From the NCBI GenBank assembly GCA_963665815.1, contig OY762463.1, positions 2,112,001 through 2,176,000 of the forward strand: DNA of 64,000 nt, read 5' to 3'. The notes under the pieces were generated by a model. That model made no database searches. It was not told the DNA's origin and was given only the letters and a program-made list of their open reading frames with translations. The DNA comes from Candidatus Cloacimonadales bacterium. GTDB taxonomy: Bacteria > Cloacimonadota > Cloacimonadia > Cloacimonadales > JAIOQZ01. This document shows, one piece after another, positions 1 through 64,000 of this stretch (positions are counted from its first letter, which is position 1; every line of letters begins with the position of its first letter). A program made the position numbers and the translations under genes.

Positions 1-2926
1 TAGACCTGCCATCCTCGAACGAAACGAAATCCGGAAGATTAAGATAGTTGTATGAAATGTTAATACCTTTATTGTGGTCTTCTGTCAGATTACCATTAGC
101 ATCATACACATATTCTATCTGTCCTGATGTTGAGTAATTATGTCCCCTGTCATTAAAATCTTCACTTTGCAGAGTAGATACAGCGTCATCCACAGCAATC
201 AGCTTATTACCATCATAATTATATGAAAGCTGGTCAATATAACCGTTTGCTCCTGTACCTTTTCTGTCAATGTGCTTAATATTTCCGTTCAAATCATATT
301 GTATGTTATCAACATCATATGTACCAAAATTCTCGTAAGGATAAGGATTTTGATCTGTATCATTATTAACTCCGAATTTTGCACTCTCAAGCTGATATGA
401 ATTATCATAGGCATAGGCATAAGCCATCTTCTGAGAATTTCCAAATGAAGAGCTGGATCGTGTTCTCCAGATAAATTCTGAGATTATACCGGTGTAGTTG
501 GGAGTTGTATAACCTGTTTCGGTGTTCTCGAAATTAAGCTTATAAGCAAACATATCATTGTCATTGGATCTGAAATCAACATCATTTACTTGTGTAACTT
601 TCCCCTTAATATTGTACCAGTAATCCACTTTCTGCAGGAAAGCTGCATCTGTCAGAGAAACCGGGTCTGAGCTGAAAAGATCAAAATTTTCATCAAGACG
701 GGCATCAAGCAGTTTGGATTTCAACTGGTTCATTTCATTGTAATGATTTTCGAGCACAAGAATCGGGTCATCATCATTAACCTGCATATATACTTGCTTT
801 ATCCCATCATTATGATTATATTCATATCTTTTTCTGGTCACGAGAGTATTATAATCTAAACTTCCGGATACGATCTCTTTAACTGTTACTTCTTTAACAG
901 GTAAATCAATGAAATTATAGCTAACGGTATTAATAGTTTTCATGTTCATGTGATCAAGAGATTGTGTCTGGATAACATTACCATGTTTATCATAATAAGT
1001 CACTGTTTCCAGCCACTGATTTTCAGGTCCATTTGTAAGAATATCAATACTCGAAGATGCTTCAAGCTGCTGTCCTGGGTGTGTACAGAATCCCGGATTA
1101 AATATGATAGATTCTCCGGAATATTTCACAACTACTTCATCCGGGCAGTAACTATAAGAATGATTTCCATAGAATATTGTACCACCGGGAGTATCTGAGT
1201 TTAATACACGCACTTTGCTGCAAGTCGCTTTACCGGAAACTCTGTCGAATTTTTCCACTTCCGGAAGCTCTGAGCATGGAGCAAAGGTATAATTCTCGTT
1301 CCCCGGGAAATCGTAATTATCATAGTAGTTTACTGAAAGTACCTGACAATTAATAATATTGGGGAAGGCTGCATTTGAATATTCAAAGGCTTCTGAAGGA
1401 TCACGTTTTTCATATAAATCGAATGAGCTTGAGAAAGCCGGATCATCAAACATATTTTGCAGAAATGATCTTGTATGAATTGCAGGACCCTCATAAATCC
1501 CGGACAATATTGTTCTACCTCTGACATCCACTTTTGAGAATGTCCAATGATCCTGAGCTCTCATATTGGAATCTCTGGTTAGTACAATTCTTCCGGTTTT
1601 ATCATATACGGTTTCAATTGTGCCACATTCTGGCAGCGTTTTCTCAATAAGCCTGTTACGTGTATCGTACTTCATTATGGTAGCGTATTTATTAACCAGA
1701 TCAATGTTATTCTGATCTGTTTCTCCTAACTCATATTGATAACTATTGGCTAGTTCAGGTGGTATAATTGCAACCTGGTTTCCCTTATCATCAAAAACAT
1801 AATAGGTTTCCTTGAACTGATTGCCGGCATCATCAATTGCAGATCTTTTCAAAACTATTTTTCCATTCATGTCAGTGAATGAATATGATGTTAATCCGTT
1901 AGGATCAGTTACAATTTGAATAGTCAGCTTATCATGGCTGTAATAGCTGCTTGTTGGATGACCGTCTTCTCCCCATATTCTTACTTCTCCACCGGGAGTA
2001 TCAGCTTTGTTTGTTGCGGAAAATGTCTTAGTGGTATGACCGTTAGTATTGTCTGCTGCTGGCTGAAATACTGACCCGATTCCTCCCTGTTCGTATACTA
2101 CATCTTCCGGGCATTTGAAGTATTTTTTTACTGCAAATGGAGATGTATCATATGGATTACCTCCCGGATTATTTACACCATAAAAGTTGAGAAGAGAAGT
2201 TTCAGCATTACGCCTGAATCTTCCGTCTCCCGTATCTGATGCGAATGGCAGTAATTGTTTGTATTCTCTGCCAAGCTCATCATATATTTTATGTTCAACA
2301 ATATCCTTAAAACTATCCGAAGCGTTTTTACTGATAATTTGTCTGATTTTACCATCTGGATCAGCATAGATGATTTTTTCAGAAATCTCACCTGTTGAAA
2401 GAGAGCAGATTTCTGTTTCATTTTTCTCCGGAACATTTATAACTTTTGTAGATATTCTGTTTGAAATTGGATTAACACTAACATCCTTAAATAAAGTTAC
2501 ATAGCCACTGCTTGTGCTACTGCTGTAATGAAATTCAATGCTGACATGTAAAACTCCACATCCTGCCTCCTCGATTCCAGAGACATATGGTATTTTGAAA
2601 ACAGGACTCTGCCAGTTTATTTTCTCATTAAGAACTATATTTCCATTAAAGCTGCAAACCCAATTATAAGGAGTGAACTCTGTCTGGTTTACATAAGTAC
2701 CAACAAAGGTTGTATAATAGGCTTTGAATGTATATCCATCAATCTCTGGGTCGTCATCAATGTTTCCACTTTCATCAGTTTCGAGGTAAAAATTCCTATC
2801 AAGATCAAATATCTGAAAAACTATATTATGTTCATTATCAAAATAAGCTTCAACAGAGAAGTCTTCGTATGAAAACATACATACTGTAATTGAAATAATT
2901 ATCATTATTAATATTTTTCTTTTCAT
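1..2926 (-). CDS. RHS repeat protein, DUF6443-type N-terminus, with signal peptide; 3' end (RHS core and toxin tip) lies outside the window
   Basis: Not in the ORF track because it has no stop in the window. ATG at 2926 follows GGAGG. Both ends were translated by hand and are in the same frame: MKRKILIMIIISITVC...YDELGREYKQLLPF...YDTRNRLIEKTLP...YDLNGNI...YVYDANGNLTEDHNKGI..YNYLNLP, typical Bacteroidota-type RHS motifs. Confidence 0.9.
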   Translation of the reverse strand, partial: MKRKILIMIIISITVCMFSYEDFSVEAYFDNEHNIVFQIFDLDRNFYLETDESGNIDDDPEIDGYTFKAYYTTFVGTYVNQTEFTPYNWVCSFNGNIVLNEKINWQSPVFKIPYVSGIEEAGCGVLHVSIEFHYSSSTSSGYVTLFKDVSVNPISNRISTKVINVPEKNETEICSLSTGEISEKIIYADPDGKIRQIISKNASDSFKDIVEHKIYDELGREYKQLLPFASDTGDGRFRRNAETSLLNFYGVNNPGGNPYDTSPFAVKKYFKCPEDVVYEQGGIGSVFQPAADNTNGHTTKTFSATNKADTPGGEVRIWGEDGHPTSSYYSHDKLTIQIVTDPNGLTSYSFTDMNGKIVLKRSAIDDAGNQFKETYYVFDDKGNQVAIIPPELANSYQYELGETDQNNIDLVNKYATIMKYDTRNRLIEKTLPECGTIETVYDKTGRIVLTRDSNMRAQDHWTFSKVDVRGRTILSGIYEGPAIHTRSFLQNMFDDPAFSSSFDLYEKRDPSEAFEYSNAAFPNIINCQVLSVNYYDNYDFPGNENYTFAPCSELPEVEKFDRVSGKATCSKVRVLNSDTPGGTIFYGNHSYSYCPDEVVVKYSGESIIFNPGFCTHPGQQLEASSSIDILTNGPENQWLETVTYYDKHGNVIQTQSLDHMNMKTINTVSYNFIDLPVKEVTVKEIVSGSLDYNTLVTRKRYEYNHNDGIKQVYMQVNDDDPILVLENHYNEMNQLKSKLLDARLDENFDLFSSDPVSLTDAAFLQKVDYWYNIKGKVTQVNDVDFRSNDNDMFAYKLNFENTETGYTTPNYTGIISEFIWRTRSSSSFGNSQKMAYAYAYDNSYQLESAKFGVNNDTDQNPYPYENFGTYDVDNIQYDLNGNIKHIDRKGTGANGYIDQLSYNYDGNKLIAVDDAVSTLQSEDFNDRGHNYSTSGQIEYVYDANGNLTEDHNKGINISYNYLNLPDFVSFEDGRS

Positions 2927-2938
2927 GTTCCAACCTCC

Positions 2939-5900
2939 CTAATTTCCTTTTCCTCTTGAGTATTCATACTCAGATTCACTTATAATATTGCCTTCATCAT
3001 CTCTGGTTCTAATTAACCTGCCCATTTCATCATACTCGAATGAGATTGATAGCCTGTTCTCATCAGTTATTGCAATAAGCTTTCCTGTCAAATCATCATA
3101 AGTGTATGTTGTCATTGCTGCATCTTTTGGATGTATTCGAATCTCATCAAAAAGCACATAACCATCAGGATCATTATTTGTGTTGCTCTGAAAACGTAAC
3201 CAAAACTGCATAGGACCATTTTCCTGAGATATTTCAAACTCAATTTCATGCAGCTCCCACTCTCCGGATCCATAACATGGATGGCTTTCAATCAAGCCGT
3301 AATATCTGTTCTCTCCATACATAAACTGACCATTACATCCTGGTTCTGCCTTGAACCAGATAGATGCAACATAAGTTTTGTTTGGTTTAAAAACATGTGG
3401 ATTGGAAATATTAAAGCCCATTGTTGATCTAATCTCCTTGTCATAATCCAAACCGTCCCATAATTCTGTAAGCTTAATACCTCTTTGACCAACTTTAACT
3501 TCGTCCGGTTCGGAAGTTATATTATTTGGATGTAAGTTCTGAAAGTTGATCAAGTCATCTTGCTCAAATCCACAGGCAAAGGCTTCGAGGTATTCGGCAT
3601 TATCTACTGTTGCAATAACATTCATGCTTGTAACATCATAAATTGTGGATGAATGAACTTCTCTGCTATCAACAACATCTATTGCGTGTCCAAAATTATC
3701 GAACGCTTCAATATTAGACATTCTTTCCCATTTACCGTTTTGAACAAGATCTTCTTCCGGATTATTCTGGAAGTCAAACTCCTCATAATCAAACTTTCCA
3801 CCAACATATTTATACACATCATTTTTTCTGTAAATGCCTTTTGGGGAAGTGTTTAGGTATTCCGGAGTCCAATCTTTCCATGTTGTTACTTCTGCATAGG
3901 TTAAGTACTCATTGATCCAGTTATTAGATTCATACGCTCTTATATCAAAGAAATCCATTGTCTCAGTTGGAGGAATAGAGTATTCTTTCTTACATGCTTC
4001 CTGAGTAAGCATGTTCTTGTTTTCCATTTCTGGATAATGCCAATAAGCAGGAATTATTTCCTTATATAGCTTATTCCCTTTAGAGTTTTCTCGGGATGTT
4101 ATTATTACTTTTCCGCTCAATGCATCATAAGCTTCATTTTTCTGAACAGTTACAGTGGTTCCTGAAACATTATAATCAGCATCAAGATGGTTAACTGTTG
4201 TCGTGATGGAATTCTCGAAAACATTATTTTCCCAGATATGAACTCGTACATCCGGACTGGAGGAAGATTCTTTTGTGTAAAACCTTTGTGACGTCATACC
4301 TAATTCGTATGTATGTGGATTAAGTTCTCCCCTAATGTACGACTTTGCACCGATTAAACCATTTGTAGAGTACTCATATTCTGTTGTGGTTATAGGCTGG
4401 AAAGTACCATCAGGTTTTTCTGCATAAGTTTTGATAGATCTCATCCTGCCATAAACTCCGGTCCTGTTATTAATCCAGACATTAGCGTCATCACCTGCAC
4501 GTTGATGACTTACATCATCGACATATGGCAAATCCTCAGGAGTATAGAATTCATAAACTGTTTTACCATTTAGTGACAGAGTTTCCACACCATTACTAAT
4601 TGATGTCTCAGAAACTTCTACATTATCATAGAACACACCGGGAGAAGGTCCCAAAAGGTTTAAGCCAATTCCCTGAATGTTATTATCTATATAAGGTTTT
4701 GAATAAGCATAATGTCCATCTCCTGTTAAAGAAAGCCTATAATCAAAATACTTCATATCCTCATGGAGTTCATGCTTTATAACTTCTGGAAAACATGACA
4801 GCACACCATTTCCATAATTGTAATTTGTTTTGGAGATTTCACCTGCATTATACAGAGTTATTGATCTAATCCTGTGACCTCCACCATACATGAACTCAGG
4901 GGCAATTCCATATCCAAGAGTAAAACCAATACCACTATATGCATAATAACGTATTTCTGTATCAAGGATTACATATTCAGAAGCTGTATTAGAGAAATCG
5001 ATTGTCACAGGAATGAAAGAATAATTAAAGTTCACTTCAGTAGTTCCCCAACCTTCAATTACTGGTCGAAATAGACAAAATGGAGCATCATCATTGTAAT
5101 TCTGGGAATAATCATTGTATATTGTTGCAAGAGAATCCAAGTTTTCAGACAAAGAGTAAAAATCTGAAGTGGGAACTATACCCCACTGTGGCAAAGTGGT
5201 TGGATGATAATTATACCTATTTTCATAATCATGTGTGAATGTACTGAAAGTGAAGTTTGCAATATTATCTCCTGAACCAAGTTTCTTAATTAAATCAGAC
5301 TCATATTCTATTTCTGTTACCGCTCCGGTTGGACTCACAATTTTATTCAACAGCCAGGCTGAAGCATCTCTGTCTGCAATTTCCTTTATCTGGGCATTCG
5401 TATGTATTTCCTTTTCACCTATAGAAGTATAACCACCCCACATATCCCAGGTAAATTCACTCCAATCCGGATTGAAACCATAATAGAACTTAGTGGAAGG
5501 CAGAGTATTTAATGATCCATTTAAACCTGTTTTCTTTATTGATCTTAAGGTCAACTTACCAGTATCCGCATTTGGGGCTCCCTGCTGTAGAGAATAATCA
5601 TAACTGAAATCAATACCTTTTAAAGAAGTGTTAATGTAGTTTTTGTTATATAATCGTATTTTATCCAGTTTTCTGGCAGAATAAGTTATATCCTCATCAA
5701 ACATTGGCTCTGATGTTGGTTTGAAAAGCTGGAAGGTTAACGCTCTAAGATGTACATTATGAGGAGTTCCAATACCGAACACACTCAAGGGAATGATCTG
5801 AGTACAAATTCCATCGTCAGGACTGTCATTAACCAATTGTGATTCTTCATATTCGTACTCGTAGTTAATTTTCCTTTCATATACATCATTGTTTATATCT

Positions 5901-8104
5901 GGATCTCGATTTACATAAGTTCCACTACTGTCCCAATAATTTAGTCTAGTAAAAGCAAATGTGAGTTTGGCTTTATCAGTTGTATCCCTATGATCTCTGA
6001 AATGAGTGTTTTCTGAAGGTTCAAACGGATAGGTAACTTTATATGCATCATAAACTCCATCCCCTGTAGTGTCTACTAACTTCCATTTAAGGGTAGTGCT
6101 GAAGCCATCAACTGTTGAAGAAACTTTCTTATCTGTTCGAAGTCCATCAATATTCGTTGAGAATTCTGCATAGTGAGTTGCAGTTTCTATACTCTTCAGA
6201 TAAACTCGTTGTGAATATCCTTCAGATGCGGATTCATTTTCCTTATTTTTACTGTCTACTGTATAAGTTACATCACTAGTGCCATCCCAGTACGGAGTTC
6301 TCCAAGGAAGTATTTTGTCTTTTTCGTAATTGAATTTCACCCAGAATCCCCAGTCATCTTCTGAGAGTCCGTCGACCCCCCTGTCCAGATAATCCGGACC
6401 TTTAATTGCTGTCAGCATCCAGGAAGTAGCATAAGGAGTTATCATCAGACTCTCATCATATACCTGATCTCCTTCTCCTCTGTTACGGTATACTACAGTT
6501 TTCGAAGAGAAGGAAAATGTTGGTTGAAAGAACTCATATATCTTGCCATCATCAGCAATAATCCTGAAACCCAGTAATTGTCCAGTACAAAGATCTATCG
6601 CTGGATATATTTTTTTGCTTCCGTAATAGTCATCTCCAATCTGCTCTGCCCAAGGATCAGCATTTCCATCTTCTCCAGCAATAGCATTACCGCCTTTATC
6701 CCCATCAAATCTGAAGTAGATCTCTCCGGAACCTTCAGTCATGGATGCTTCAATAAATCCTTCAGGTCCCAAGAACTCATAGTAACCTGTATCATCATCA
6801 TCAATGTCATATACTTTATACGGGTGCTTAAAATATGGTTTGAAATTGCCGTTAATCCCCTGAACTGAGATCTGATATTGATCTGTCGAAGGTAACATTG
6901 TGTTATACCTATAAAGAGGAGTATCAATTATATTATTCCAAAGATCAAAGAGCTCCTTGTCTAACAATGTGTTACATACTACAGATCTTTCCATGCGGAT
7001 TTCGTCAAAAATACATTGTCCGTTCCCTTCAGTAGACCCATAAGAAAAGGCAGGATAATCTTCTTTTATATCTCCTACAACATTGTCATCAACGTTCCAC
7101 ATTCGATGTACACCATTATACCATTGAATACCAGAATTACTTAAATTATACAGACTATATTGGTGAAGAAGTCCAAATGGAGCCGCATATTCTTCTTCAT
7201 GCAGCCACCATTCCCATTCGTATGAACCAAAATTAAGAGAAAGCCCGGGAACAAATGGAATTGGAATAGAAAAATTTCTGCTGGAAAATTTAGTGTTCCC
7301 TTTTGTTGAAAGATTTGTCTGACTTTGAGCTCCATGTCCTGCAACTGAGAACGAAGCTCCATTTCCACCTGACCCAAATGAGACTCCAGCTAAGCTGAAA
7401 TTATCTGCTTTGGGATTACTGCTTTCTGCAAACAAATTTGCTCCGGCAGAGGCTGAAGTTTTACCATCAAATCCTAAATGAACACTTCCTCCAACAGATA
7501 CTCCAATCCCGGAATCTCCTGCTGCAGACATTCCAAGCCCGAGGCTCATTCCTTGAGTACCAATGCTGGCATTTACACCTACAGGTCCTATACTTGTCGG
7601 AACACCAGCTAACTGCAACAAACCACTAACACTAAGAGATGCATTGACACCACCAAATCCGGTCTGACTATCAAAAGACATACTCATTCCTACCGGACCA
7701 TAACTTATACCGAGAGATAAACCTTTCCCCTTCTGTTTTTTTGCATCAACTTCAGAATAAGTTCTCCCTGCAAAATAATCATCAGGATAACCATTCATGA
7801 ATCTGTTTATAGAACCGGGGTTCAGTGTCCAGCCAAGACCAACCCAGGTTGCCTCTGTATTAGGACCAATCCCTGCATGGTAGCTCATATTTATTGGCCA
7901 GTTTCCTTCGGGACCAGGCACTTCCAGTAGCGGTATATTATAATTAAAATTTCCATTGGCAAGACTGACCATGTCGGACGTGTCTACCGGCTCAAACTGA
8001 GCTGCCTCAGGCTGGGTCGGTGCTTCTCCGGCGTGTAGGAACACCGGAAGTATTGTATTTAACAGCAGAATTGCTGTAATGAATATTGAAAGTTTTCTAT
8101 TCAT
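2939..8104 (-). CDS. Large secreted YD-repeat protein with SpvB/TcB-like N-terminus, Gly-rich segment and a CBM-like domain near the C-terminus
   Basis: Signal peptide; GNFNYNIPLLEVPG..WPINMSY..GLGWTL motif; internal YD-type turns; C-terminal TYTYDDLTGKLIAITDEN..FEYDEMGRL. Confidence 0.8.
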   Translation of the reverse strand: MNRKLSIFITAILLLNTILPVFLHAGEAPTQPEAAQFEPVDTSDMVSLANGNFNYNIPLLEVPGPEGNWPINMSYHAGIGPNTEATWVGLGWTLNPGSINRFMNGYPDDYFAGRTYSEVDAKKQKGKGLSLGISYGPVGMSMSFDSQTGFGGVNASLSVSGLLQLAGVPTSIGPVGVNASIGTQGMSLGLGMSAAGDSGIGVSVGGSVHLGFDGKTSASAGANLFAESSNPKADNFSLAGVSFGSGGNGASFSVAGHGAQSQTNLSTKGNTKFSSRNFSIPIPFVPGLSLNFGSYEWEWWLHEEEYAAPFGLLHQYSLYNLSNSGIQWYNGVHRMWNVDDNVVGDIKEDYPAFSYGSTEGNGQCIFDEIRMERSVVCNTLLDKELFDLWNNIIDTPLYRYNTMLPSTDQYQISVQGINGNFKPYFKHPYKVYDIDDDDTGYYEFLGPEGFIEASMTEGSGEIYFRFDGDKGGNAIAGEDGNADPWAEQIGDDYYGSKKIYPAIDLCTGQLLGFRIIADDGKIYEFFQPTFSFSSKTVVYRNRGEGDQVYDESLMITPYATSWMLTAIKGPDYLDRGVDGLSEDDWGFWVKFNYEKDKILPWRTPYWDGTSDVTYTVDSKNKENESASEGYSQRVYLKSIETATHYAEFSTNIDGLRTDKKVSSTVDGFSTTLKWKLVDTTGDGVYDAYKVTYPFEPSENTHFRDHRDTTDKAKLTFAFTRLNYWDSSGTYVNRDPDINNDVYERKINYEYEYEESQLVNDSPDDGICTQIIPLSVFGIGTPHNVHLRALTFQLFKPTSEPMFDEDITYSARKLDKIRLYNKNYINTSLKGIDFSYDYSLQQGAPNADTGKLTLRSIKKTGLNGSLNTLPSTKFYYGFNPDWSEFTWDMWGGYTSIGEKEIHTNAQIKEIADRDASAWLLNKIVSPTGAVTEIEYESDLIKKLGSGDNIANFTFSTFTHDYENRYNYHPTTLPQWGIVPTSDFYSLSENLDSLATIYNDYSQNYNDDAPFCLFRPVIEGWGTTEVNFNYSFIPVTIDFSNTASEYVILDTEIRYYAYSGIGFTLGYGIAPEFMYGGGHRIRSITLYNAGEISKTNYNYGNGVLSCFPEVIKHELHEDMKYFDYRLSLTGDGHYAYSKPYIDNNIQGIGLNLLGPSPGVFYDNVEVSETSISNGVETLSLNGKTVYEFYTPEDLPYVDDVSHQRAGDDANVWINNRTGVYGRMRSIKTYAEKPDGTFQPITTTEYEYSTNGLIGAKSYIRGELNPHTYELGMTSQRFYTKESSSSPDVRVHIWENNVFENSITTTVNHLDADYNVSGTTVTVQKNEAYDALSGKVIITSRENSKGNKLYKEIIPAYWHYPEMENKNMLTQEACKKEYSIPPTETMDFFDIRAYESNNWINEYLTYAEVTTWKDWTPEYLNTSPKGIYRKNDVYKYVGGKFDYEEFDFQNNPEEDLVQNGKWERMSNIEAFDNFGHAIDVVDSREVHSSTIYDVTSMNVIATVDNAEYLEAFACGFEQDDLINFQNLHPNNITSEPDEVKVGQRGIKLTELWDGLDYDKEIRSTMGFNISNPHVFKPNKTYVASIWFKAEPGCNGQFMYGENRYYGLIESHPCYGSGEWELHEIEFEISQENGPMQFWLRFQSNTNNDPDGYVLFDEIRIHPKDAAMTTYTYDDLTGKLIAITDENRLSISFEYDEMGRLIRTRDDEGNIISESEYEYSRGKGN

Positions 8105-8114
8105 AAAATTTCTC

Positions 8115-8819
8115 CTAAAAATAGTTTAGAATAACTTTTTTGTGTGGAACAGGATTCTTAAAAGTTATTGTACCTGTGTGTAATCCAAATTCCTTTATAT
8201 AAAGAGTAATGTCGTTTTGATCTAATAGTTTTACGTTGTTAAACTCAATTGGGAACGAAAACAGGAATGTCCTGCTCTTTGCCATTCCAAAGTTTCTATC
8301 CATATTATACAAACTTAGCTTCACTTTTCCGCTTTTTTCTGTATGTAGAAATACGTATTGATTCATTGAGAAAAGCAGTTTATTCAGCCATTCGTAGTAG
8401 GGAGTACGTCCTCCCTGCATTGTAGTAAAAACTATATCCTGGTCATCGTTTTCAAAACCGATTGTCAGTTTGAAAAAAATTGATTTATCATAGTTAATCC
8501 TGCTTTTAACAGCTTCTTCCTTTATGTCTGCAATTCTTTCATCGTATTTCTCCCGGGTGATTGTCGAATCCCTCAGAGCATCATCAATCTCAGCTATGGA
8601 ATACTTATACTCATTTACAAGCATCATATCCGTTGGAAGATACTGCAGTTTAAGTTTGAAGCCTTTTTTTGTTATTTTCTGAGCATAACCGGATTTTTCA
8701 CTGTAAAAGTAGTTTTCATACTCCTTCAATGAATCAATTTTTTTTGTACACCCGGTTATCAGCAATATAGCAATAAGGCAGATAACCTTGAGAAATAATC
8801 TAGAATCTACTGTTTGCAT
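8115..8819 (-). CDS. Hypothetical lipoprotein in the RHS operon
   Basis: Hydrophobic N-terminus ending in ITGC lipobox; overlaps the OmpH gene. Confidence 0.65.
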   Translation of the reverse strand: MQTVDSRLFLKVICLIAILLITGCTKKIDSLKEYENYFYSEKSGYAQKITKKGFKLKLQYLPTDMMLVNEYKYSIAEIDDALRDSTITREKYDERIADIKEEAVKSRINYDKSIFFKLTIGFENDDQDIVFTTMQGGRTPYYEWLNKLLFSMNQYVFLHTEKSGKVKLSLYNMDRNFGMAKSRTFLFSFPIEFNNVKLLDQNDITLYIKEFGLHTGTITFKNPVPHKKVILNYF

Positions 8820-9318
8820 ATTTTATAAAATCTGTTGTAATATCTACTTTTCTGTTAGCATGAAGGATATTCCCTCCGGAAACAGTACCAAAAATAATAT
8901 CATAGCCTTTCTTTTCTCCGAATTCTTCCAGAAGGGAGTTCAGTTCATCATAAACCGGCTGCATTAAATCATTTTCAAGCTTAGATGCTTTATCCTCAAT
9001 TGCTCTTCTGTATTTTGCATATTCGCGTCCCTTCTTATCAAGATCTTTCTTTTTATCTGCGAGTTTTTTCTTACCCCATTTGGAACCGTCTGCAACAATC
9101 TCTTCATTCATTTTATTTAATTCAGTTTCCAGGACCTGAATATTCTCTGTCCAGGCATTACTTTTGGTCTCGAAATCCTCTCTAGCTTTTATTGCACCAT
9201 TATATTTCTCCAGCATTACAGAAGAATCAATATATCTGATCTTTGGACTGTTTAAGTATGTATATGCCGAAAAAGCGATTGCTATTACTGCCAGAATTAT
9301 TGCTATGATATTTTTCAT
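8800..9318 (-). CDS. OmpH/Skp family periplasmic chaperone-like protein
   Basis: KIRYIDS N-terminal strand, long coiled coil, KGYDIIF..GNILHA..VDIT C-terminal motif. Confidence 0.85.
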   Translation of the reverse strand: MKNIIAIILAVIAIAFSAYTYLNSPKIRYIDSSVMLEKYNGAIKAREDFETKSNAWTENIQVLETELNKMNEEIVADGSKWGKKKLADKKKDLDKKGREYAKYRRAIEDKASKLENDLMQPVYDELNSLLEEFGEKKGYDIIFGTVSGGNILHANRKVDITTDFIKYANSRF

Positions 9319-9328
9319 TTATTATCCT

Positions 9329-10432
9329 TTACTGATTATTTTCTTTCAACTCATTAATTTCTTTTTTGAGTTCAATTACGTATAGTGTTAATTCTTCTAT
9401 CTTTTTAAGGAGAACAGCCTGATTATCCCCAACATTAAGTCCTTCCTTACTAACTTGATCTGCAGAAGGAACATCAGGTAAATGATTATTTTCAGCTATG
9501 AACTGCTCAAGTTCTTCCAGAGATTTGAGTTTGTAGTCATCTTTGAAAACATAATCCGGCCAGTATGTACTGTCAAAAGTCTCAACTCTTAACTGGCTTG
9601 CTACAACCTTACCTTTATAATGGAATGTCGGTTCGAAATCAGCTAAAAATCCAAGACTTTCAGTTTCCTGATTATCGTACCTTTGGGCAAATGTTTTTAA
9701 AACAAGTTCAAGTTTATTCGTTGTTTCATTATATGAACAGTCTTGAGTACTTGAAACCTGTATTGAACTGTAGAGAGTTTCAACACTTGTGGGTCTAGTG
9801 AGAGTAAATGTTGTGACTTTATTATTGTATTCATTTTTTAAATTTGTAGTTATAGAATAATTGGGAGAAGACTGAAATGTGTCTTTTTTCTCAAAAATCA
9901 ATCCGCTGCCATCCAAAGAAGTTCTGCAATAATCAGAATTACTTTGCGTAGTATTAAACAAAATTTTATTTTTGTCAAAAGTTGAATAAACTGTGTTAGC
10001 AGATCCATTATCGAATGACAAGTATGTCCCAGTTAAGGCGGATTTCGGTACAACTGTTGAACCTACATTTGTGTCCCAGTCACCTATCACTAAACCACCT
10101 GGGAAAAACTCCATTGATGATTTGACACAACTGGCATCTTCATCCCAGAAACCTACTGATAATTGATTTAGATTATCATGAAAGAAACCACATTGTCTAT
10201 CTCCTTCATTATACCATCCAAACTTCAATCGACTTGCATTAAACAAACCATATCTTTTTTCTGAAGTAACAATTTCTTCTGTAACTTTGAAGTTACCTTT
10301 TGTTTCTAGTTTCTCTGTCGGATCCTCAATCCCAATGCCTAATTTCCCATTAATAGTTAAATTCTCAGGATCATCTGCAAATAGCGCGATAGTCACTAAC
10401 ATTAACATTCCTAATAAAACACTTTTTTTCAT
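9329..10432 (-). CDS. Secreted fibre-like protein with C-terminal intramolecular-chaperone-like (S74/TMF-type) domain
   Basis: Signal peptide; GKLGIG..P..KL motif; C-terminal [31 protein letters not shown] coiled coil. Confidence 0.75.
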
Positions 10433-10624
10433 TTTTCCTCCAATTATTTTATATGTTGATTATTATATCTAATTAATTTTCCTCTACATAATTATTGCCA
10501 CTCTATATATCACCAATACAAGACATTGAATATACATTAAGTGTGTCAATAAATTTTGAGAAAAATGTTTACAACAAAATCTCTTCAACTTTTGTTGCAA
10601 AAAGCTTAATTTCAGGAGGAATAG

Positions 10625-12277
10625 ATGAGGAAGATACTTTTATTAATTGGTTTATCATTATTTTCAATAATACTAAATGCACAATACTTTTACGAGTGGG
10701 AATGGGTGCGAACGGCAGGTAGTACATATGGAGACGGAGCAATGTTTATTGATAGATCTTTTAATGGAGGCAATGCTATAGGGGGACTATGTTATAATGG
10801 TTGTAATTTTGGTGTCTATACTGCTTCTGGACAATCAACATCATATAAGGGGTATTTTATATCAACAATAAACTCTAATGGTACTTTTACAAGTTTAACA
10901 CATTCAGATTTCACTGATGAATGTCAAATTTTAGCATCAGCAGAAGACTCTGTTGGAAACAGAGTGTATATTGGGACATTTATGGATGAATTGTACATGG
11001 GTTCTCATCATGTTGTTTCTGTCGGAGCCCATAATACGTTTATTGCAAAACGGAGCGCAAATGGAAGCTGGTTGTGGTTAACCTCAATTCAAAGTTCAGA
11101 TACCGTAGTTCCCCATTCAGTAGATATTGACAGCGCAGGTAGAGTTTATGTATCCGGAGAATATCGTGATGATGCTTTGTTTGGACAATATTCGGTGAGT
11201 ATTTCTGGGGAGGATGACGGCTTTGTCGCATGTCTGGATTCTGCAGGTAATTTCCAATGGGTTAAAACATGTAGCGGAACTAACTATGATGAAGCTAATA
11301 AGATCATGGTGCATAATAATAGAATATATCATGTAGGATTCTTTATTGAGGCAGCACAAGTATTCGGTCAACCACTTACAGCTTCTCCGGGACCCTGTAA
11401 TTCTTATATTGCCTGCTTTGACACTCTGGGGAATGTTGTCAGTTTAGACCAGATACCTGGAAACAATATTGTAAAAGATTTTGCTTTCACGGATGATAAT
11501 GATTTATATATTCTTGGAGAATTCTATCAATCATTTACTCTTGACAATCATACTGTGACTTCGAATGGATTGTGGGATATTTTTGTGGCAAAATTAGATT
11601 CCACTGGAACATGCAGATGGTTAAAATCTGAAGGCTCAAGCGGTACTGAACATGTATATGAAATGGAATGTTATAATAATAGGATCTTTATAACTGGACA
11701 TTTAGAAGGTAGGACATACTTTGATAATTATATGGTTTTTTGCTCTTCCCAAAGAGAAAGTTTTGTGGCTGAAATTGATTCTTTATCCAGCTGGAAGTGG
11801 GTAAGAAGTTTGCAGAGTACGAATGATACATTTATAAGATCCATTTACGTTGCTGGTGATAATGAAATCTATGTTGCCGGTTCTTTTCTAGGAGATCTGG
11901 AGGTTGGAAATCAAGTAATTGCCAACAATGGTAGCTATGATATTCTAATAGCTAAGCTCTCTGATCCTTATCATTCAACCGACGACAACACCATAACCTA
12001 CGAACCGATATCTATCACAAACTACCCAAATCCGTTCAATCCGGAAACAACAATTGAGTATTCATTGAATAAACAAAGCAATGTAGAACTTACAGTTTAT
12101 AACATCAAAGGGCAGAAAGTAAAAACTCTCGTATCGGGCACAAAAGATCAGGGATTGCAGAAAGTAATCTGGAAAGGTGACGACAGCTCCGGACATAAAG
12201 TCGGTTCCGGGGTTTATTTTTATGTACTCAAAACACCAGACTCTACGATATCAAAGAAGATGCTGCTTCTGAAATAA
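10625..12277 (+). CDS. Secreted beta-propeller (SBBP-like repeats) protein with C-terminal FlgD-Ig/T9SS-type sorting domain
   Basis: Signal peptide; repeated 'D.F.AK.D..G...W' blades; C-terminal NYPNPFNPETTI..YNIKGQKV..W.G.D..G..V.SGVYF..KKMLLLK. Confidence 0.85.
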   Translation: MRKILLLIGLSLFSIILNAQYFYEWEWVRTAGSTYGDGAMFIDRSFNGGNAIGGLCYNGCNFGVYTASGQSTSYKGYFISTINSNGTFTSLTHSDFTDECQILASAEDSVGNRVYIGTFMDELYMGSHHVVSVGAHNTFIAKRSANGSWLWLTSIQSSDTVVPHSVDIDSAGRVYVSGEYRDDALFGQYSVSISGEDDGFVACLDSAGNFQWVKTCSGTNYDEANKIMVHNNRIYHVGFFIEAAQVFGQPLTASPGPCNSYIACFDTLGNVVSLDQIPGNNIVKDFAFTDDNDLYILGEFYQSFTLDNHTVTSNGLWDIFVAKLDSTGTCRWLKSEGSSGTEHVYEMECYNNRIFITGHLEGRTYFDNYMVFCSSQRESFVAEIDSLSSWKWVRSLQSTNDTFIRSIYVAGDNEIYVAGSFLGDLEVGNQVIANNGSYDILIAKLSDPYHSTDDNTITYEPISITNYPNPFNPETTIEYSLNKQSNVELTVYNIKGQKVKTLVSGTKDQGLQKVIWKGDDSSGHKVGSGVYFYVLKTPDSTISKKMLLLK

Positions 12278-12295
12278 ATATTTGAACTGAAATCA

Positions 12296-12370
12296 CCCTT
12301 CGACTCCGCTCAATGAACTTAATATACTGTTATTCTTTGCTTTACAAGCTCCCTGAGCGGAGTCGAAGGG
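12296..12370. repeat. REP-like inverted repeat (17-bp perfect arms), possibly also a terminator
   Basis: CCCTTCGACTCCGCTCA (12296-12312) and TGAGCGGAGTCGAAGGG (12354-12370) lie between convergent genes. Confidence 0.8.
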
Positions 12371-12393
12371 AATACTTTTATTGCTGAAAAATC

Positions 12394-12592
12394 AATAAAC
12401 CATAGTAAAATATATAGATGTATCTCTTCACCCATCCTTTAAATCTTAGCGATATGAACACTGAAGCTGACAAGGCAACTAACATAGACATATACACTAG
12501 TAAATCAGCAAAATCTTGATTATCAAACCAGTAACAATGAAAAGAGGTATACTATGTAGTAAGAATAACTTGATCCTTCTATAAATCTCCAT
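12394..12592 (-). pseudogene. Degraded small membrane protein, probable immunity gene of orphan RHS cassette 1
   Basis: AGGAGG then ATG at 12592; MEIYRRIKLFLLHSIPLFIVTGLIIKILLIY*; hydrophobic sequence continues in another frame. Confidence 0.35.
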
Positions 12593-12653
12593 TTTCTGCC
12601 TCCTGACGTAGATAATATAAGACATTGTTCCAAGGATAGAAATAAAAATTATA

Positions 12654-13285
12654 TTAATCGATTCTTAATTGATGTTTAGCATCATAGTAATTAAACTTGC
12701 CAGGTAATTTTTCTCCTGAATATTCTAATAGAGATTCATTGAATGAATTACTATTAACATTGAAACCTGAATTAACGCGACCAATTGGTACTAAATTCTG
12801 TAGTTCGTTTGGGTACGTTACAGGATCATCGGGATTATCAGGCAATGCCACAGTAAATTGATGTCTTCCATAAAAAGTAATTGGATTTTTTCCTTTTTTA
12901 ACGTTTAAACCTCTAGCTCCTGTGAATATTTCTTGTCCATCCGGATCTACAAATATAATTGGATTATTTGCACAGTATGCAAAAGGGCTACTCAATTCAT
13001 CTGCAGGATCAGGAGATGTCCAACGTGCAATCTGAGGGTCGTAATAACGTGCGCCGTAATGGTACCAAAGAGCTCGTAGCCGCAGGCGAGAGTCTCACCT
13101 CCGAAATTCGTAGGATGTAATCCGAGAATCATAGGAGGTACATTATTCTCATCTTCGTATTCCTTATTGTTGTAAAGGAATTTATTGGATTTATCTCCAT
13201 TATTAGAGGATAATCCTCCAAGTCTCATTCCAAACGGATAGTAGTGGTCTTCCTGGACTTTTAAAGCTGTGTTTCCCAGATACAA
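12654..13285 (-). pseudogene. Orphan RHS core plus toxin tip (cassette 1), frameshifted by a ~68-nt insertion
   Basis: QEDHYYPFGMR..KFLYNNKEY, then after the insert WYHYGARYYDPQIARWTSPDPADE.SSPFAYCANNPIIFVDPDG in another frame. Confidence 0.85.
13071..13141. mobile_element. Small two-hairpin insertion (REP/MITE-like) inside the RHS core
   Basis: 71 nt sit where alignment to cassette 2 expects one codon. Stems ACCTCC..GGAGGT and CTCG..GCC-TGC-GGC..CGAG. Confidence 0.6.
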
Positions 13286-13289
13286 TCCA

Positions 13290-13350
13290 TCCTCCTTACT
13301 CCATAATATGGCAAAATTGAGCTCATTAGTAGTAAATGGTCAAGAAAATT
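13290..13350 (-). promoter_or_regulatory. Promoter plus RBS block of RHS cassette 1 (copy 1 of a direct repeat)
   Basis: TTGACC-N18-CAATTTTGCCATATTATGGAGTAAGGAGGA, then a TTG start; near-identical block at 15432-15493. Confidence 0.65.
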
Positions 13351-13415
13351 ATGGTTCAGACAGAAAAAGCCAGAAAACGTGTTTCTGGCTATATATATTT
13401 TTTGCAAGAGTTGAA

Positions 13416-14591
13416 CTACTTTTTCTGTTCTTTCAAGTATTTTTCTTTAAGTTCAAGCAATGCTTCTTTTTCTCCCTTCTCATAGAATCTATAATCCAGC
13501 CAATAGTCCCAGTCTCCTGTAAATGTTGAAAAATCCGTTAAAGCTCTTTTAAACCATTTCATAGCCTCTTCTTCATTATTTATGCTATAATTTAAGTAGG
13601 CAAGATGCATAAACATTCTTTCATAATTCTGAAAATAAGTCTTTTTTTTATTGTAACTTTCATCTAAATCTTTCACCAGCTTTGTTATGCAATTTTCTGT
13701 ATTAATAGTCTTACGCAGTAATCTGCTTTCAATAGTTCTATCTGGACCATAATAAAGCCAAGATGTTAAAAATTCATCAATGAGAAAATCATGGGGAAAT
13801 TGAGCTTTCTTAAACTGAAGCTGCATTAAAGCAAAGAAAAATCCAAACATTCCACCATTTACTACTTCATCTTTAGGTTCAAATTGGGTTTTGAAATAGT
13901 AACTGTACATTTCAGGAAATTTGCCTAATCTTCTTAGTGTATAACATTTCATGATATTATAGAAATTAAACTCTTTAATAATTTGCAGGTTAATATTCTC
14001 TGATGAATATATTTCATCATTTTGCTTTTTTCTTAAAGCAATTGCAATTATTCTGAATCTTTCAAGCTCTTCTTCAATAACTTCATATTCTTTCATTTTT
14101 GCAAGATTGAAAAAGAAGTAACGGTATGGGACCAAATTTACTTTAAAGTACTCAGACAAAAGACTTTCTAAACTTTCATTTGATTCTTTTCCTCTTGAGA
14201 GTACATTTTTCCTAATCTCTAATAAATGAATATAGAAATACATGATATAACTTCCGGGATCATTTATGTTATGATAGTACATTTGCACATCATCAACGCC
14301 AAATTCCTCGAAACTGATAGGTTTCACTTTTAAAGTATCAATTCCTGATGCTATTAATCTATCAAGCTTGCTGTTTTCGAAAGTCAATGCTTTCTTAATA
14401 TCTGCATCTGCAATTTGATAATGTTCTATCAATGAATACATCATTTCTCTGTTAGCTTTACTATTATGTGCAAATATTTTTTTCAGTAGGTCAAAATCGT
14501 TCCCAAGATAGTCGTCTCTAATACAGTTCAGTAGAGATGAACAAGATATGATGAATATAAAAGCGACGATTTTTGTAATTTTTTTTCTCAT
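13416..14591 (-). CDS. Helical (TPR-like C-terminus) exported protein or lipoprotein; candidate immunity protein of RHS cassette 2
   Basis: Likely start MRKKITKIVAFIFIISCSSLLNC; directly downstream of the toxin tip; AT-rich. Confidence 0.55.
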   Translation of the reverse strand: MRKKITKIVAFIFIISCSSLLNCIRDDYLGNDFDLLKKIFAHNSKANREMMYSLIEHYQIADADIKKALTFENSKLDRLIASGIDTLKVKPISFEEFGVDDVQMYYHNINDPGSYIMYFYIHLLEIRKNVLSRGKESNESLESLLSEYFKVNLVPYRYFFFNLAKMKEYEVIEEELERFRIIAIALRKKQNDEIYSSENINLQIIKEFNFYNIMKCYTLRRLGKFPEMYSYYFKTQFEPKDEVVNGGMFGFFFALMQLQFKKAQFPHDFLIDEFLTSWLYYGPDRTIESRLLRKTINTENCITKLVKDLDESYNKKKTYFQNYERMFMHLAYLNYSINNEEEAMKWFKRALTDFSTFTGDWDYWLDYRFYEKGEKEALLELKEKYLKEQKK

Positions 14592-14667
14592 TTCTAATCC
14601 TTTTCTATTAGAGTTTTCCTTTAAAATCATCCCAAATATTGTAATAGAAATTATCTAATCCCATTTT

Positions 14668-15447
14668 TCATAATATTGTGGCATATCCTCTAACTTTTTT
14701 GTTACCAGCCATCAATGAAGCATATGAGGTAGCTCTTTGCGATAATTTCAGAGCTGGATATTTAGTTTTCAAACTCAGTTTATCAGTGCCAATCATTGTT
14801 CCCCCAACAATAATTCGCTTAACATTAATTGTGTTAATCACAGAAATACATGTATCAATGTTGTCTTCTTGTACTTCAGTTAGTGTGTTATCTTGATTTA
14901 GCTGTGATTTAAGACCTTGTAAATCAGCTTTTGTTTTAGACAGTTCCCATTTATGGTGTCCTGAAGTTTTTACATCCAAATCCCCTTCAGAATCTTCTAT
15001 TGTTAGACCGTCAATGTACTCCATGCAAGCATTTCTAAGCTCCTCAGGTGTATTTATATCACTCAAATCTTCATCGGATAGGACATAATATAATGCATCA
15101 CATTCTTCGAAATAGTATTCACAATTAATAATTACACTTGCTTCAATAGCCCCATCCGGATCAAGGAAGTTCACCGGATCGTTATGGCAATACACATACG
15201 GACTAAAGAACTCATCAGCCGGGTCAACTGCCATCCAGCGTCCGAGTTGTGGATCGTAATGTCTTAAACCGTAATGGAAAATATCCAGTCCTAAATCATC
15301 CTCCAATTCTTTTCCGTTATAGAGGAACTTGTTTTCCTGCCCGGTATCTGTGGACATTCCGCCTAACCTCATCCCAAACGGGTAATAGTGGTCTTCCTGA
15401 AAATTCGTTACGTTATTGCCTACGAACAATTCTCCTCCTTGCTCCAT
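14668..15447 (-). CDS. Orphan RHS core plus C-terminal toxin-like domain (cassette 2)
   Basis: QEDHYYPFGMR, FLYNGKE, HYGLRHYDPQLGRW..DP, SPYVYC.NDPVNFLDPDG, then ~160 aa variable tip. The true start may be the TTG after AAGGAGG. Confidence 0.88.
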   Translation of the reverse strand: MEQGGELFVGNNVTNFQEDHYYPFGMRLGGMSTDTGQENKFLYNGKELEDDLGLDIFHYGLRHYDPQLGRWMAVDPADEFFSPYVYCHNDPVNFLDPDGAIEASVIINCEYYFEECDALYYVLSDEDLSDINTPEELRNACMEYIDGLTIEDSEGDLDVKTSGHHKWELSKTKADLQGLKSQLNQDNTLTEVQEDNIDTCISVINTINVKRIIVGGTMIGTDKLSLKTKYPALKLSQRATSYASLMAGNKKVRGYATIL

Positions 15448-15493
15448 AATATGGCAAAATTGAGCTCATGTGTGGATAATGGTCAAGATAAAT
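15432..15493 (-). promoter_or_regulatory. Promoter plus RBS block of RHS cassette 2 (copy 2 of the direct repeat)
   Basis: TTGACC-N18-CAATTTTGCCATATTATGGAGCAAGGAGGA. Confidence 0.65.
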
Positions 15494-15690
15494 TACATTG
15501 CTCAGAATATTTCAACTAATTCATTGAGTAAAAAAAAATGTCCGATATTTACGACTACCAGCAGCATTTTTCTATAATCATTTATTGTTAGTCTAACCTC
15601 ACAAACTCTCTATCTGTAAACATTTTAGCAGTTAGTACGATTCTCTATGCAGAGAATTTGCAATACGAAATAAAATCCATGAAAAAAGAT

Positions 15691-15723
15691 TTGACGAAAT
15701 GATTTAAAACTATCGAATCTTGC
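15691..15723 (+). promoter_or_regulatory. Putative promoter of the Stn-like operon
   Basis: TTGACG-N18-GAATCTTGC, ~80 nt upstream of the first gene. Confidence 0.5.
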
Positions 15724-15803
15724 TAATTAATTTTTTAATGATAAAAAGTCTTTAATGCCCACCAAGCTAAGATAAAGAAATAAACGTAAGGAGAGACTGA
15801 CAC

Positions 15804-16265
15804 ATGATTCAAAACAGACCGGAACTTGATTCTATAATAAGTAAATATTCCGGAAAAAAAGGAAGTTTGATTCCTCTGCTTCAGGAAGTTCAGCAACTGG
15901 AAGGATATCTGTCTAAAGAATCGATGAGATACGTATCTCGTCATACAAAAGTGAATCTAGCGCAGATCTATGGTGTTGCCACATTCTACACCATGTTCAG
16001 ACTGCGTCCTCAGGGTAAGCATGTTATTAGGGTATGCAAAGGAACGGCATGTCATGTGTCGGGAGCAAATCCGCTTCTGGACCGTATCCGAACTGAGCTT
16101 AAGCTTACCGGAAGCGAAGATACTACTTCAGACGGATTGTTCACAGTGATGGAAGTTGCCTGCCTCGGCTGCTGCAGTCTGGCACCTGTTATTATGGTAG
16201 ATTCCACAACTCACGGAAAACTCACTACTGATGCTGTTGCTGATGTACTTAAGAAGTATGACTAA
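15804..16265 (+). CDS. nuoE: NuoE/HydC-like [2Fe-2S] subunit (StnA-like)
   Basis: VATFY, VCKGTACH, CLGCCSLAP motifs. Confidence 0.9.
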   Translation: MIQNRPELDSIISKYSGKKGSLIPLLQEVQQLEGYLSKESMRYVSRHTKVNLAQIYGVATFYTMFRLRPQGKHVIRVCKGTACHVSGANPLLDRIRTELKLTGSEDTTSDGLFTVMEVACLGCCSLAPVIMVDSTTHGKLTTDAVADVLKKYD

Positions 16266-16285
16266 TCAAAATTAAGGAGGATACT

Positions 16286-18040
16286 TTGAGTCAGTTAAAT
16301 ATTAAAATCGGCTTGGGAAGCTGTGGTATTGCTGCCGGAGCAGATGCAGTATACCAGGCAATAAAGCAATACAAAGATAATAAGAATTTAGACATAAATA
16401 TTGAAAAAACAGCATGTATCGGAATGTGCTCCTGGGAACCTCTCGTAGAAGCGGAAAATGGAGACTTTGCCAGAACCTACGGAAACGTAGAAGCTGAGGC
16501 TGTTCCGGAACTTCTCGATGCACTCCTCAAAGCTGATCTCGAATCAGTTAAAAAATGGGAAGCACCTGAGACAGAAACTATTGGAAAACAAAACAGAATT
16601 GTGCTGAGAAATACAGGTATTATCGACCCTGAATCTTTAGACGATTATCTCGAAAGAGAAGGATATAAAGGTCTGGAAAAAGCTCTCAAAGAAATGTCGA
16701 GAGAACAAATTATTGAAGAAGTAAAAACCTCCGGTCTGCGTGGACGCGGTGGTGCAGGATTCTCTACCGGACTCAAATGGAAGTTCGCTTATGTAGAAAA
16801 AAGTGATAAGAAATATGTAGTCTGTAATGCGGATGAAGGTGACCCGGGTGCATTCATGGACAGATCTGTTCTCGAAGGTGACCCACACAGTATCCTCGAA
16901 GGTATGGCAATCTGTGCCTATGCTGTAGGAGCTGACGAAGGTTACATCTATTGCCGTGCCGAATATCCTCTGGCAATAAAACACCTCAAAAAAGCTATTG
17001 CTGATGCTGAAGAAAAAGGATTCCTCGGTAACAATGTTTTCGGAACAGATTTCAACTTTGACTTACACATTAAAGAAGGTGCGGGAGCTTTCGTATGTGG
17101 TGAAGAAACCGCTCTTATGGCTTCTATCGAAGGTAAAAGAGGTATGCCGAGAATCAGACCTCCGTTCCCTGCTCAGTCAGGTCTCTGGGGAAAACCAACC
17201 AATATCAACAATGTGGAAACTTATGCCAATATTGCCTGGATTATCCTCAACGGTGCTGACAAATACGCTGCTCTCGGAACAGAAAAGAGTAAAGGTACAA
17301 AAGTATTTGCTCTCGCAGGAAAGATCAAACGATCCGGTCTTATCGAAGTGCCAATGGGAACTCCGCTCCGTGAAGTTATCTATGATGTGGGCGGCGGTAT
17401 GGTCTCAGAAAGCCCGTTCAAGGCTGTTCAGCTTGGCGGTCCTTCCGGTGGTTGTGTTCCTAAAGAACTGATTGATACTCTTGTGGACTACGATTCCATT
17501 ACAAAAACCGGTGCTATTATGGGTTCCGGCGGTATGGTTGTTATGGATGAAACCACCTGTATGGTCGATATTGCCAAGTTTTTCCTGAACTTTACCCAGA
17601 ACGAATCCTGTGGTAAATGTACTTTCTGTCGTGTGGGAACAAAGAGAATGCTTGAGATTCTCACCAGAATTACAGAAGGTAACGGAAAAATGGAAGATAT
17701 CGATCTTCTCGAAGAATTATCCGAACAGATTATTAAAACATCACTCTGCGGACTCGGTCAGACAGCTCCTAATCCTGTTCTGACAACCCTCAGATACTTT
17801 AAACACGAATATATTGCGCATATTCAGGATAAGAAATGTCCTGCCGGTTCATGTACAGCACTCATTAAGTATGAGATTGACCCTGAAAAATGTATCGGAT
17901 GTACAGCTTGTAAGAGACAATGTCCTGTGGATGCTATCTCAGGCAATGTTAAAGAAGTACATGTTATTGATCCTGAAAAATGTATTAAATGTGGTGCATG
18001 TGTTGATGCCTGCCGTTTCAACGCAATTACTAAAGGTTAG
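16286..18040 (+). CDS. nuoF: NuoF/HydB-like FMN/NADH-binding subunit (StnB-like)
   Basis: GLRGRGGAGF, CNADEGDPG, GAGAFVCGEET, ESCGKCTFCR; C-terminal 2x[4Fe-4S] domain. Confidence 0.92.
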   Translation: MSQLNIKIGLGSCGIAAGADAVYQAIKQYKDNKNLDINIEKTACIGMCSWEPLVEAENGDFARTYGNVEAEAVPELLDALLKADLESVKKWEAPETETIGKQNRIVLRNTGIIDPESLDDYLEREGYKGLEKALKEMSREQIIEEVKTSGLRGRGGAGFSTGLKWKFAYVEKSDKKYVVCNADEGDPGAFMDRSVLEGDPHSILEGMAICAYAVGADEGYIYCRAEYPLAIKHLKKAIADAEEKGFLGNNVFGTDFNFDLHIKEGAGAFVCGEETALMASIEGKRGMPRIRPPFPAQSGLWGKPTNINNVETYANIAWIILNGADKYAALGTEKSKGTKVFALAGKIKRSGLIEVPMGTPLREVIYDVGGGMVSESPFKAVQLGGPSGGCVPKELIDTLVDYDSITKTGAIMGSGGMVVMDETTCMVDIAKFFLNFTQNESCGKCTFCRVGTKRMLEILTRITEGNGKMEDIDLLEELSEQIIKTSLCGLGQTAPNPVLTTLRYFKHEYIAHIQDKKCPAGSCTALIKYEIDPEKCIGCTACKRQCPVDAISGNVKEVHVIDPEKCIKCGACVDACRFNAITKG

Positions 18041-18049
18041 GAGAGCGAA

Positions 18050-21000
18050 ATGATAAACGTAAAACTTAATGGAATTGATATAAAAACAGAAGCCGGAAAG
18101 ACTATTCTTGAACTGGCTGAAGAACATGGAATCAGAATCCCGACATTATGTCATGATGAAGAACTGAATCCTTACGGATCATGCTGGGTCTGTGCTGTCG
18201 AAGTCAAAGGTGCACGCGGATTTGTTACTGCCTGCGGTACAAAAGTATATGACGGTATGGAAATTCAGACTGACACCGATGAGGTGCATAAAGCAAGAAA
18301 AATGGCTCTGGAACTGCTCCTTTCCGATCACTATGCGGACTGTGAAGCTCCTTGTAAAATAGCCTGCCCGGATCAGGTAGATATTCAGTCCTACATTGCA
18401 TTTATTGCAAACGGACAATATCACGAAGCTGTGAAGGTAATCAAAGAAAGACTGCCTATGCCATTGTCAATCGGTCGTGTATGCCCTGCTTTCTGTGAAG
18501 AAGAATGCCGTCGAACAATCGTTGATGAGCCTATTGCAATTCGTCAGCTTAAAAGACACGCTGCAGACTTCGATCTGAATGATCACTGGACTTACGTACC
18601 GGAAAAAGCTGAGAATAAAGACAAGAAAGTTGCTATCATAGGTGGTGGACCTTCAGGGCTTACCTGTGGATTCTATCTTTCCAATGACGGTTACGATGTG
18701 ACTGTATTCGAATCAGCACCAAAAGCAGGCGGCTGGTTAAGATATGGTATTCCTGAATACAGACTGCCAAAAGAGATTCTGGATATGGAAATCGATCTCA
18801 TGTGCAAGAACGGAATGGAAATTAAAACAGGTGTGGAAATAGGTAAAGATATTCACCTTGCTGACCTGTGTAAAGACTACGATGCTGTTTATCTCGCAAT
18901 CGGAGCTCAGAATGCTGTTCCAATGAGAGTAAAGGGCGGAGACCTGAAAGGTGTTATCCTTGGTGTAGATTTCCTCAGAGCTCATGCACTGGGAGAAAAA
19001 CAGGATATTGGTAAAAAAGTAGCGATCGTCGGTGGTGGTAACACTGCTGTTGACTGTGCCAGAACTTCTAAGAGACTAGGTGCGGACGTTACAATTATAT
19101 ACAGAAGAACCAGAAAAGAAATGCCTGCCGAAGAGTTCGAAGTTGATGCTTCCGATGAAGAAGGAATCAAATTCTATATGCTGACAAATCCAACTGAGTT
19201 TGTCGGTGAAAACGGTAAGCTGAAAAAGCTTGTTCTGGAAAAGATGGAGCTTGGTGAACCTGATGCAAGCGGGAGAAGAAGACCTGTTCCTACGGGTGAG
19301 ACTTTCGAAGAAGAATTCGACTGCGTAATCCCTGCAATCTCGCAGGTTCCGGAAGTAACATTCCTGGCAGACGAGAAAAACTTTGTCGATGGTAAACCGC
19401 TTCCACTCACACGCTGGAGTACTCTGGAAACAGATGAAAACACAATGTACTCCGGTATGGACAATCTGTTTGCCGGCGGTGACTTCAGAAGAGGTCCTGC
19501 TACAGCTATTGAAGCTATTGCAGACGGTAGACTTGCCTCCGAAACAATCGACAAATTCCTGCAAGGGGAAGAAATAGAAGTTAACAATTGGAAATTCGAT
19601 TCCAAAAAAGCTAAAAAGCTCAAAGAAGTTGCTGCGGAAGAATACGAGCAATTCGAAAAGATACCTCGTGCTAAGATGCCGGAGCTTGAGCCGGAAGACA
19701 GAGTTACCAACTTTAAGGAAGTTGAAACAGGCTTCTGCGATGAGGAAGCTATCAAGGAAGCTAACAGATGTCTTGAGTGCGGTTGTCAGGTTAACGAAAC
19801 ATGTGTACTCAGAGAGTACTCTACAGAGTACGGAATCGACTTCACCAGATTTATCGGTGACAAGAACAGACACCCGATCGATACAACTCATCCGTTCATC
19901 CTCAGAGATGCCAACAAATGTATCAAGTGCGGTCGCTGTGTAAGAATCTGTTCCGAAGTTCAGGGAGCCGGTGTTCTCGGCTATATGTACCGTGGATTCA
20001 CCAGTATAGTTGCTCCTGAATTCGGTGAAAGCCTTACAAAAACAACCTGCGAAAGCTGTGGTAAATGTATAACTGTCTGTCCTGTAGGTGCTCTTACAGA
20101 AAAGAATGTTAACTACAAGATGCAGCCGAGAACAGGTGGAAAAGTTGTTCAGAACTCAGGTATTTCCGGACTTGGAGCATCAATAAGTGTTAGTGTGAAT
20201 ACTGATTCCGTAACCATGGTTGAACCTGCAATAGAATCAGGATTTAACGGCAGAGACCTTGCATTTGAAGACAGATTCGGATGGCAGATTTTTGAGCATG
20301 GTGAAAAACTTCTCAAACCGGAGAAAAACGGAAAGACAATCTCCTGGGAAGAAGCTGCCGATACAATCAAAGCTAAGCTTAAAGATGCGAAATCAAAGAA
20401 GATATACATGTCTGCCGATGTAACCAACGAAGAAGTTGTGCTTATGAATGCTGTAGCAGAAAAGATTGGGGCAAAACTCGAATCTCTTTCCCTGCTTACA
20501 GACTTCTCAGATGGTATTGAAGCTTGCCCTGTTAAGAAATACGAAGAGATTGCACAGGCAGAAGTTATGGTGCTGGTTGGTGAAGTTGCTCCGCTTCTCA
20601 GAACAAAAGCAAGACAGAACCAGCGTAAAGGTGCTAAACTCATTGTTGTGGATGCACCGGATATTAACTTCAACAATTTCGCTGACGATCAGTTTGCAAC
20701 CTGGGGAGAATTCGAGAAAGAAGAACTTCCTGCTAAGACTCTGTTCATTTACAGCCGTCATTCAGTTGATGAAAAGACAGCTTATGAGATCTGGAAGAAA
20801 GCAGCGAATATATGTGATTTTTCAGATGGATCTGGTATCATAAACTCTACTGAGTGGGCTAACAGAAAAGGTCTCTTAAGAAGAGGTGTAGAAGCTGTTA
20901 TTGCTGAAAACGCTGACTTTGTGATTCTGTATGGTGAAACCCCGACAGACGAGCAGTGGAAAGCTATCAGGAACTCCGGATTTGTTATGCAGATTAACAC

Positions 21001-21361
21001 TCATAACAGTGTAGATGCCGATATGGCAGTTCCACAAGCTTCATATCTGGAAATCACAGGTACAGCAATTTCAGATGACTGTCGACTTGTTTCTTACAGC
21101 AATCCTAAGAAATCACCGATTATGCTGAACACAATCAATATGTTCCGTAACGCAGGTATTCTGGAAGACGCTGTTAACACAGAAGAATACTGGGCAGAAC
21201 AGGCGAAAGTCCTGTATCATCACCAGTGCTGCTGTTGTGTAAACAAACCGAAACTGATTGATGAGCTTGAACAGGTTAAGGAAGTATCTGATCAGGTAAT
21301 ACCTGTAAATCTCCTTAAAACCGAGATGATAGAAAACCTGAGAAAGCTTACAAAAGAATAG
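18050..21361 (+). CDS. Fusion of NuoG-like FeS, GltD/NfnB-like FAD-NADPH and degenerate molybdopterin-oxidoreductase domains (StnC-like)
   Basis: PTLC..GSCWVC, APCKIACP, GRVCPAFCE, GGGPSG, GGGNTAVD, YRR, EANRCLECGC, KCIKCGRCVRIC, CESCGKCITVCP; no H-cluster motifs seen. Confidence 0.85.
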   Translation: MINVKLNGIDIKTEAGKTILELAEEHGIRIPTLCHDEELNPYGSCWVCAVEVKGARGFVTACGTKVYDGMEIQTDTDEVHKARKMALELLLSDHYADCEAPCKIACPDQVDIQSYIAFIANGQYHEAVKVIKERLPMPLSIGRVCPAFCEEECRRTIVDEPIAIRQLKRHAADFDLNDHWTYVPEKAENKDKKVAIIGGGPSGLTCGFYLSNDGYDVTVFESAPKAGGWLRYGIPEYRLPKEILDMEIDLMCKNGMEIKTGVEIGKDIHLADLCKDYDAVYLAIGAQNAVPMRVKGGDLKGVILGVDFLRAHALGEKQDIGKKVAIVGGGNTAVDCARTSKRLGADVTIIYRRTRKEMPAEEFEVDASDEEGIKFYMLTNPTEFVGENGKLKKLVLEKMELGEPDASGRRRPVPTGETFEEEFDCVIPAISQVPEVTFLADEKNFVDGKPLPLTRWSTLETDENTMYSGMDNLFAGGDFRRGPATAIEAIADGRLASETIDKFLQGEEIEVNNWKFDSKKAKKLKEVAAEEYEQFEKIPRAKMPELEPEDRVTNFKEVETGFCDEEAIKEANRCLECGCQVNETCVLREYSTEYGIDFTRFIGDKNRHPIDTTHPFILRDANKCIKCGRCVRICSEVQGAGVLGYMYRGFTSIVAPEFGESLTKTTCESCGKCITVCPVGALTEKNVNYKMQPRTGGKVVQNSGISGLGASISVSVNTDSVTMVEPAIESGFNGRDLAFEDRFGWQIFEHGEKLLKPEKNGKTISWEEAADTIKAKLKDAKSKKIYMSADVTNEEVVLMNAVAEKIGAKLESLSLLTDFSDGIEACPVKKYEEIAQAEVMVLVGEVAPLLRTKARQNQRKGAKLIVVDAPDINFNNFADDQFATWGEFEKEELPAKTLFIYSRHSVDEKTAYEIWKKAANICDFSDGSGIINSTEWANRKGLLRRGVEAVIAENADFVILYGETPTDEQWKAIRNSGFVMQINTHNSVDADMAVPQASYLEITGTAISDDCRLVSYSNPKKSPIMLNTINMFRNAGILEDAVNTEEYWAEQAKVLYHHQCCCCVNKPKLIDELEQVKEVSDQVIPVNLLKTEMIENLRKLTKE

Positions 21362-21385
21362 AAAATAAACGAAAAATATACGAAG

Positions 21386-21420
21386 CAGGCTGTCGATGAT
21401 TCGACGGCCTGTTTTTGTTT
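21386..21420 (+). terminator. Intrinsic terminator
   Basis: CAGGCTGTCGA-tgat-TCGACGGCCTG followed by TTTTTGTTT. Confidence 0.8.
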
Positions 21421-21423
21421 ATT

Positions 21424-21462
21424 CTCCTCCCGTGGAGGAGTACGTCGGAGACGGGAGGTGGT
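21424..21462. repeat. REP-like GC-rich palindromic element
   Basis: CTCCTCC-CGT-GGAGGAG with alternative pairing CTCCCGT..ACGGGAG. Confidence 0.45.
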
Positions 21463-21573
21463 TTACATAATTATTCAAATCGAAATTTCCGGGTGCGTAC
21501 AAATAACTGGGTCTGAAGGAGACCCTAATTAGTTTCTCTTAGTAGGAGTAAAGATGATAAGCTCTAAAGCAGC

Positions 21574-21597
21574 GTAGAGACAACCGGACGGTTGTCT
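21574..21597 (+). repeat. GTAG-type REP
   Basis: GTAG followed by the palindrome AGACAACC-GGAC-GGTTGTCT. Confidence 0.6.
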
Positions 21598-21623
21598 TAG
21601 TAATTTCGTAGAAGGTTTTGTAT

Positions 21624-21657
21624 ACCTTCGCAATGGTCCTTAGACCTTGCGAATGGT
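21624..21657. repeat. REP cluster 1 (RAYT 3' flank)
   Basis: ACCTTCGCAATGGT-ccttag-ACCTTGCGAATGGT. Confidence 0.8.
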
Positions 21658-21688
21658 GTTCATGGAGCATTTTGTACAAATCTCCTAA

Positions 21689-22177
21689 TCAAGTATTCTT
21701 ATTCATTTCCAGAAATTCTTCAACACTTCCAAAATGCTTTATATAGAAATTTTCATTTACAAATGAATCATTCAGCAAGTAATTTAAAGATGAATACTGC
21801 AATTGCTTTTCAGTTTCAGGATTTTCATGTATATAGTCAATAATCTTCAGTAAATAATCATCCGTATCAATTAATCTGGATTTCACTCTACCTTCGAATA
21901 AAGTGCCAGATCTGCAATGCCTTTTATTAAAATACTGCGAATATCTATTGAAAATCCACTTTAACCAGTTTGAAAGAGGCCTGCTTCCTGTCTGTTTCAC
22001 AAGAAGATGATAATGATTAGGCATCAGGGCAAAAGCATAAATTTCAACATAACTTTCATGCTCTGAGTTTTCGATAATGTTTATTAATTTCATATAATCT
22101 GCATCATCAATAAATATGAGTTCCTTGTTACATCCCCTGTTAAATAAATGATAATATTTACCCTCAATATACTTCAT
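21689..22177 (-). mobile_element. REP-associated tyrosine transposase (RAYT; Y1_Tnp/IS200-like HUH)
   Basis: YHLFNRG, LMPNHYH (HUH), GTLFEGR, YIHENP catalytic Tyr; flanked by REP hairpins on both sides. Confidence 0.88.
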
Positions 22178-22221
22178 CTGTCCTCACATATATTTAATTT
22201 GATAATTAACATGTCAAGCCC

Positions 22222-22302
22222 ACCATTGCGAAGGTCCAGGGACCATTCGCAAGGGCTTTTGTCATGTCCCCTTCGCAATGGTCCTAAGACCTTGCGAATG
22301 GT
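22222..22302. repeat. REP cluster 2 (four arms)
   Basis: ACCATTGCGAAGGT, ACCATTCGCAAGGG, CCCTTCGCAATGGT, ACCTTGCGAATGGT. Confidence 0.85.
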
Positions 22303-22314
22303 TCTCTGGAAATA

Positions 22315-24072
22315 TCAACTCACACCATTAGCTTCTTTTATCTTTCCTACCAGCTCATTAAGTCTATCATTGAGATCAAAGTTATCAGTTTTAGCAGCAT
22401 TAGCTTCTATTTCTACATATTTCTTTGCTACGAGGACTTTATTAATAGATTTTGTGTTTTCACTATCTAAATAGGTCAGTTTATGATATTTATGTTTTTT
22501 CTGTTTATTAGCTATCTTATGAACCTTACTTATTGCATTGTTATAATTATCTATGTCCAGGTAGTTCTCAATTTCTCCACAGTCTGTTATCCAGACAAAT
22601 TGTTGATTGTCGGTGAATGCATTCTTGATTCTTTCCTTTGTAGCGTTAAGTTTGCTATTTTTTTGTTTTTTGTCACTATCAATCAAAATGCAGGAGTGTC
22701 TACCTAACTTTGCAAGTTCAATAAAATCATTTTCAACCTTTTTTTCATCCTCATAATCTAAATGACTCAGTAATCTTCCACCATAAAACATTATAGAATA
22801 GTGGATACCTTCCTTCAGTTTCTCGTCCTTAGATTTTATCCAGTGATTTAAGTATATTCTGTCAGAGGGACCCTCAACCCAGATTACATAATTTGACAGC
22901 AATAAATCACTTGGCTTATATCCAAGATCTGATAAAATCTCAAGCTTATCATTGCTTCCTTTTACTTTTGTACATTTTGTAAAATCGTTTTCCAGTCTAC
23001 AATGGTAAATATCTACATATGGAATGTCAAAAAAAGAGTTAGCATGTGTAGTAATAAAATATTGATTCCTTGTATTGTTGTATAAGTACTCAATGAATTT
23101 CTTCTGGAGTATTGGGTGGATATGCAGCTCCGGTTCTTCAATGCAGAAAATAACATTATCGTGCAGTGTTACAGCTGTTGCCAGAATTATCAATTCATGG
23201 ATGCCCGTACCAAGGCTCTCGATCGGTAATGGTTTTCCGTTTATCCTGACTGTCAAACTACTACTGTCTGATGCTGGGAATATTTCAACGCTGTCCTCAT
23301 TGAGAATTTCCTTCACAAAGTTTTGAATTTCGTTGAATTGATCTAATCTTTCGTTTAAATGAGCATGGTCTTCAGGATTTCTGAGTTTAAGTAATGATGT
23401 TCTCATCCCTTTCCCATCATAAATTTCTGATTCTATTTCGTGATCAGATGCTCCTGAAGCAGTAATTTCCCTTATACCATCAATTAATTTCACATCAAAA
23501 TGACCTGTATATCCATTTAAAGCATTCATGCATTCCCTATGGAGTTCCTTAAAATCCATAGGATAGTTCATGTAAATACTTCCAGGATAGAAAGATGGGT
23601 TCCTCTTTCTAACTTCTTTAACGAAGTTCATGAGAGTATCTTCAATTGTTTTTGTGAATTCTTTATTAGATTCCGTGTCAATATCTGTTCGTTTTAATCT
23701 TTGTTTTAGAACTGTAAAATAAATCCAAATTGATTCTTCATATTGGTTTACTTTATTCCAAATATTTGAGAATCTATTCCGAATTTTTTCATAGTAATTT
23801 TTATTTTCACTATCATCTGAATTTTGATTTATCTGCAGACTAAAACTCATTCTACTATTTAAGGTATTCTTTGGTGTATCTAATTCATTGTTAAAATCAA
23901 ATTCATCTTCAGATTTATTGAAGGAGTTTAGCTTATTTATAAAACGCAGTAAATTGGACTTTCCACAATTGTTAGCACCAGCAATAATGTTAATTTTTCC
24001 ACAGTTCTCAAGAGTCACAAATTCATCACCAAAACTACGGTATCCTTTTATTCTTATACCATCAAGAAACAT
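22315..24072 (-). CDS. OLD-family-like ABC ATPase plus TOPRIM nuclease (candidate defence protein)
   Basis: Walker A GANNCGKS, signature LGTG, Walker B IEEPE, TTH switch; TOPRIM IWVEGPSD and IDSD. Confidence 0.82.
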   Translation of the reverse strand: MFLDGIRIKGYRSFGDEFVTLENCGKINIIAGANNCGKSNLLRFINKLNSFNKSEDEFDFNNELDTPKNTLNSRMSFSLQINQNSDDSENKNYYEKIRNRFSNIWNKVNQYEESIWIYFTVLKQRLKRTDIDTESNKEFTKTIEDTLMNFVKEVRKRNPSFYPGSIYMNYPMDFKELHRECMNALNGYTGHFDVKLIDGIREITASGASDHEIESEIYDGKGMRTSLLKLRNPEDHAHLNERLDQFNEIQNFVKEILNEDSVEIFPASDSSSLTVRINGKPLPIESLGTGIHELIILATAVTLHDNVIFCIEEPELHIHPILQKKFIEYLYNNTRNQYFITTHANSFFDIPYVDIYHCRLENDFTKCTKVKGSNDKLEILSDLGYKPSDLLLSNYVIWVEGPSDRIYLNHWIKSKDEKLKEGIHYSIMFYGGRLLSHLDYEDEKKVENDFIELAKLGRHSCILIDSDKKQKNSKLNATKERIKNAFTDNQQFVWITDCGEIENYLDIDNYNNAISKVHKIANKQKKHKYHKLTYLDSENTKSINKVLVAKKYVEIEANAAKTDNFDLNDRLNELVGKIKEANGVS

Positions 24073-24170
24073 AAAATCTCCTTAAGTTACTTCTGAAGAC
24101 AATCATGTATATGAAAACATTATTTCAATATAATGTCAAGCTCATAATATTTAGCGCTACCGCTTATCCG

Positions 24171-24230
24171 ACCATAACGAAGGCCTTGGGCCCTTCGCAA
24201 GGGCATTTCCTCTGTCCTCTTCGGAATGGT
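24171..24230. repeat. REP cluster 3 (degenerate)
   Basis: ACCATAACGAAGG..CCCTTCGCAAGGG..CTCTTCGGAATGGT. Confidence 0.7.
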
Positions 24231-24251
24231 TAGCTTTGACCAAGTCATTCC

Positions 24252-24968
24252 CTAATACAAGGCAAAATAAACCAGCAATACAGAAATCATACTGAACAGA
24301 GTTCCCAGCATATAGTACTCCGTAAAAGCTCTATTCTGGTTAAATTCATCAAAGCGTATGATTGTTTTTGCTGTAAATATCAAACCAACTGCTGTATACT
24401 GATTGTTTATAAGAAATATCAGAACAAGCAGTCTCTCCAGATTCCCGATCAATTTCCCGGTCTTTTTAACTTCTCTGTTTTCTTCCTGCTGCTCAAATGG
24501 ATTAACATCATTGAAAAACTTAACAAATATTGTATTAATTGGTCGGAATATGATCATAACAACTACTGCAATTCTTATGTATTTGAACAAGAAGATATGA
24601 TTAAAGAAATCATGTTTGATAATCAATTCATTATATGCAGCTCCCTCAAGAATCCTACTAAAAATCAATATGGAAATTACGAAACTAATCTGCTCAAGAA
24701 CAAAGTACTTTTTGGTTGTGTTCTCACCTGAGGAGACTTTCTTCATTATCAGATTCAGCAGGTTCAAGACTGTTAATGTACATAGCCCCCATAATACTGC
24801 TTTTGTACTGAATACCAGAAAAATTACAATAGCTGATGCAAACATTCTTCCTGTTAACTTCATGGCAGATATACGATTCTCAGATGAGAACTCTCTGTAT
24901 CCCATTTCCAGATAGTAACCTGTCAGAACATAATAGAACAAAAGGATAATCATTAAATCATAATTCAT
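24252..24968 (-). CDS. DUF3307-family membrane protein
   Basis: Multiple TM segments; GKLIGNLER..AKTIIRF..EYYMLGTL motif; overlaps the SatD-like gene. Confidence 0.75.
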   Translation of the reverse strand: MNYDLMIILLFYYVLTGYYLEMGYREFSSENRISAMKLTGRMFASAIVIFLVFSTKAVLWGLCTLTVLNLLNLIMKKVSSGENTTKKYFVLEQISFVISILIFSRILEGAAYNELIIKHDFFNHIFLFKYIRIAVVVMIIFRPINTIFVKFFNDVNPFEQQEENREVKKTGKLIGNLERLLVLIFLINNQYTAVGLIFTAKTIIRFDEFNQNRAFTEYYMLGTLFSMISVLLVYFALY

Positions 24969-25635
24969 TTTCACACTCCTTAAGATAGAACATTGTTTCT
25001 TTAAATACTTCTTTATGCTTTTTGTATTTGTAATAATCTGAGAAAGATAATCTCCTTTGCAGACTGGACTGATTTATCTTCAGTGTTTCAGCCGCTTCAT
25101 TCTGGTTCTGAGCAAAGTGTTCCATTATCCTTATTGCTTCTCTCTGCTTCTCCGTCCAATTACTCTCTATAGATGATATCGCAATCAGAGTTGAATTAAG
25201 CAGATTGCTCAGGATTTCTATATGCCTGTTATGAGATGCAATTTTGATCATGATATTGCTGTAAGCTGTTTTATTGCTATGGCTCAGATGTTTTATGTCC
25301 ATCAATGATTCTCTTGCCTTGTAATAAGCCGGTCCGTCCGCACCAATAGCCATTTCAGGATTAATCCCTGTGGATATTTCTCCTATACCAATCCCAACCC
25401 TGAGCTTTACAGGATGGAGTTCAAATTGTATCTCACTCATAATATCAAGTATTCTGCTGCCGTCTGTAAGCAACCCCTGAAACTCATCACCGATTGTAAT
25501 GAGGAACTTGGCTGCTATCACAGATTCATACCTGCTGTTGATTCTCTTCAATTCTTTATCCAGAGCTATCTGAACTGATTTTCTATCATCCAGATCCCGT
25601 GATTTAACAATATCCGATATTATAGCGTAATACAT
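24958..25635 (-). CDS. SatD-family protein (cyclase/GGDEF-like N-domain, C-terminal HTH)
   Basis: IISDIVKSR, ITIGDEFQG, DGPAYYKAR, NQNEAAETLKINQSSLQRRL; likely start ATG at 25635 after GAGG. Confidence 0.8.
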   Translation of the reverse strand: MYYAIISDIVKSRDLDDRKSVQIALDKELKRINSRYESVIAAKFLITIGDEFQGLLTDGSRILDIMSEIQFELHPVKLRVGIGIGEISTGINPEMAIGADGPAYYKARESLMDIKHLSHSNKTAYSNIMIKIASHNRHIEILSNLLNSTLIAISSIESNWTEKQREAIRIMEHFAQNQNEAAETLKINQSSLQRRLSFSDYYKYKKHKEVFKETMFYLKECENEL

Positions 25636-25651
25636 GAACCACCTCTTTAGA

Positions 25652-25727
25652 TTATGCATATTATTCTTTTATGTATTTTTTTATGCATAATATATCTTTA
25701 TGTATAATATCTTACATTAATTGTCAA
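25652..25727 (-). promoter_or_regulatory. SatD promoter with four TTATG(C/T)AT(A/T) boxes
   Basis: Boxes at 25652, 25669, 25681 and 25698; TTGACA on the minus strand at 25722-25727. Confidence 0.5.
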
Positions 25728-25826
25728 GAAGAAAATATTTGATTGGAAAGGATTAGAAAGTTGTTAGAGTAAAGATGCTTTGTTTTGAGCAAAACAAAAC
25801 TCTAATGTGTAGATCATGTCAAGACC

Positions 25827-26002
25827 ACCATTGCGGTTTCTCTGGATGTATTTCTTCGAAGACATCTACGGGTCTGCTTCGCTGACCATGCGCAAGGGCT
25901 ATTACTCTGTCCCCTTCGCAATGGTTGCAAAACTTGCGAATGGTGTACCTTGATCATTAGCAGCAACTCCACCTTTATGAAGGCTTTCAGCTATACGCAA
26001 GG
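25827..26002. repeat. REP cluster 4, with internal hairpin insert and a degenerate extra unit
   Basis: ACCATTGCG.., ACCATGCGCAAGGG, CCCTTCGCAATGGT, AACTTGCGAATGGT; degenerate unit at ~25971-26002. Confidence 0.75.
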
Positions 26003-26011
26003 ACACAAATC

Positions 26012-27061
26012 CTACCCTATCACACCACCACCAATAAGTCTATCTCCGCGGTAAAATACTGCGGACTGTCCGGGAGTAATTGCACTTACGGGATTAACCA
26101 GCTTCACATCCAGTCTGCCGGTTTCCGCATCATAACTCAAGGATTCAACTTCTACAGCACGACTGTTATAGCGAATCTGCACCATCAGATCTTCTGCACT
26201 GAACTCAGCATCAAACCAGTTTACAGCATGAGCAGAGAATGTATCGTCCATCAGCAGATCACGATTTTCCGTAACCCACACAGTGTTTGTCTCTGCATCC
26301 AGCTTGTACACATACAGCGGAGCTCTCCAGGCTATATCAAGCCCTTTACGCTGACCTATTGTATACAGGATTATCCCATTGTGTCGGCCCAATACCTCAC
26401 CTGTGTCGAGTTTTATGTCTCCGGTTATAAATTCTACTCTATCCCTCAAAAAGTCTTTATAATGCCCTTTAATAAAGCAGTTGTCCTGGCTTTCCTTGTT
26501 TTTGCTTATATGCAGGCTGTTTTCTTCTGCCAGATCGCGGACAAACTCCTTGTCTACGGATTCCAGCGGGAAAATCAGTCTTCTAAGCTGTTCAGGAGAA
26601 AGCCTCCAGAGCATATAACTCTGATCCTTACGTTTATGATCACTGCGTTCTATATAAATTCTATCGTTTTCACTAATCAATTTTGCATAGTGTCCGGTAG
26701 CCATTTTATCATATCCGGCTTTTACAACCGCATCCATAAACAGCCCGAACTTGATAGTCGGATTACACAAAGCACATGTATTAGGTGTTCTGGCACATTT
26801 GTATTCTTCAATAAAGTTACCTACAACAATCTGTTCAAACTCTTTCTCAAGATGCACAACATGGTGTTCAATCCCGAGAGTTTCACAAACTCTTGCGGCG
26901 TCTTCCACCGCCTTGACAGAGCCTTCATGCTCTCCAAAACCGTATGCTTCATTGTCAAACTGCTGCATGGTAAAACCGGCAACCTCATGCCCCTGTTCCA
27001 TCAGCATAATTGCTGCTGCAGAACTGTCCAGCCCACCGCTCATTGCAATCCCGATTTTCAT
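26012..27061 (-). CDS. mnmA: tRNA-specific 2-thiouridylase
   Basis: AMSGGLDS, CNPTIKF, ATGHYA, KDQSY, TIGQRKG, TPGQSAVFY. Confidence 0.95.
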   Translation of the reverse strand: MKIGIAMSGGLDSSAAAIMLMEQGHEVAGFTMQQFDNEAYGFGEHEGSVKAVEDAARVCETLGIEHHVVHLEKEFEQIVVGNFIEEYKCARTPNTCALCNPTIKFGLFMDAVVKAGYDKMATGHYAKLISENDRIYIERSDHKRKDQSYMLWRLSPEQLRRLIFPLESVDKEFVRDLAEENSLHISKNKESQDNCFIKGHYKDFLRDRVEFITGDIKLDTGEVLGRHNGIILYTIGQRKGLDIAWRAPLYVYKLDAETNTVWVTENRDLLMDDTFSAHAVNWFDAEFSAEDLMVQIRYNSRAVEVESLSYDAETGRLDVKLVNPVSAITPGQSAVFYRGDRLIGGGVIG

Positions 27062-27070
27062 TGTATTCTC

Positions 27071-28324
27071 CTATGCGTGGATTCTTCTGATGTCAGCTCC
27101 AAGCTGTTTGAGTTTGTCATCAATCTTCTCGTAACCTCTGTCGATATGGTAAATCCTGGATACGTTCGTTGTTCCCGAAGCAGCCAGTCCTGCAATAACC
27201 AGAGCTGCGCTTGCCCTCAGATCAGATGCCATAACCTCTGCCCCACTCAGTTCCTTAACTCCTTTTACAATTGCTGTATTGTTATCGAGACGGATATCAG
27301 CACCAAGTCTTGCCAGTTCGGCAACATGCTTGAATCTGTCAGGATAAATCTGTTCTTCAATCGAGCAGAAACCGTCAGCGAGAGCCATTACAGCCATAAA
27401 CTGAGCCTGCAGATCTGTGGGGAATCCCGGATAAGGCAGAGTAGTTATATCCGATGCATTAAATTTATCTGTTCCGTGAATTGTCACTTCCGTATCAGTG
27501 TAGTCCAGTTTGAATCCACATTGTTCAAAAGCTGTAATAAGCGACATAATATGTTCTGTGAGACAGTTTGTTACAGTCACTGTTCCGTTGGTGATTGCTC
27601 CTGCTGCGAGGAATGTTCCGGCTTCGATTCTGTCAGGGATTACAGCAAACTCAACAGGGTTAAGTTCTTCCACACCGTTTATTACGAGTCTGGTTGTCCC
27701 GATTCCTTCTATATCAGCACCCATTGCCTGAAGGAATGCCACAAGATTGTCAATTTCCGGTTCCATTGCTGCATTTTCAATGATTGTCTGTCCCTTTGCC
27801 AGTACAGCAGCCATCAGGGTATTTCCGGTTGCACCAACAGATGACTTTTTGAAGAAAATTCTGGTTCCTTTAAGTCGTTCTGTTCTGGCGTAGATATAAC
27901 CGTGAGATATCTCGATACTTGCATCAAGCTGTTTCATAGCTTCAATATGCAGGTCGATTGGTCTTGGACCGAATGCACATCCACCAGGGAATGAGACATC
28001 AGCTTTGCCGAATCTTGCGAGAAGAGGTCCCAGTACATATATAGAAGCTCTCATTTTCTTAACAAGCTCGTAAGGTGCTTCATAAAAACTGCAGTGAGTT
28101 GCATCTATTTCCATGGTGTTACCAACCAGATCAACACGGGCTCCAATAACTCTTAACAGGTGAGCCATCATTTTAACATCGCTTATATGCGGTACGTTTT
28201 TGAGAACAGTCTTTCCCTTTGCAAGAAGAGAGGCTGCCATAAGAGGAAGTGCAGCATTCTTGGCACCGCTGATTTCCACGCTGCCGTTAAGCTTGTTTCC
28301 GCCTTTTATTATAAAACTATCCAT
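27071..28324 (-). CDS. murA: UDP-N-acetylglucosamine 1-carboxyvinyltransferase
   Basis: SGAKNAALP, PGGCAFGPRP, PDRIEAGT, DLRASA. Confidence 0.96.
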   Translation of the reverse strand: MDSFIIKGGNKLNGSVEISGAKNAALPLMAASLLAKGKTVLKNVPHISDVKMMAHLLRVIGARVDLVGNTMEIDATHCSFYEAPYELVKKMRASIYVLGPLLARFGKADVSFPGGCAFGPRPIDLHIEAMKQLDASIEISHGYIYARTERLKGTRIFFKKSSVGATGNTLMAAVLAKGQTIIENAAMEPEIDNLVAFLQAMGADIEGIGTTRLVINGVEELNPVEFAVIPDRIEAGTFLAAGAITNGTVTVTNCLTEHIMSLITAFEQCGFKLDYTDTEVTIHGTDKFNASDITTLPYPGFPTDLQAQFMAVMALADGFCSIEEQIYPDRFKHVAELARLGADIRLDNNTAIVKGVKELSGAEVMASDLRASAALVIAGLAASGTTNVSRIYHIDRGYEKIDDKLKQLGADIRRIHA

Positions 28325-29159
28325 TATTTTCCTCCAGTACTAACACTCTGTCAAAGTCATTGAAATCTTTGCGGCATAATACCGCTTTAAAGTTGTATTG
28401 TTCGGCATACTTAATAATTCTGTCAAATTGATTATGACCTGTTTCGAAATACAATCTGCCATGCGGCTTCAGATACTGTCTGCTTTCGCGAATTATCTTT
28501 TTGTAGAAATACAATCCGTCGTCATCTGCAAGCAGAGCAATCTGTGGTTCCTTCATAACTTCGGGAGAAACCTGTCGATATTCACTTTCCGGAATATATG
28601 GGGGATTTGCCACAATTATGTCGAATTTGCCATATATATTGCTAAATAAATCGGATTGATTAAAAGTTATCTTACACCCATTGAGTTCAGAGTTTGTTTT
28701 TGCTGTTTCCAGGGCCTTCGGTGAAATATCACTTGCCTGCACAGAATTAAAGTTACCGTTACTATGTAGAGCAATAGCAATCGCTCCGGAACCTGTACAC
28801 AGCTCAAGCACGTCAGCATTGTCATATTTTTCATTCAGGATGCTTTCCACAAGAAGCTCCGTTTCCGGTCTGGGGATAAGCACGTCTGGGTTTACGATAA
28901 TTTTACATCCATAGAACTCAGTTTCCCCCAGCAAATACTGTAAAGGCTCACGATTTGCCCTTCTTACTACAAGTTTCTTGATTTCTGTTCGCTCTTCCAG
29001 ACTCAGTATCCGTTCAAACTGCAGATACACATCCAGTCTTGGAATATCAAGAACATGACCTATGATATACTCAGCATTCACCTTTGCCGAGGGAATCTCT
29101 TTTGTTTTGAAAAATTCTACAGTCCAGTTAAGGACTTTTAGCACGGTCCAGAGTTCCAC
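28317..29159 (-). CDS. prmC: Release factor glutamine methyltransferase
   Basis: EPLQYLLG, LIPRPETE, CTGSG, NPPY. Confidence 0.94.
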   Translation of the reverse strand: MELWTVLKVLNWTVEFFKTKEIPSAKVNAEYIIGHVLDIPRLDVYLQFERILSLEERTEIKKLVVRRANREPLQYLLGETEFYGCKIIVNPDVLIPRPETELLVESILNEKYDNADVLELCTGSGAIAIALHSNGNFNSVQASDISPKALETAKTNSELNGCKITFNQSDLFSNIYGKFDIIVANPPYIPESEYRQVSPEVMKEPQIALLADDDGLYFYKKIIRESRQYLKPHGRLYFETGHNQFDRIIKYAEQYNFKAVLCRKDFNDFDRVLVLEENNG

Positions 29160-30070
29160 TAATTCTTAAGATGCTTAGTTATTATGATTGTTCTGCCGTC
29201 ATTATCGAATTCCAGAACATCTGTTAGTATTTTAATGAAATTTATCCCTCTGCCAGTAGCATCAAGGTTCAATTCCGTATCGTCATTATCCATATATGGC
29301 ATGTAATTAAAACCGTCTCCCTGATCTGTCACTGCTATTTTAATAATATCATCCTTATTATGCAGTTCGACATTGATATCAATATATTTGTTCTGCATGC
29401 TCTCTTCTTTCTTCAGTTCCTCGAGAAGAGCCAGATAATTATTGTGTTCTAAAGCTCGTTGCTCGTTTGAAAGACCGAAAGTACCATGTATAAAAGCATT
29501 CTCAATCATCTCATCAAGGCAAAGCTGAAGAATGTTATATCTTCCCGCCGGTAATGGGAAAACTGATGAAATATAAGTCATAACCGACTGAGCTATTACT
29601 TTCTTATTACTTTTTACAGGATAGAACCTGAATGAAAAGGAAACATCGTGGAGTATATCCTTGATGACCTTCTTATTCTCGGACTTCTTATCTTCAAGCT
29701 GAGAAAGCTGCATATTAATAGAACGTATCAGAGAATTAGCATCAATTGGTTTACTTATGAAGTCAGATGCACCAAGGCGAACAGCCTTCATCGCATAATC
29801 AATACGCAGATCGGCTGTAACCAGAATAACAGGGATATCAGTACAGCCGGTAGCCTTGATTCTTTCCAGAAGTTCAAGACCGTCAATCCCCGGCATATTG
29901 ATATCACATATTATCAGATCATACGATTCTTCAGTAATCCTGTTCAGGGCCAGAATCGATGAATTCTCTATTTCAACGTCAAAGTCATACAGCTCAAGTT
30001 TGTCCCTGAGCAGATCAGTAAAATCCACATTATCATCAACAATGAGGATTCGATTATTGGTTGAATTCAT
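29159..30070 (-). CDS. Receiver domain fused to an RsbW-like HATPase (anti-sigma kinase) domain
   Basis: IVDD..CDINMP..ISKP; C-terminal EMIENAFIHG, DQGDGF, GRG. Confidence 0.8.
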   Translation of the reverse strand: MNSTNNRILIVDDNVDFTDLLRDKLELYDFDVEIENSSILALNRITEESYDLIICDINMPGIDGLELLERIKATGCTDIPVILVTADLRIDYAMKAVRLGASDFISKPIDANSLIRSINMQLSQLEDKKSENKKVIKDILHDVSFSFRFYPVKSNKKVIAQSVMTYISSVFPLPAGRYNILQLCLDEMIENAFIHGTFGLSNEQRALEHNNYLALLEELKKEESMQNKYIDINVELHNKDDIIKIAVTDQGDGFNYMPYMDNDDTELNLDATGRGINFIKILTDVLEFDNDGRTIIITKHLKN

Positions 30071-30071
30071 A

Positions 30072-30377
30072 TTAGTATTTTATTGTGAATAGCTGATCCA
30101 GTTTGATTGTTGTAAGTAACTCATATACAGTTGGAGAAGATTTAACAATCTCGATTTTACCATTACGTTTCATGAACTTCTTGTAAAATATCAGTAGTTT
30201 ACCGATTCCGGAACTGCTGATGTTTCTGCAGGTTGAAAGGTCAAGATCAAGCTGAGTAGCGTCAGAAGCAATAAGTTCGTCCAGTTTGCTCTGGAACATA
30301 TAAGCGTTATCACTTGTAACAGCACCTTCAATTTTCATTACAGCAACATTATTATCAATTGATAATGTTATATCCAT
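30072..30377 (-). CDS. STAS-domain anti-anti-sigma factor
   Basis: LDLS..ISSSGIG motif; 101 aa. Confidence 0.85.
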   Translation of the reverse strand: MDITLSIDNNVAVMKIEGAVTSDNAYMFQSKLDELIASDATQLDLDLSTCRNISSSGIGKLLIFYKKFMKRNGKIEIVKSSPTVYELLTTIKLDQLFTIKY

Positions 30378-30390
30378 TTTTCCTCCTTGG

Positions 30391-32496
30391 TTAATAACCT
30401 CTGATTTTCTTTAAAATTTCTTCCTGTATAGAAACTGTAACTCTGTCATATCTCTTGAACTCCATACTGTAAACAGCTCTTCCCTGAGATAACGATCTCA
30501 GTTGAGTAGCATAACCAAACAGCTCTCTCATTGGAATGAGAGCAACGACTTCCTGTTTGTTCAGCTGAGGACGAATAATATCGACATGTCCTCTGCGTGC
30601 ATTAATGTCCCCGATTATATCACCGACAAAGTCTTCCGGTGTGATAATGGAAACAAGCATAACAGGCTCCATGAGTATTGGATCACATTTGATCAATCCA
30701 TTGGACATAGCCATGGAACTGGCAATTTTAAAGGCCATTTCACTGGAATCCACCTCATGGAATTCACCGTTGATCAGTTCAATTCTGACTCTTTCTACCG
30801 GACTGCTGAGGATTGGGCCGTCCATGCAGGCATTAACTGCACCTTCCTCTACTGCACTCCAGAATTCTTTGGGAATTTTTGTCTCACTTATAGAGTTCTC
30901 AAATATTACTTTTCTATCGTCAGTTAAATCCTTAATTTCCAAAGGTGTCAATTTAAATTTCACAACGGCATATTGACCCTTGCCGTTAAGTTCACGGATA
31001 AACTCGCCTGCAACAATGTTTTCTTTAGTAATAGTCTCTTTGTAGGCGACCTGTGGTTTACCAATATTTGCATGAACATTATATTCTCTTTTTAGTCTGT
31101 CAATAATAATATCAAGATGAAGTTCACCCATTCCGGACAGTAAGGTCTGGCCGGTATCCTTGTTGTTACTCATCTTGAATGTAGGATCCTCGTCCTCCAT
31201 TTTTCTGAGAGCATCATACAATTTTTCTTCATCAGCTTTTGTCTTTGGTTCAACGGCTATAGAAATAACACCATCAGGGAAGGTTATATCTGCAAGCCTT
31301 AGTTTATCAGGTTCTGATGCCAGAGAGTCTCCTGTTTTGGCGAATTTCATACCTACTATAGCACCAATATCTCCTGCATACAGTTCTTTCACATCTTCTT
31401 TTTTGTTGGAGTACAAATGAAGAATTCTGCCAATTCGTTCTTTCTTGCCGTTAGTCTGATTGTAGACATGGTCCCCTTTTTTGATAGACCCTGAATAAAC
31501 CCTGATATAGACGAGTTTCCCAACGTATTTATCAATCTGAACTTTGAAAGCGAGAGCTGAGAAGTCAGCATTCACGTTTGGTATAATTTCTACATCTTCA
31601 CCAGTCGCAAGATCAAGACCTGTTGCATGTTTTACATGGAGTGGAGATGGCAGGTAGTCAACAATAGCATCAATCAGAAGCTGAACACCTGTATTTTTCA
31701 GGGATGAGCCACAGAGTACAGGAACAAATTCGGTTTCCATTGTCCCCTTTCGTATAAGCTTAATAATTTCTTCGGCAGTGAGTTCACCTTCTTCCAGGAA
31801 TTTTTCCATTAATTCATCATCGAATTCACAAATTGATTCCAGAAGTGTTTCTCTCCACATTTCTGCCACATCAAACAGATCTTCCGGAATATCTCTTTCT
31901 TCAAATTCCAGTCCCAGAGTTTCCGGATTGAAAAAATATGCTCTCATATGTATTAAATCTATAATACCTTCGAATTTATCTTCCTTACCAATTGGAAGCT
32001 GAACGGGATGAGCTTTATCTGTGAGACGTTCACGAATCATATCAACAACGATATCGAAATCTGCACCTACTCTATCCATTTTGTTAACAAAGGCAATTTT
32101 TGGTATATTATATTTTTCAGCCTGGTGCCATACTGTTTCAGATTGAGGTTCCACACCACCAACTGCACAGAAGATACCTACAGCTCCATCAAGTACCCTC
32201 AGCGATCTTTCTACTTCAGCAGTGAAATCCACGTGTCCCGGTGTATCAATCACATTGATTCTAGCGTCTTTCCAGGAAAAGGTTGTAACTGCAGACTGAA
32301 TTGTTATTCCTCTTTCTTTTTCCTGTTCCATCCAGTCCATGAATGTATTACCATCATGAACCTCTCCCATTCTATGCAGGTACCCGCTATAATACAGCAT
32401 TCTTTCTGTTGTGGTAGTCTTACCTGCATCAATATGGGCCATTATACCGATGTTCCTGATTTTCATCAAATCCTGAGCTGTTACTTGTACTGACAT
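30391..32496 (-). CDS. fusA: Elongation factor G
   Basis: [40 protein letters not shown]. Confidence 0.95.
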
Positions 32497-32635
32497 TATA
32501 CTTCCTTTTAAGAAATCTTCTTATTAGTGTGACATTTGCATAAATAGAGAAGTTTCCTCGATTTTACTATTTTGCAAAGATCTTTCATATTTAATTTTAT
32601 GTACTGCACTTAATGTGCAAATGTCTACTTTCAAT

Positions 32636-32667
32636 AAAAAATAGCCGTAGAACGAGCTACGGCTATT
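32636..32667 (-). terminator. Intrinsic terminator between rpsG and fusA
   Basis: AATAGCCGTAG..CTACGGCTATT hairpin with a U-tract on the minus strand. Confidence 0.7.
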
Positions 32668-32704
32668 AATATTTTACTGCAATTTTAATCAAGTTAAAAT
32701 TTCA

Positions 32705-33175
32705 TTACCATTTCAGGTGAGCAAAAGCTTTGTTAGCTTCTGCCATTTTATGGGTATCTTCTCTTTTCTTGATACTTGCACCTTCGTTATTATAGGCACT
32801 CATAAGCTCGCCTGCAAGTCTTTCCTGCATCTCTTTTTCAGAACGTTTTTTAGCGTAACCGATAATCCATCTGAAAGCTGTTGCTTCAGCGATTTTTGGT
32901 TTCACATCTATTGGAACCTGATAACTTGATCCACCGACTCTTTTTGATACAACTTTTACTAAAGGTTTTACATTTTCAAGAGCTTTATTGAAAATTTCAA
33001 GTGGATCTTTCTTCATTTTTTCCTGAATAATATCCATTGCATTATATACAATACGTTCTGCAGTTGATTTTTTTCCGCGTCTCATAACGTTACAGATGAA
33101 TTTACTAAGAATAACGCTATTAAACTTTGGATCCGGAAGTATTACTTTTTCACTGGCTTTTCTTCTTCTTGGCAT
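32705..33175 (-). CDS. rpsG: 30S ribosomal protein S7
   Basis: MPRRR..GKKSTAE..HKMAEANKAFAH. Confidence 0.97.
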   Translation of the reverse strand: MPRRRKASEKVILPDPKFNSVILSKFICNVMRRGKKSTAERIVYNAMDIIQEKMKKDPLEIFNKALENVKPLVKVVSKRVGGSSYQVPIDVKPKIAEATAFRWIIGYAKKRSEKEMQERLAGELMSAYNNEGASIKKREDTHKMAEANKAFAHLKW

Positions 33176-33186
33176 ATCATCCTCCG

Positions 33187-33561
33187 TTATTTTTTAGGTC
33201 TCTTGGTACCGTATTTGGATCTAGAGTTTCTTCTGTTTTCAACACCACTTGTATCAAGTGCACCACGAACTATGTGATATCTTACCCCTGGTAAATCCTT
33301 TACACGACCACCACGTACGAGTACGATTGAGTGTTCCTGAAGGTTGTGACCTTCTCCCGGAATGTATGCTGTTACTTCAAAACCGTTAGTTAAACGGATT
33401 CTTGCTACTTTACGAAGAGCTGAGTTAGGTTTCTTAGGTGTTGTAGTGTATACTCTTGTACAAACACCACGTCTCTGTGGACATGAAGCTAATGCTCTGT
33501 TCTTCTTTTTCTTAGTTATCTTTGTTCGGCCTTTTCTTATTAATTGATTTATAGTTGGCAC
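33187..33561 (-). CDS. rpsL: 30S ribosomal protein S12
   Basis: GTG start; [23 protein letters not shown]. Confidence 0.97.
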
Positions 33562-33578
33562 ATTATCCTCCAATAATT

Positions 33579-36500
33579 TTAGTAATCCATAAGGTCATCT
33601 AAATCTTCTTCATTGTCTTCAAACGCAAGCTCATTTACGATATCTTTAACAGGTTTTCCATCTTTTTGCAACGTTTTAACCATGTCATTATACAATTTAG
33701 TACCTGTTCCAACCGGTATTCTATGTCCAAGAATTATACTTTCTTTCAGACCTTCGAGTTTATCAATTTTACCTTCGATAGAGGCCTGAGTAAGTACTTT
33801 TGTTGTTTCCTGGAATGATGCGGCTGAAAGCCAGCTGTCAGTCAGAAGTGAAGCTTTTGTTATTCCCAGCAGAAGCTGTTCAAATGTGGCACCATTACCA
33901 CCTTCTTCTTCTATTCTTTTGTTTTCATTCATTACAGCGTTTTTCTCTACGATTTCGCCTTCTAAGAATAGAGTATGACCCGGATCTACAATTTTTACCT
34001 TACGCAGCATCTGTCTGATGATTACACCAATATGTTTATCATCAATTTTCACACCTTGTTTTCTGTATATTTCCTGTATTTCATTCAAGATGAGCATTTC
34101 TGCTGCGATAATACCTTTTGCTTTAAGAATATCATGCGGATCAAGTGGTCCGTCTGATAATGCGTCCCCACTGTCAACGATATCGCCCTGGTGAACGATA
34201 ATACGTTTTCCCGGTGGAATCACATATTTCTTTTCAACGCCATTTTCTGCGGTAACATAGATTATACGACCATTCTTTGTATAATCACCAATTGTTACAC
34301 GTCCGTCAATTTCTGAAATTATTGCTTTTTCTTTTGGTATACGTGCTTCAAACAAGTCCTGAACCCTTGGAAGACCACCTGTAATATCTCGCTGTTTTGT
34401 AGTTATTCTGGAAGTTTTACCAATTGAGTCGCCAGGATACACGTATGCTCCGTCACTGATTTCGACATTCAAACCGGTAGGTAGTGGAACCTGTTCCTGT
34501 GTTCCATCTTCACCGATTATTGTTACCTGAGGCTGAAACCTTCTGTCTTTAGATTCAATAATAGTGATTTCACGAGAACCAGTAAGGTCATTGAACTCTT
34601 CTTTGTAAGTCATATCTTTTACAAAGTTCTCAAATTTCACTTTACCTTCACGGGTAGTTAAGAGAGGATTACTGTAATGGTCCCAGGTGAACAGTTTTGT
34701 TCCCTCTTCCACGTCGTCTCCATCTTTAACAAATATAGTAGAAGCGTATTCTACCTTCAGTTCTTCAAGAACCGTACCCTCTTTTTTATCGACTATTTTC
34801 ATTCGACCAAGGTGACTGGTTGCAATTACATGATTCTGTCTGTCTGTTACCAGATTCATCTTTTCAAATATCACTTTACCTTCGAAACTACTGTTAACTT
34901 GAGCAATATCCACATCTGTACTTGCTGTACCACCAATGTGGAATGTTCTCAGTGTAAGCTGAGTTCCCGGTTCTCCGATACTTTGAGCTGCGATTATTCC
35001 AACAGGTTCACCGATTGTAACCGATTTTCCGGTCGCCAGATTCCGTCCGTAACATTTTCTACAGATCCCTTTCTCTGTCTCACATGTAAGGACAGAACGA
35101 ATTCTAACTTCCACAATTCCGTGTTTTTCAATTGTAAGAGCTTTTTCGTTTGAAATTTCTTCTCCGGCATGAACAATAATTTTGTCTGTTACAGGATCAT
35201 GAATATCATCAACTGATGTTCTACCCTGAATACGCTCGGAGAGAGATTCTACAACTTCAAGACCTTCTTTAAGAGCTGCTACTGTGATACCTTCAATTGT
35301 ACCGCAGTCATCTTCTGTGATAATCGCATTTTGAGCAACATCAACAAGACGTCTGGTAAGGTAACCGGCATCAGCAGTCTTCAATGCTGTATCTGCAAGA
35401 CCTTTACGAGCACCGTGAGTAGAAATGAAATACTCAAGTACACTCAGACCTTCACGGAAATTGGATTTAATAGGAGTTTCGATAACCCCTGCTTCATCCG
35501 CAGCACTTTTGGTAGGTTTATCCATCAATCCACGCATACCGCCAAGCTGCTTGATCTGGTCTTTACCACCACGAGCACCTGATATGTACATCATATAGAT
35601 TGAGTTGAAACCTCCACGGTCATTAGACAATGTTTCCATCAGAGAATTTGTAACCTTCTCAGTAGCTATCTTCCATTTATCCACTACACGATTGAAACGC
35701 TCAGTTTCTGTGATTCCACCCTGCATATAGCTATCGGAAATCAACTTCGCTTCTTGTTCGGCAGCTTCAAGTATTTCAGCTTTGTCTTGTGGAACAACAA
35801 CATCTGCAATACTGAATGTTGAGCCGGATTTAGTTGCAAAACGGAATCCCAGTTCTTTAAGATCATCCAGGATTTCAGCAGTTCTGCTCTGACCAACAGT
35901 GTTGATACACTCCATAGCCAGATCTTTCAATCCGCCTTTATTTATAACAACATTCTTAAATGGAATTTCAGGAGGCAATACCTGATTAAACAATACTCTT
36001 CCAACTGTTGTTTTTATGAATTTTTTATTTTGTTTTACTCTTATCCAGCTATGAATATCCAGATGTCTGTTTTCGAGTTTTTCACCTTTTCTTGCATACA
36101 TCAGTTCCTGTTGTTCATAAGCAAGAATAACTTCATCAAATGAACCGAATACAGGAATTCTTACAGAATCATCAGGTTCTGAATATCTGAGTGCTGAAAG
36201 GTAATAACAACCGAGAACAATATCCTGCCCCGGAGCCATAGCAAGTTTACCGCTTGCAGGCAGCAGAAGGTTTCTTGAAGCAAGCATGAGTACACGAGCT
36301 TCCATCTGTGCTTCAAGTGTAAGCGGTACATATACAGCCATCTGGTCACCGTCAAAGTCCGCATTAAACGGAATACACACGAGCGGGTGAAGCTGAATTG
36401 CTTTATTTTCCGTAAGTACCGGCATGAATGCCTGAATACCAAGCTTGTGAAGCGTTGGAGCACGGTTAAGCAATACCGGATAATCCTGAATTACTTCTTC

Positions 36501-37727
36501 AAGGATTTTCCAGATTTGTGGCTGTTTCTTTTCTACTAATTTTTTTGCAGTTTTTGTTTTTTCCGCTTCTCCGTATTTTTCAAGACGTTCAATAATAAAC
36601 GGTTTAAACAGTTCAACTGCCATTTCTTTCGGAAGACCACACTGGTGAATCTTAAGACTTGGACCAACTGTGATAACTGAACGACCTGAGTAGTCCACAC
36701 GTTTACCAAGAAGATTCTGTCTGAAACGTCCCTGCTTACCTTTAAGCTGATCAGTAAGAGATTTCAGTGCTCTGTTTCCGCGTCCTTTAACCGGACGTGT
36801 TTTTCTGGAGTTATCAATAAGTGCGTCTACAGATTCTTGAAGCATACGTTTCTCATTTCTGAGGATTACTTCCGGAGCTCTGATTTCCAATAATTGTTTC
36901 AGACGATTATTTCTTGTGATAACTCTTCTATATAAATCATTGAAATCCGCTGTTGCAAATCTACCGCCATCAAGTGGAACCAGAGGTCTCAGTGTCGGAG
37001 GTAAAACAGGCAGTACTTCCAGAACCATTGTTTCAGGTCTGTTGCCTGATTTTCTGAAAGCATCAACAATTTTGAGTTTCTTTATAGCCTTCTGCTTTTT
37101 CATTGCAGAAGTTTCCATTTTGATCATTGCTCTGAGGTTCATCGCTTCGGCTTCAAGATCAATTTCTTCAAGAAGAATTTTGACAGCTTCCGCACCCATC
37201 ATTGCAACAAAATCATCTCCTACTTTATCAAGAATCTCATAATATTCATCAGTATCAATAAGATCTTTCTTTTCGTAGTCACTATCACCCGGATCAATCA
37301 CGATGTATGATTCATAATAGAGAACTCTTTCGAGCTTTCTGATAGTAAGATCAAGAAGTGTACCAATTTTACTTGGAGCACTTTTTACAAACCATATATG
37401 AGCAACAGGAACTGCAAGTTCAATGTGTCCCATTCTGGTTCTTCTTACTCTTGAAGTAGTTACTTCAACACCACAACGATCACAGATAGTATTGGAAAAT
37501 CTTTTCTTTTTATATTTACCGCAACTACATTCGTAGTCTTTTTCAGGTCCGAATATTCTTTCGCAGAATAATCCGTCCTTTTCCGGTTTCAATGTTCTGT
37601 AGTTTAATGTATCTGGTTTAGTAACTTCACCATAAGACCATTCTCTCATGGTTTCAGGAGAAGCTATCTTTATACGGACATTATCGTAATTTTGTACTTT
37701 CTTTTCTCTTTTAATTTCTCTAATCAT
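33579..37727 (-). CDS. rpoC: RNA polymerase beta' subunit
   Basis: [25 protein letters not shown]. Confidence 0.98.
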
Positions 37728-37742
37728 TCGATTGACCTCCGC

Positions 37743-40700
37743 TTACACTTCGTTGTCAGCAAGGAATTCAATATCAAAACATAATGATTTCAATTCACTA
37801 ACTAATACATTAAACGATTCAGGCACACCAGGTTGAGGTGGATTATTTCCACTTGTTATAGCTTTGAAAGCGTTTGTCCTTCCATCAACATCATCAGATT
37901 TGATAGTGAGCATTTCTTCAAGGAGTCTTGCAGCACCATACGCTTCAAGAGCCCAAACCTCCATCTCTCCAAGTCTCTGACCACCGTGTTGAGCTTTACC
38001 GCCAAGTGGCTGTTGAGTAATAAGAGAGTAAGGTCCGGTTGATCTTGCATGCATCTTATCAGCAATAAGGTGATTAAGTTTCAGCATGTATATAATACCA
38101 ACAGTAACTCTTTCTTTGAAAGGCTCTCCTGATTTACCATCGAAAAGAACCTGCTTACCATCTGTTGGAATACCGGCTTTGATCATTTCAGCTTCAATGT
38201 CTTCATGTTTAGCACCATCAAATACAGGTGTTTCCGCATGGAATCCAAGAATCTTTGCAGCCATTCCAAGGTGAGTCTCAAGAATCTGACCAATATTCAT
38301 ACGTGAAGGCACACCAAGAGGATTCAGTATGATATCTACGGAAGTACCATCTTCCATGAACGGCATATCTTCGATTGGAGCAACTCTGGAAATAACACCT
38401 TTGTTACCGTGACGACCAGCCATTTTGTCACCAACCTGAATCTTACGTTTCTTGGCAATATGAACCTTAACCATTTTGCGAACCCCATAAGGAAGTTCAT
38501 CACCATGTTTAAGTCTGTCTTTTGCTTTTTTATAGATATTAGCACTTTCTTCTCTGGCAGCCTTAACCTGAAGCACTATATCATTGTATATTTTTTCATT
38601 AGTTTCTGCATCTTCTACGAGATCGTAGTTAAGATTCAGTTTTTTGAAGTTAATCTTCTTTATATCGTCCTTAGTAATCTTCTTACCTGATGGGATGAAG
38701 AACATGTTCGTTTTCTCATCAGAAATATTTTTAGATACATGACCTATTATCATTTCTGCAATCTGTTCTTTCACGAATTTTTCAATACGTTTTGTCCTAT
38801 CAGCCTGCTCTGCTTTAAGACGTTCATACTCATCTTTCTTTTCTTCTTCATAATCATGAACATCTTCCAGTCTGGAGAATACCTTAACATCAATTACAAC
38901 ACCTTCCATACCAGGTTTGGCTTTAAGTGATGTATTTGTGAAATCTCCTGCTCTGTCTCCGAATAATGCTCGCATAAGATTTTCTTCAGGAGAAGGATCA
39001 ATATCAACACTTTTCGGTGTAATCTTACCGACAATAATATCTCCGGCTTTAATTACAGAACCAACCCTTACGATACCTGTCTTATCAAGATTTCTTAATG
39101 CCTGTGTCGGTACATTAGGAATATCATAAGCTAGTTCTTCTTTGCCGTTCTTAACGTTTCGAACAAGAACTTCCTGCTCTTCCAGATAAATGGAAGTAAG
39201 AATATCATCCCTTGCTACTCTTTCACTTAGAATAATAGCATCCTCATAGTTGAATCCGTACCAAGGCATAAATGCAACAAGCATATTCTGACCGAGTGCA
39301 AATCTGTCGCCTTCGATACATGGACCATCTGAAAGCAGCTGACCTTCTTTAACTTTATCACCAGGTTTAACGATAGGTCTCTGATTAATAAGAGTATCCT
39401 GATTGGATCTGGCAAATTTTCTGAAATAGATTCTGTTTGTTGTTCCGATGTCTAAGTCAAGACCTGTATCAGATTCTTTCTTAAGATCAACATACTGAGA
39501 TGTTACGTTTGTAACCTCTGCATCGAAAGGAGCAAGTGCAACAACACCACTGTCTTTTGCAACAGTTTTTTCCATTCCGGTACCTACAATAGGAGTACTC
39601 GGGAATAAAAGAGGAACTGCCTGACGCTGCATGTTAGATCCCATGAGAGCCCTGTTCGCATCATCATGTTCCAGGAAAGGAATAAGAGATGCAGAAACAG
39701 AAACAATCTGCTGAGGAGAAACTTCAAGATACTGAACTTCATCCGGTTTAATCTGCAGATATTCATCTTTACATCTTGCGAAAACAATTTCATCTATAAT
39801 TTCAAGATCTTCACCAATAGTCACGTCTGCCTGAGCAATAACGTATTTATCTTCCTCTTCAGGAACGAGGTAATCAACCTGTTGAGTAACCTTGGCATTT
39901 TCAACCTTAATATATGGGGTTTCCAGAAAACCGAATCTGTTGATTCTGGAATAAAGAGCTGGTGAGGAAATCAAACCGATATTTGGACCTTCAGGTGTTT
40001 CTATCGGACAGATTCTACCATAATGTGAATAGTGAACGTCACGCACTTCGAATCCGGCTCTTTCTCTTGTCAGACCACCAGGTCCGAGAGCTGACAAACG
40101 TCTCTTGTGTGTCAAAGCAGCAAGAGGGTTAGTCTGTTCCATAAACTGAGAAAGCTGTCCTGTAAGGAAGAACGCCTGAATTACGGCAATAAGAGCATTA
40201 CTGTTAATCAGATCATGCACTGTAACTTCTTCAGAACTGGATATTGACATTCTTTCTATAGCTATTCTTGCAACCCTTAAAAGACCATTCGCATATTCTT
40301 CCTCAAGAAGTTCACCAACGGTTCTGATTCTACGGTTTGAAAGGTGATCAATATCATCAACTGTATCTTCGTTTCTGAATATTTCTACAAGCTTGTTAAC
40401 TATTGCAACAATATCATCTTTTGTGAGTACATATTTGTCGAGAGCAATATCGAGATCAAGCCTGCTGTTTATTTTGTAACGTCCAACTTCACCGAGATTG
40501 TATCTCTTTTCATTGAAGAACATTCTTTCAACAAGCTCTGAAGCCATTTCATAAGAAGGATCTTCTCCAGGACGAATAAGGTTGTATATTTTCTTAACAG
40601 CTTCTTCAATGTTAGCTGTAGCATCTTTTGCAATTGTATTTTCTAATATTTTTCCATGAATATCATATCCATCAGCAATAACCCAGACTTTTTCACAACC

Positions 40701-41531
40701 GGCTTCGGAAAGTTCTTCCTGAATTTCCTTTGTTATCTCTGTACCGGCTTTATACAGTTCTTCACCGTTTTCTGAATCAAATACATCTTCATAAAGCAGT
40801 TTGTCTTTTGCATCTTTTATGCTGATTTCGTCTTTTTCATAAAATGTTTTTCTAATATCTTCGTTAGTAGATACACCTACACTTCTTAAAAGCACGGTTA
40901 CAGGAAGTTTTCTTCTTTTATCTATGTGAACATACATAGTATCATGAATGTCAAGACTGAATTCAAGCCAGGATCCGTTGTAAGGAATTACCTTTCCTGA
41001 ATATATCTGCTTTCCGCTCGGGTGTTTTTCCTGAGTAAAAAATACTCCCGGTGATCTGTGCAGCTGACTGATTATTACGCGTTCAGCTCCATTTATGATA
41101 AAAGTTCCCTGAGGTGTGATAAGTGGAATCTCACCGAGGAATACATCCTGTTCAATGATTTTTTTGACGCGTTTTTCTTTTGCTTCTTTAAGAGCTTCCT
41201 CATCATAAACGGTCAATTTCATTTTGGCTTTTACAGGTGCCTGGAATGTTAAATTTCTTTCAATACACTCATCTGTTGAATATTTTGGTTTCAGTATAAT
41301 ATAATTAATGAACTCAAGCAGGTACAATCCCTTTGAATCTTCAATTGGGAAAATACTTTCAAAAACAGCCTGAAGCCCACGTTTTTCACGTTTTTGAGGG
41401 TGACTATCTCTTTGCAGAAAAAGATCATAAGAATCAATCTGCATTGCCAATAAATTAGGAACTTCAACTTCAGGAAATCCTAAGTCTTCCGCTCTTCTTT
41501 TTATTCTTGAGTAATTTTTGAATTTCTTCAA
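37743..41531 (-). CDS. rpoB: RNA polymerase beta subunit
   Basis: SQLHRSPG, ETPEGPNIGL, GDKMAGRHGNKG, GEMEVWAL. Confidence 0.98.
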   Translation of the reverse strand: MKKFKNYSRIKRRAEDLGFPEVEVPNLLAMQIDSYDLFLQRDSHPQKREKRGLQAVFESIFPIEDSKGLYLLEFINYIILKPKYSTDECIERNLTFQAPVKAKMKLTVYDEEALKEAKEKRVKKIIEQDVFLGEIPLITPQGTFIINGAERVIISQLHRSPGVFFTQEKHPSGKQIYSGKVIPYNGSWLEFSLDIHDTMYVHIDKRRKLPVTVLLRSVGVSTNEDIRKTFYEKDEISIKDAKDKLLYEDVFDSENGEELYKAGTEITKEIQEELSEAGCEKVWVIADGYDIHGKILENTIAKDATANIEEAVKKIYNLIRPGEDPSYEMASELVERMFFNEKRYNLGEVGRYKINSRLDLDIALDKYVLTKDDIVAIVNKLVEIFRNEDTVDDIDHLSNRRIRTVGELLEEEYANGLLRVARIAIERMSISSSEEVTVHDLINSNALIAVIQAFFLTGQLSQFMEQTNPLAALTHKRRLSALGPGGLTRERAGFEVRDVHYSHYGRICPIETPEGPNIGLISSPALYSRINRFGFLETPYIKVENAKVTQQVDYLVPEEEDKYVIAQADVTIGEDLEIIDEIVFARCKDEYLQIKPDEVQYLEVSPQQIVSVSASLIPFLEHDDANRALMGSNMQRQAVPLLFPSTPIVGTGMEKTVAKDSGVVALAPFDAEVTNVTSQYVDLKKESDTGLDLDIGTTNRIYFRKFARSNQDTLINQRPIVKPGDKVKEGQLLSDGPCIEGDRFALGQNMLVAFMPWYGFNYEDAIILSERVARDDILTSIYLEEQEVLVRNVKNGKEELAYDIPNVPTQALRNLDKTGIVRVGSVIKAGDIIVGKITPKSVDIDPSPEENLMRALFGDRAGDFTNTSLKAKPGMEGVVIDVKVFSRLEDVHDYEEEKKDEYERLKAEQADRTKRIEKFVKEQIAEMIIGHVSKNISDEKTNMFFIPSGKKITKDDIKKINFKKLNLNYDLVEDAETNEKIYNDIVLQVKAAREESANIYKKAKDRLKHGDELPYGVRKMVKVHIAKKRKIQVGDKMAGRHGNKGVISRVAPIEDMPFMEDGTSVDIILNPLGVPSRMNIGQILETHLGMAAKILGFHAETPVFDGAKHEDIEAEMIKAGIPTDGKQVLFDGKSGEPFKERVTVGIIYMLKLNHLIADKMHARSTGPYSLITQQPLGGKAQHGGQRLGEMEVWALEAYGAARLLEEMLTIKSDDVDGRTNAFKAITSGNNPPQPGVPESFNVLVSELKSLCFDIEFLADNEV

Positions 41532-41812
41532 CGATGATCTCCTTTGGCAATTATTTATTCCGTTCCTTTACGGACCTTCTTGTTCAAGTTCTAAGATTGA
41601 GTGATATTGTAATACTGAAATTGCCTGAGTAACAAAATTTGCCTTCAGACCTGAGCCTGTTTTCAATTGAAAAACAACAATTATCATTAAAACAATTCAT
41701 TTTCATTCCACTGCTCTTCAAAATCTCTTCACATTCCTATAGAACTAATGTTAATCGTTGAATTTAAACATCAATAGTGCTGAATTCCTCAGCACCGCAT
41801 ATGTTGAAAATA

Positions 41813-41852
41813 GAAATAAAGTGGGTGCGCTCAAAATGACACTACCCACTTT
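41813..41852 (-). terminator. Probable terminator/attenuator after rplL
   Basis: AAAGTGGGT..ACCCACTTT hairpin with a U-rich tail on the minus strand. Confidence 0.55.
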
Positions 41853-41867
41853 ATATAATTATTTGAA

Positions 41868-42242
41868 TTACTTGATCTCAACAGTTGCACCAGCTTCTTC
41901 AACTTTAGCTTTGATTGATTCAGCTTCTTCTTTAGACACGCCTTCTACGAGAGGTTTTGGGCAACCATCTACGAGTTCTTTAGCTTCTTTAAGTCCAAGT
42001 TTTGTGATTGTGCGAACAACTTTAATTGTTTGAATTTTTTTGTCACCGGCACCAGTGAGAATTACGTCAAATTCAGTTTTTTCTTCAGCTTCTTCAGCTG
42101 CTGCTGGAGCTGCGCCTGCTACTGCAACTGGAGCTGCAGCGGTAACACCAAATACTTCTTCAAATTCTTTTACTAATTCTGAAAGTTCAAGAACGGTCAT
42201 TTCCTTTATAATATCAAGAACTTGTTGCTTTTTATCAGCCAT
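41868..42242 (-). CDS. rplL: 50S ribosomal protein L7/L12
   Basis: Start MADKK after [22 protein letters not shown]. Confidence 0.96.
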
Positions 42243-42264
42243 TTTTCCTCCAAATGATAAATAT

Positions 42265-42801
42265 TTAATTATTTTCTGCTTTTGATTTTGCCAATGCATC
42301 TACTGCGTAGGCAAATTGTCTCATAATACCCTGTAATACACCTAAGAATCCTGTCATTGGAGCATTAAGTGCACCAAGTGTCTTACTGAGTAATTCTTCT
42401 TTAGACGGAAGTTTTGCAAGTGAATTAAGTTGTGCAACAGACATTAATCCACCGTCAACATATCCAATTTTGAATTTAGGAAAATCTTTCTCTTCCATCA
42501 CTTCTTTGTAAAACTTTACGAATTCTCTTGCAGGAGCTACTTCATCTGCCTTGCATACCGCGCAGGCTGTAGGTCCCTTAAGATAATCATCAAGCTCTTT
42601 GATTCCTAATTCATTCAAAGCTACTTTAATGAATGTGTTTTTGGAAACAAAGTAATCAACTTCAGCATTTCGAAATCTGTTTCTTAATTCGTCAACTTCC
42701 TCAATATTAATACCTTTATAATCTATAAGTACTATAGATTTGGCATCAGTTAATCGTTCTTTCAAGCTGCCGACTTCATCAATTTTGTACTTTTGTAACA
42801 T
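42265..42801 (-). CDS. rplJ: 50S ribosomal protein L10
   Basis: [22 protein letters not shown]. Confidence 0.95.
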
Positions 42802-42809
42802 ACTGTCTC

Positions 42810-43514
42810 CTATTTCTTAGATTCAAGTGTAGCAGCAGCTACATTGAGTTTAATTCCTGGGTTCATAGTAGAAGTTACGGTAATACTTTTGATATACTGA
42901 CCTTTAACAGCAGCAGGACGATCTTTTAAGATAGCAGCAATAATTGCTAAGAGATTCCCTTTGAGTTTGTCAATTTCAAAACTGATTTTACCAGCCGGTA
43001 TATGTAGATTAGAGAACTTGTCAACTCGGTATGCAACTTTACCGAATTTAGCTTCTTTAACTACATTTCCAACTTCCATTGTAACAGTTCCGACTTTCGG
43101 GTTAGGCATAAGACCTCGAGGTCCGAGTACTCTACCTAAACGCCCGATTTTACCCATAAGGTTAGGAGTGGCAATGACCATATCAAAGTCTAACCATCCT
43201 GATTGAATCTTTTCGACATACTCATCGAGTCCAACGTAATCTGCTCCTGCTTCTTTCGCTTCTTCAGCTTTATCACCTTCAGCAAAAACTAATACAGTAA
43301 CTTTTTTACCGGTTCCGTTTGGAAGAACCAGCGAGTTTCTGATCTGCTGATCTGCTTTTCTTGGATCAACTCCAAGGTTCATATGCAGTTCAACAGTTTC
43401 ATCGAATTTTGCTTTAGGGAATTGCTTAAGAATATCAAGAGCTTCATCAAGAGTGTAACGTTGATTCTTGTCGACAAGATCTTTTGCGTTCCTGTACTTC
43501 TTACTCTCTTTCAT
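42810..43514 (-). CDS. rplA: 50S ribosomal protein L1
   Basis: [18 protein letters not shown]. Confidence 0.97.
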
Positions 43515-43581
43515 CTATTCTCCTTATGAATATAATCTCCTGCAGGGTAAATTTTGGATTTAGTCTTGTAATAAGGGGATA

Positions 43582-44010
43582 TTACTTAACGACTACTCCC
43601 ATACTCCTTGCAGTACCTTTGACCATATTCATAGCCCCTTTTAAATCGTAAGCATTTAAATCTTGCATTTTAATTTCTGCAATTTTCTTAACTTGTTCGT
43701 TAGTAATTTTACCAACTTTATCTTTATTAGGTTCTGATGAACCTTTAGCGAGTCCGGCTTCCTTTCTGATTAAAACAGATGCTGGAGGTGTTTTAATTTC
43801 AAAAGAAAAGCTTTTGTTTTTCATGACAGAAATGATAACTGGGAAAATCATTCCCGGTTGATCTTTTGTTTTATCATTAAACTGTCTGCAAAAATCACCA
43901 ATATTAATACCAGCCTGCCCCAATGCAGGTCCTACTGGTGGCGCCGGAGTAGCTTGTCCAGCGGGAAGCTGTAACTTAATTGTGTTAACAACGTTTTTTG
44001 GTTTTGCCAT
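43582..44010 (-). CDS. rplK: 50S ribosomal protein L11
   Basis: [19 protein letters not shown]. Confidence 0.97.
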
Positions 44011-44021
44011 TTCAACCTCTA

Positions 44022-44546
44022 TTATTTATTAATTTGTACATTCTCGGCAGCAATTTCAACCGGAGTAACACGTCCAAACACAGTCACATCTACAGTTAAC
44101 TTATTACTGTCAGCACTAACGTGCTTGATTATGCCTTCAAAATCGGTAAATGGACCGGAAGTAATCATCACTATATCCCCTGGAAGGAAATCATAACCAC
44201 TTTTCTTATCGCTATCACGATCATTAATACCAAGAAGTCTGTTTACTTCTTCAACAGACAATGGTATTGCTTTTTTTCCGGTACCAAGAAAGTTAGTCAC
44301 ACCAGGCATTCTTCTTACAAATGCATATACTTCTGGGGTCAGATCAGCTTCAAGAATAATATAACTGTTGAAAACTTTCTTTTCCCTTTCTACTTTTTTA
44401 CCGTCTCTTATTACGAAAGTTTTCTGTGTGGGAATAAGTATCTGACCTATTTTGTCTTCAAAAGGAGTATCAATTTTACCTTTTTCGATCAACTCTTTGA
44501 TCTTGAACTCCTGCGAAGCAAAGGTGTGAACAACATACCATTTCAT
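44022..44546 (-). CDS. nusG: Transcription factor NusG
   Basis: WYVVHT; KOW GPFTDF..VFGR.TPV. Confidence 0.95.
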
Positions 44547-44551
44547 TATAA

Positions 44552-44746
44552 TTAACCTCTAAAAATCACGTATTTCAGAATTACACTGAAAGCAGAATCA
44601 ACGATCCAGAGAAACATGGAAGTGATAGCACCCATTACGACTACAACAGTTGTACCTTCTTTAAGGTCAGCTTTAGTAGGCCAGTTTATGAACTTCATTT
44701 CCTGTCTCACGTCTTTTAAAAACTTTATAAGCTTATTCATAAGCAA
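44552..44746 (-). CDS. secE: Preprotein translocase SecE
   Basis: EMKFINWPT motif plus one TM; position between tRNA-Trp and nusG. Confidence 0.9.
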   Translation of the reverse strand: MLMNKLIKFLKDVRQEMKFINWPTKADLKEGTTVVVVMGAITSMFLWIVDSAFSVILKYVIFRG

Positions 44747-44800
44747 CTCTTTTGTTATTATAAATAAAAGGAAGAGATGAACTCATCCTTTTATAATTAA

Positions 44801-44876
44801 TGGCAGGACAGGCAGGAATCGAACCCGCAACCCCTGGTTTTGGAGACCAGTGCTCTGCCAATTGAGCTACTATCCT
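44801..44876 (-). tRNA. tRNA-Trp(CCA)
   Basis: Cloverleaf AGGATAG..CTCCAAA anticodon loop..GTTCGA..CCA end. Confidence 0.95.
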
Positions 44877-44887
44877 ACCGAAATTTA

Positions 44888-45037
44888 TTATTTAGTTTGC
44901 TTATGGCTAGTGTGCTTATTACATTTAGGACAATACTTTTTCAACTCAAGACGACCAGGGTGGTTACGTCTATTCTTTGTAGTTGAATAGTTTCTGTTCT
45001 TGCATTCAGCACAAGCCATTATAATTATTTCTCTCAT
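44888..45037 (-). CDS. rpmG: 50S ribosomal protein L33 (Zn-binding type)
   Basis: Translated by hand: [49 protein letters not shown]. Confidence 0.93.
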
Positions 45038-45053
45038 TTTCTTTCTCTATCTT

Positions 45054-46247
45054 TTAGTCATCAATTACATCACCGACAACGCCAGCGCCGATAGTTCTTC
45101 CACCTTCACGAATAGCGAAGCGAAGACCTTTCTCCATAGCGATCGGAGTAATAAGTTCTACGTCTACTGTTACGTTATCACCTGGCATTACCATTTCTAC
45201 ACCTTCTGGTAATGTAAGACTTCCTGTAACGTCTGTTGTTCTAAAGTAAAACTGTGGGCGGTAACCGCTGAAGAATGGCTTATGTCGTCCACCTTCATCT
45301 TTGGTTAATACATAAGTTTCACCTTTGAACTTTGTGTGTGGAGTGATGGATTTTGGCTTAGCAAGTACCATTCCACGCTCTACATCGCTCTTAGCCATGC
45401 CGCGAAGAAGGATCCCTACGTTATCTCCAGCTTCTCCTTGTTCAAGAATCTTACGGAACATTTCTACACCGGTACATACTACTTCTACTGTTTCGCGGAT
45501 ACCGATACGTGACATCTTTTCTCCCATCTTGATTACGCCACGCTCAATTTTACCTGTCGCTACTGTTCCACGACCAGGAATTGAGAATACGTCCTCAACA
45601 GGCATTAAGAATGGTCTGTCTGTATCACGCTCTGGAAGCGGTACATACTCATCTACTCTGTCCATCAGTTCTTGAATCTGTGCTTCACCTTCAGGATCTG
45701 CATTAAGAGCTTTCAAAGCTGATCCCATTACGATTGGAATATCGTCGCCTGGGAAATCATATTCTGATAATAAGTCTCTTACTTCAAGCTCTACAAGTTC
45801 TAATAATTCTTCATCATCTACGAGATCGCATTTGTTAAGAAATACTACCATTGCTGGGACTCCAACCTGACGCGCAAGAAGGATGTGCTCTCGTGTCTGA
45901 GGCATTGGACCGTCTGCTGCACTTACTACAAGTATAGCGCCGTCCATCTGAGCTGCGCCGGTAATCATGTTCTTTACATAATCCGCGTGACCTGGACAAT
46001 CCACGTGTGCGTAGTGACGGTTGTCTGTCTCATACTCTACGTGTGCTGTTGCGATGGTAATACCACGCTCACGCTCTTCCGGTGCGTTGTCAATACTGTC
46101 GAATGATCTGAATTCTGCAGCTCCACCCTTTTTCTTACTCAGATAAAGAGTTATTGCTGCTGTCAATGTTGTTTTTCCATGATCAACGTGGCCTATTGTA
46201 CCAATGTTGACATGAGGTTTCGTGCGAACAAATTTTTCCTTAGCCAT
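45054..46247 (-). CDS. tuf: Elongation factor Tu
   Basis: Start MAKEKF after [23 protein letters not shown]. Confidence 0.98.
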
Positions 46248-46345
46248 CGTTCCTCCAGGGCTATACATTATTATATTATATATATATTTACACAATAAAT
46301 ATTAAATTAAGTTTTCTGTCAAAAAAAACATAAACAAAAAAATTA

Positions 46346-46421
46346 TGGAGCTCATGACCGGACTTGAACCGGTGACCTCATCCTTACCAAGGATGTGCTC
46401 TACCGACTGAGCTACATGAGC
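46346..46421 (-). tRNA. tRNA-Thr(GGT)
   Basis: GCTCATG..TTGGTAA loop..GTTCAA..CCA. Confidence 0.95.
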
Positions 46422-46444
46422 AGACTCCATTTACATAAAAAAAA

Positions 46445-46521
46445 TGGAGCGGGAAACGAGATTCGAACTCGCGACCCTCAGCTTGGAAGGCTGATGCTCT
46501 AGCCAGCTGAGCTATTCCCGC
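46445..46521 (-). tRNA. tRNA-Gly(TCC)
   Basis: GCGGGAA..CTTCCAA loop..GTTCGA..CCA. Confidence 0.95.
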
Positions 46522-46528
46522 TCAATTA

Positions 46529-46613
46529 TGGTGGAGAGGGGAGGATTCGAACCTCCGAAGGCTTCGCCGACAGATTTACAGTCTGTTCCCTTTGACCGCT
46601 CGGGAACCTCTCC
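46529..46613 (-). tRNA. tRNA-Tyr(GTA)
   Basis: GGAGAGG..CTGTAAA loop, long variable arm, CCA. Confidence 0.95.
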
Positions 46614-46620
46614 GAATATA

Positions 46621-46695
46621 TGGAGCCGATGAAGGGAGTTGAACCCCCGACCGACTGATTACAAATCAGTTGCTCTACCACTGAGCTACATCGGC
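46621..46695 (-). tRNA. tRNA-Thr(TGT)
   Basis: GCCGATG..TTTGTAA loop..GTTCAA..CCA. Confidence 0.95.
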
Positions 46696-46719
46696 TTTAT
46701 TAATCAACTGTGAGAACAC

Positions 46720-46841
46720 AAAATTAACCATCAACTTTCTTGTCAATATTTTTTTTCACTCTATTTTTCTTTTTCAAAAATCAACCAAACTCAACTTATG
46801 TGAGCGGTGCAAAATACAGAATCACCGTGAATTTCTGTCAA
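46720..46841 (-). promoter_or_regulatory. Tandem putative promoters of the tRNA-tuf operon
   Basis: TTGACA at 46836-46841 (N18-GTATTTTGC) and at 46741-46746. Confidence 0.5.
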
Positions 46842-46933
46842 TAAATTTTTATCTTTTTCTTCATTTTGTCGTAAAATTACTACATTTCAAAGAAATAGAC
46901 CTACTTTTTTAGCAGAATCATAACAAAAAAAAT

Positions 46934-48310
46934 TTACTTACGAGTCCACTTTGTGCCATCAGGAGTATCCATAAGAACTATTCCAAGCCCCTTCAGTTCA
47001 TCCCGAATCATATCAGAATATTGCCACATTTTTTCTTTTTTAAAGGCATTTCTGCACTTGATAAGCAGTTTGACCAACTCTTCTGAACTTTCTCCACTCT
47101 TTAATTTCTCTTCCGGATTCTGGAAAAATCCTAATGAACCACCAAGCTTCAGCAATAATGAAGCAGCCATTTTCCTGTCAGATTCTTCCACAGAGAAGTT
47201 TTTGACTGACTTAGAAAGGTCAAAAAGTACAGCAATAGCCTTTGCAGTATTAAAATCATCCTGCATTGCAGCATTAAATTCCTCTTCATACTTGCTCATA
47301 CTATCATCTACAGTCAAAGCTCTGACCTCTTTAATATCTATCATACTGAGAGCATCATAGAAATTTGCTACAGCTTTCTCAGATTCAGCCAGAATTTCTG
47401 CATTATAGTCTATTGGACTTCTGTAGTGCTTAGACAGAAAATAAAAGCGTACAGTCTCAGAATCATACTTCTCCAGTACTTCTCTTGCCAGAAAGAAATT
47501 TTTGAGACTCTTGGACATCTTTTCGCCATCTATGTTGAGAAAACCGACATGCATCCAAACTTTAGCAAGCTCACTGTGATAAAGAGCTTTTGCCTGAGCA
47601 TTTTCGTTTTCATGATGAGGGAATAACAAATCAGTTCCACCACCATGGATATCGAACGGAACACCAAGCAGATCTTTTGACATTACAACACATTCTGTAT
47701 GCCAGCCTGGTCTGCCTTTTCCCCATGGAGATCCCCATTCAGGTTCTCCCGGTTTAGCATCTTTCCATAATGTAAAATCAGCAGGATTTTTCTTAGCTGT
47801 ATTTTCAGCAACTCTGGCACCGGCAATCAGATCTTCCACTTTTCTTCCGGAAAGAGAACCGTAGCCCTTAAATGAATCGACAGAGAAGTATACATCTCCG
47901 TTCTGTTCATATGCAAAACCATTATCAACAAGTTCTTTAATGAAACGGATCATTTCTTTAATATATTTTGTAGCTTTAGGCTGATGAGTCGGTGTATCGA
48001 TTCCAAGCTTTGCCCTGTCTTCATTAAATGCACTGATGTATTTCTCAGCTACTTTTGAAGCCTTAACATCTTCTTCAATTGCTTGAGCTATTATTTTATC
48101 ATCTATATCAGTTAAGTTCTGTACGTAATTAACATCATAACCGATAAACTCAAAATATCTTTTCACTACATCGAAAAACATGAAAGTTCTGGCATTACCA
48201 ATATGGAAGTAATTGTATACGGTAGGTCCGCAGGCATACATTCTTACCTTACCTTCTTCTATTGGTTTGAATTCTTCTTTCTTACGTGTATAACTATTAT
48301 ATATTTTCAC
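46934..48310 (-). CDS. cysS: Cysteine--tRNA ligase
   Basis: CGPTVY..HIGN, GRPGWH.EC, KMSKS. Confidence 0.97.
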   Translation of the reverse strand: MKIYNSYTRKKEEFKPIEEGKVRMYACGPTVYNYFHIGNARTFMFFDVVKRYFEFIGYDVNYVQNLTDIDDKIIAQAIEEDVKASKVAEKYISAFNEDRAKLGIDTPTHQPKATKYIKEMIRFIKELVDNGFAYEQNGDVYFSVDSFKGYGSLSGRKVEDLIAGARVAENTAKKNPADFTLWKDAKPGEPEWGSPWGKGRPGWHTECVVMSKDLLGVPFDIHGGGTDLLFPHHENENAQAKALYHSELAKVWMHVGFLNIDGEKMSKSLKNFFLAREVLEKYDSETVRFYFLSKHYRSPIDYNAEILAESEKAVANFYDALSMIDIKEVRALTVDDSMSKYEEEFNAAMQDDFNTAKAIAVLFDLSKSVKNFSVEESDRKMAASLLLKLGGSLGFFQNPEEKLKSGESSEELVKLLIKCRNAFKKEKMWQYSDMIRDELKGLGIVLMDTPDGTKWTRK

Positions 48311-48860
48311 TTACATTCTCCCTGGAATTATCATTTATAAGTACAGTCAGCGATTGATTCCCATATTTATTATCAAACAAGACTCTATACTTTTCAGAAG
48401 CAACCGGCTCATAGGATGAATGCTCAATCACAAGTAATCCATCTTCCTTCAGAACATCCATTTCCTGTACCAAATCTATTGTCTTTTTTATTAGCCCCTT
48501 ATCATACGGGGGATCCATCAGAATAAGGTCATATTTCTTTTCTGTTACTTTGAGATATGCTGATACTTTACGTTTATTTACTCTACATATACTTCGGACA
48601 TCAAGCATGTCGATATTCCGGAACAGCGTTTTCATTGCATTTGAAGACATCTCTATAAAGTCTACAAATGCTGCTCCGCGACTCAGTGCTTCAAGTCCGA
48701 GACTCCCTGTACCTGCATATAGATCCAGAACCAGATTATCATCACAATTCTCAATGACGGAAAACATTGCTTCCTTCATGAAATCGGTTGTAGGACGAGT
48801 TCTGTTTCCCGGTATTGTATGCAGTTTTCTTCCTTTATATTTACCGGTTATAATTCTCAT
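48297..48860 (-). CDS. rsmD: 16S rRNA m2G966 methyltransferase
   Basis: MRIITG, TRPT, DLYAGTG, EALSRGA, DPPY. Confidence 0.93.
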   Translation of the reverse strand: MRIITGKYKGRKLHTIPGNRTRPTTDFMKEAMFSVIENCDDNLVLDLYAGTGSLGLEALSRGAAFVDFIEMSSNAMKTLFRNIDMLDVRSICRVNKRKVSAYLKVTEKKYDLILMDPPYDKGLIKKTIDLVQEMDVLKEDGLLVIEHSSYEPVASEKYRVLFDNKYGNQSLTVLINDNSRENVSENI

Positions 48861-49012
48861 TTCTTTTTCTTTCTTTTCGGTTTAAAATTAAGTGTCAATT
48901 GAACTGATCTTGGTTCGAATTTTGGGCATCCAAGCAAGATAATATGATCCGGTTGTTTGCATTTTCTGAGACACTTTTCGCAAAGTTTATTTATTTTCTT
49001 ATCTTTTTCCAT
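48857..49012 (-). CDS. Small Cys-rich protein (51 aa), below the ORF-track cutoff
   Basis: MEKDKKINKLCEKCLRKCKQPDHIILLGCPKFEPRSVQLTLNFKPKRKKKK; overlaps both neighbours (ATGA overlap with rsmD). Confidence 0.65.
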   Translation of the reverse strand: MEKDKKINKLCEKCLRKCKQPDHIILLGCPKFEPRSVQLTLNFKPKRKKKK

Positions 49013-49733
49013 TATTTTTTAAATCCTGAATAAATCCTATCATTTCGAATATTGATATTTCACCAATTTTCTTCTGTTTCCCAAAGTGTTTCTCCATTTT
49101 CTCCGCAAGATCACCAACCTTGCAATGCAGTATACCTGAAAACAGATTATTCATTATTGGTATTGCCTGCTTAATTACTTCCGGTTCCACATTGGCTTTT
49201 ACAGACTGTTTCACAGTAGGTTCCTGTTCTTTAACTTCATCCTGTTGATTCGTCAGAAGCTTTGCAATATCAAGATCCGTCTCATCATCACTTTCAAGCT
49301 CAGCAAATGCATCATCCTTTTCAGGATCATATGAGCTGTTTTCTACTTTCTTATTAACAGGAACCATCTTTTCAGAAACTTCCACAGGTTCCTCAGGAAT
49401 TTCATTTTCCTGAACATCCAGTTCTTCAGGGAACTCTGATAAAGGCATATCAGATTCCAGAGCTTCCTGATATTCGGAATACTTGCTTTCTGAAAGAATC
49501 ATAAAATTACCTACTTCTTTCTCAGTGAAGATAGATTTGACAGGTTCGCTTAACTCACTGCTGTTGACAAGTAATTCCTGAAGCTGCTTGATTTTCTGCT
49601 GAGTCTCATCTTCCGGTTTCGTGAAATGCAGTTTCTTGTATGTTACCAGAGCATCAATAATCTGATTCTGACTTTCATATAGTTTTGCCAGCGTGAGTGT
49701 CGGTCCCAACTCATTCGGTTTCAGTTTTTCCAT
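48999..49733 (-). CDS. Hypothetical protein, TPR-like N-terminus and acidic linker
   Basis: TLTLAKLYESQ motif; coupled within the operon. Confidence 0.6.
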   Translation of the reverse strand: MEKLKPNELGPTLTLAKLYESQNQIIDALVTYKKLHFTKPEDETQQKIKQLQELLVNSSELSEPVKSIFTEKEVGNFMILSESKYSEYQEALESDMPLSEFPEELDVQENEIPEEPVEVSEKMVPVNKKVENSSYDPEKDDAFAELESDDETDLDIAKLLTNQQDEVKEQEPTVKQSVKANVEPEVIKQAIPIMNNLFSGILHCKVGDLAEKMEKHFGKQKKIGEISIFEMIGFIQDLKNNGKR

Positions 49734-50166
49734 TAACTTCTCCTGTCGTTATCATATCTTTAAGTTTATCAAACTTCTTTATTCCAATACCATTCACATT
49801 TAATAAATCATTTATATTTGTGAAGTTACCTTCGCTTTTTCTGTATTCAATGATTCTCAATGCAGTCGCTTCGCCAACTCCTGGCAGTTTGCACAATCCA
49901 TCTTTATCTGCTGCATTTATATCAATCAGAATATCTCTTTTGGTATCATCCACAAGATCAGTCTCCAATGCATTCCTATTTACAGCAACACGGGTTCTCG
50001 CAGTATCAGCAATAATCTGCTTCATATTCATTGAAGCAACATCAGATTCTTCTGACGCTTTGTTTATTGATTTTAAGCCAACTGCTTTAATTACAACAGA
50101 TAGCATCACTGCTCCGAGAATGAATAATATTATTCTAAGCTCATTTGCTGTAAATATTTTTTTCAT
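49711..50166 (-). CDS. ComEA-family helix-hairpin-helix DNA-binding protein
   Basis: N-terminal TM; IDINAA..LPGVG..A.RII.YR..F..DLLNVNGIG. Confidence 0.88.
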   Translation of the reverse strand: MKKIFTANELRIILFILGAVMLSVVIKAVGLKSINKASEESDVASMNMKQIIADTARTRVAVNRNALETDLVDDTKRDILIDINAADKDGLCKLPGVGEATALRIIEYRKSEGNFTNINDLLNVNGIGIKKFDKLKDMITTGEVNGKTETE

Positions 50167-50169
50167 ATC

Positions 50170-50562
50170 TTATTTTCTGGGCTTTAGAAATTTAGATTCT
50201 GCTTTAACACAGATATTGTTTTCTGTGTCTGTAATTTCACCTGAACAGAGAAAAAGTCTGGAAGATCTTTTATTGATTCTGCTGGTGACTGTATATTCCT
50301 TATCAACATTCACCTGTCTGAGAAAATCTACATTTATGTTCACAGTAAAAGCTGTAATATCCTCATCCAGAAGAATCTTTGCCATTGCTTCATCCATAAT
50401 CGTACTGAGAATTCCTCCATGTACTATATCAGGATATCCTTCATATCTTGAATCAAGACAGAATTTACAGATCATTTCTTCGTCTTTTCTTACAAACTGA
50501 AGCTTTAGTCCTATGGGATTTTCCATCCCACAGGCAAAACAATTATTGTATTGCTCTTCCAT
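50170..50562 (-). CDS. PaaI-family (hotdog) thioesterase
   Basis: CFACG..NPIGL, HGGILSTIMDE. Confidence 0.88.
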   Translation of the reverse strand: MEEQYNNCFACGMENPIGLKLQFVRKDEEMICKFCLDSRYEGYPDIVHGGILSTIMDEAMAKILLDEDITAFTVNINVDFLRQVNVDKEYTVTSRINKRSSRLFLCSGEITDTENNICVKAESKFLKPRK

Positions 50563-50762
50563 AACGTTATTATACCTTCATATATATCATCGAACAAAAG
50601 CAACAGCAGGTTGTGCATTGCCCAAATTAATAATAATTCCTGAATTTACTGTTTACAGCATTTTGACAAATTAAAATGTTTGCAAAATATTTCAAGTAAA
50701 AAAACATAAGATCTTGCAATATATAATTAGATTAGTCTGTAATATAAGACTCTGCAAAACTA

Positions 50763-51020
50763 ATGAAAGGATTTATTATGAGACCTATAGAAAGAAAAGT
50801 TATTAAATCACTTAAAAATGATACATTCACAATTTATGATGTAGAGGAAATCGTGGATTCTACTTCCAGAACCGAACTTAAAAAAAGCTACCCTGATGAC
50901 AGTCATTTCCAATCGGCAAAATACTTCGCAAAGAGCATCGTCAACGCCCTTCTGCGATATAAGCTTATTGAAAGAGATGGTAGTAAATTCAAGAAAATTC
51001 AGATGCAGAAGAGTGAGTAG
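50763..51020 (+). CDS. Hypothetical small protein (possibly winged-helix)
   Basis: 85-aa ORF with upstream TTGACA; basic helical sequence. Confidence 0.5.
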   Translation: MKGFIMRPIERKVIKSLKNDTFTIYDVEEIVDSTSRTELKKSYPDDSHFQSAKYFAKSIVNALLRYKLIERDGSKFKKIQMQKSE

Positions 51021-51055
51021 ATTCTCTCAATTAATGTGTCATGAATAATCATATT

Positions 51056-51079
51056 AGACGTTGCATGCAACGTCTCTAC
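51056..51079 (-). repeat. GTAG-type REP (GTAGAGACGTTGCATGCAACGTCT)
   Basis: Perfect 20-bp palindrome preceded by GTAG on the minus strand, between convergent genes. Confidence 0.7.
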
Positions 51080-51109
51080 ATCCTCTAAAGGCATTGGTTG
51101 TGATCCCCC

Positions 51110-51679
51110 CTACTCCTTTATCTTAATTGGCAGGAAGCTCAAGAACGAGGTTACTTCAGGATAGCTGAAGATTCCTCCATTGGTATCATTAGCAAACGGA
51201 TCAATCATATAACCTCTTGCCTGCGAAAAATCTGCTCCATGAAAACTGCATTGCTGGAATCGTGTATTATGGAACTCACTCTCATGGAAAACAGCATTGG
51301 ATAAATCACTTTCGAGAAAGTCACACTCCTTGATAATGCATTCTTCAAACTTACGTTTCACCAGATCATTACTATAGAATACGGAGTTAGTAATTACAGA
51401 CCTGTAAAAATCTATAGAGAAAACGAACTTATTAACAAAGCTGAAATTGCAACCCATGATCTTTGAATCATAGAATTCCAGATCAAACAGCCTTGCGTTG
51501 TTCAATTTCAGCAAAAGCCACTCAGATGAATAAAACTTGCAGGATTTAATTGAACTGTTCGCTAAGCTCATTTCTCTAAAATAACACCTTTCGAATATAC
51601 ATTCTTCAAATTCAATTCCATCCAGTCTGTATGATGAGAAATCTATATCAATGAATTTTGCATTCTCATAGTTTTCCAT
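51110..51679 (-). CDS. Pentapeptide repeat protein
   Basis: F..C.F / ..ADFS 5-residue periodicity; start uncertain (MENYEN chosen). Confidence 0.85.
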   Translation of the reverse strand: MENYENAKFIDIDFSSYRLDGIEFEECIFERCYFREMSLANSSIKSCKFYSSEWLLLKLNNARLFDLEFYDSKIMGCNFSFVNKFVFSIDFYRSVITNSVFYSNDLVKRKFEECIIKECDFLESDLSNAVFHESEFHNTRFQQCSFHGADFSQARGYMIDPFANDTNGGIFSYPEVTSFLSFLPIKIKE

Positions 51680-51918
51680 TAATACCAATCCGGTTTCAGG
51701 TGTGTATGTTTTAATAGTAGTCTCCTTATAAAAGCTTCTTTCCCCTTTTCTGTGCCATTTGCAGTATACGATGTCAATTAAAAAGCTTGTTCTCCACAAA
51801 ATACAGGTGATTTAGTTTCTCTAATCTGACAAATCTTTCTTGACATTATTTCCATTTATACCAGCAATATGACAAATCTGCATGATCCTACATTACGATT
51901 TACAGAAAAGGAGAGGAA

Positions 51919-52296
51919 ATGTTTGAACCTATCGAATATATTATAGGATGTCTCGCAATTATACTTACTATTAGACTGTTTGTCGAGTGGAAAAGTAATT
52001 CGAAACTGAAATCCTATTACAAAAGCCTGTCACTTAATGTTAACAGCAGCTTGACTAAGGAAAAGATCAAAGCTAAAATACAGGATTTATATCTGCATAA
52101 CAAAATCAAAAACATCAGATACAAAGAAGATTATATCTGTTTCTCAGACAGATTCGATTTCCTATCAGAAGGCAATACTTATTACATCAAATACTCGAAC
52201 CCAAAAGAGCTTTACTTCAGAGGTAAGATGTATTTCTTTGCCACCAGCTATAACAAGTTTGAGTCGATGAGATTTTTCCTTTCTGACGTGAAGTAA
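51919..52296 (+). CDS. Hypothetical membrane-anchored protein
   Basis: GGAGAGG RBS, N-terminal TM. Confidence 0.55.
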   Translation: MFEPIEYIIGCLAIILTIRLFVEWKSNSKLKSYYKSLSLNVNSSLTKEKIKAKIQDLYLHNKIKNIRYKEDYICFSDRFDFLSEGNTYYIKYSNPKELYFRGKMYFFATSYNKFESMRFFLSDVK

Positions 52297-52355
52297 ATAA
52301 TCATCTCGATATATATTAATGGCAGTTAAAATACCTGACAGCCTTTTCATTTGCT

Positions 52356-52901
52356 TTAAATCAAACTTTCCTGGTTTCTTGCCATTGCATCCAGACTGAG
52401 CTGTAAAAACTCATCCAGTTCCATATCAAATTCTGAGCATGAAGCAATCTGTTCCCTGTTAGCACCAGCTGCAAATCTGGCAGTCTTATATTTCTTCTTC
52501 AGGGATTTCAATTTAATATTAGCAATAGTTTTGTCAGGTCTCAGAATTGCTGCAGCAGTAATCAAACCGGTAATAGGATCGGCAGCATAAAGGCATTTAC
52601 TCAGCAGATCTTCTCTCGAAAAGTTCCCTCCATGAGCTTTAATCGCATATAACATGTCATCAGTAAGCTCATAGTCTTTGAGAATATCCATAGCAACCAG
52701 ACCATGCTTTTCCGGTAATTCATAGGTTTCATCATAATCAACATCATGCAGTAATCCGGTGATATACCATTTATCGACATCTTCCCCATACTTCTCAGCA
52801 AGATGTTCCATTACAAAGCCTACAGCAAGACTGTGTTTGATCATATTACCATTTTTCAGGTTATCTTTTATAAGTTCTAACGCTTGTTCTCTGTTTATCA
52901 T
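52356..52901 (-). CDS. HD-domain phosphohydrolase
   Basis: KHSLAV, GLLHDVD, H..AIKAH, AAD. Confidence 0.85.
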   Translation of the reverse strand: MINREQALELIKDNLKNGNMIKHSLAVGFVMEHLAEKYGEDVDKWYITGLLHDVDYDETYELPEKHGLVAMDILKDYELTDDMLYAIKAHGGNFSREDLLSKCLYAADPITGLITAAAILRPDKTIANIKLKSLKKKYKTARFAAGANREQIASCSEFDMELDEFLQLSLDAMARNQESLI

Positions 52902-53674
52902 AATTCATTCCTTATCTGCTTTACAGTTTCATGTGCACAAATACCAAAAGCAACTCCCACATTCAAAGAGTTCTTCCAGCCCAGTAAATCTATTTTAATC
53001 ACCTTATCGGCGTATTGCAGGATATCCTCATCTATTCCATTTGCTTCGTTGCCAAGAATGATAACAGCCGGTTCAATTATACCTGCTCCTGAAATCTCAA
53101 CGGCACCTTCACATGTTTCCAGAGCATAGATTGTTTTTCCTTTATCCTTACAAACCTGAAGATACTTATGAATATTTTCTGTATATGTCCAGCTTATATA
53201 TTCAGAGCTTCCCATAGCAGTTTTAAAAACTTTTGAGTTTTCAGGAGTTGCTGAATATCCGGAAAAAATGATGCGTGAAAATCCGAAGCATTCACTTGTT
53301 CTTATGATAGAACCAATATTGAATGTCGACCTCAGGCTATGAATTACAACTTCCACATCCAGCTTTTCTACAGCTCTTTCACCATCCGGTTGGTTGACTA
53401 CAAAGTCATGATCTCTTAAATTAAGACTCATTAGTCTTTCTATCAGACCTATGCAATCTCTTAAATCCTTGACAGAATTCAAGTCCAAAGGTTCAGTTTT
53501 TTCAATCAGGTCCTGGTCACCATAGAAAGTAATCAAAGATTTTAATAATTTTACTTGATTATTATCTATGCTGCCATTATTAATGATCTGATTTTCACTA
53601 AGAATTAATATCTTTCTTAGTATCTTCAGCTTCTGTTCTGATTTCAGGTTATTGAATTTTTCAGTAGTAATCAT
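52898..53674 (-). CDS. TrmH/SpoU-family RNA methyltransferase
   Basis: NIGSIIRT, GNEANG, SLNVGVA. Confidence 0.88.
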   Translation of the reverse strand: MITTEKFNNLKSEQKLKILRKILILSENQIINNGSIDNNQVKLLKSLITFYGDQDLIEKTEPLDLNSVKDLRDCIGLIERLMSLNLRDHDFVVNQPDGERAVEKLDVEVVIHSLRSTFNIGSIIRTSECFGFSRIIFSGYSATPENSKVFKTAMGSSEYISWTYTENIHKYLQVCKDKGKTIYALETCEGAVEISGAGIIEPAVIILGNEANGIDEDILQYADKVIKIDLLGWKNSLNVGVAFGICAHETVKQIRNEL

Positions 53675-53726
53675 GAATCAACAGAACGTGTATAAACTAA
53701 AACGTCAAGAACGAAATGAGGAATAT

Positions 53727-54134
53727 ATGAAACACGAATTCCACAAAAGAATTTACGGATATGAATGTGATATATACGGACATCTTAATAATGCTAACTA
53801 TTTACAACTTTTTGAAGCAGCACGCTCAGAATTTCTCCTTATCACAGATCTTTCTATAGAGAAGCTGAGCAGTTTGGGGATAAGTATTTTCATTAGTGAA
53901 TCACTTATCAAGTACAAAAAACCGGTAGAACTTAATGATGTAGTAAAAGTTGTCAGTACGGTTAAATCTTGCAGCAGAGTAAAATCTGTCTGGAAACAGG
54001 AAATATACAACGATAGCAATGAGCTCTGTACAGTTCTTGAAATTCAAGGTGTATTTGTAATGAATGGGAAACCTGCCAGAATCCCAAAAGAAGTTCACTC
54101 AGTATACTTGCAGTATGTTACATCAGATGATTGA
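53727..54134 (+). CDS. Acyl-CoA thioesterase (YbgC/4HBT family)
   Basis: ECDIYGHLNNANYL..E.AR; start after GAGG. Confidence 0.85.
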   Translation: MKHEFHKRIYGYECDIYGHLNNANYLQLFEAARSEFLLITDLSIEKLSSLGISIFISESLIKYKKPVELNDVVKVVSTVKSCSRVKSVWKQEIYNDSNELCTVLEIQGVFVMNGKPARIPKEVHSVYLQYVTSDD

Positions 54135-55461
54135 TAAACAGAGTAGCAAGTCCGAGAAATGACACAAAACCACCAATATCTGTTACCATAGTAATTACAA
54201 CACTGGATGCAAGAGCAGGATCGATTTTCAGAGCTTTCATAATCACAGGAATAAAAGATCCTGTTAGTCCGGCAATAAACATATTAGTTATCATAGCTGT
54301 ACCAAGTACAACTCCCCACCAGATGTTTCCTTTTATCAGATAAGCAGCAAGCATAGCTATTGAACCAACACCAATACCATTCAGCAGTCCCACGGACACT
54401 TCCTTGAAAATTGCCTTATAAGTATTCCTGAGGGTTAATTCTCCAAGAGCTATACCACGGGTAATAACTGTCAGAGTTTGTGTACCGGAGTTTCCTCCCA
54501 AACCAGCAACTATAGGCATAAGGACGGCAAGAAAAGACAACTTCTCTATTGTTCCCTGGAACAGTCCCACAAAACTGGAGACAATCATTGCTGTAAAAAG
54601 ATTAAGTATTAGCCAGGGTAGTCTTTTCTTAACAGAACTCAGAGGAGAAGTAAACACCTTATCATCAGAATCAAGTCCCACAAGTTTATAAACATCTTCC
54701 GAAGCCTCTTCATCTATTACATCTATAATATCATCAACTGTAATACGACCAAGTAAGACTCCTTGTGGATCTACTACGGGAATAGCATATAGATTGTACC
54801 TACGAAACATATCAGCTACTTTTTCCTGGTCCATATTGACGAGAGCATATTTCACGTTGGGATGTATTAAATCTCTGGCAATTGTATTTGGGCCAGCTAT
54901 TACAAGTCTAGTTACATCCAGAACTCCAAGCAGAACATTATTATCGCCAACTACATACAGATAGTGGTAATTCTCAACCTCATCCTTATTTTTCCTTATC
55001 TCCCTGATCAGTTCATCTCTTTTCATGTTCTGAGTCACGACGATCATCTCGGTCTGCATGAGTCCACCGGCACTATCTTCGTCGTAATTCATCAATTCTT
55101 TAATCTGCTCTGAATCTTCTTTATCAAGTTTTTTCAGCACCGATTCAGATTTATCATCTTCCAGATCAGCTATTACATCTACAGCCTCATCAATCTCCAT
55201 CTCATCAATAATCTTTACAAGGCGTTCTTCCCTCATCTGAAGAATTAGTTTTTCTCTTTTTTCTTCGGGGAGTTCAATAAGAACATCAGCGGCTTTCGCA
55301 ATTGAGAGTAATGGAAAAACTTTTAAGATGTCATTAATGTTCAGGTCAAAAAGAATTGCTGCAATATCTGCCGGGTGCATGGTTCTGACAGCTTCTTCGA
55401 GCAATTTGAAATCGTTATCTAAAATTGCCTGATAGAATGAATCGAAAGTATATAAGCTCAT
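54118..55461 (-). CDS. mgtE: Magnesium transporter
   Basis: HPADIA, CBS pair, RLPWL, GGNSGTQ, DPALAS, TD. Confidence 0.94.
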   Translation of the reverse strand: MSLYTFDSFYQAILDNDFKLLEEAVRTMHPADIAAILFDLNINDILKVFPLLSIAKAADVLIELPEEKREKLILQMREERLVKIIDEMEIDEAVDVIADLEDDKSESVLKKLDKEDSEQIKELMNYDEDSAGGLMQTEMIVVTQNMKRDELIREIRKNKDEVENYHYLYVVGDNNVLLGVLDVTRLVIAGPNTIARDLIHPNVKYALVNMDQEKVADMFRRYNLYAIPVVDPQGVLLGRITVDDIIDVIDEEASEDVYKLVGLDSDDKVFTSPLSSVKKRLPWLILNLFTAMIVSSFVGLFQGTIEKLSFLAVLMPIVAGLGGNSGTQTLTVITRGIALGELTLRNTYKAIFKEVSVGLLNGIGVGSIAMLAAYLIKGNIWWGVVLGTAMITNMFIAGLTGSFIPVIMKALKIDPALASSVVITMVTDIGGFVSFLGLATLFINHLM

Positions 55462-55489
55462 ATATACCCTCCCTGAAATAAGGATTGTA

Positions 55490-55519
55490 AAGAAAAAAAG
55501 GCTGCATTTAAGCAGCCTT
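55490..55519 (-). terminator. Terminator after rplQ
   Basis: AAGGCTGC..GCAGCCTT hairpin with a U-tract on the minus strand. Confidence 0.75.
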
Positions 55520-55524
55520 ACAAT

Positions 55525-55908
55525 TTATTCAGCTTCCACTGTTTCTTTTAATTCGTAATCTACAAATTCAAGAATTGCCATTGGAGCACAATCTCCACGT
55601 CTGAATCCGACTTTCATAACTCTGGTGTATCCACCGTTTCTATCGGAAAATCTTGGGGCAATATCATCGAACAGTTTCTTTACTAAAGTACGATCAAGAA
55701 GAACCTTGTATGCAAGTCTTCTGCCATGAACATCATTTTTCTTACCATAGGTAACCATGCGTTCAACAAGTCCTCTTGCTTCTTTTGCTTTTGCATGAGT
55801 AGTTCTGATTCTTTCATGCAAAATCATAGATTTTACTAAGTTCCTCATGAGAGCCTTTCTGTGTCCGGCTTCTCTTCCGAATTTGCGTCCTTGTACTTTA
55901 TGTCTCAT
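55525..55908 (-). CDS. rplQ: 50S ribosomal protein L17
   Basis: MRH..RKFGR, GGYTRV. Confidence 0.97.
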   Translation of the reverse strand: MRHKVQGRKFGREAGHRKALMRNLVKSMILHERIRTTHAKAKEARGLVERMVTYGKKNDVHGRRLAYKVLLDRTLVKKLFDDIAPRFSDRNGGYTRVMKVGFRRGDCAPMAILEFVDYELKETVEAE

Positions 55909-55912
55909 AGGA

Positions 55913-56932
55913 TTAACCCTTTATCCTTTTTGTTACTCTTTGTTTTGCTTCATCAATCTGAGCTTCAATTTTATCTATATCCATACCAAAATGAAGTTCA
56001 TAGTTTTGCAGAAGTGCGGTAATTTCATCGAGTGATTTTTTACCGAAGTTTCTGTATTTGAGCATTTCATTTTCAGTTTTGGATACAAGCTCTCTGATTG
56101 TTTCAATCTTAGCTGCAGCAAGACAATTGCTTGATCTTACTGTCAGTTCAAGTTCCTTAACATTCATATTAATCAGTTTATCAAGACGTTCGAGTTCAGG
56201 ATCCATTTCCACTTCTTCGATGTATTCAGGTTCATTTTCAAATCTGACTATAGTAGCATAAAGGTCTTTTAAGATCTTTGCTGAAAGATAAAGAGCATCT
56301 TTGGGCTCAATACTTCCGTCAGTTTCAACTTCCATAGTAAGTTTATCGAAATCGATCTTTTCACCAACTCGTTGATATCCTGTTGTAAAATTAACTTTCG
56401 TGATCGGAGAATAAATTGAGTCTATTGGTATAACACCTACAGGTCTCTCTTCGGTTTCTTGCTCGTCTGCTGAAACATATCCTCTGCCAATACCGATCCA
56501 TACTTCTAGGTGGAAATCTACATCTTCAGTCATTTCCAGAAGTTCAAGATCAGGATTACAGATTTCAACACCCGGAGGAGTTTGAAATTCAGCAGCAGTA
56601 ACAATTCCTGTTCCTTTGTGAGAGAGTATCAATTTTTCCTCATTAATTGAACTCATTTTTATTATAAGTCTTTTCAGTTTAAGAATGAGGTCAATATAAT
56701 CAGAAGTAGCTCCAGGGATTGGTACAAACTCATGGTGCAGTCCTTCAATTTTCACGAAACGCACAGCTGCGCCCTGAATTGAGGAAAGAAGCACTCGTCT
56801 GAGCGTATTACCTATTGTGGTAGCAAATCCTGGTTCAAGCGGACCTATTTCAAACTTGCCGTATGTGTCTGAATAAGTTTTCTCGTCAATTTCAACACTT
56901 TCTGGCATTTGTAACGGTTCAAGAAGCAACAT
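55913..56932 (-). CDS. rpoA: RNA polymerase alpha subunit
   Basis: TIGNTLRRVLLSSI, LTVRSSNCL, NFGKKSL. Confidence 0.97.
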   Translation of the reverse strand: MLLLEPLQMPESVEIDEKTYSDTYGKFEIGPLEPGFATTIGNTLRRVLLSSIQGAAVRFVKIEGLHHEFVPIPGATSDYIDLILKLKRLIIKMSSINEEKLILSHKGTGIVTAAEFQTPPGVEICNPDLELLEMTEDVDFHLEVWIGIGRGYVSADEQETEERPVGVIPIDSIYSPITKVNFTTGYQRVGEKIDFDKLTMEVETDGSIEPKDALYLSAKILKDLYATIVRFENEPEYIEEVEMDPELERLDKLINMNVKELELTVRSSNCLAAAKIETIRELVSKTENEMLKYRNFGKKSLDEITALLQNYELHFGMDIDKIEAQIDEAKQRVTKRIKG

Positions 56933-56970
56933 ATATTCTCCTGGTTTTTAATTACTTAGTTGCGTGTTAA

Positions 56971-57588
56971 TTATTTTGAATAATACTCTACAATTAAACG
57001 TTCATCAAGAATTACCGGAATTTGTTCTCTTGCCGGAATTGCTAAAACTTCACCTTTCATTGAATCTGTGTCAAATGTAACCCATTCACAGTTTGCAGCA
57101 CCACGGGTAACATCAAGGTTATCAAGGATGAATTTTTTAGTTTTACTCTTGCTGCTTACTTCTATCACATCATTAGCTTTACAAATATAAGAAGGAATAT
57201 TCACTCTTCTTCCGTTAACTACTATATGGTTGTGTTTTACTAGTTGGCGTGCTTGCATTCTGGTCACGCCGATACCCATACGGTAGACAATATTATCTAA
57301 TCTGAGTTCTAACAAACGAAGGAGGTTTTCACCTGTAATACCTTTCATTTTGTCTGCTTTTTTGAAATAATTACGGAATTGTTTTTCTAATACTCCGTAA
57401 GTGAATCTCAACTTCTGCTTTTCCTTAAGGTGGATACCATAGTCACTTATCTTTCTTCTGAAAGAATTTCCATGATCTCCAGCAGGATATTTTCTTTTTT
57501 CTAAAATTTTATCGTATTTAGGTGTACCGAAGATATTTTCTCCAAATCTTCTGCACAGTTTTGCTTTTGGTCCAGTATATCGTGCCAT
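56971..57588 (-). CDS. rpsD: 30S ribosomal protein S4
   Basis: MARYTGP, EKQK, LELRLDN, IVEYYS. Confidence 0.97.
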   Translation of the reverse strand: MARYTGPKAKLCRRFGENIFGTPKYDKILEKRKYPAGDHGNSFRRKISDYGIHLKEKQKLRFTYGVLEKQFRNYFKKADKMKGITGENLLRLLELRLDNIVYRMGIGVTRMQARQLVKHNHIVVNGRRVNIPSYICKANDVIEVSSKSKTKKFILDNLDVTRGAANCEWVTFDTDSMKGEVLAIPAREQIPVILDERLIVEYYSK

Positions 57589-57602
57589 TAATTTCCTCCG
57601 CG

Positions 57603-58001
57603 TTAGATTCTTCTTGGTTTAGGTGGTCTGCATCCGTTATGAGGAATTGGAGTTTCATCTTTAATCATAACAACTCTCAGCCCAGCAGCATTCATGGATC
57701 TGATTGCAGCTTCTCTACCGCCACCAGGTCCTTTCACAATTACTTTTACTCTTCTTATACCCATTTCAATTGCTGATTCAGCAACTTCTTGTCCAGCCAT
57801 CTGAGCTGCAAATGGAGTACTTTTTTTAGAGCCTTTATAACCAATTTTTCCACCACTTGACCAAAGTAATGTATTTCCGGATTTATCTGATAATGTCACA
57901 ATTGTGTTATTAAAACTAGAGTGAACATGCACCACAGCTTCATCAAAAGCAACACGGGATCTTTTCTTTTTAGTCTTTTTTAAATCCTTTTTCTTTGCCA
58001 T
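57603..58001 (-). CDS. rpsK: 30S ribosomal protein S11
   Basis: [19 protein letters not shown]. Confidence 0.97.
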
Positions 58002-58010
58002 ATCATTCCC

Positions 58011-58385
58011 CTATTTCTTCTTCCTGTTACTGATTCCACCAGGTTTAGGACCTTTACGTGTTCTGGCATTAGTTTTTGTTTTCTGTCCACGACAAGGGAG
58101 TCCCCTTTTGTGACGCATTCCACGGTAACTACCAATTTCCATAAGACGTTTTATATCCATAGTTCTTTGTGTTCTTAAATCACCTTCTACAGTGTAATCA
58201 TTTTGAATAATTTCACGAAGGGCTTTTTCTTGCTCTACTGACAGGTCTTTTACTCTGATGCTTTCATCAATACCTGTTTTTGCACAGATCTTCTGAGCTG
58301 TTGTCGGGCCAATACCGAAAATGTAGGTTAAGCCTATTACAACTCTTTTGTTCCTTGGTAATTCAACTCCTGCTATATGTGCCAA
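58011..58385 (-). CDS. rpsM: 30S ribosomal protein S13
   Basis: IFGIG, YRGMRH..GLP.RGQ.T.TNAR. Confidence 0.97.
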
Positions 58386-58400
58386 GTTTCCTCCTTATTA

Positions 58401-58517
58401 TTATCCCTGACGTTGTTTGTGCTTAGGATTACTTGAACATATCACTCTTATAACGCCATTTCTTTTTATGATTCTGCAGTCTCTGCAGATCTTCTTTACC
58501 GATGCTCTGACTTTCAT
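58401..58517 (-). CDS. rpmJ: 50S ribosomal protein L36
   Basis: Translated by hand: [38 protein letters not shown]. Confidence 0.95.
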
Positions 58518-58526
58518 TACAATCTC

Positions 58527-58745
58527 CTATTTATAGCGGTAAATTATCCGTCCCCTGTTCAAGTCGTATGGGGATAGTTCTAACTTTACTTTATCTCCGG
58601 GTAAAATGCGTATAAAGTTCATACGCATTTTTCCGGATGTATGAGCTAATAGTTCATGACCATTTTCTAATTCAACTTTAAAGGTAGTATTAGGCAACGC
58701 TTCTTTTACGACGCCTTCTACTTCTATAACTCCTGCTTTTGCCAT
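58527..58745 (-). CDS. infA: Translation initiation factor IF-1
   Basis: EALPN..SGKMR..ILPGD..SPYDL. Confidence 0.97.
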
Positions 58746-58751
58746 ACTTTA

Positions 58752-59513
58752 TTACCTTATCTTTGTTAATATTTCAGGTTTATTGTCTGTGATGAGAATA
58801 GTATGTTCAAAATGAGCTGACAGGGTTCCGTCTGCTACCATATATTCCCAGCCTTTTTCCAAAACTCTGTTTGTTCCAATATTAACCATGGGCTCTATTG
58901 CTAAAGTCATTCCCTCAGCAAGACGAACACCACGACCTTTTTTTCCGAAATTCGGGATCATTGGTTCTTCATGTAATTGTCTTCCAATTCCATGTCCTGT
59001 AAGATTATCTGCTACGTAATATCCGTTTCTGCTGACATGAGAACCAATTGCAAAAGAAATATCGCCAAGACGATTTCCCGCCAATGCGTTTTCTATCCCT
59101 TTCAGTAACGCCTGATATGTTACATCAAGCAGTTTCCGGGTTTTATCAGATATTTCACCAACTGCATAAGTCCATGCACCATCACCATGGTATCCGTTCT
59201 TGTAAGTTCCAACATCAATTCCAATTATATCACCTTCTTTAAGAACAGCTTTCTTACTTGGAATACCATGAACAATATATGAATTCACTGATGTGCACAA
59301 TGCAGCTGGGAAGGGTTGCAGTCCTGGAATACTGTATCCTTTGAATGCAGGAGTTGCACCTTCATCACGAATGATCTCTTCTGCTTTTTTGTTAAGTTGA
59401 TATGTGGATACACCCGGTTGAACAATCTCTTTCAACTCGTTTAAAACAACTGCAATTATGCGGTTGCTTTCCCGCATCTTTTCAATTTCTTCAGCGTTTT
59501 TTATGTAAATCAT
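58752..59513 (-). CDS. map: Methionine aminopeptidase type I
   Basis: HGIP, D..GD, GHGIG..HEEP, AIEPM, HFEHT. Confidence 0.96.
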   Translation of the reverse strand: MIYIKNAEEIEKMRESNRIIAVVLNELKEIVQPGVSTYQLNKKAEEIIRDEGATPAFKGYSIPGLQPFPAALCTSVNSYIVHGIPSKKAVLKEGDIIGIDVGTYKNGYHGDGAWTYAVGEISDKTRKLLDVTYQALLKGIENALAGNRLGDISFAIGSHVSRNGYYVADNLTGHGIGRQLHEEPMIPNFGKKGRGVRLAEGMTLAIEPMVNIGTNRVLEKGWEYMVADGTLSAHFEHTILITDNKPEILTKIR

Positions 59514-59537
59514 ATCAACATTTCCTAAATTTTTAGA

Positions 59538-60851
59538 TTACCTGTTTCTACCACGAAGTTTACCTTTTTTCATGAAACCTTCATAGTGTCTTGTTACAAG
59601 GTGAGATTCAATTTGTTGAAGTGTATCGAGGGCAACACCAACAACGATGATCAGACCTGTACCACCAAAGTAGAAAGGTAACTGAGTCCACTTTTGCATA
59701 AATTCCGGTAATACCGCAACGAAAGCAAAGAATATTGCTCCCGGCAAAGTGATTCTTGTAAGTACATTATTAATATATTCGGCTGTTTTCTTTCCTGGTT
59801 TACGTCCCGGAATAAAACCACCGTGTCTTTTCATATTGTCTGCCATTTCTATAGGATTTAATACAATTGCTGTATAGAAATAAGCAAAGAATACAATTAA
59901 GGAGACATATACCACAGTGTATAAGAATGCACCCGGTGAAAGATAACTTACAATCGCAGCCATAGTATCGCTGTCTTTGAAGAAAGAAGCTATAGTTCTT
60001 GGGAACATAATTATTGATTGTGCAAAGATAATAGGGATCACACCGGCTGTATTCACTTTAAGTGGAATATGTGTGGACTGACCGCCATATACTTTACGTC
60101 CGATAACTCTTTTTTGATACTGTACCGGAATTTTACGCTGTGCTTCTGTCACTAAGAGAACTGCAGCAGTAACTGCTATCATTATAGCAACATTCAGTAA
60201 TGCCATGAAAATACTTAAAGATCCGGATTTAACCATGGAGAACATGATTCCGAATCCTTCCGGATATCTGGCAATAATACCTGCGAAAATAATTAATGAA
60301 ATACCATTACCAATTCCGTTTTCAGTAATTTGCTCTCCCAGCCACATGATTACCATTGTACCTGTAACAAGTGTTGTTACAGCTGTGATAATAAACATGA
60401 CTTTGTTCATCATTACTGCCGGAACACCCTGGCTGTTTTCAATAGAAAGAAGCCAGAGACTGATAGCAAATGAGTTAAATGCTGCAATAATAAGTGTGCC
60501 GTACCGTGTGAACTGATTCATCTTCTTCTGGCCTTCAGCACCTTCTTTTTTGAGCTTTTCAAAATAAGGTATTATACTTCCTAATAATTGTATTACGATA
60601 GATGCAGTAATATACGGCATGATACCGAGTGCAAAAATGGAAGCACGTTTGAAGTTACCTCCAACGAACAAATCAAATAATCCGAACAATGTGTTAGACT
60701 TTGAGCTGAATGCTGATTGAAGAACACTTGCCGAAATTCCAGGTGTAGGAATATAACTTCCTAATCTGTAGACTATAAGAATCAGTGCTGTAAATAGAAT
60801 CTTTCTTTTAAGATCCGGTACTTTGAAGACATTACTTAAACTTTGCAACAA
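59538..60851 (-). CDS. secY: Preprotein translocase SecY
   Basis: SIFALGIMPYI, GIGNGISL, IPGRKPG, GGTGLIIVV. Confidence 0.97.
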   Translation of the reverse strand: MLQSLSNVFKVPDLKRKILFTALILIVYRLGSYIPTPGISASVLQSAFSSKSNTLFGLFDLFVGGNFKRASIFALGIMPYITASIVIQLLGSIIPYFEKLKKEGAEGQKKMNQFTRYGTLIIAAFNSFAISLWLLSIENSQGVPAVMMNKVMFIITAVTTLVTGTMVIMWLGEQITENGIGNGISLIIFAGIIARYPEGFGIMFSMVKSGSLSIFMALLNVAIMIAVTAAVLLVTEAQRKIPVQYQKRVIGRKVYGGQSTHIPLKVNTAGVIPIIFAQSIIMFPRTIASFFKDSDTMAAIVSYLSPGAFLYTVVYVSLIVFFAYFYTAIVLNPIEMADNMKRHGGFIPGRKPGKKTAEYINNVLTRITLPGAIFFAFVAVLPEFMQKWTQLPFYFGGTGLIIVVGVALDTLQQIESHLVTRHYEGFMKKGKLRGRNR

Positions 60852-60852
60852 T

Positions 60853-61305
60853 TTAAACTACCTCCGCCTTTCCTCCGTTCTTTTCAATAACTTCTTTTGC
60901 GGTTTTTGAAAACGCATTTGCCTTGATTGTTACTTTCTTGTCGAATTTTTCTTTTCCGGTTGCAAGAATCTTTACAGGTGATTTTTTTGTTTTACCAATA
61001 TGTTTGATAACACCATGTTTTTCGAGACAGGCAATATCAATTTCTGTTTCATTGATCTCCTGAATTCTCTCAAGATTAACTACGCGGAAATGAACTTTAA
61101 AAATATTTTTGAATCCACGTTTAGGTAAACGACGCTGGATAGGCATCTGACCACCTTCAAACCATGCAGGAATATTTCCGCCGGAACGTGATTTTTGTCC
61201 TTTATGACCTTTACCGGCTGTTTTACCGGTTCCGGTTCCTTCACCTTTACCAAGACGCTTTTTTCTATATTTGATTTCAGGTCTTTTAAGTTCATGAAGA
61301 TACAT
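60853..61305 (-). CDS. rplO: 50S ribosomal protein L15
   Basis: GHKGQKSRSG, FEGGQMP..RLPKRGF. Confidence 0.96.
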   Translation of the reverse strand: MYLHELKRPEIKYRKKRLGKGEGTGTGKTAGKGHKGQKSRSGGNIPAWFEGGQMPIQRRLPKRGFKNIFKVHFRVVNLERIQEINETEIDIACLEKHGVIKHIGKTKKSPVKILATGKEKFDKKVTIKANAFSKTAKEVIEKNGGKAEVV

Positions 61306-61321
61306 TTCTACTCCTTATTAA

Positions 61322-61510
61322 CTACTCACCGTCTTGAATTTCTTCAACTTTTACAAGATGAGATACCTTGTTAATCATCCCTCTGATAACAGGATTATCA
61401 TCATGAATGCGAGTTCTGTTAATTTTTCCTAAGCCTAAAGCTTTTATTGTTCTTTTCTGATCTTCTTTTCTCTTTATTGTACTGCCAGTTTGTGTAACCT
61501 TAAGCTTCAT
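61322..61510 (-). CDS. rpmD: 50S ribosomal protein L30
   Basis: [13 protein letters not shown]. Confidence 0.95.
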
Positions 61511-62024
61511 CAGATACCTCCCGTCCGATTATTTCGTTAACGGTTTTACCTCTGAGCTTAGCTGCATCCTGTATAGTTCTAAGAGCTTTAAGACCAACAA
61601 CTGTTGCTTTAACAACATTGACAGGTGTGTTGGAACCCATGGATTTAGTCAAGATATTCTCTACCCCGACTGCTTCCATAATCGCACGCATAGGCCCACC
61701 GGCGATAATTCCGGTACCTGGTGCAGCTGGCTTCATAAGCACTTTACTTGCACTGAATTTAGCTTTGATTTCGTGAGGAATGGTTCCTTTAATAATAGGA
61801 ACTCTGAACATATTTTTGGCAGCTCTTTCCTTAGCTTTTCTAATTGCGTCTACAATTTCGTTTGCTTTTCCGTATCCAACTCCAACCATTCCGTTTTTAT
61901 CGCCAACAACAACTGTAGCGTTAAAACTGAAGTTTCTACCACCTTTTACAACTTTAGCAACACGGTTTGTATCAACAATCTTTTCCACTTCGAATTCTTG
62001 CATCTGTCTTCTATTTTGCATCAT
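61500..62024 (-). CDS. rpsE: 30S ribosomal protein S5
   Basis: [18 protein letters not shown]. Confidence 0.97.
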
Positions 62025-62035
62025 AAGAGTCTTCC

Positions 62036-62425
62036 TTATACGAAGTTGCTGATTCCAGCTTCTTCAGCAGCTTTACGAACGCCTTCAGCCAGAGCTTTTA
62101 CTCGCCCGTGAAATCTGAATCCGTTTCTGTCAAAGCATACTTTAGTAATGCCGGCAGCAATCGCTTTCTTACCTAATTCATATCCTACTTTATAACTTTT
62201 TTCAGTTTTCTTTACATTTTCCATTACAGGAAAATCTTTAGCTGCAGTAGACATAGAAACACTTGTCAATCCGCATTCATCATTTATGATCTGAGCATAA
62301 ATATGTTTTGCACTTCTGAAAACAGTCAAACGTGGACGCTGTTCTGAACCGCTTAAATGCTTACGTATTGCTTTTTTACGACGCATTCTCGCTTTGCTTT
62401 TAATGTAAGTTTTACCTTTTTCCAT
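62036..62425 (-). CDS. rplR: 50S ribosomal protein L18
   Basis: [20 protein letters not shown]. Confidence 0.96.
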
Positions 62426-62437
62426 AATTATTCTCCA

Positions 62438-63007
62438 CTACTTGCCAGATTTACCTATCTTAATCTTAACAAATTCATCCGCGTAACGGATACCTTTACC
62501 TTTATAGTTTTCAGGTTTTCTGCACTTGCGAATTTCTGCGGCGAACTTACCAACATCTTCTTTATTAATACCGTTTACTTTTACGATTGCCTGAAGCGCT
62601 GATTTTGATCCACGCATTCTTGCAACAGGCTCTGCCGAAACAGTAATACCTTCAGGTATTTCAAGAAGTATATCGTGAGAATAACCTATACTTATTTTAA
62701 GCCAAGGTTTCATCACCTCTGCTGAGTATCCGGTACCAATAACATGCAGTTCTTTCTGGTAACCTTCACTAACACCGGTAACCATGTTCTGAATGAGTGC
62801 TCTGGTTAAACCATGGAAAGCTTTCTGAGGTCTACTGTCATCAGATCTTTCAATTTTAATCAGATTCTCTTCCTGAACAACAACGATACCATCTTGCATT
62901 GTATAGTTTAATTCTCCAAGTTTACCTTTAACATGAACATCTCTGTCATTAATCTGTACAGTAACGCCAGCAGGAACCTTTATCGGAGTTCTTCCTATTC
63001 TAGACAC
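62438..63007 (-). CDS. rplF: 50S ribosomal protein L6
   Basis: MSRIG, HGLTRAL, PENYKGKGI. Confidence 0.96.
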   Translation of the reverse strand: MSRIGRTPIKVPAGVTVQINDRDVHVKGKLGELNYTMQDGIVVVQEENLIKIERSDDSRPQKAFHGLTRALIQNMVTGVSEGYQKELHVIGTGYSAEVMKPWLKISIGYSHDILLEIPEGITVSAEPVARMRGSKSALQAIVKVNGINKEDVGKFAAEIRKCRKPENYKGKGIRYADEFVKIKIGKSGK

Positions 63008-63019
63008 TTGTTCCTCCTA

Positions 63020-63433
63020 TTACCATACTTTACAAACGTATTCGCCACCAACTTTATGTTTACGGGCATCTCTGTCAACCATTACACCTTTATTAGTAGA
63101 AATGATTGCAACACCAACGTTATTATATACTGATGGGATATTTGTAGAGTTAACATATACACGACGACCAGGAGTTGAAATTCTTTCAATTCCACGCATT
63201 ACAGGTTCACCTGTATTAGTGTATCTTAAATTAATATATATCTGTTTACGATAGAATTTTTTGTCTGGATCTCTTTCAATGAGATCAAAGCTGTTTATAT
63301 AATTTTCTTTATCAAGCATTGATACAATATTTTCAACAATATTACAATGATTCACGAGGACGCTTCTGTGCTTTGCTCTGTAGGCATTGCGAATTTTTGT
63401 GATAGCATCAGCGATAGGATCAGTTATACTCAT
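63020..63433 (-). CDS. rpsH: 30S ribosomal protein S8
   Basis: DPIAD..IRN, STPGRRVY, GGE. Confidence 0.96.
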   Translation of the reverse strand: MSITDPIADAITKIRNAYRAKHRSVLVNHCNIVENIVSMLDKENYINSFDLIERDPDKKFYRKQIYINLRYTNTGEPVMRGIERISTPGRRVYVNSTNIPSVYNNVGVAIISTNKGVMVDRDARKHKVGGEYVCKVW

Positions 63434-63444
63434 TCTTCCTCCAT

Positions 63445-63630
63445 TTACCAGCTTGCTCTTCGAACGCCAGGGATTTTCCCTTCCGAAGCCAACTTTCTAA
63501 AACACAAGCGACAAATTCCAAAATCTCTCATGTAAGCTCTCTGACGCCCACACAATTTACATCTGGAGTATTCACGAACTTTAAATTTTGGTGTACGCTT
63601 TTGTTTTACAATCCATGATTTCTTAGCCAT
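63445..63630 (-). CDS. rpsN: 30S ribosomal protein S14, Zn-binding type Z
   Basis: RCKLCGR..ICRLCFR..IPGV..ASW. Confidence 0.96.
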
Positions 63631-64000
63631 TATATCTCCGTTGTATTTGTGTTTTTCTTTTTAAACGGCATACCAAGAAGACGCAGAAGTTCTTTACCTT
63701 CTTCATCTGTTTTGGCAGTTGTTACAATATTAATGTTCAATCCGCGAACTTTATCTACTTTATCAAATTCGATTTCAGGGAAAACTGTCTGTTCTTTGAG
63801 TCCCATTGAGTGGTTTCCTCTTCCGTCGAAAGATTCATCTGAAATACCTTTGAAATCGCGAATTCTTGGAATTACTATTGTAATTAATCTATCAAAGAAT
63901 TCATACATAATTTCGTCACGCAGGGTAACTTTACAACCAATTGGCATGCCCTGACGAAGTTTGAAATTAGATATTGATTTTGTGGCTTTTGTGATAATAG
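63630..64000 (-). CDS. rplE: 50S ribosomal protein L5 (5' end outside the window)
   Basis: GCKVTLR, PRIRDF.G, FDGRGN, FPEI. Confidence 0.96.

Follow-up and report, generated by a model that had tools for sequence, protein, structure and literature searches.

A RAYT gene with cognate REP hairpins, a probable REPtron, at the edge of a low-GC accessory island in Cloacimonadota

Organization of the locus

The window analysed here, a 64 kb stretch (64,000 nucleotides) of a Cloacimonadota genome, contains an accessory island of ~4.4 kb, low in GC and set between core genes, with a RAYT gene at its edge. It is preceded by the last gene of a NuoE/NuoF/GltD-NuoG-like ('Stn-like') operon and followed by mnmA, beyond which come murA, prmC and then a core-gene run (fusA, rpsG, rpsL, rpoC, rpoB, ...), and Pfam and NCBIfam matches on both flanks agree with the placement given in a first-pass annotation of the same DNA. 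GC content is 0.30-0.37 across 21500-25700 versus 0.41-0.47 in both flanks. All four genes of the island are on the minus strand and, as that annotation had described, REP sites part them into RAYT, an OLD-family ATPase-TOPRIM gene, and an operon of SatD and a putatively DUF3307-like gene. RAYT lies at the downstream end of this array, co-oriented with the cargo, and copies of a ~100-nt REP doublet (REPIN/BIME-like) occupy each intergenic gap. The features are listed below, where CM denotes a covariance model built from 108 REP units and used, with filters off, to scan the entire window.

18050..21361, +: last gene of the Stn-like operon, left flank (Pfam, NCBIfam)
21382-21415: terminator-like hairpin of that gene (terminator scan)
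21555-21601: small module GCGTAGAGACAA..., preceding the REP unit at 21617-21664; recurs beside REPs of the closest relative
21617..21664, -: single intact REP unit, 3' of the RAYT gene (CM 56.3 bits, E 9.7e-17; fold z -5.8/-6.0)
21689..22177, -: RAYT, Y1 HUH transposase, 162 aa (Pfam Y1_Tnp 40.1 bits, cutoff 23)
22215..22309: intact REP doublet (REPIN/BIME-like), units 22215-22262 (+) and 22262-22309 (-), 15-nt spacer (CM 56.1 and 49.3 bits)
22315..24072, -: solitary OLD-family ABC-type ATPase with C-terminal TOPRIM-like domain, 585 aa (Pfam AAA_15 75 bits)
24164..24237: decayed REP doublet, orientation and spacer as in the other two doublets (CM E 0.12 (-) and 5.8 (+))
24252..24974, -: membrane protein, putatively DUF3307-like, 240 aa (ESM Atlas 0.90 to DUF3307 clusters)
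24958..25659, -: SatD-family protein, 233 aa (Pfam SatD 150.1 bits)
25660..25815, -: AT-rich region upstream of SatD with three TATGCATA-type repeats (read from sequence)
25816..25951: REP doublet, units 25827-25897 (+) and 25905-25951 (-), the second with CM 35.3 bits, E 1.5e-9
25967..26002, +: decayed REP unit, just before the mnmA stop codon (by eye and alignment; not found by CM)
26012..27061, -: mnmA, right flank (NCBIfam MnmA 362 bits; Pfam)

The RAYT gene and its hairpins

The predicted transposase carries an HUH motif (H55, H57) and a tyrosine, Tyr115, within a YIHxNP motif, and these HUH and Tyr residues are invariant across 36 aligned homologues. The name RayT is given to homologues in their sources. 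A profile of the family searched against the PDB had a sole match, E. coli TnpArep (4ER8, E 1.2e-8). The NCBIfam model REP_Tyr_transpos matches 36/36 family members, and the window RAYT scores 48.5 bits with it, under the curated 80-bit cutoff. Judged by its sequence, the gene is confirmed as encoding a RAYT-like Y1 transposase. Its nearest homologue is 57% identical, and the RAYTs of two other loci (L075 and L054) are 49-50% identical and have different neighbours. REPs lie on both sides of the gene, as they do at both of those loci.

The claim that one repeat family occurs at four positions in the window held, with a fifth, decayed unit (25967-26002) added to the four sites in 21617-25951. 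Allowing at most one mismatch, CCATTGCGAAGG has 5 matches in the 64-kb window (0.13 expected) and CCATTCGCAAGG has 6 (0.09 expected), numbers reached in 0/100 shuffles each, and all of these matches fall within 21625-25943. One hairpin unit consists of this pair of 12-mers and an 8-nt loop, with fold z of -5.1 to -6.4 for intact units. CM found four strong units, at 21617-21664 (-), 22215-22262 (+), 22262-22309 (-) and 25905-25951 (-), a weak match at 24184-24237 (E 0.12), and nothing with E < 0.4 outside 21617-25951 in the whole 64 kb, consistent with the repeat having been noticed nowhere else in the window. Among the cells given by 108 units and 14 pairs, 97.4% are paired, and in 5 of the pairs both sides have changed; the covariation score, 0.216 versus 0.060, was reached by 0/500 shuffles.

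In the intact doublet the stem centres are swapped between units (GCG/CGC versus CGC/GCG), and the minimum-free-energy fold is two separate hairpins (z -5.1/-6.4). At 24171 and 25827 the copies are decayed or variant. In register, the doublet at 24164 is 79% identical to 22241-22282 (family D3), with a fold z of only -1.9, and the doublet at 25816 is 86% like the same segment; its second unit is almost intact, and its first has an expanded loop containing a second hairpin (GATGT...ACATC), a variant present in 4 distinct loci of the closest relative (5 locus ids, L083 repeating L060). Flank and spacer are common to the three doublets. The decayed unit beside mnmA, ~70% like the RAYT-side copy by alignment, shares the left flank of that copy, such that a ~60-nt direct repeat with 22190-22254 brackets the cargo.

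The cargo genes

The OLD-family protein, matched by the PADLOC models AriA/GajA/Old, scores 21.3 bits with OLD-like_TOPRIM, under the 23.2 cutoff. Profile searches matched the retron Eco8 OLD nuclease, 6P74 and AriA, and E400, D404, D465 and D467 are invariant; it is likely an anti-phage nuclease. None of 5.8 billion proteins searched is close, the best homologue being 43% identical. SatD, in turn, has homologues at orthologue level (87% and 76% identity), and its gene overlaps that of the membrane protein by 17 nt, indicating one operon. The region at 25660..25815 looks like the regulatory region of this block itself.

The labels given on first reading to RAYT, the OLD-like ATPase-TOPRIM and SatD proved right, and that of the membrane protein survives in part: language-model likeness (ESM Atlas score 0.90, with DUF3307 clusters making up 28/30 matches) favours DUF3307, but Pfam gave no match, missing DUF3307 even at E 10, so that the label is only a lead. 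Similarly, 'defence-type' describes only the OLD gene, as PADLOC returned 0 matches for SatD and 0 for the membrane protein.

REPs across Cloacimonadota-type assemblies

The first-pass annotation had stated that genome-wide scatter of the REP regardless of cargo would refute its reading. The hairpin is indeed scattered through 24 Cloacimonadota-type assemblies (128 distinct exact units in 111 stretches), next to unrelated genes; at 15 long loci the neighbours are for the most part housekeeping genes or genes for surface proteins (ValRS, AlaRS, MgsA, tig-clpPX, acetate kinase, Obg). The closest relative has 20 exact units on 5 contigs, in at least 3.9 Mb. A second site lies at most 9 kb away for 22 of 55 REP sites, and ordinary operons lie between sites spaced by a few kb, including tig-clpP-clpX (L015) and RNase R-YicC (L054, syntenic with L023); housekeeping operons are also bracketed where no RAYT is nearby. 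A tandem array with a period of 271 nt is present in L105. The RAYT loci L075 and L054 have REP clusters, in which OLD/SatD-type cargo was not found, and a search of 1.17 Mb of DNA flanking REPs found homologues of 0/3 cargo proteins. With four sites in 4.4 kb, REP density here is above that of other places in these genomes except L054 (four in 8 kb).

Cargo turnover in the closest relative

In the closest relative compared (locus L086, ~91% nucleotide identity), the 3.75 kb cargo is absent and the order is a RAYT remnant, exactly one REP unit, and mnmA; RAYT is intact in the window and broken in the cargo-less relative. To the base, one side of the junction falls at the 3' end of a REP unit and the other at the matching end of a decayed unit, and both deletions finish in 7-nt identities, TGATAAT and CGCAAGG. 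This single instance bears out the expectation of variable cargo with a breakpoint inside a REP, and on its evidence REPs are breakpoints of cargo turnover, with RAYT as at most a possible mover. The 87%-identical SatD (P0242) is on a contig of 105,305 bp, and the empty junction is on a contig of equal size, so the orthologue seems to lie elsewhere on the junction contig. Plain deletion in the relative would leave P0242 unexplained; the position of P0242 implies translocation of the block, which passive recombination fits less easily.

A probable REPtron and its alternatives

We consider the locus to be probably a REPtron, in which a single-copy-type domesticated RAYT and its cognate REP hairpins sit at the end of a low-GC accessory island. 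We infer that RAYT would bind and nick REP hairpins in single-stranded DNA, and that nicking may spread or maintain the repeats, most densely beside RAYT, leaving them as passive homology or microhomology for host recombination. Cargo may have been gained, by a block circle recombining with a resident REPIN to give a REPIN on either side, or lost, when REP copies recombine or slip and a single copy remains. REPtron loss through deletion is already in print (PMC3733652, section 16). Counting against this reading, the ~70% likeness of the mnmA-side unit to its RAYT-side counterpart makes it poor homology for RecA. The high local REP density and the sub-cutoff NCBIfam score of RAYT also sit awkwardly with a REPtron.

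It is possible, if unlikely, that the association is coincidental, the island having formed by other means and REPINs having later hopped into its gaps because RAYT was adjacent, with the REP at the relative's junction being an ancestral intergenic one. REPIN clusters adjoining RAYTs are indeed known (passages of PMC3116915), REPs occupy intergenic gaps among all kinds of genes, kb-scale clustering of sites is general, and the shared flank and spacer are as expected of copies of one element. However, a junction base-exact at REP unit ends would be improbable were REPs uninvolved, and the divergence of the doublets at 24164 and 25816 from the intact one argues that they are not recent arrivals.

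We are more doubtful still of the integron-like platform proposed at first reading, in which RAYT would cut and rejoin single-stranded DNA at same-strand REP hairpins, excising a block and one REP as a circle for insertion at another REP, such that blocks pile up and shuffle beside RAYT. Like-oriented doublets do bound each block, the cargo is bracketed by a direct repeat and the relative retains precisely one unit where its junction is empty, the OLD and SatD blocks differ in history, cargo GC is low, and RAYT is broken where cargo is missing. Against this, ordinary recombination or slippage between repeats predicts an identical junction, the boundary REPs are decayed, cargo homologues are missing from the 1.17 Mb around other REPs and such cargo from the other RAYT loci, and housekeeping operons are bracketed with RAYT not nearby. 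RAYT, co-oriented and downstream, lacks a divergent arrangement with a promoter directed into the array, a long upstream region belongs to the SatD block itself, only OLD is defence-type, and the case comprises two blocks and one comparison. Since REPIN clusters next to RAYTs had already been described in those passages of PMC3116915, the integron-like step is what the proposal added by inference, and the titles and abstracts searched yielded none linking RAYT to integron function. The earlier interpretation is partly supported, being right in anatomy and gene labels.

Finally, it is very improbable that all of 21617-26002 is one composite transposon of IS200/IS605-like type, driven by RAYT and carrying OLD and SatD as passengers: GC is low along the whole segment, REP units could form its ends (21617-21664 (-) and the decayed 25967-26002 (+)) and core genes lie on either side, but the RAYT remnant at the same place beside mnmA in the relative, at 91% nucleotide identity, indicates a RAYT inherited in place, and no second copy was found, the nearest RAYT being 57% identical and the other RAYT loci 49-50% identical with different neighbours.

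Comparison with known systems

The REPtron or RAYT-REPIN systems of E. coli (TnpA_REP with REP/BIME) and Pseudomonas fluorescens SBW25 are likewise built on a Y1 HUH enzyme related to 4ER8 whose tyrosine is of the YIHxNP type, and in SBW25 a repeat cluster adjoins RAYT (passages of PMC3116915). As in those systems, the RAYT gene has its own imperfect-palindrome hairpins on either side, most units form inverted doublets, and the repeats are dispersed through intergenic DNA. The present locus differs in its host phylum, Cloacimonadota, for which a search of the literature on REP or RAYT found nothing beyond one passing mention, in the low copy number in this lineage, in the variant unit with an expanded loop, and in having accessory gene blocks parted by REP doublets. 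In further contrast to known REPtrons, the foot of the hairpin showed no GTAG tag, and the swapped stem centres make the doublet fold into two hairpins instead of a single long hairpin.

Integrons comprise IntI, attI and attC-bounded cassettes, and their enzyme is an integrase-family tyrosine recombinase. The island resembles them in its co-oriented blocks, between which lie imperfect hairpins containing bulged bases, in encoding a DNA-breaking and -joining enzyme at the array end, and in cargo that differs from that of the closest relative with one site remaining at the junction. However, the enzyme here is a Y1 HUH transposase, co-oriented with and downstream of the array; doublets form every boundary, blocks come with upstream regions of their own, sites are scattered genome-wide next to housekeeping genes, and shared cassettes were not found in the 1.17 Mb of REP-flanking DNA.

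With IS200/IS605 elements (IS608 peel-and-paste single-strand transposition) the locus shares an enzyme superfamily (Pfam Y1_Tnp), and their recognition of subterminal hairpins in single-stranded DNA is a further likeness to RAYT. In contrast, there is no multi-copy element here and no TnpB partner gene at the locus, and the IS200 model matches 1/36 family members, versus all 36 for the RAYT model. Lastly, although no sequence relationship links these REPs to those of enterobacteria, the locus and its relatives recall BIMEs in having two REP types in alternating orientation, in the way REPs are combined with further small modules, namely the A module and the hairpin of the expanded loop, and in the tandem array of L105.

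The island and its REP hairpins

The RAYT gene and three accessory genes, all on the minus strand, occupy an island of 0.30-0.37 GC (0.41-0.47 on either side) between the NuoE/NuoF/GltD-NuoG-like operon and mnmA-murA-prmC, beyond which follow fusA, rpsG, rpsL, rpoC, rpoB, ribosomal protein genes, nusG and tuf. No integrase domain or other mobile gene was detected in the ORFs scanned, which comprise 10 at 16-30 kb and, of the other 47 with 80 aa or more, the 34 from 950 to 55461; likewise no tRNA gene, and no Rfam RNA family, was found in the island or adjoining it. Genes for five tRNAs (Trp, Thr, Gly, Tyr and Thr) do occur at 44801-46695, clustered about tuf within the core region of ribosomal and rpoBC genes.

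Annotation is poor in the left quarter of the window. The 1721-aa ORF at 2939-8104 and its neighbours at 8115-15447 gave no NCBIfam match at E 1e-20; 13201-13348 and 15345-15491 are 78-88% identical and stand 2.14 kb apart in a low-GC region of unannotated ORFs; and a 25-nt inverted repeat at 12296-12370 (88% complementary, 25-nt gap), just past ORF 10625-12277, is unrelated to the REP family.

The first-pass annotation had reported one repeat at four sites in the island, and this repeat is both real and non-random. Its two 12-mers are present in 5 and 6 copies at no more than one mismatch, against 0.13 and 0.09 expected, with none of 100 shuffles reaching as many, and every copy in the 64-kb window falls within 21625-25943. 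A REP unit consists of two 12-mers and an 8-nt loop; its stem has 14 bp, either arm carries a bulged A, and intact units fold with z of -5.1 to -6.4. A covariance model of the hairpin (R1), scanned over all 64 kb with filters off, recovered four strong units and a weak one, and no further match with E < 0.4 across the remainder. By comparison, nhmmer recovered only 3 units in the window, and a mismatch-count search missed the decayed units owing to a 1-nt loop indel.

Features of the island (window coordinates, strand, description)
21617-21664, minus: strong REP unit (R1)
21689-22177, minus: Y1 HUH transposase (RAYT); Pfam Y1_Tnp, 40.1 bits (cutoff 23)
22215-22262, plus: strong REP unit (R1)
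22262-22309, minus: strong REP unit (R1)
22315-24072, minus: OLD-family ATPase; AAA_15, 75 bits (cutoff 32.1); PADLOC AriA, GajA, Old
24184-24237: weak REP unit (R1, E 0.12)
24252-24974, minus: membrane protein, DUF3307-like by language model; 17-nt overlap with the SatD gene
24958-25659, minus: SatD; Pfam PF16264, 150.1 bits (cutoff 29), residues 10-218
25905-25951, minus: strong REP unit (R1)
25967-26002: further decayed REP unit, seen by eye

Three copies of one ~100-nt doublet of units lie in the same orientation at 22215, 24164 and 25816, with a common left flank (ATGTCAAG.CCA) and a common spacer (GGGC.TTT...CTGTCC). The middle doublet is a decayed copy, and in the third the first unit (25827-25897) has an expanded loop enclosing a second hairpin, GATGT...ACATC, a variant that the closest relative also has at 4 distinct loci (5 locus identifiers, L083 being the same DNA as L060). 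Within a doublet one unit is not an exact inversion of the other: the stem centres are interchanged (GCG/CGC vs CGC/GCG), so that the arms pair in crossed order and the doublet folds as two hairpins and not as one long one. For 22215-22310, the MFE and centroid structures are both two separate hairpins, on both strands.

The RAYT gene and its neighbours

The sole NCBIfam match of the RAYT is REP_Tyr_transpos, at 48.5 bits against a cutoff of 80. We found 419 homologues, the nearest 57% identical and several named RayT by their sources; in 36 that were aligned, H55, H57 and Tyr115 (of the YIHxNP motif) are invariant, and REP_Tyr_transpos is matched by 36/36 vs 1/36 for the IS200 model. In the PDB, a profile of the family matched E. 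coli TnpArep (4ER8) and nothing else. As single sequences RAYT, OLD and SatD had no match in the PDB, whereas the RAYT and OLD profiles did. REPs stand on both sides of the RAYT gene (21617-21664 and 22215-22309), which is low-copy and inherited in place, with a remnant at the same position in the closest relative and 3 RAYT matches in 111 REP-bearing loci.

The profile of the OLD-family ATPase matches the retron Eco8 OLD nuclease, 6P74 and AriA, and its C-terminal part scores 21.3 bits with OLD-like_TOPRIM, under the 23.2 cutoff. E400, D404, D465 and D467 are invariant in 26 homologues, and on our own reading would be the TOPRIM motifs (catalytic Glu, DxD). The ATPase has no partner gene at the locus and no homologue more than 43% identical among 7,999 candidates scored, from 5.8 billion proteins; the named homologues among these candidates belong to other phyla. 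Among the earlier gene labels RAYT, OLD-like and SatD stand, while DUF3307 holds for the membrane protein by language-model likeness only: likeness to DUF3307 clusters is 0.90, with 212 of 256 features in common, yet there is no Pfam match up to E 10, PF11750 (DUF3307) included. The literature on DUF3307 includes a phage genome paper. Similarly, the description of the cargo as defence-type suits OLD, by PADLOC, and does not extend to SatD and the membrane protein, neither of which has a PADLOC match.

The SatD block carries ~350 nt of upstream sequence with repeated TATGCATA motifs, and three TATGCATA-type repeats in AT-rich 25660-25815 may form an operator to which SatD itself binds. A sigma-70 region 4 type HTH is annotated in some homologues of SatD. 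We also considered TTGACA, found beside the REPs, as a -35 box for each block and rejected it: a sigma-70 promoter scan lists no promoter there and gives no excess overall (20 found vs 19.8 expected). TTGACA belongs to the repeat flank in the relative too.

The REP family in other genomes

One scan of species-representative genomes with the pattern CCATTSSSAAGG-N8-CCATTSSSAAGG yielded 111 stretches with 128 distinct exact units from 24 assemblies which, among the matches listed, are nearly all named as Cloacimonadota or uncultured bacterium, one MAG being labelled Cytophagales. The richest assembly has 33 exact units on 29 contigs, the closest relative of the window 20 on 5, and the third and fourth assemblies 11 on 2 and 10 on 10. 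When 108 units are aligned, 97.4% of cells are paired, and the covariation score is 0.216 vs 0.060, a value reached in 0/500 shuffles. It is important to bear in mind that 8 of the 14 stem pairs are fixed by the search pattern and so uninformative on covariation; the pairs left free do covary, the stem centre changing from GC to CG and the apical stem showing pairs of several types. Compensatory changes support the REP hairpin, which is conserved in many species.

A Pfam search of 133 ORFs around REPs (15 long loci from three assemblies, ORFs called by a simple greedy script rather than a gene finder) placed REPs beside ValRS, AlaRS, MgsA, trigger factor-ClpP-ClpX, acetate kinase, Obg, Hsp33, ABC transporters and many sorted surface proteins. 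AAA_15/AAA_21 ATPases occur near REPs in two of these loci, L057 and L015. They are defence-like ATPases of another species, next to or near REP sites (L057:10229-11930 and L015:13691-14920); in L057 the ATPase and a 142-aa ORF are flanked by a PKD surface protein and rnfC. Clustering of REP sites at kilobase scale is general; with 9 kb of sequence on both sides, 22 of 55 sites have another within 9 kb, and in L015 tig-clpP-clpX is bracketed by REP sites.

In the 33-unit assembly (L011, L031, L040, L045, L052 and other CAZRXY/CAYYLA loci), units often lie tens of bases from a contig end and have long conserved flanks in common on both sides; the repeats suggest a high-copy REPIN that breaks short-read assemblies. 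The Cytophagales-labelled MAG, JAAFKA01 (L003, L006, L025, L041, L049, L050, L068), has 9 units with a GCC/GGC stem centre and conserved flanks of their own, which points to a family that crosses phyla or, alternatively, to a wrong label on the bin. In the closest relative, L105:59-702 (CALODV010000013.1) holds six units as three doublets 271 nt apart, and is a tandem array of a REP-doublet-containing unit. REPs of this lineage also sit amid a mosaic of other small modules (L047, L055, L060, L062, L094; window 21555-21601 and 25827-25897), including module 'A' (GCGTAGAGACAA plus a hairpin), the expanded-loop REP with its GATGT...ACATC hairpin and a AACGCAAAGCGTTGT palindrome. A literature search returned no paper joining 'repetitive extragenic palindromic' with Cloacimonadota, and for Cloacimonadota with RAYT one passing mention.

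An empty junction in the closest relative

The one comparison for the cargo is with locus L086 of a single relative, ~91% identical to the window over 632 bases. Its order is RAYT remnant, one intact REP unit and the 3' end of mnmA, without the 3.75 kb corresponding to 22255-26002. The RAYT remnant has lost ~185 bp, start codon included, by a deletion between two TGATAAT strings. The remaining unit matches the RAYT-side copy in its left flank and loop; CGCAAGG, common to both copies, is the exact point beyond which the mnmA-side flank begins. It follows from this junction that the cargo in the window is bracketed by a ~60-nt direct repeat (flank plus unit), the mnmA-side copy of which is only ~70% like the RAYT-side copy. 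L086, the one comparison (632 bases), agrees with the earlier expectation that cargo should vary between relatives with breakpoints in REPs.

An 87% homologue of SatD, P0242, is located on a contig of 105,305 bp, and the contig with L086 is also 105,305 bp; the matching lengths are the sole basis on which we consider that the relative probably keeps SatD, though at a place other than the RAYT-mnmA interval. We also considered L094, from the relative's contig, as orthologous to the region upstream of SatD (93% over 29 nt, 76% over 49 nt), and rejected this because both stretches are repeat modules, the first recurring in 5 distinct loci (6 identifiers) and the second in 4 (5 identifiers), with L083 and L060 again the same DNA.

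Eight window proteins were compared by tblastn with all 111 REP loci (1.17 Mb). RAYT homologues were found in L086 (84% amino-acid identity, truncated), L075 (50%) and L054 (49%), and OLD, the membrane protein and SatD had no match. L075 and L054 each have a RAYT with REP clusters on both sides and are without OLD/SatD-type cargo. Four REP sites lie within 8 kb in L054, where the bounded block is RNase R-YicC, syntenic with L023; homology between the two stops at L054 7573, beside the REP unit at 7574-7627. An all-vs-all comparison of loci for breakpoints was limited by divergence (65-77% identity), and only L023 vs L054 was informative.

Probable host recombination at REPs and a proposed integron-like platform

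We favour passive use of the REPs by host recombination as the probable account of the variable cargo, since the boundary copies are decayed, both deletions in L086 end in 7-nt identities, other RAYT loci are without such cargo and no cassette is held in common. The footprint of the junction itself says nothing on the agent, whether RecA, replication slippage or RAYT. If a circle integrated at a REPIN already present, the block would end up between direct REPIN copies; from the reverse reaction, or from slippage, one unit would remain.

The first-pass annotation had instead suggested that the locus may be an integron-like platform, in which RAYT captures or shuffles cassettes at REP hairpins. 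On such a reading, which we regard as improbable, RAYT-adjacent REPs would be attachment sites, and a block with one REP would be cut out and pasted between same-strand REPs by the HUH enzyme, alone or together with host replication. The same decay, 7-nt identities and cargo-free RAYT loci weigh against it, and REPs are scattered over 24 assemblies regardless of cargo, an outcome that the first-pass annotation had itself named as refuting the platform. What speaks for the platform is a single comparison, in which the cargo differs and the junction coincides base for base with a REP, together with the different histories of the two blocks, OLD and SatD. A moved SatD block would also fit the cassette idea better than simple deletion, and for this reason we rate the proposal no lower. 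If it were true, RAYTs would gain a host benefit, and an HUH-based analogue of the integron, able to gather defence and other accessory genes, would have left as its footprints an OLD gene of orphan type and, in the closest relative, a junction with one REP and no cargo and a SatD block that seems to have moved.

The locus bears on what RAYTs and REPs do for the host, and the phylum from which it brings a further RAYT-REP family is uncultured and has been little studied. It is a compact natural test case, in which an intact RAYT with two REP-bounded accessory blocks can be set against the broken RAYT and single REP of the relative. Should more relatives prove alike, accessory genes would be shown to turn over with their ends at REPs, and the choice between RAYT and host recombination as the agent would become directly testable.

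Comparison with known systems

An integron has an IntI tyrosine recombinase beside attI, divergent from the array, and a promoter Pc, and each cassette is a promoterless ORF with one recombination site. Here, in contrast, the one enzyme among the ORFs scanned that would break and join DNA is of the Y1 HUH type, encoded in the array's own orientation at its downstream end; the boundaries are doublets, and the SatD block brings its ~350 nt of upstream sequence. Cassettes of an integron recur at other sites, whereas tblastn of the 111 REP loci gave 0 matches to the cargo. Content that varies with its ends at recombination sites would be a point of likeness, and the one relative compared (L086, 632 bases) agrees with it. 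RAYT and integron are not linked in any title or abstract among the matches listed, and 'REP-associated tyrosine transposase' and 'defense island' are co-mentioned, each term once, in one paper.

The closer likeness is to REP systems already in print. REPIN clusters are described beside RAYT genes (PMC3116915), REPINs flanking RAYTs are a core feature and RAYTs are inherited in a housekeeping-like manner (PMC5581495), and REPtron loss by deletion is reported (PMC3733652). The window repeat is a short imperfect palindrome that forms a hairpin, occurs mostly in inverted doublets and lies in extragenic DNA, as REP/REPIN sequences do, and it departs from the definition of a REPIN in that its doublet is not one long hairpin. 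BIMEs contain alternating REP types. The swapped-centre units of the doublet bring these to mind, and the overall mosaic of modules around REPs is BIME-like. Judged from sequence, the locus has everything that defines a REPtron (a RAYT flanked by REP/REPIN hairpins) and can be tested here, except for the sub-cutoff NCBIfam score, and is for the most part a regular case of a system already known.
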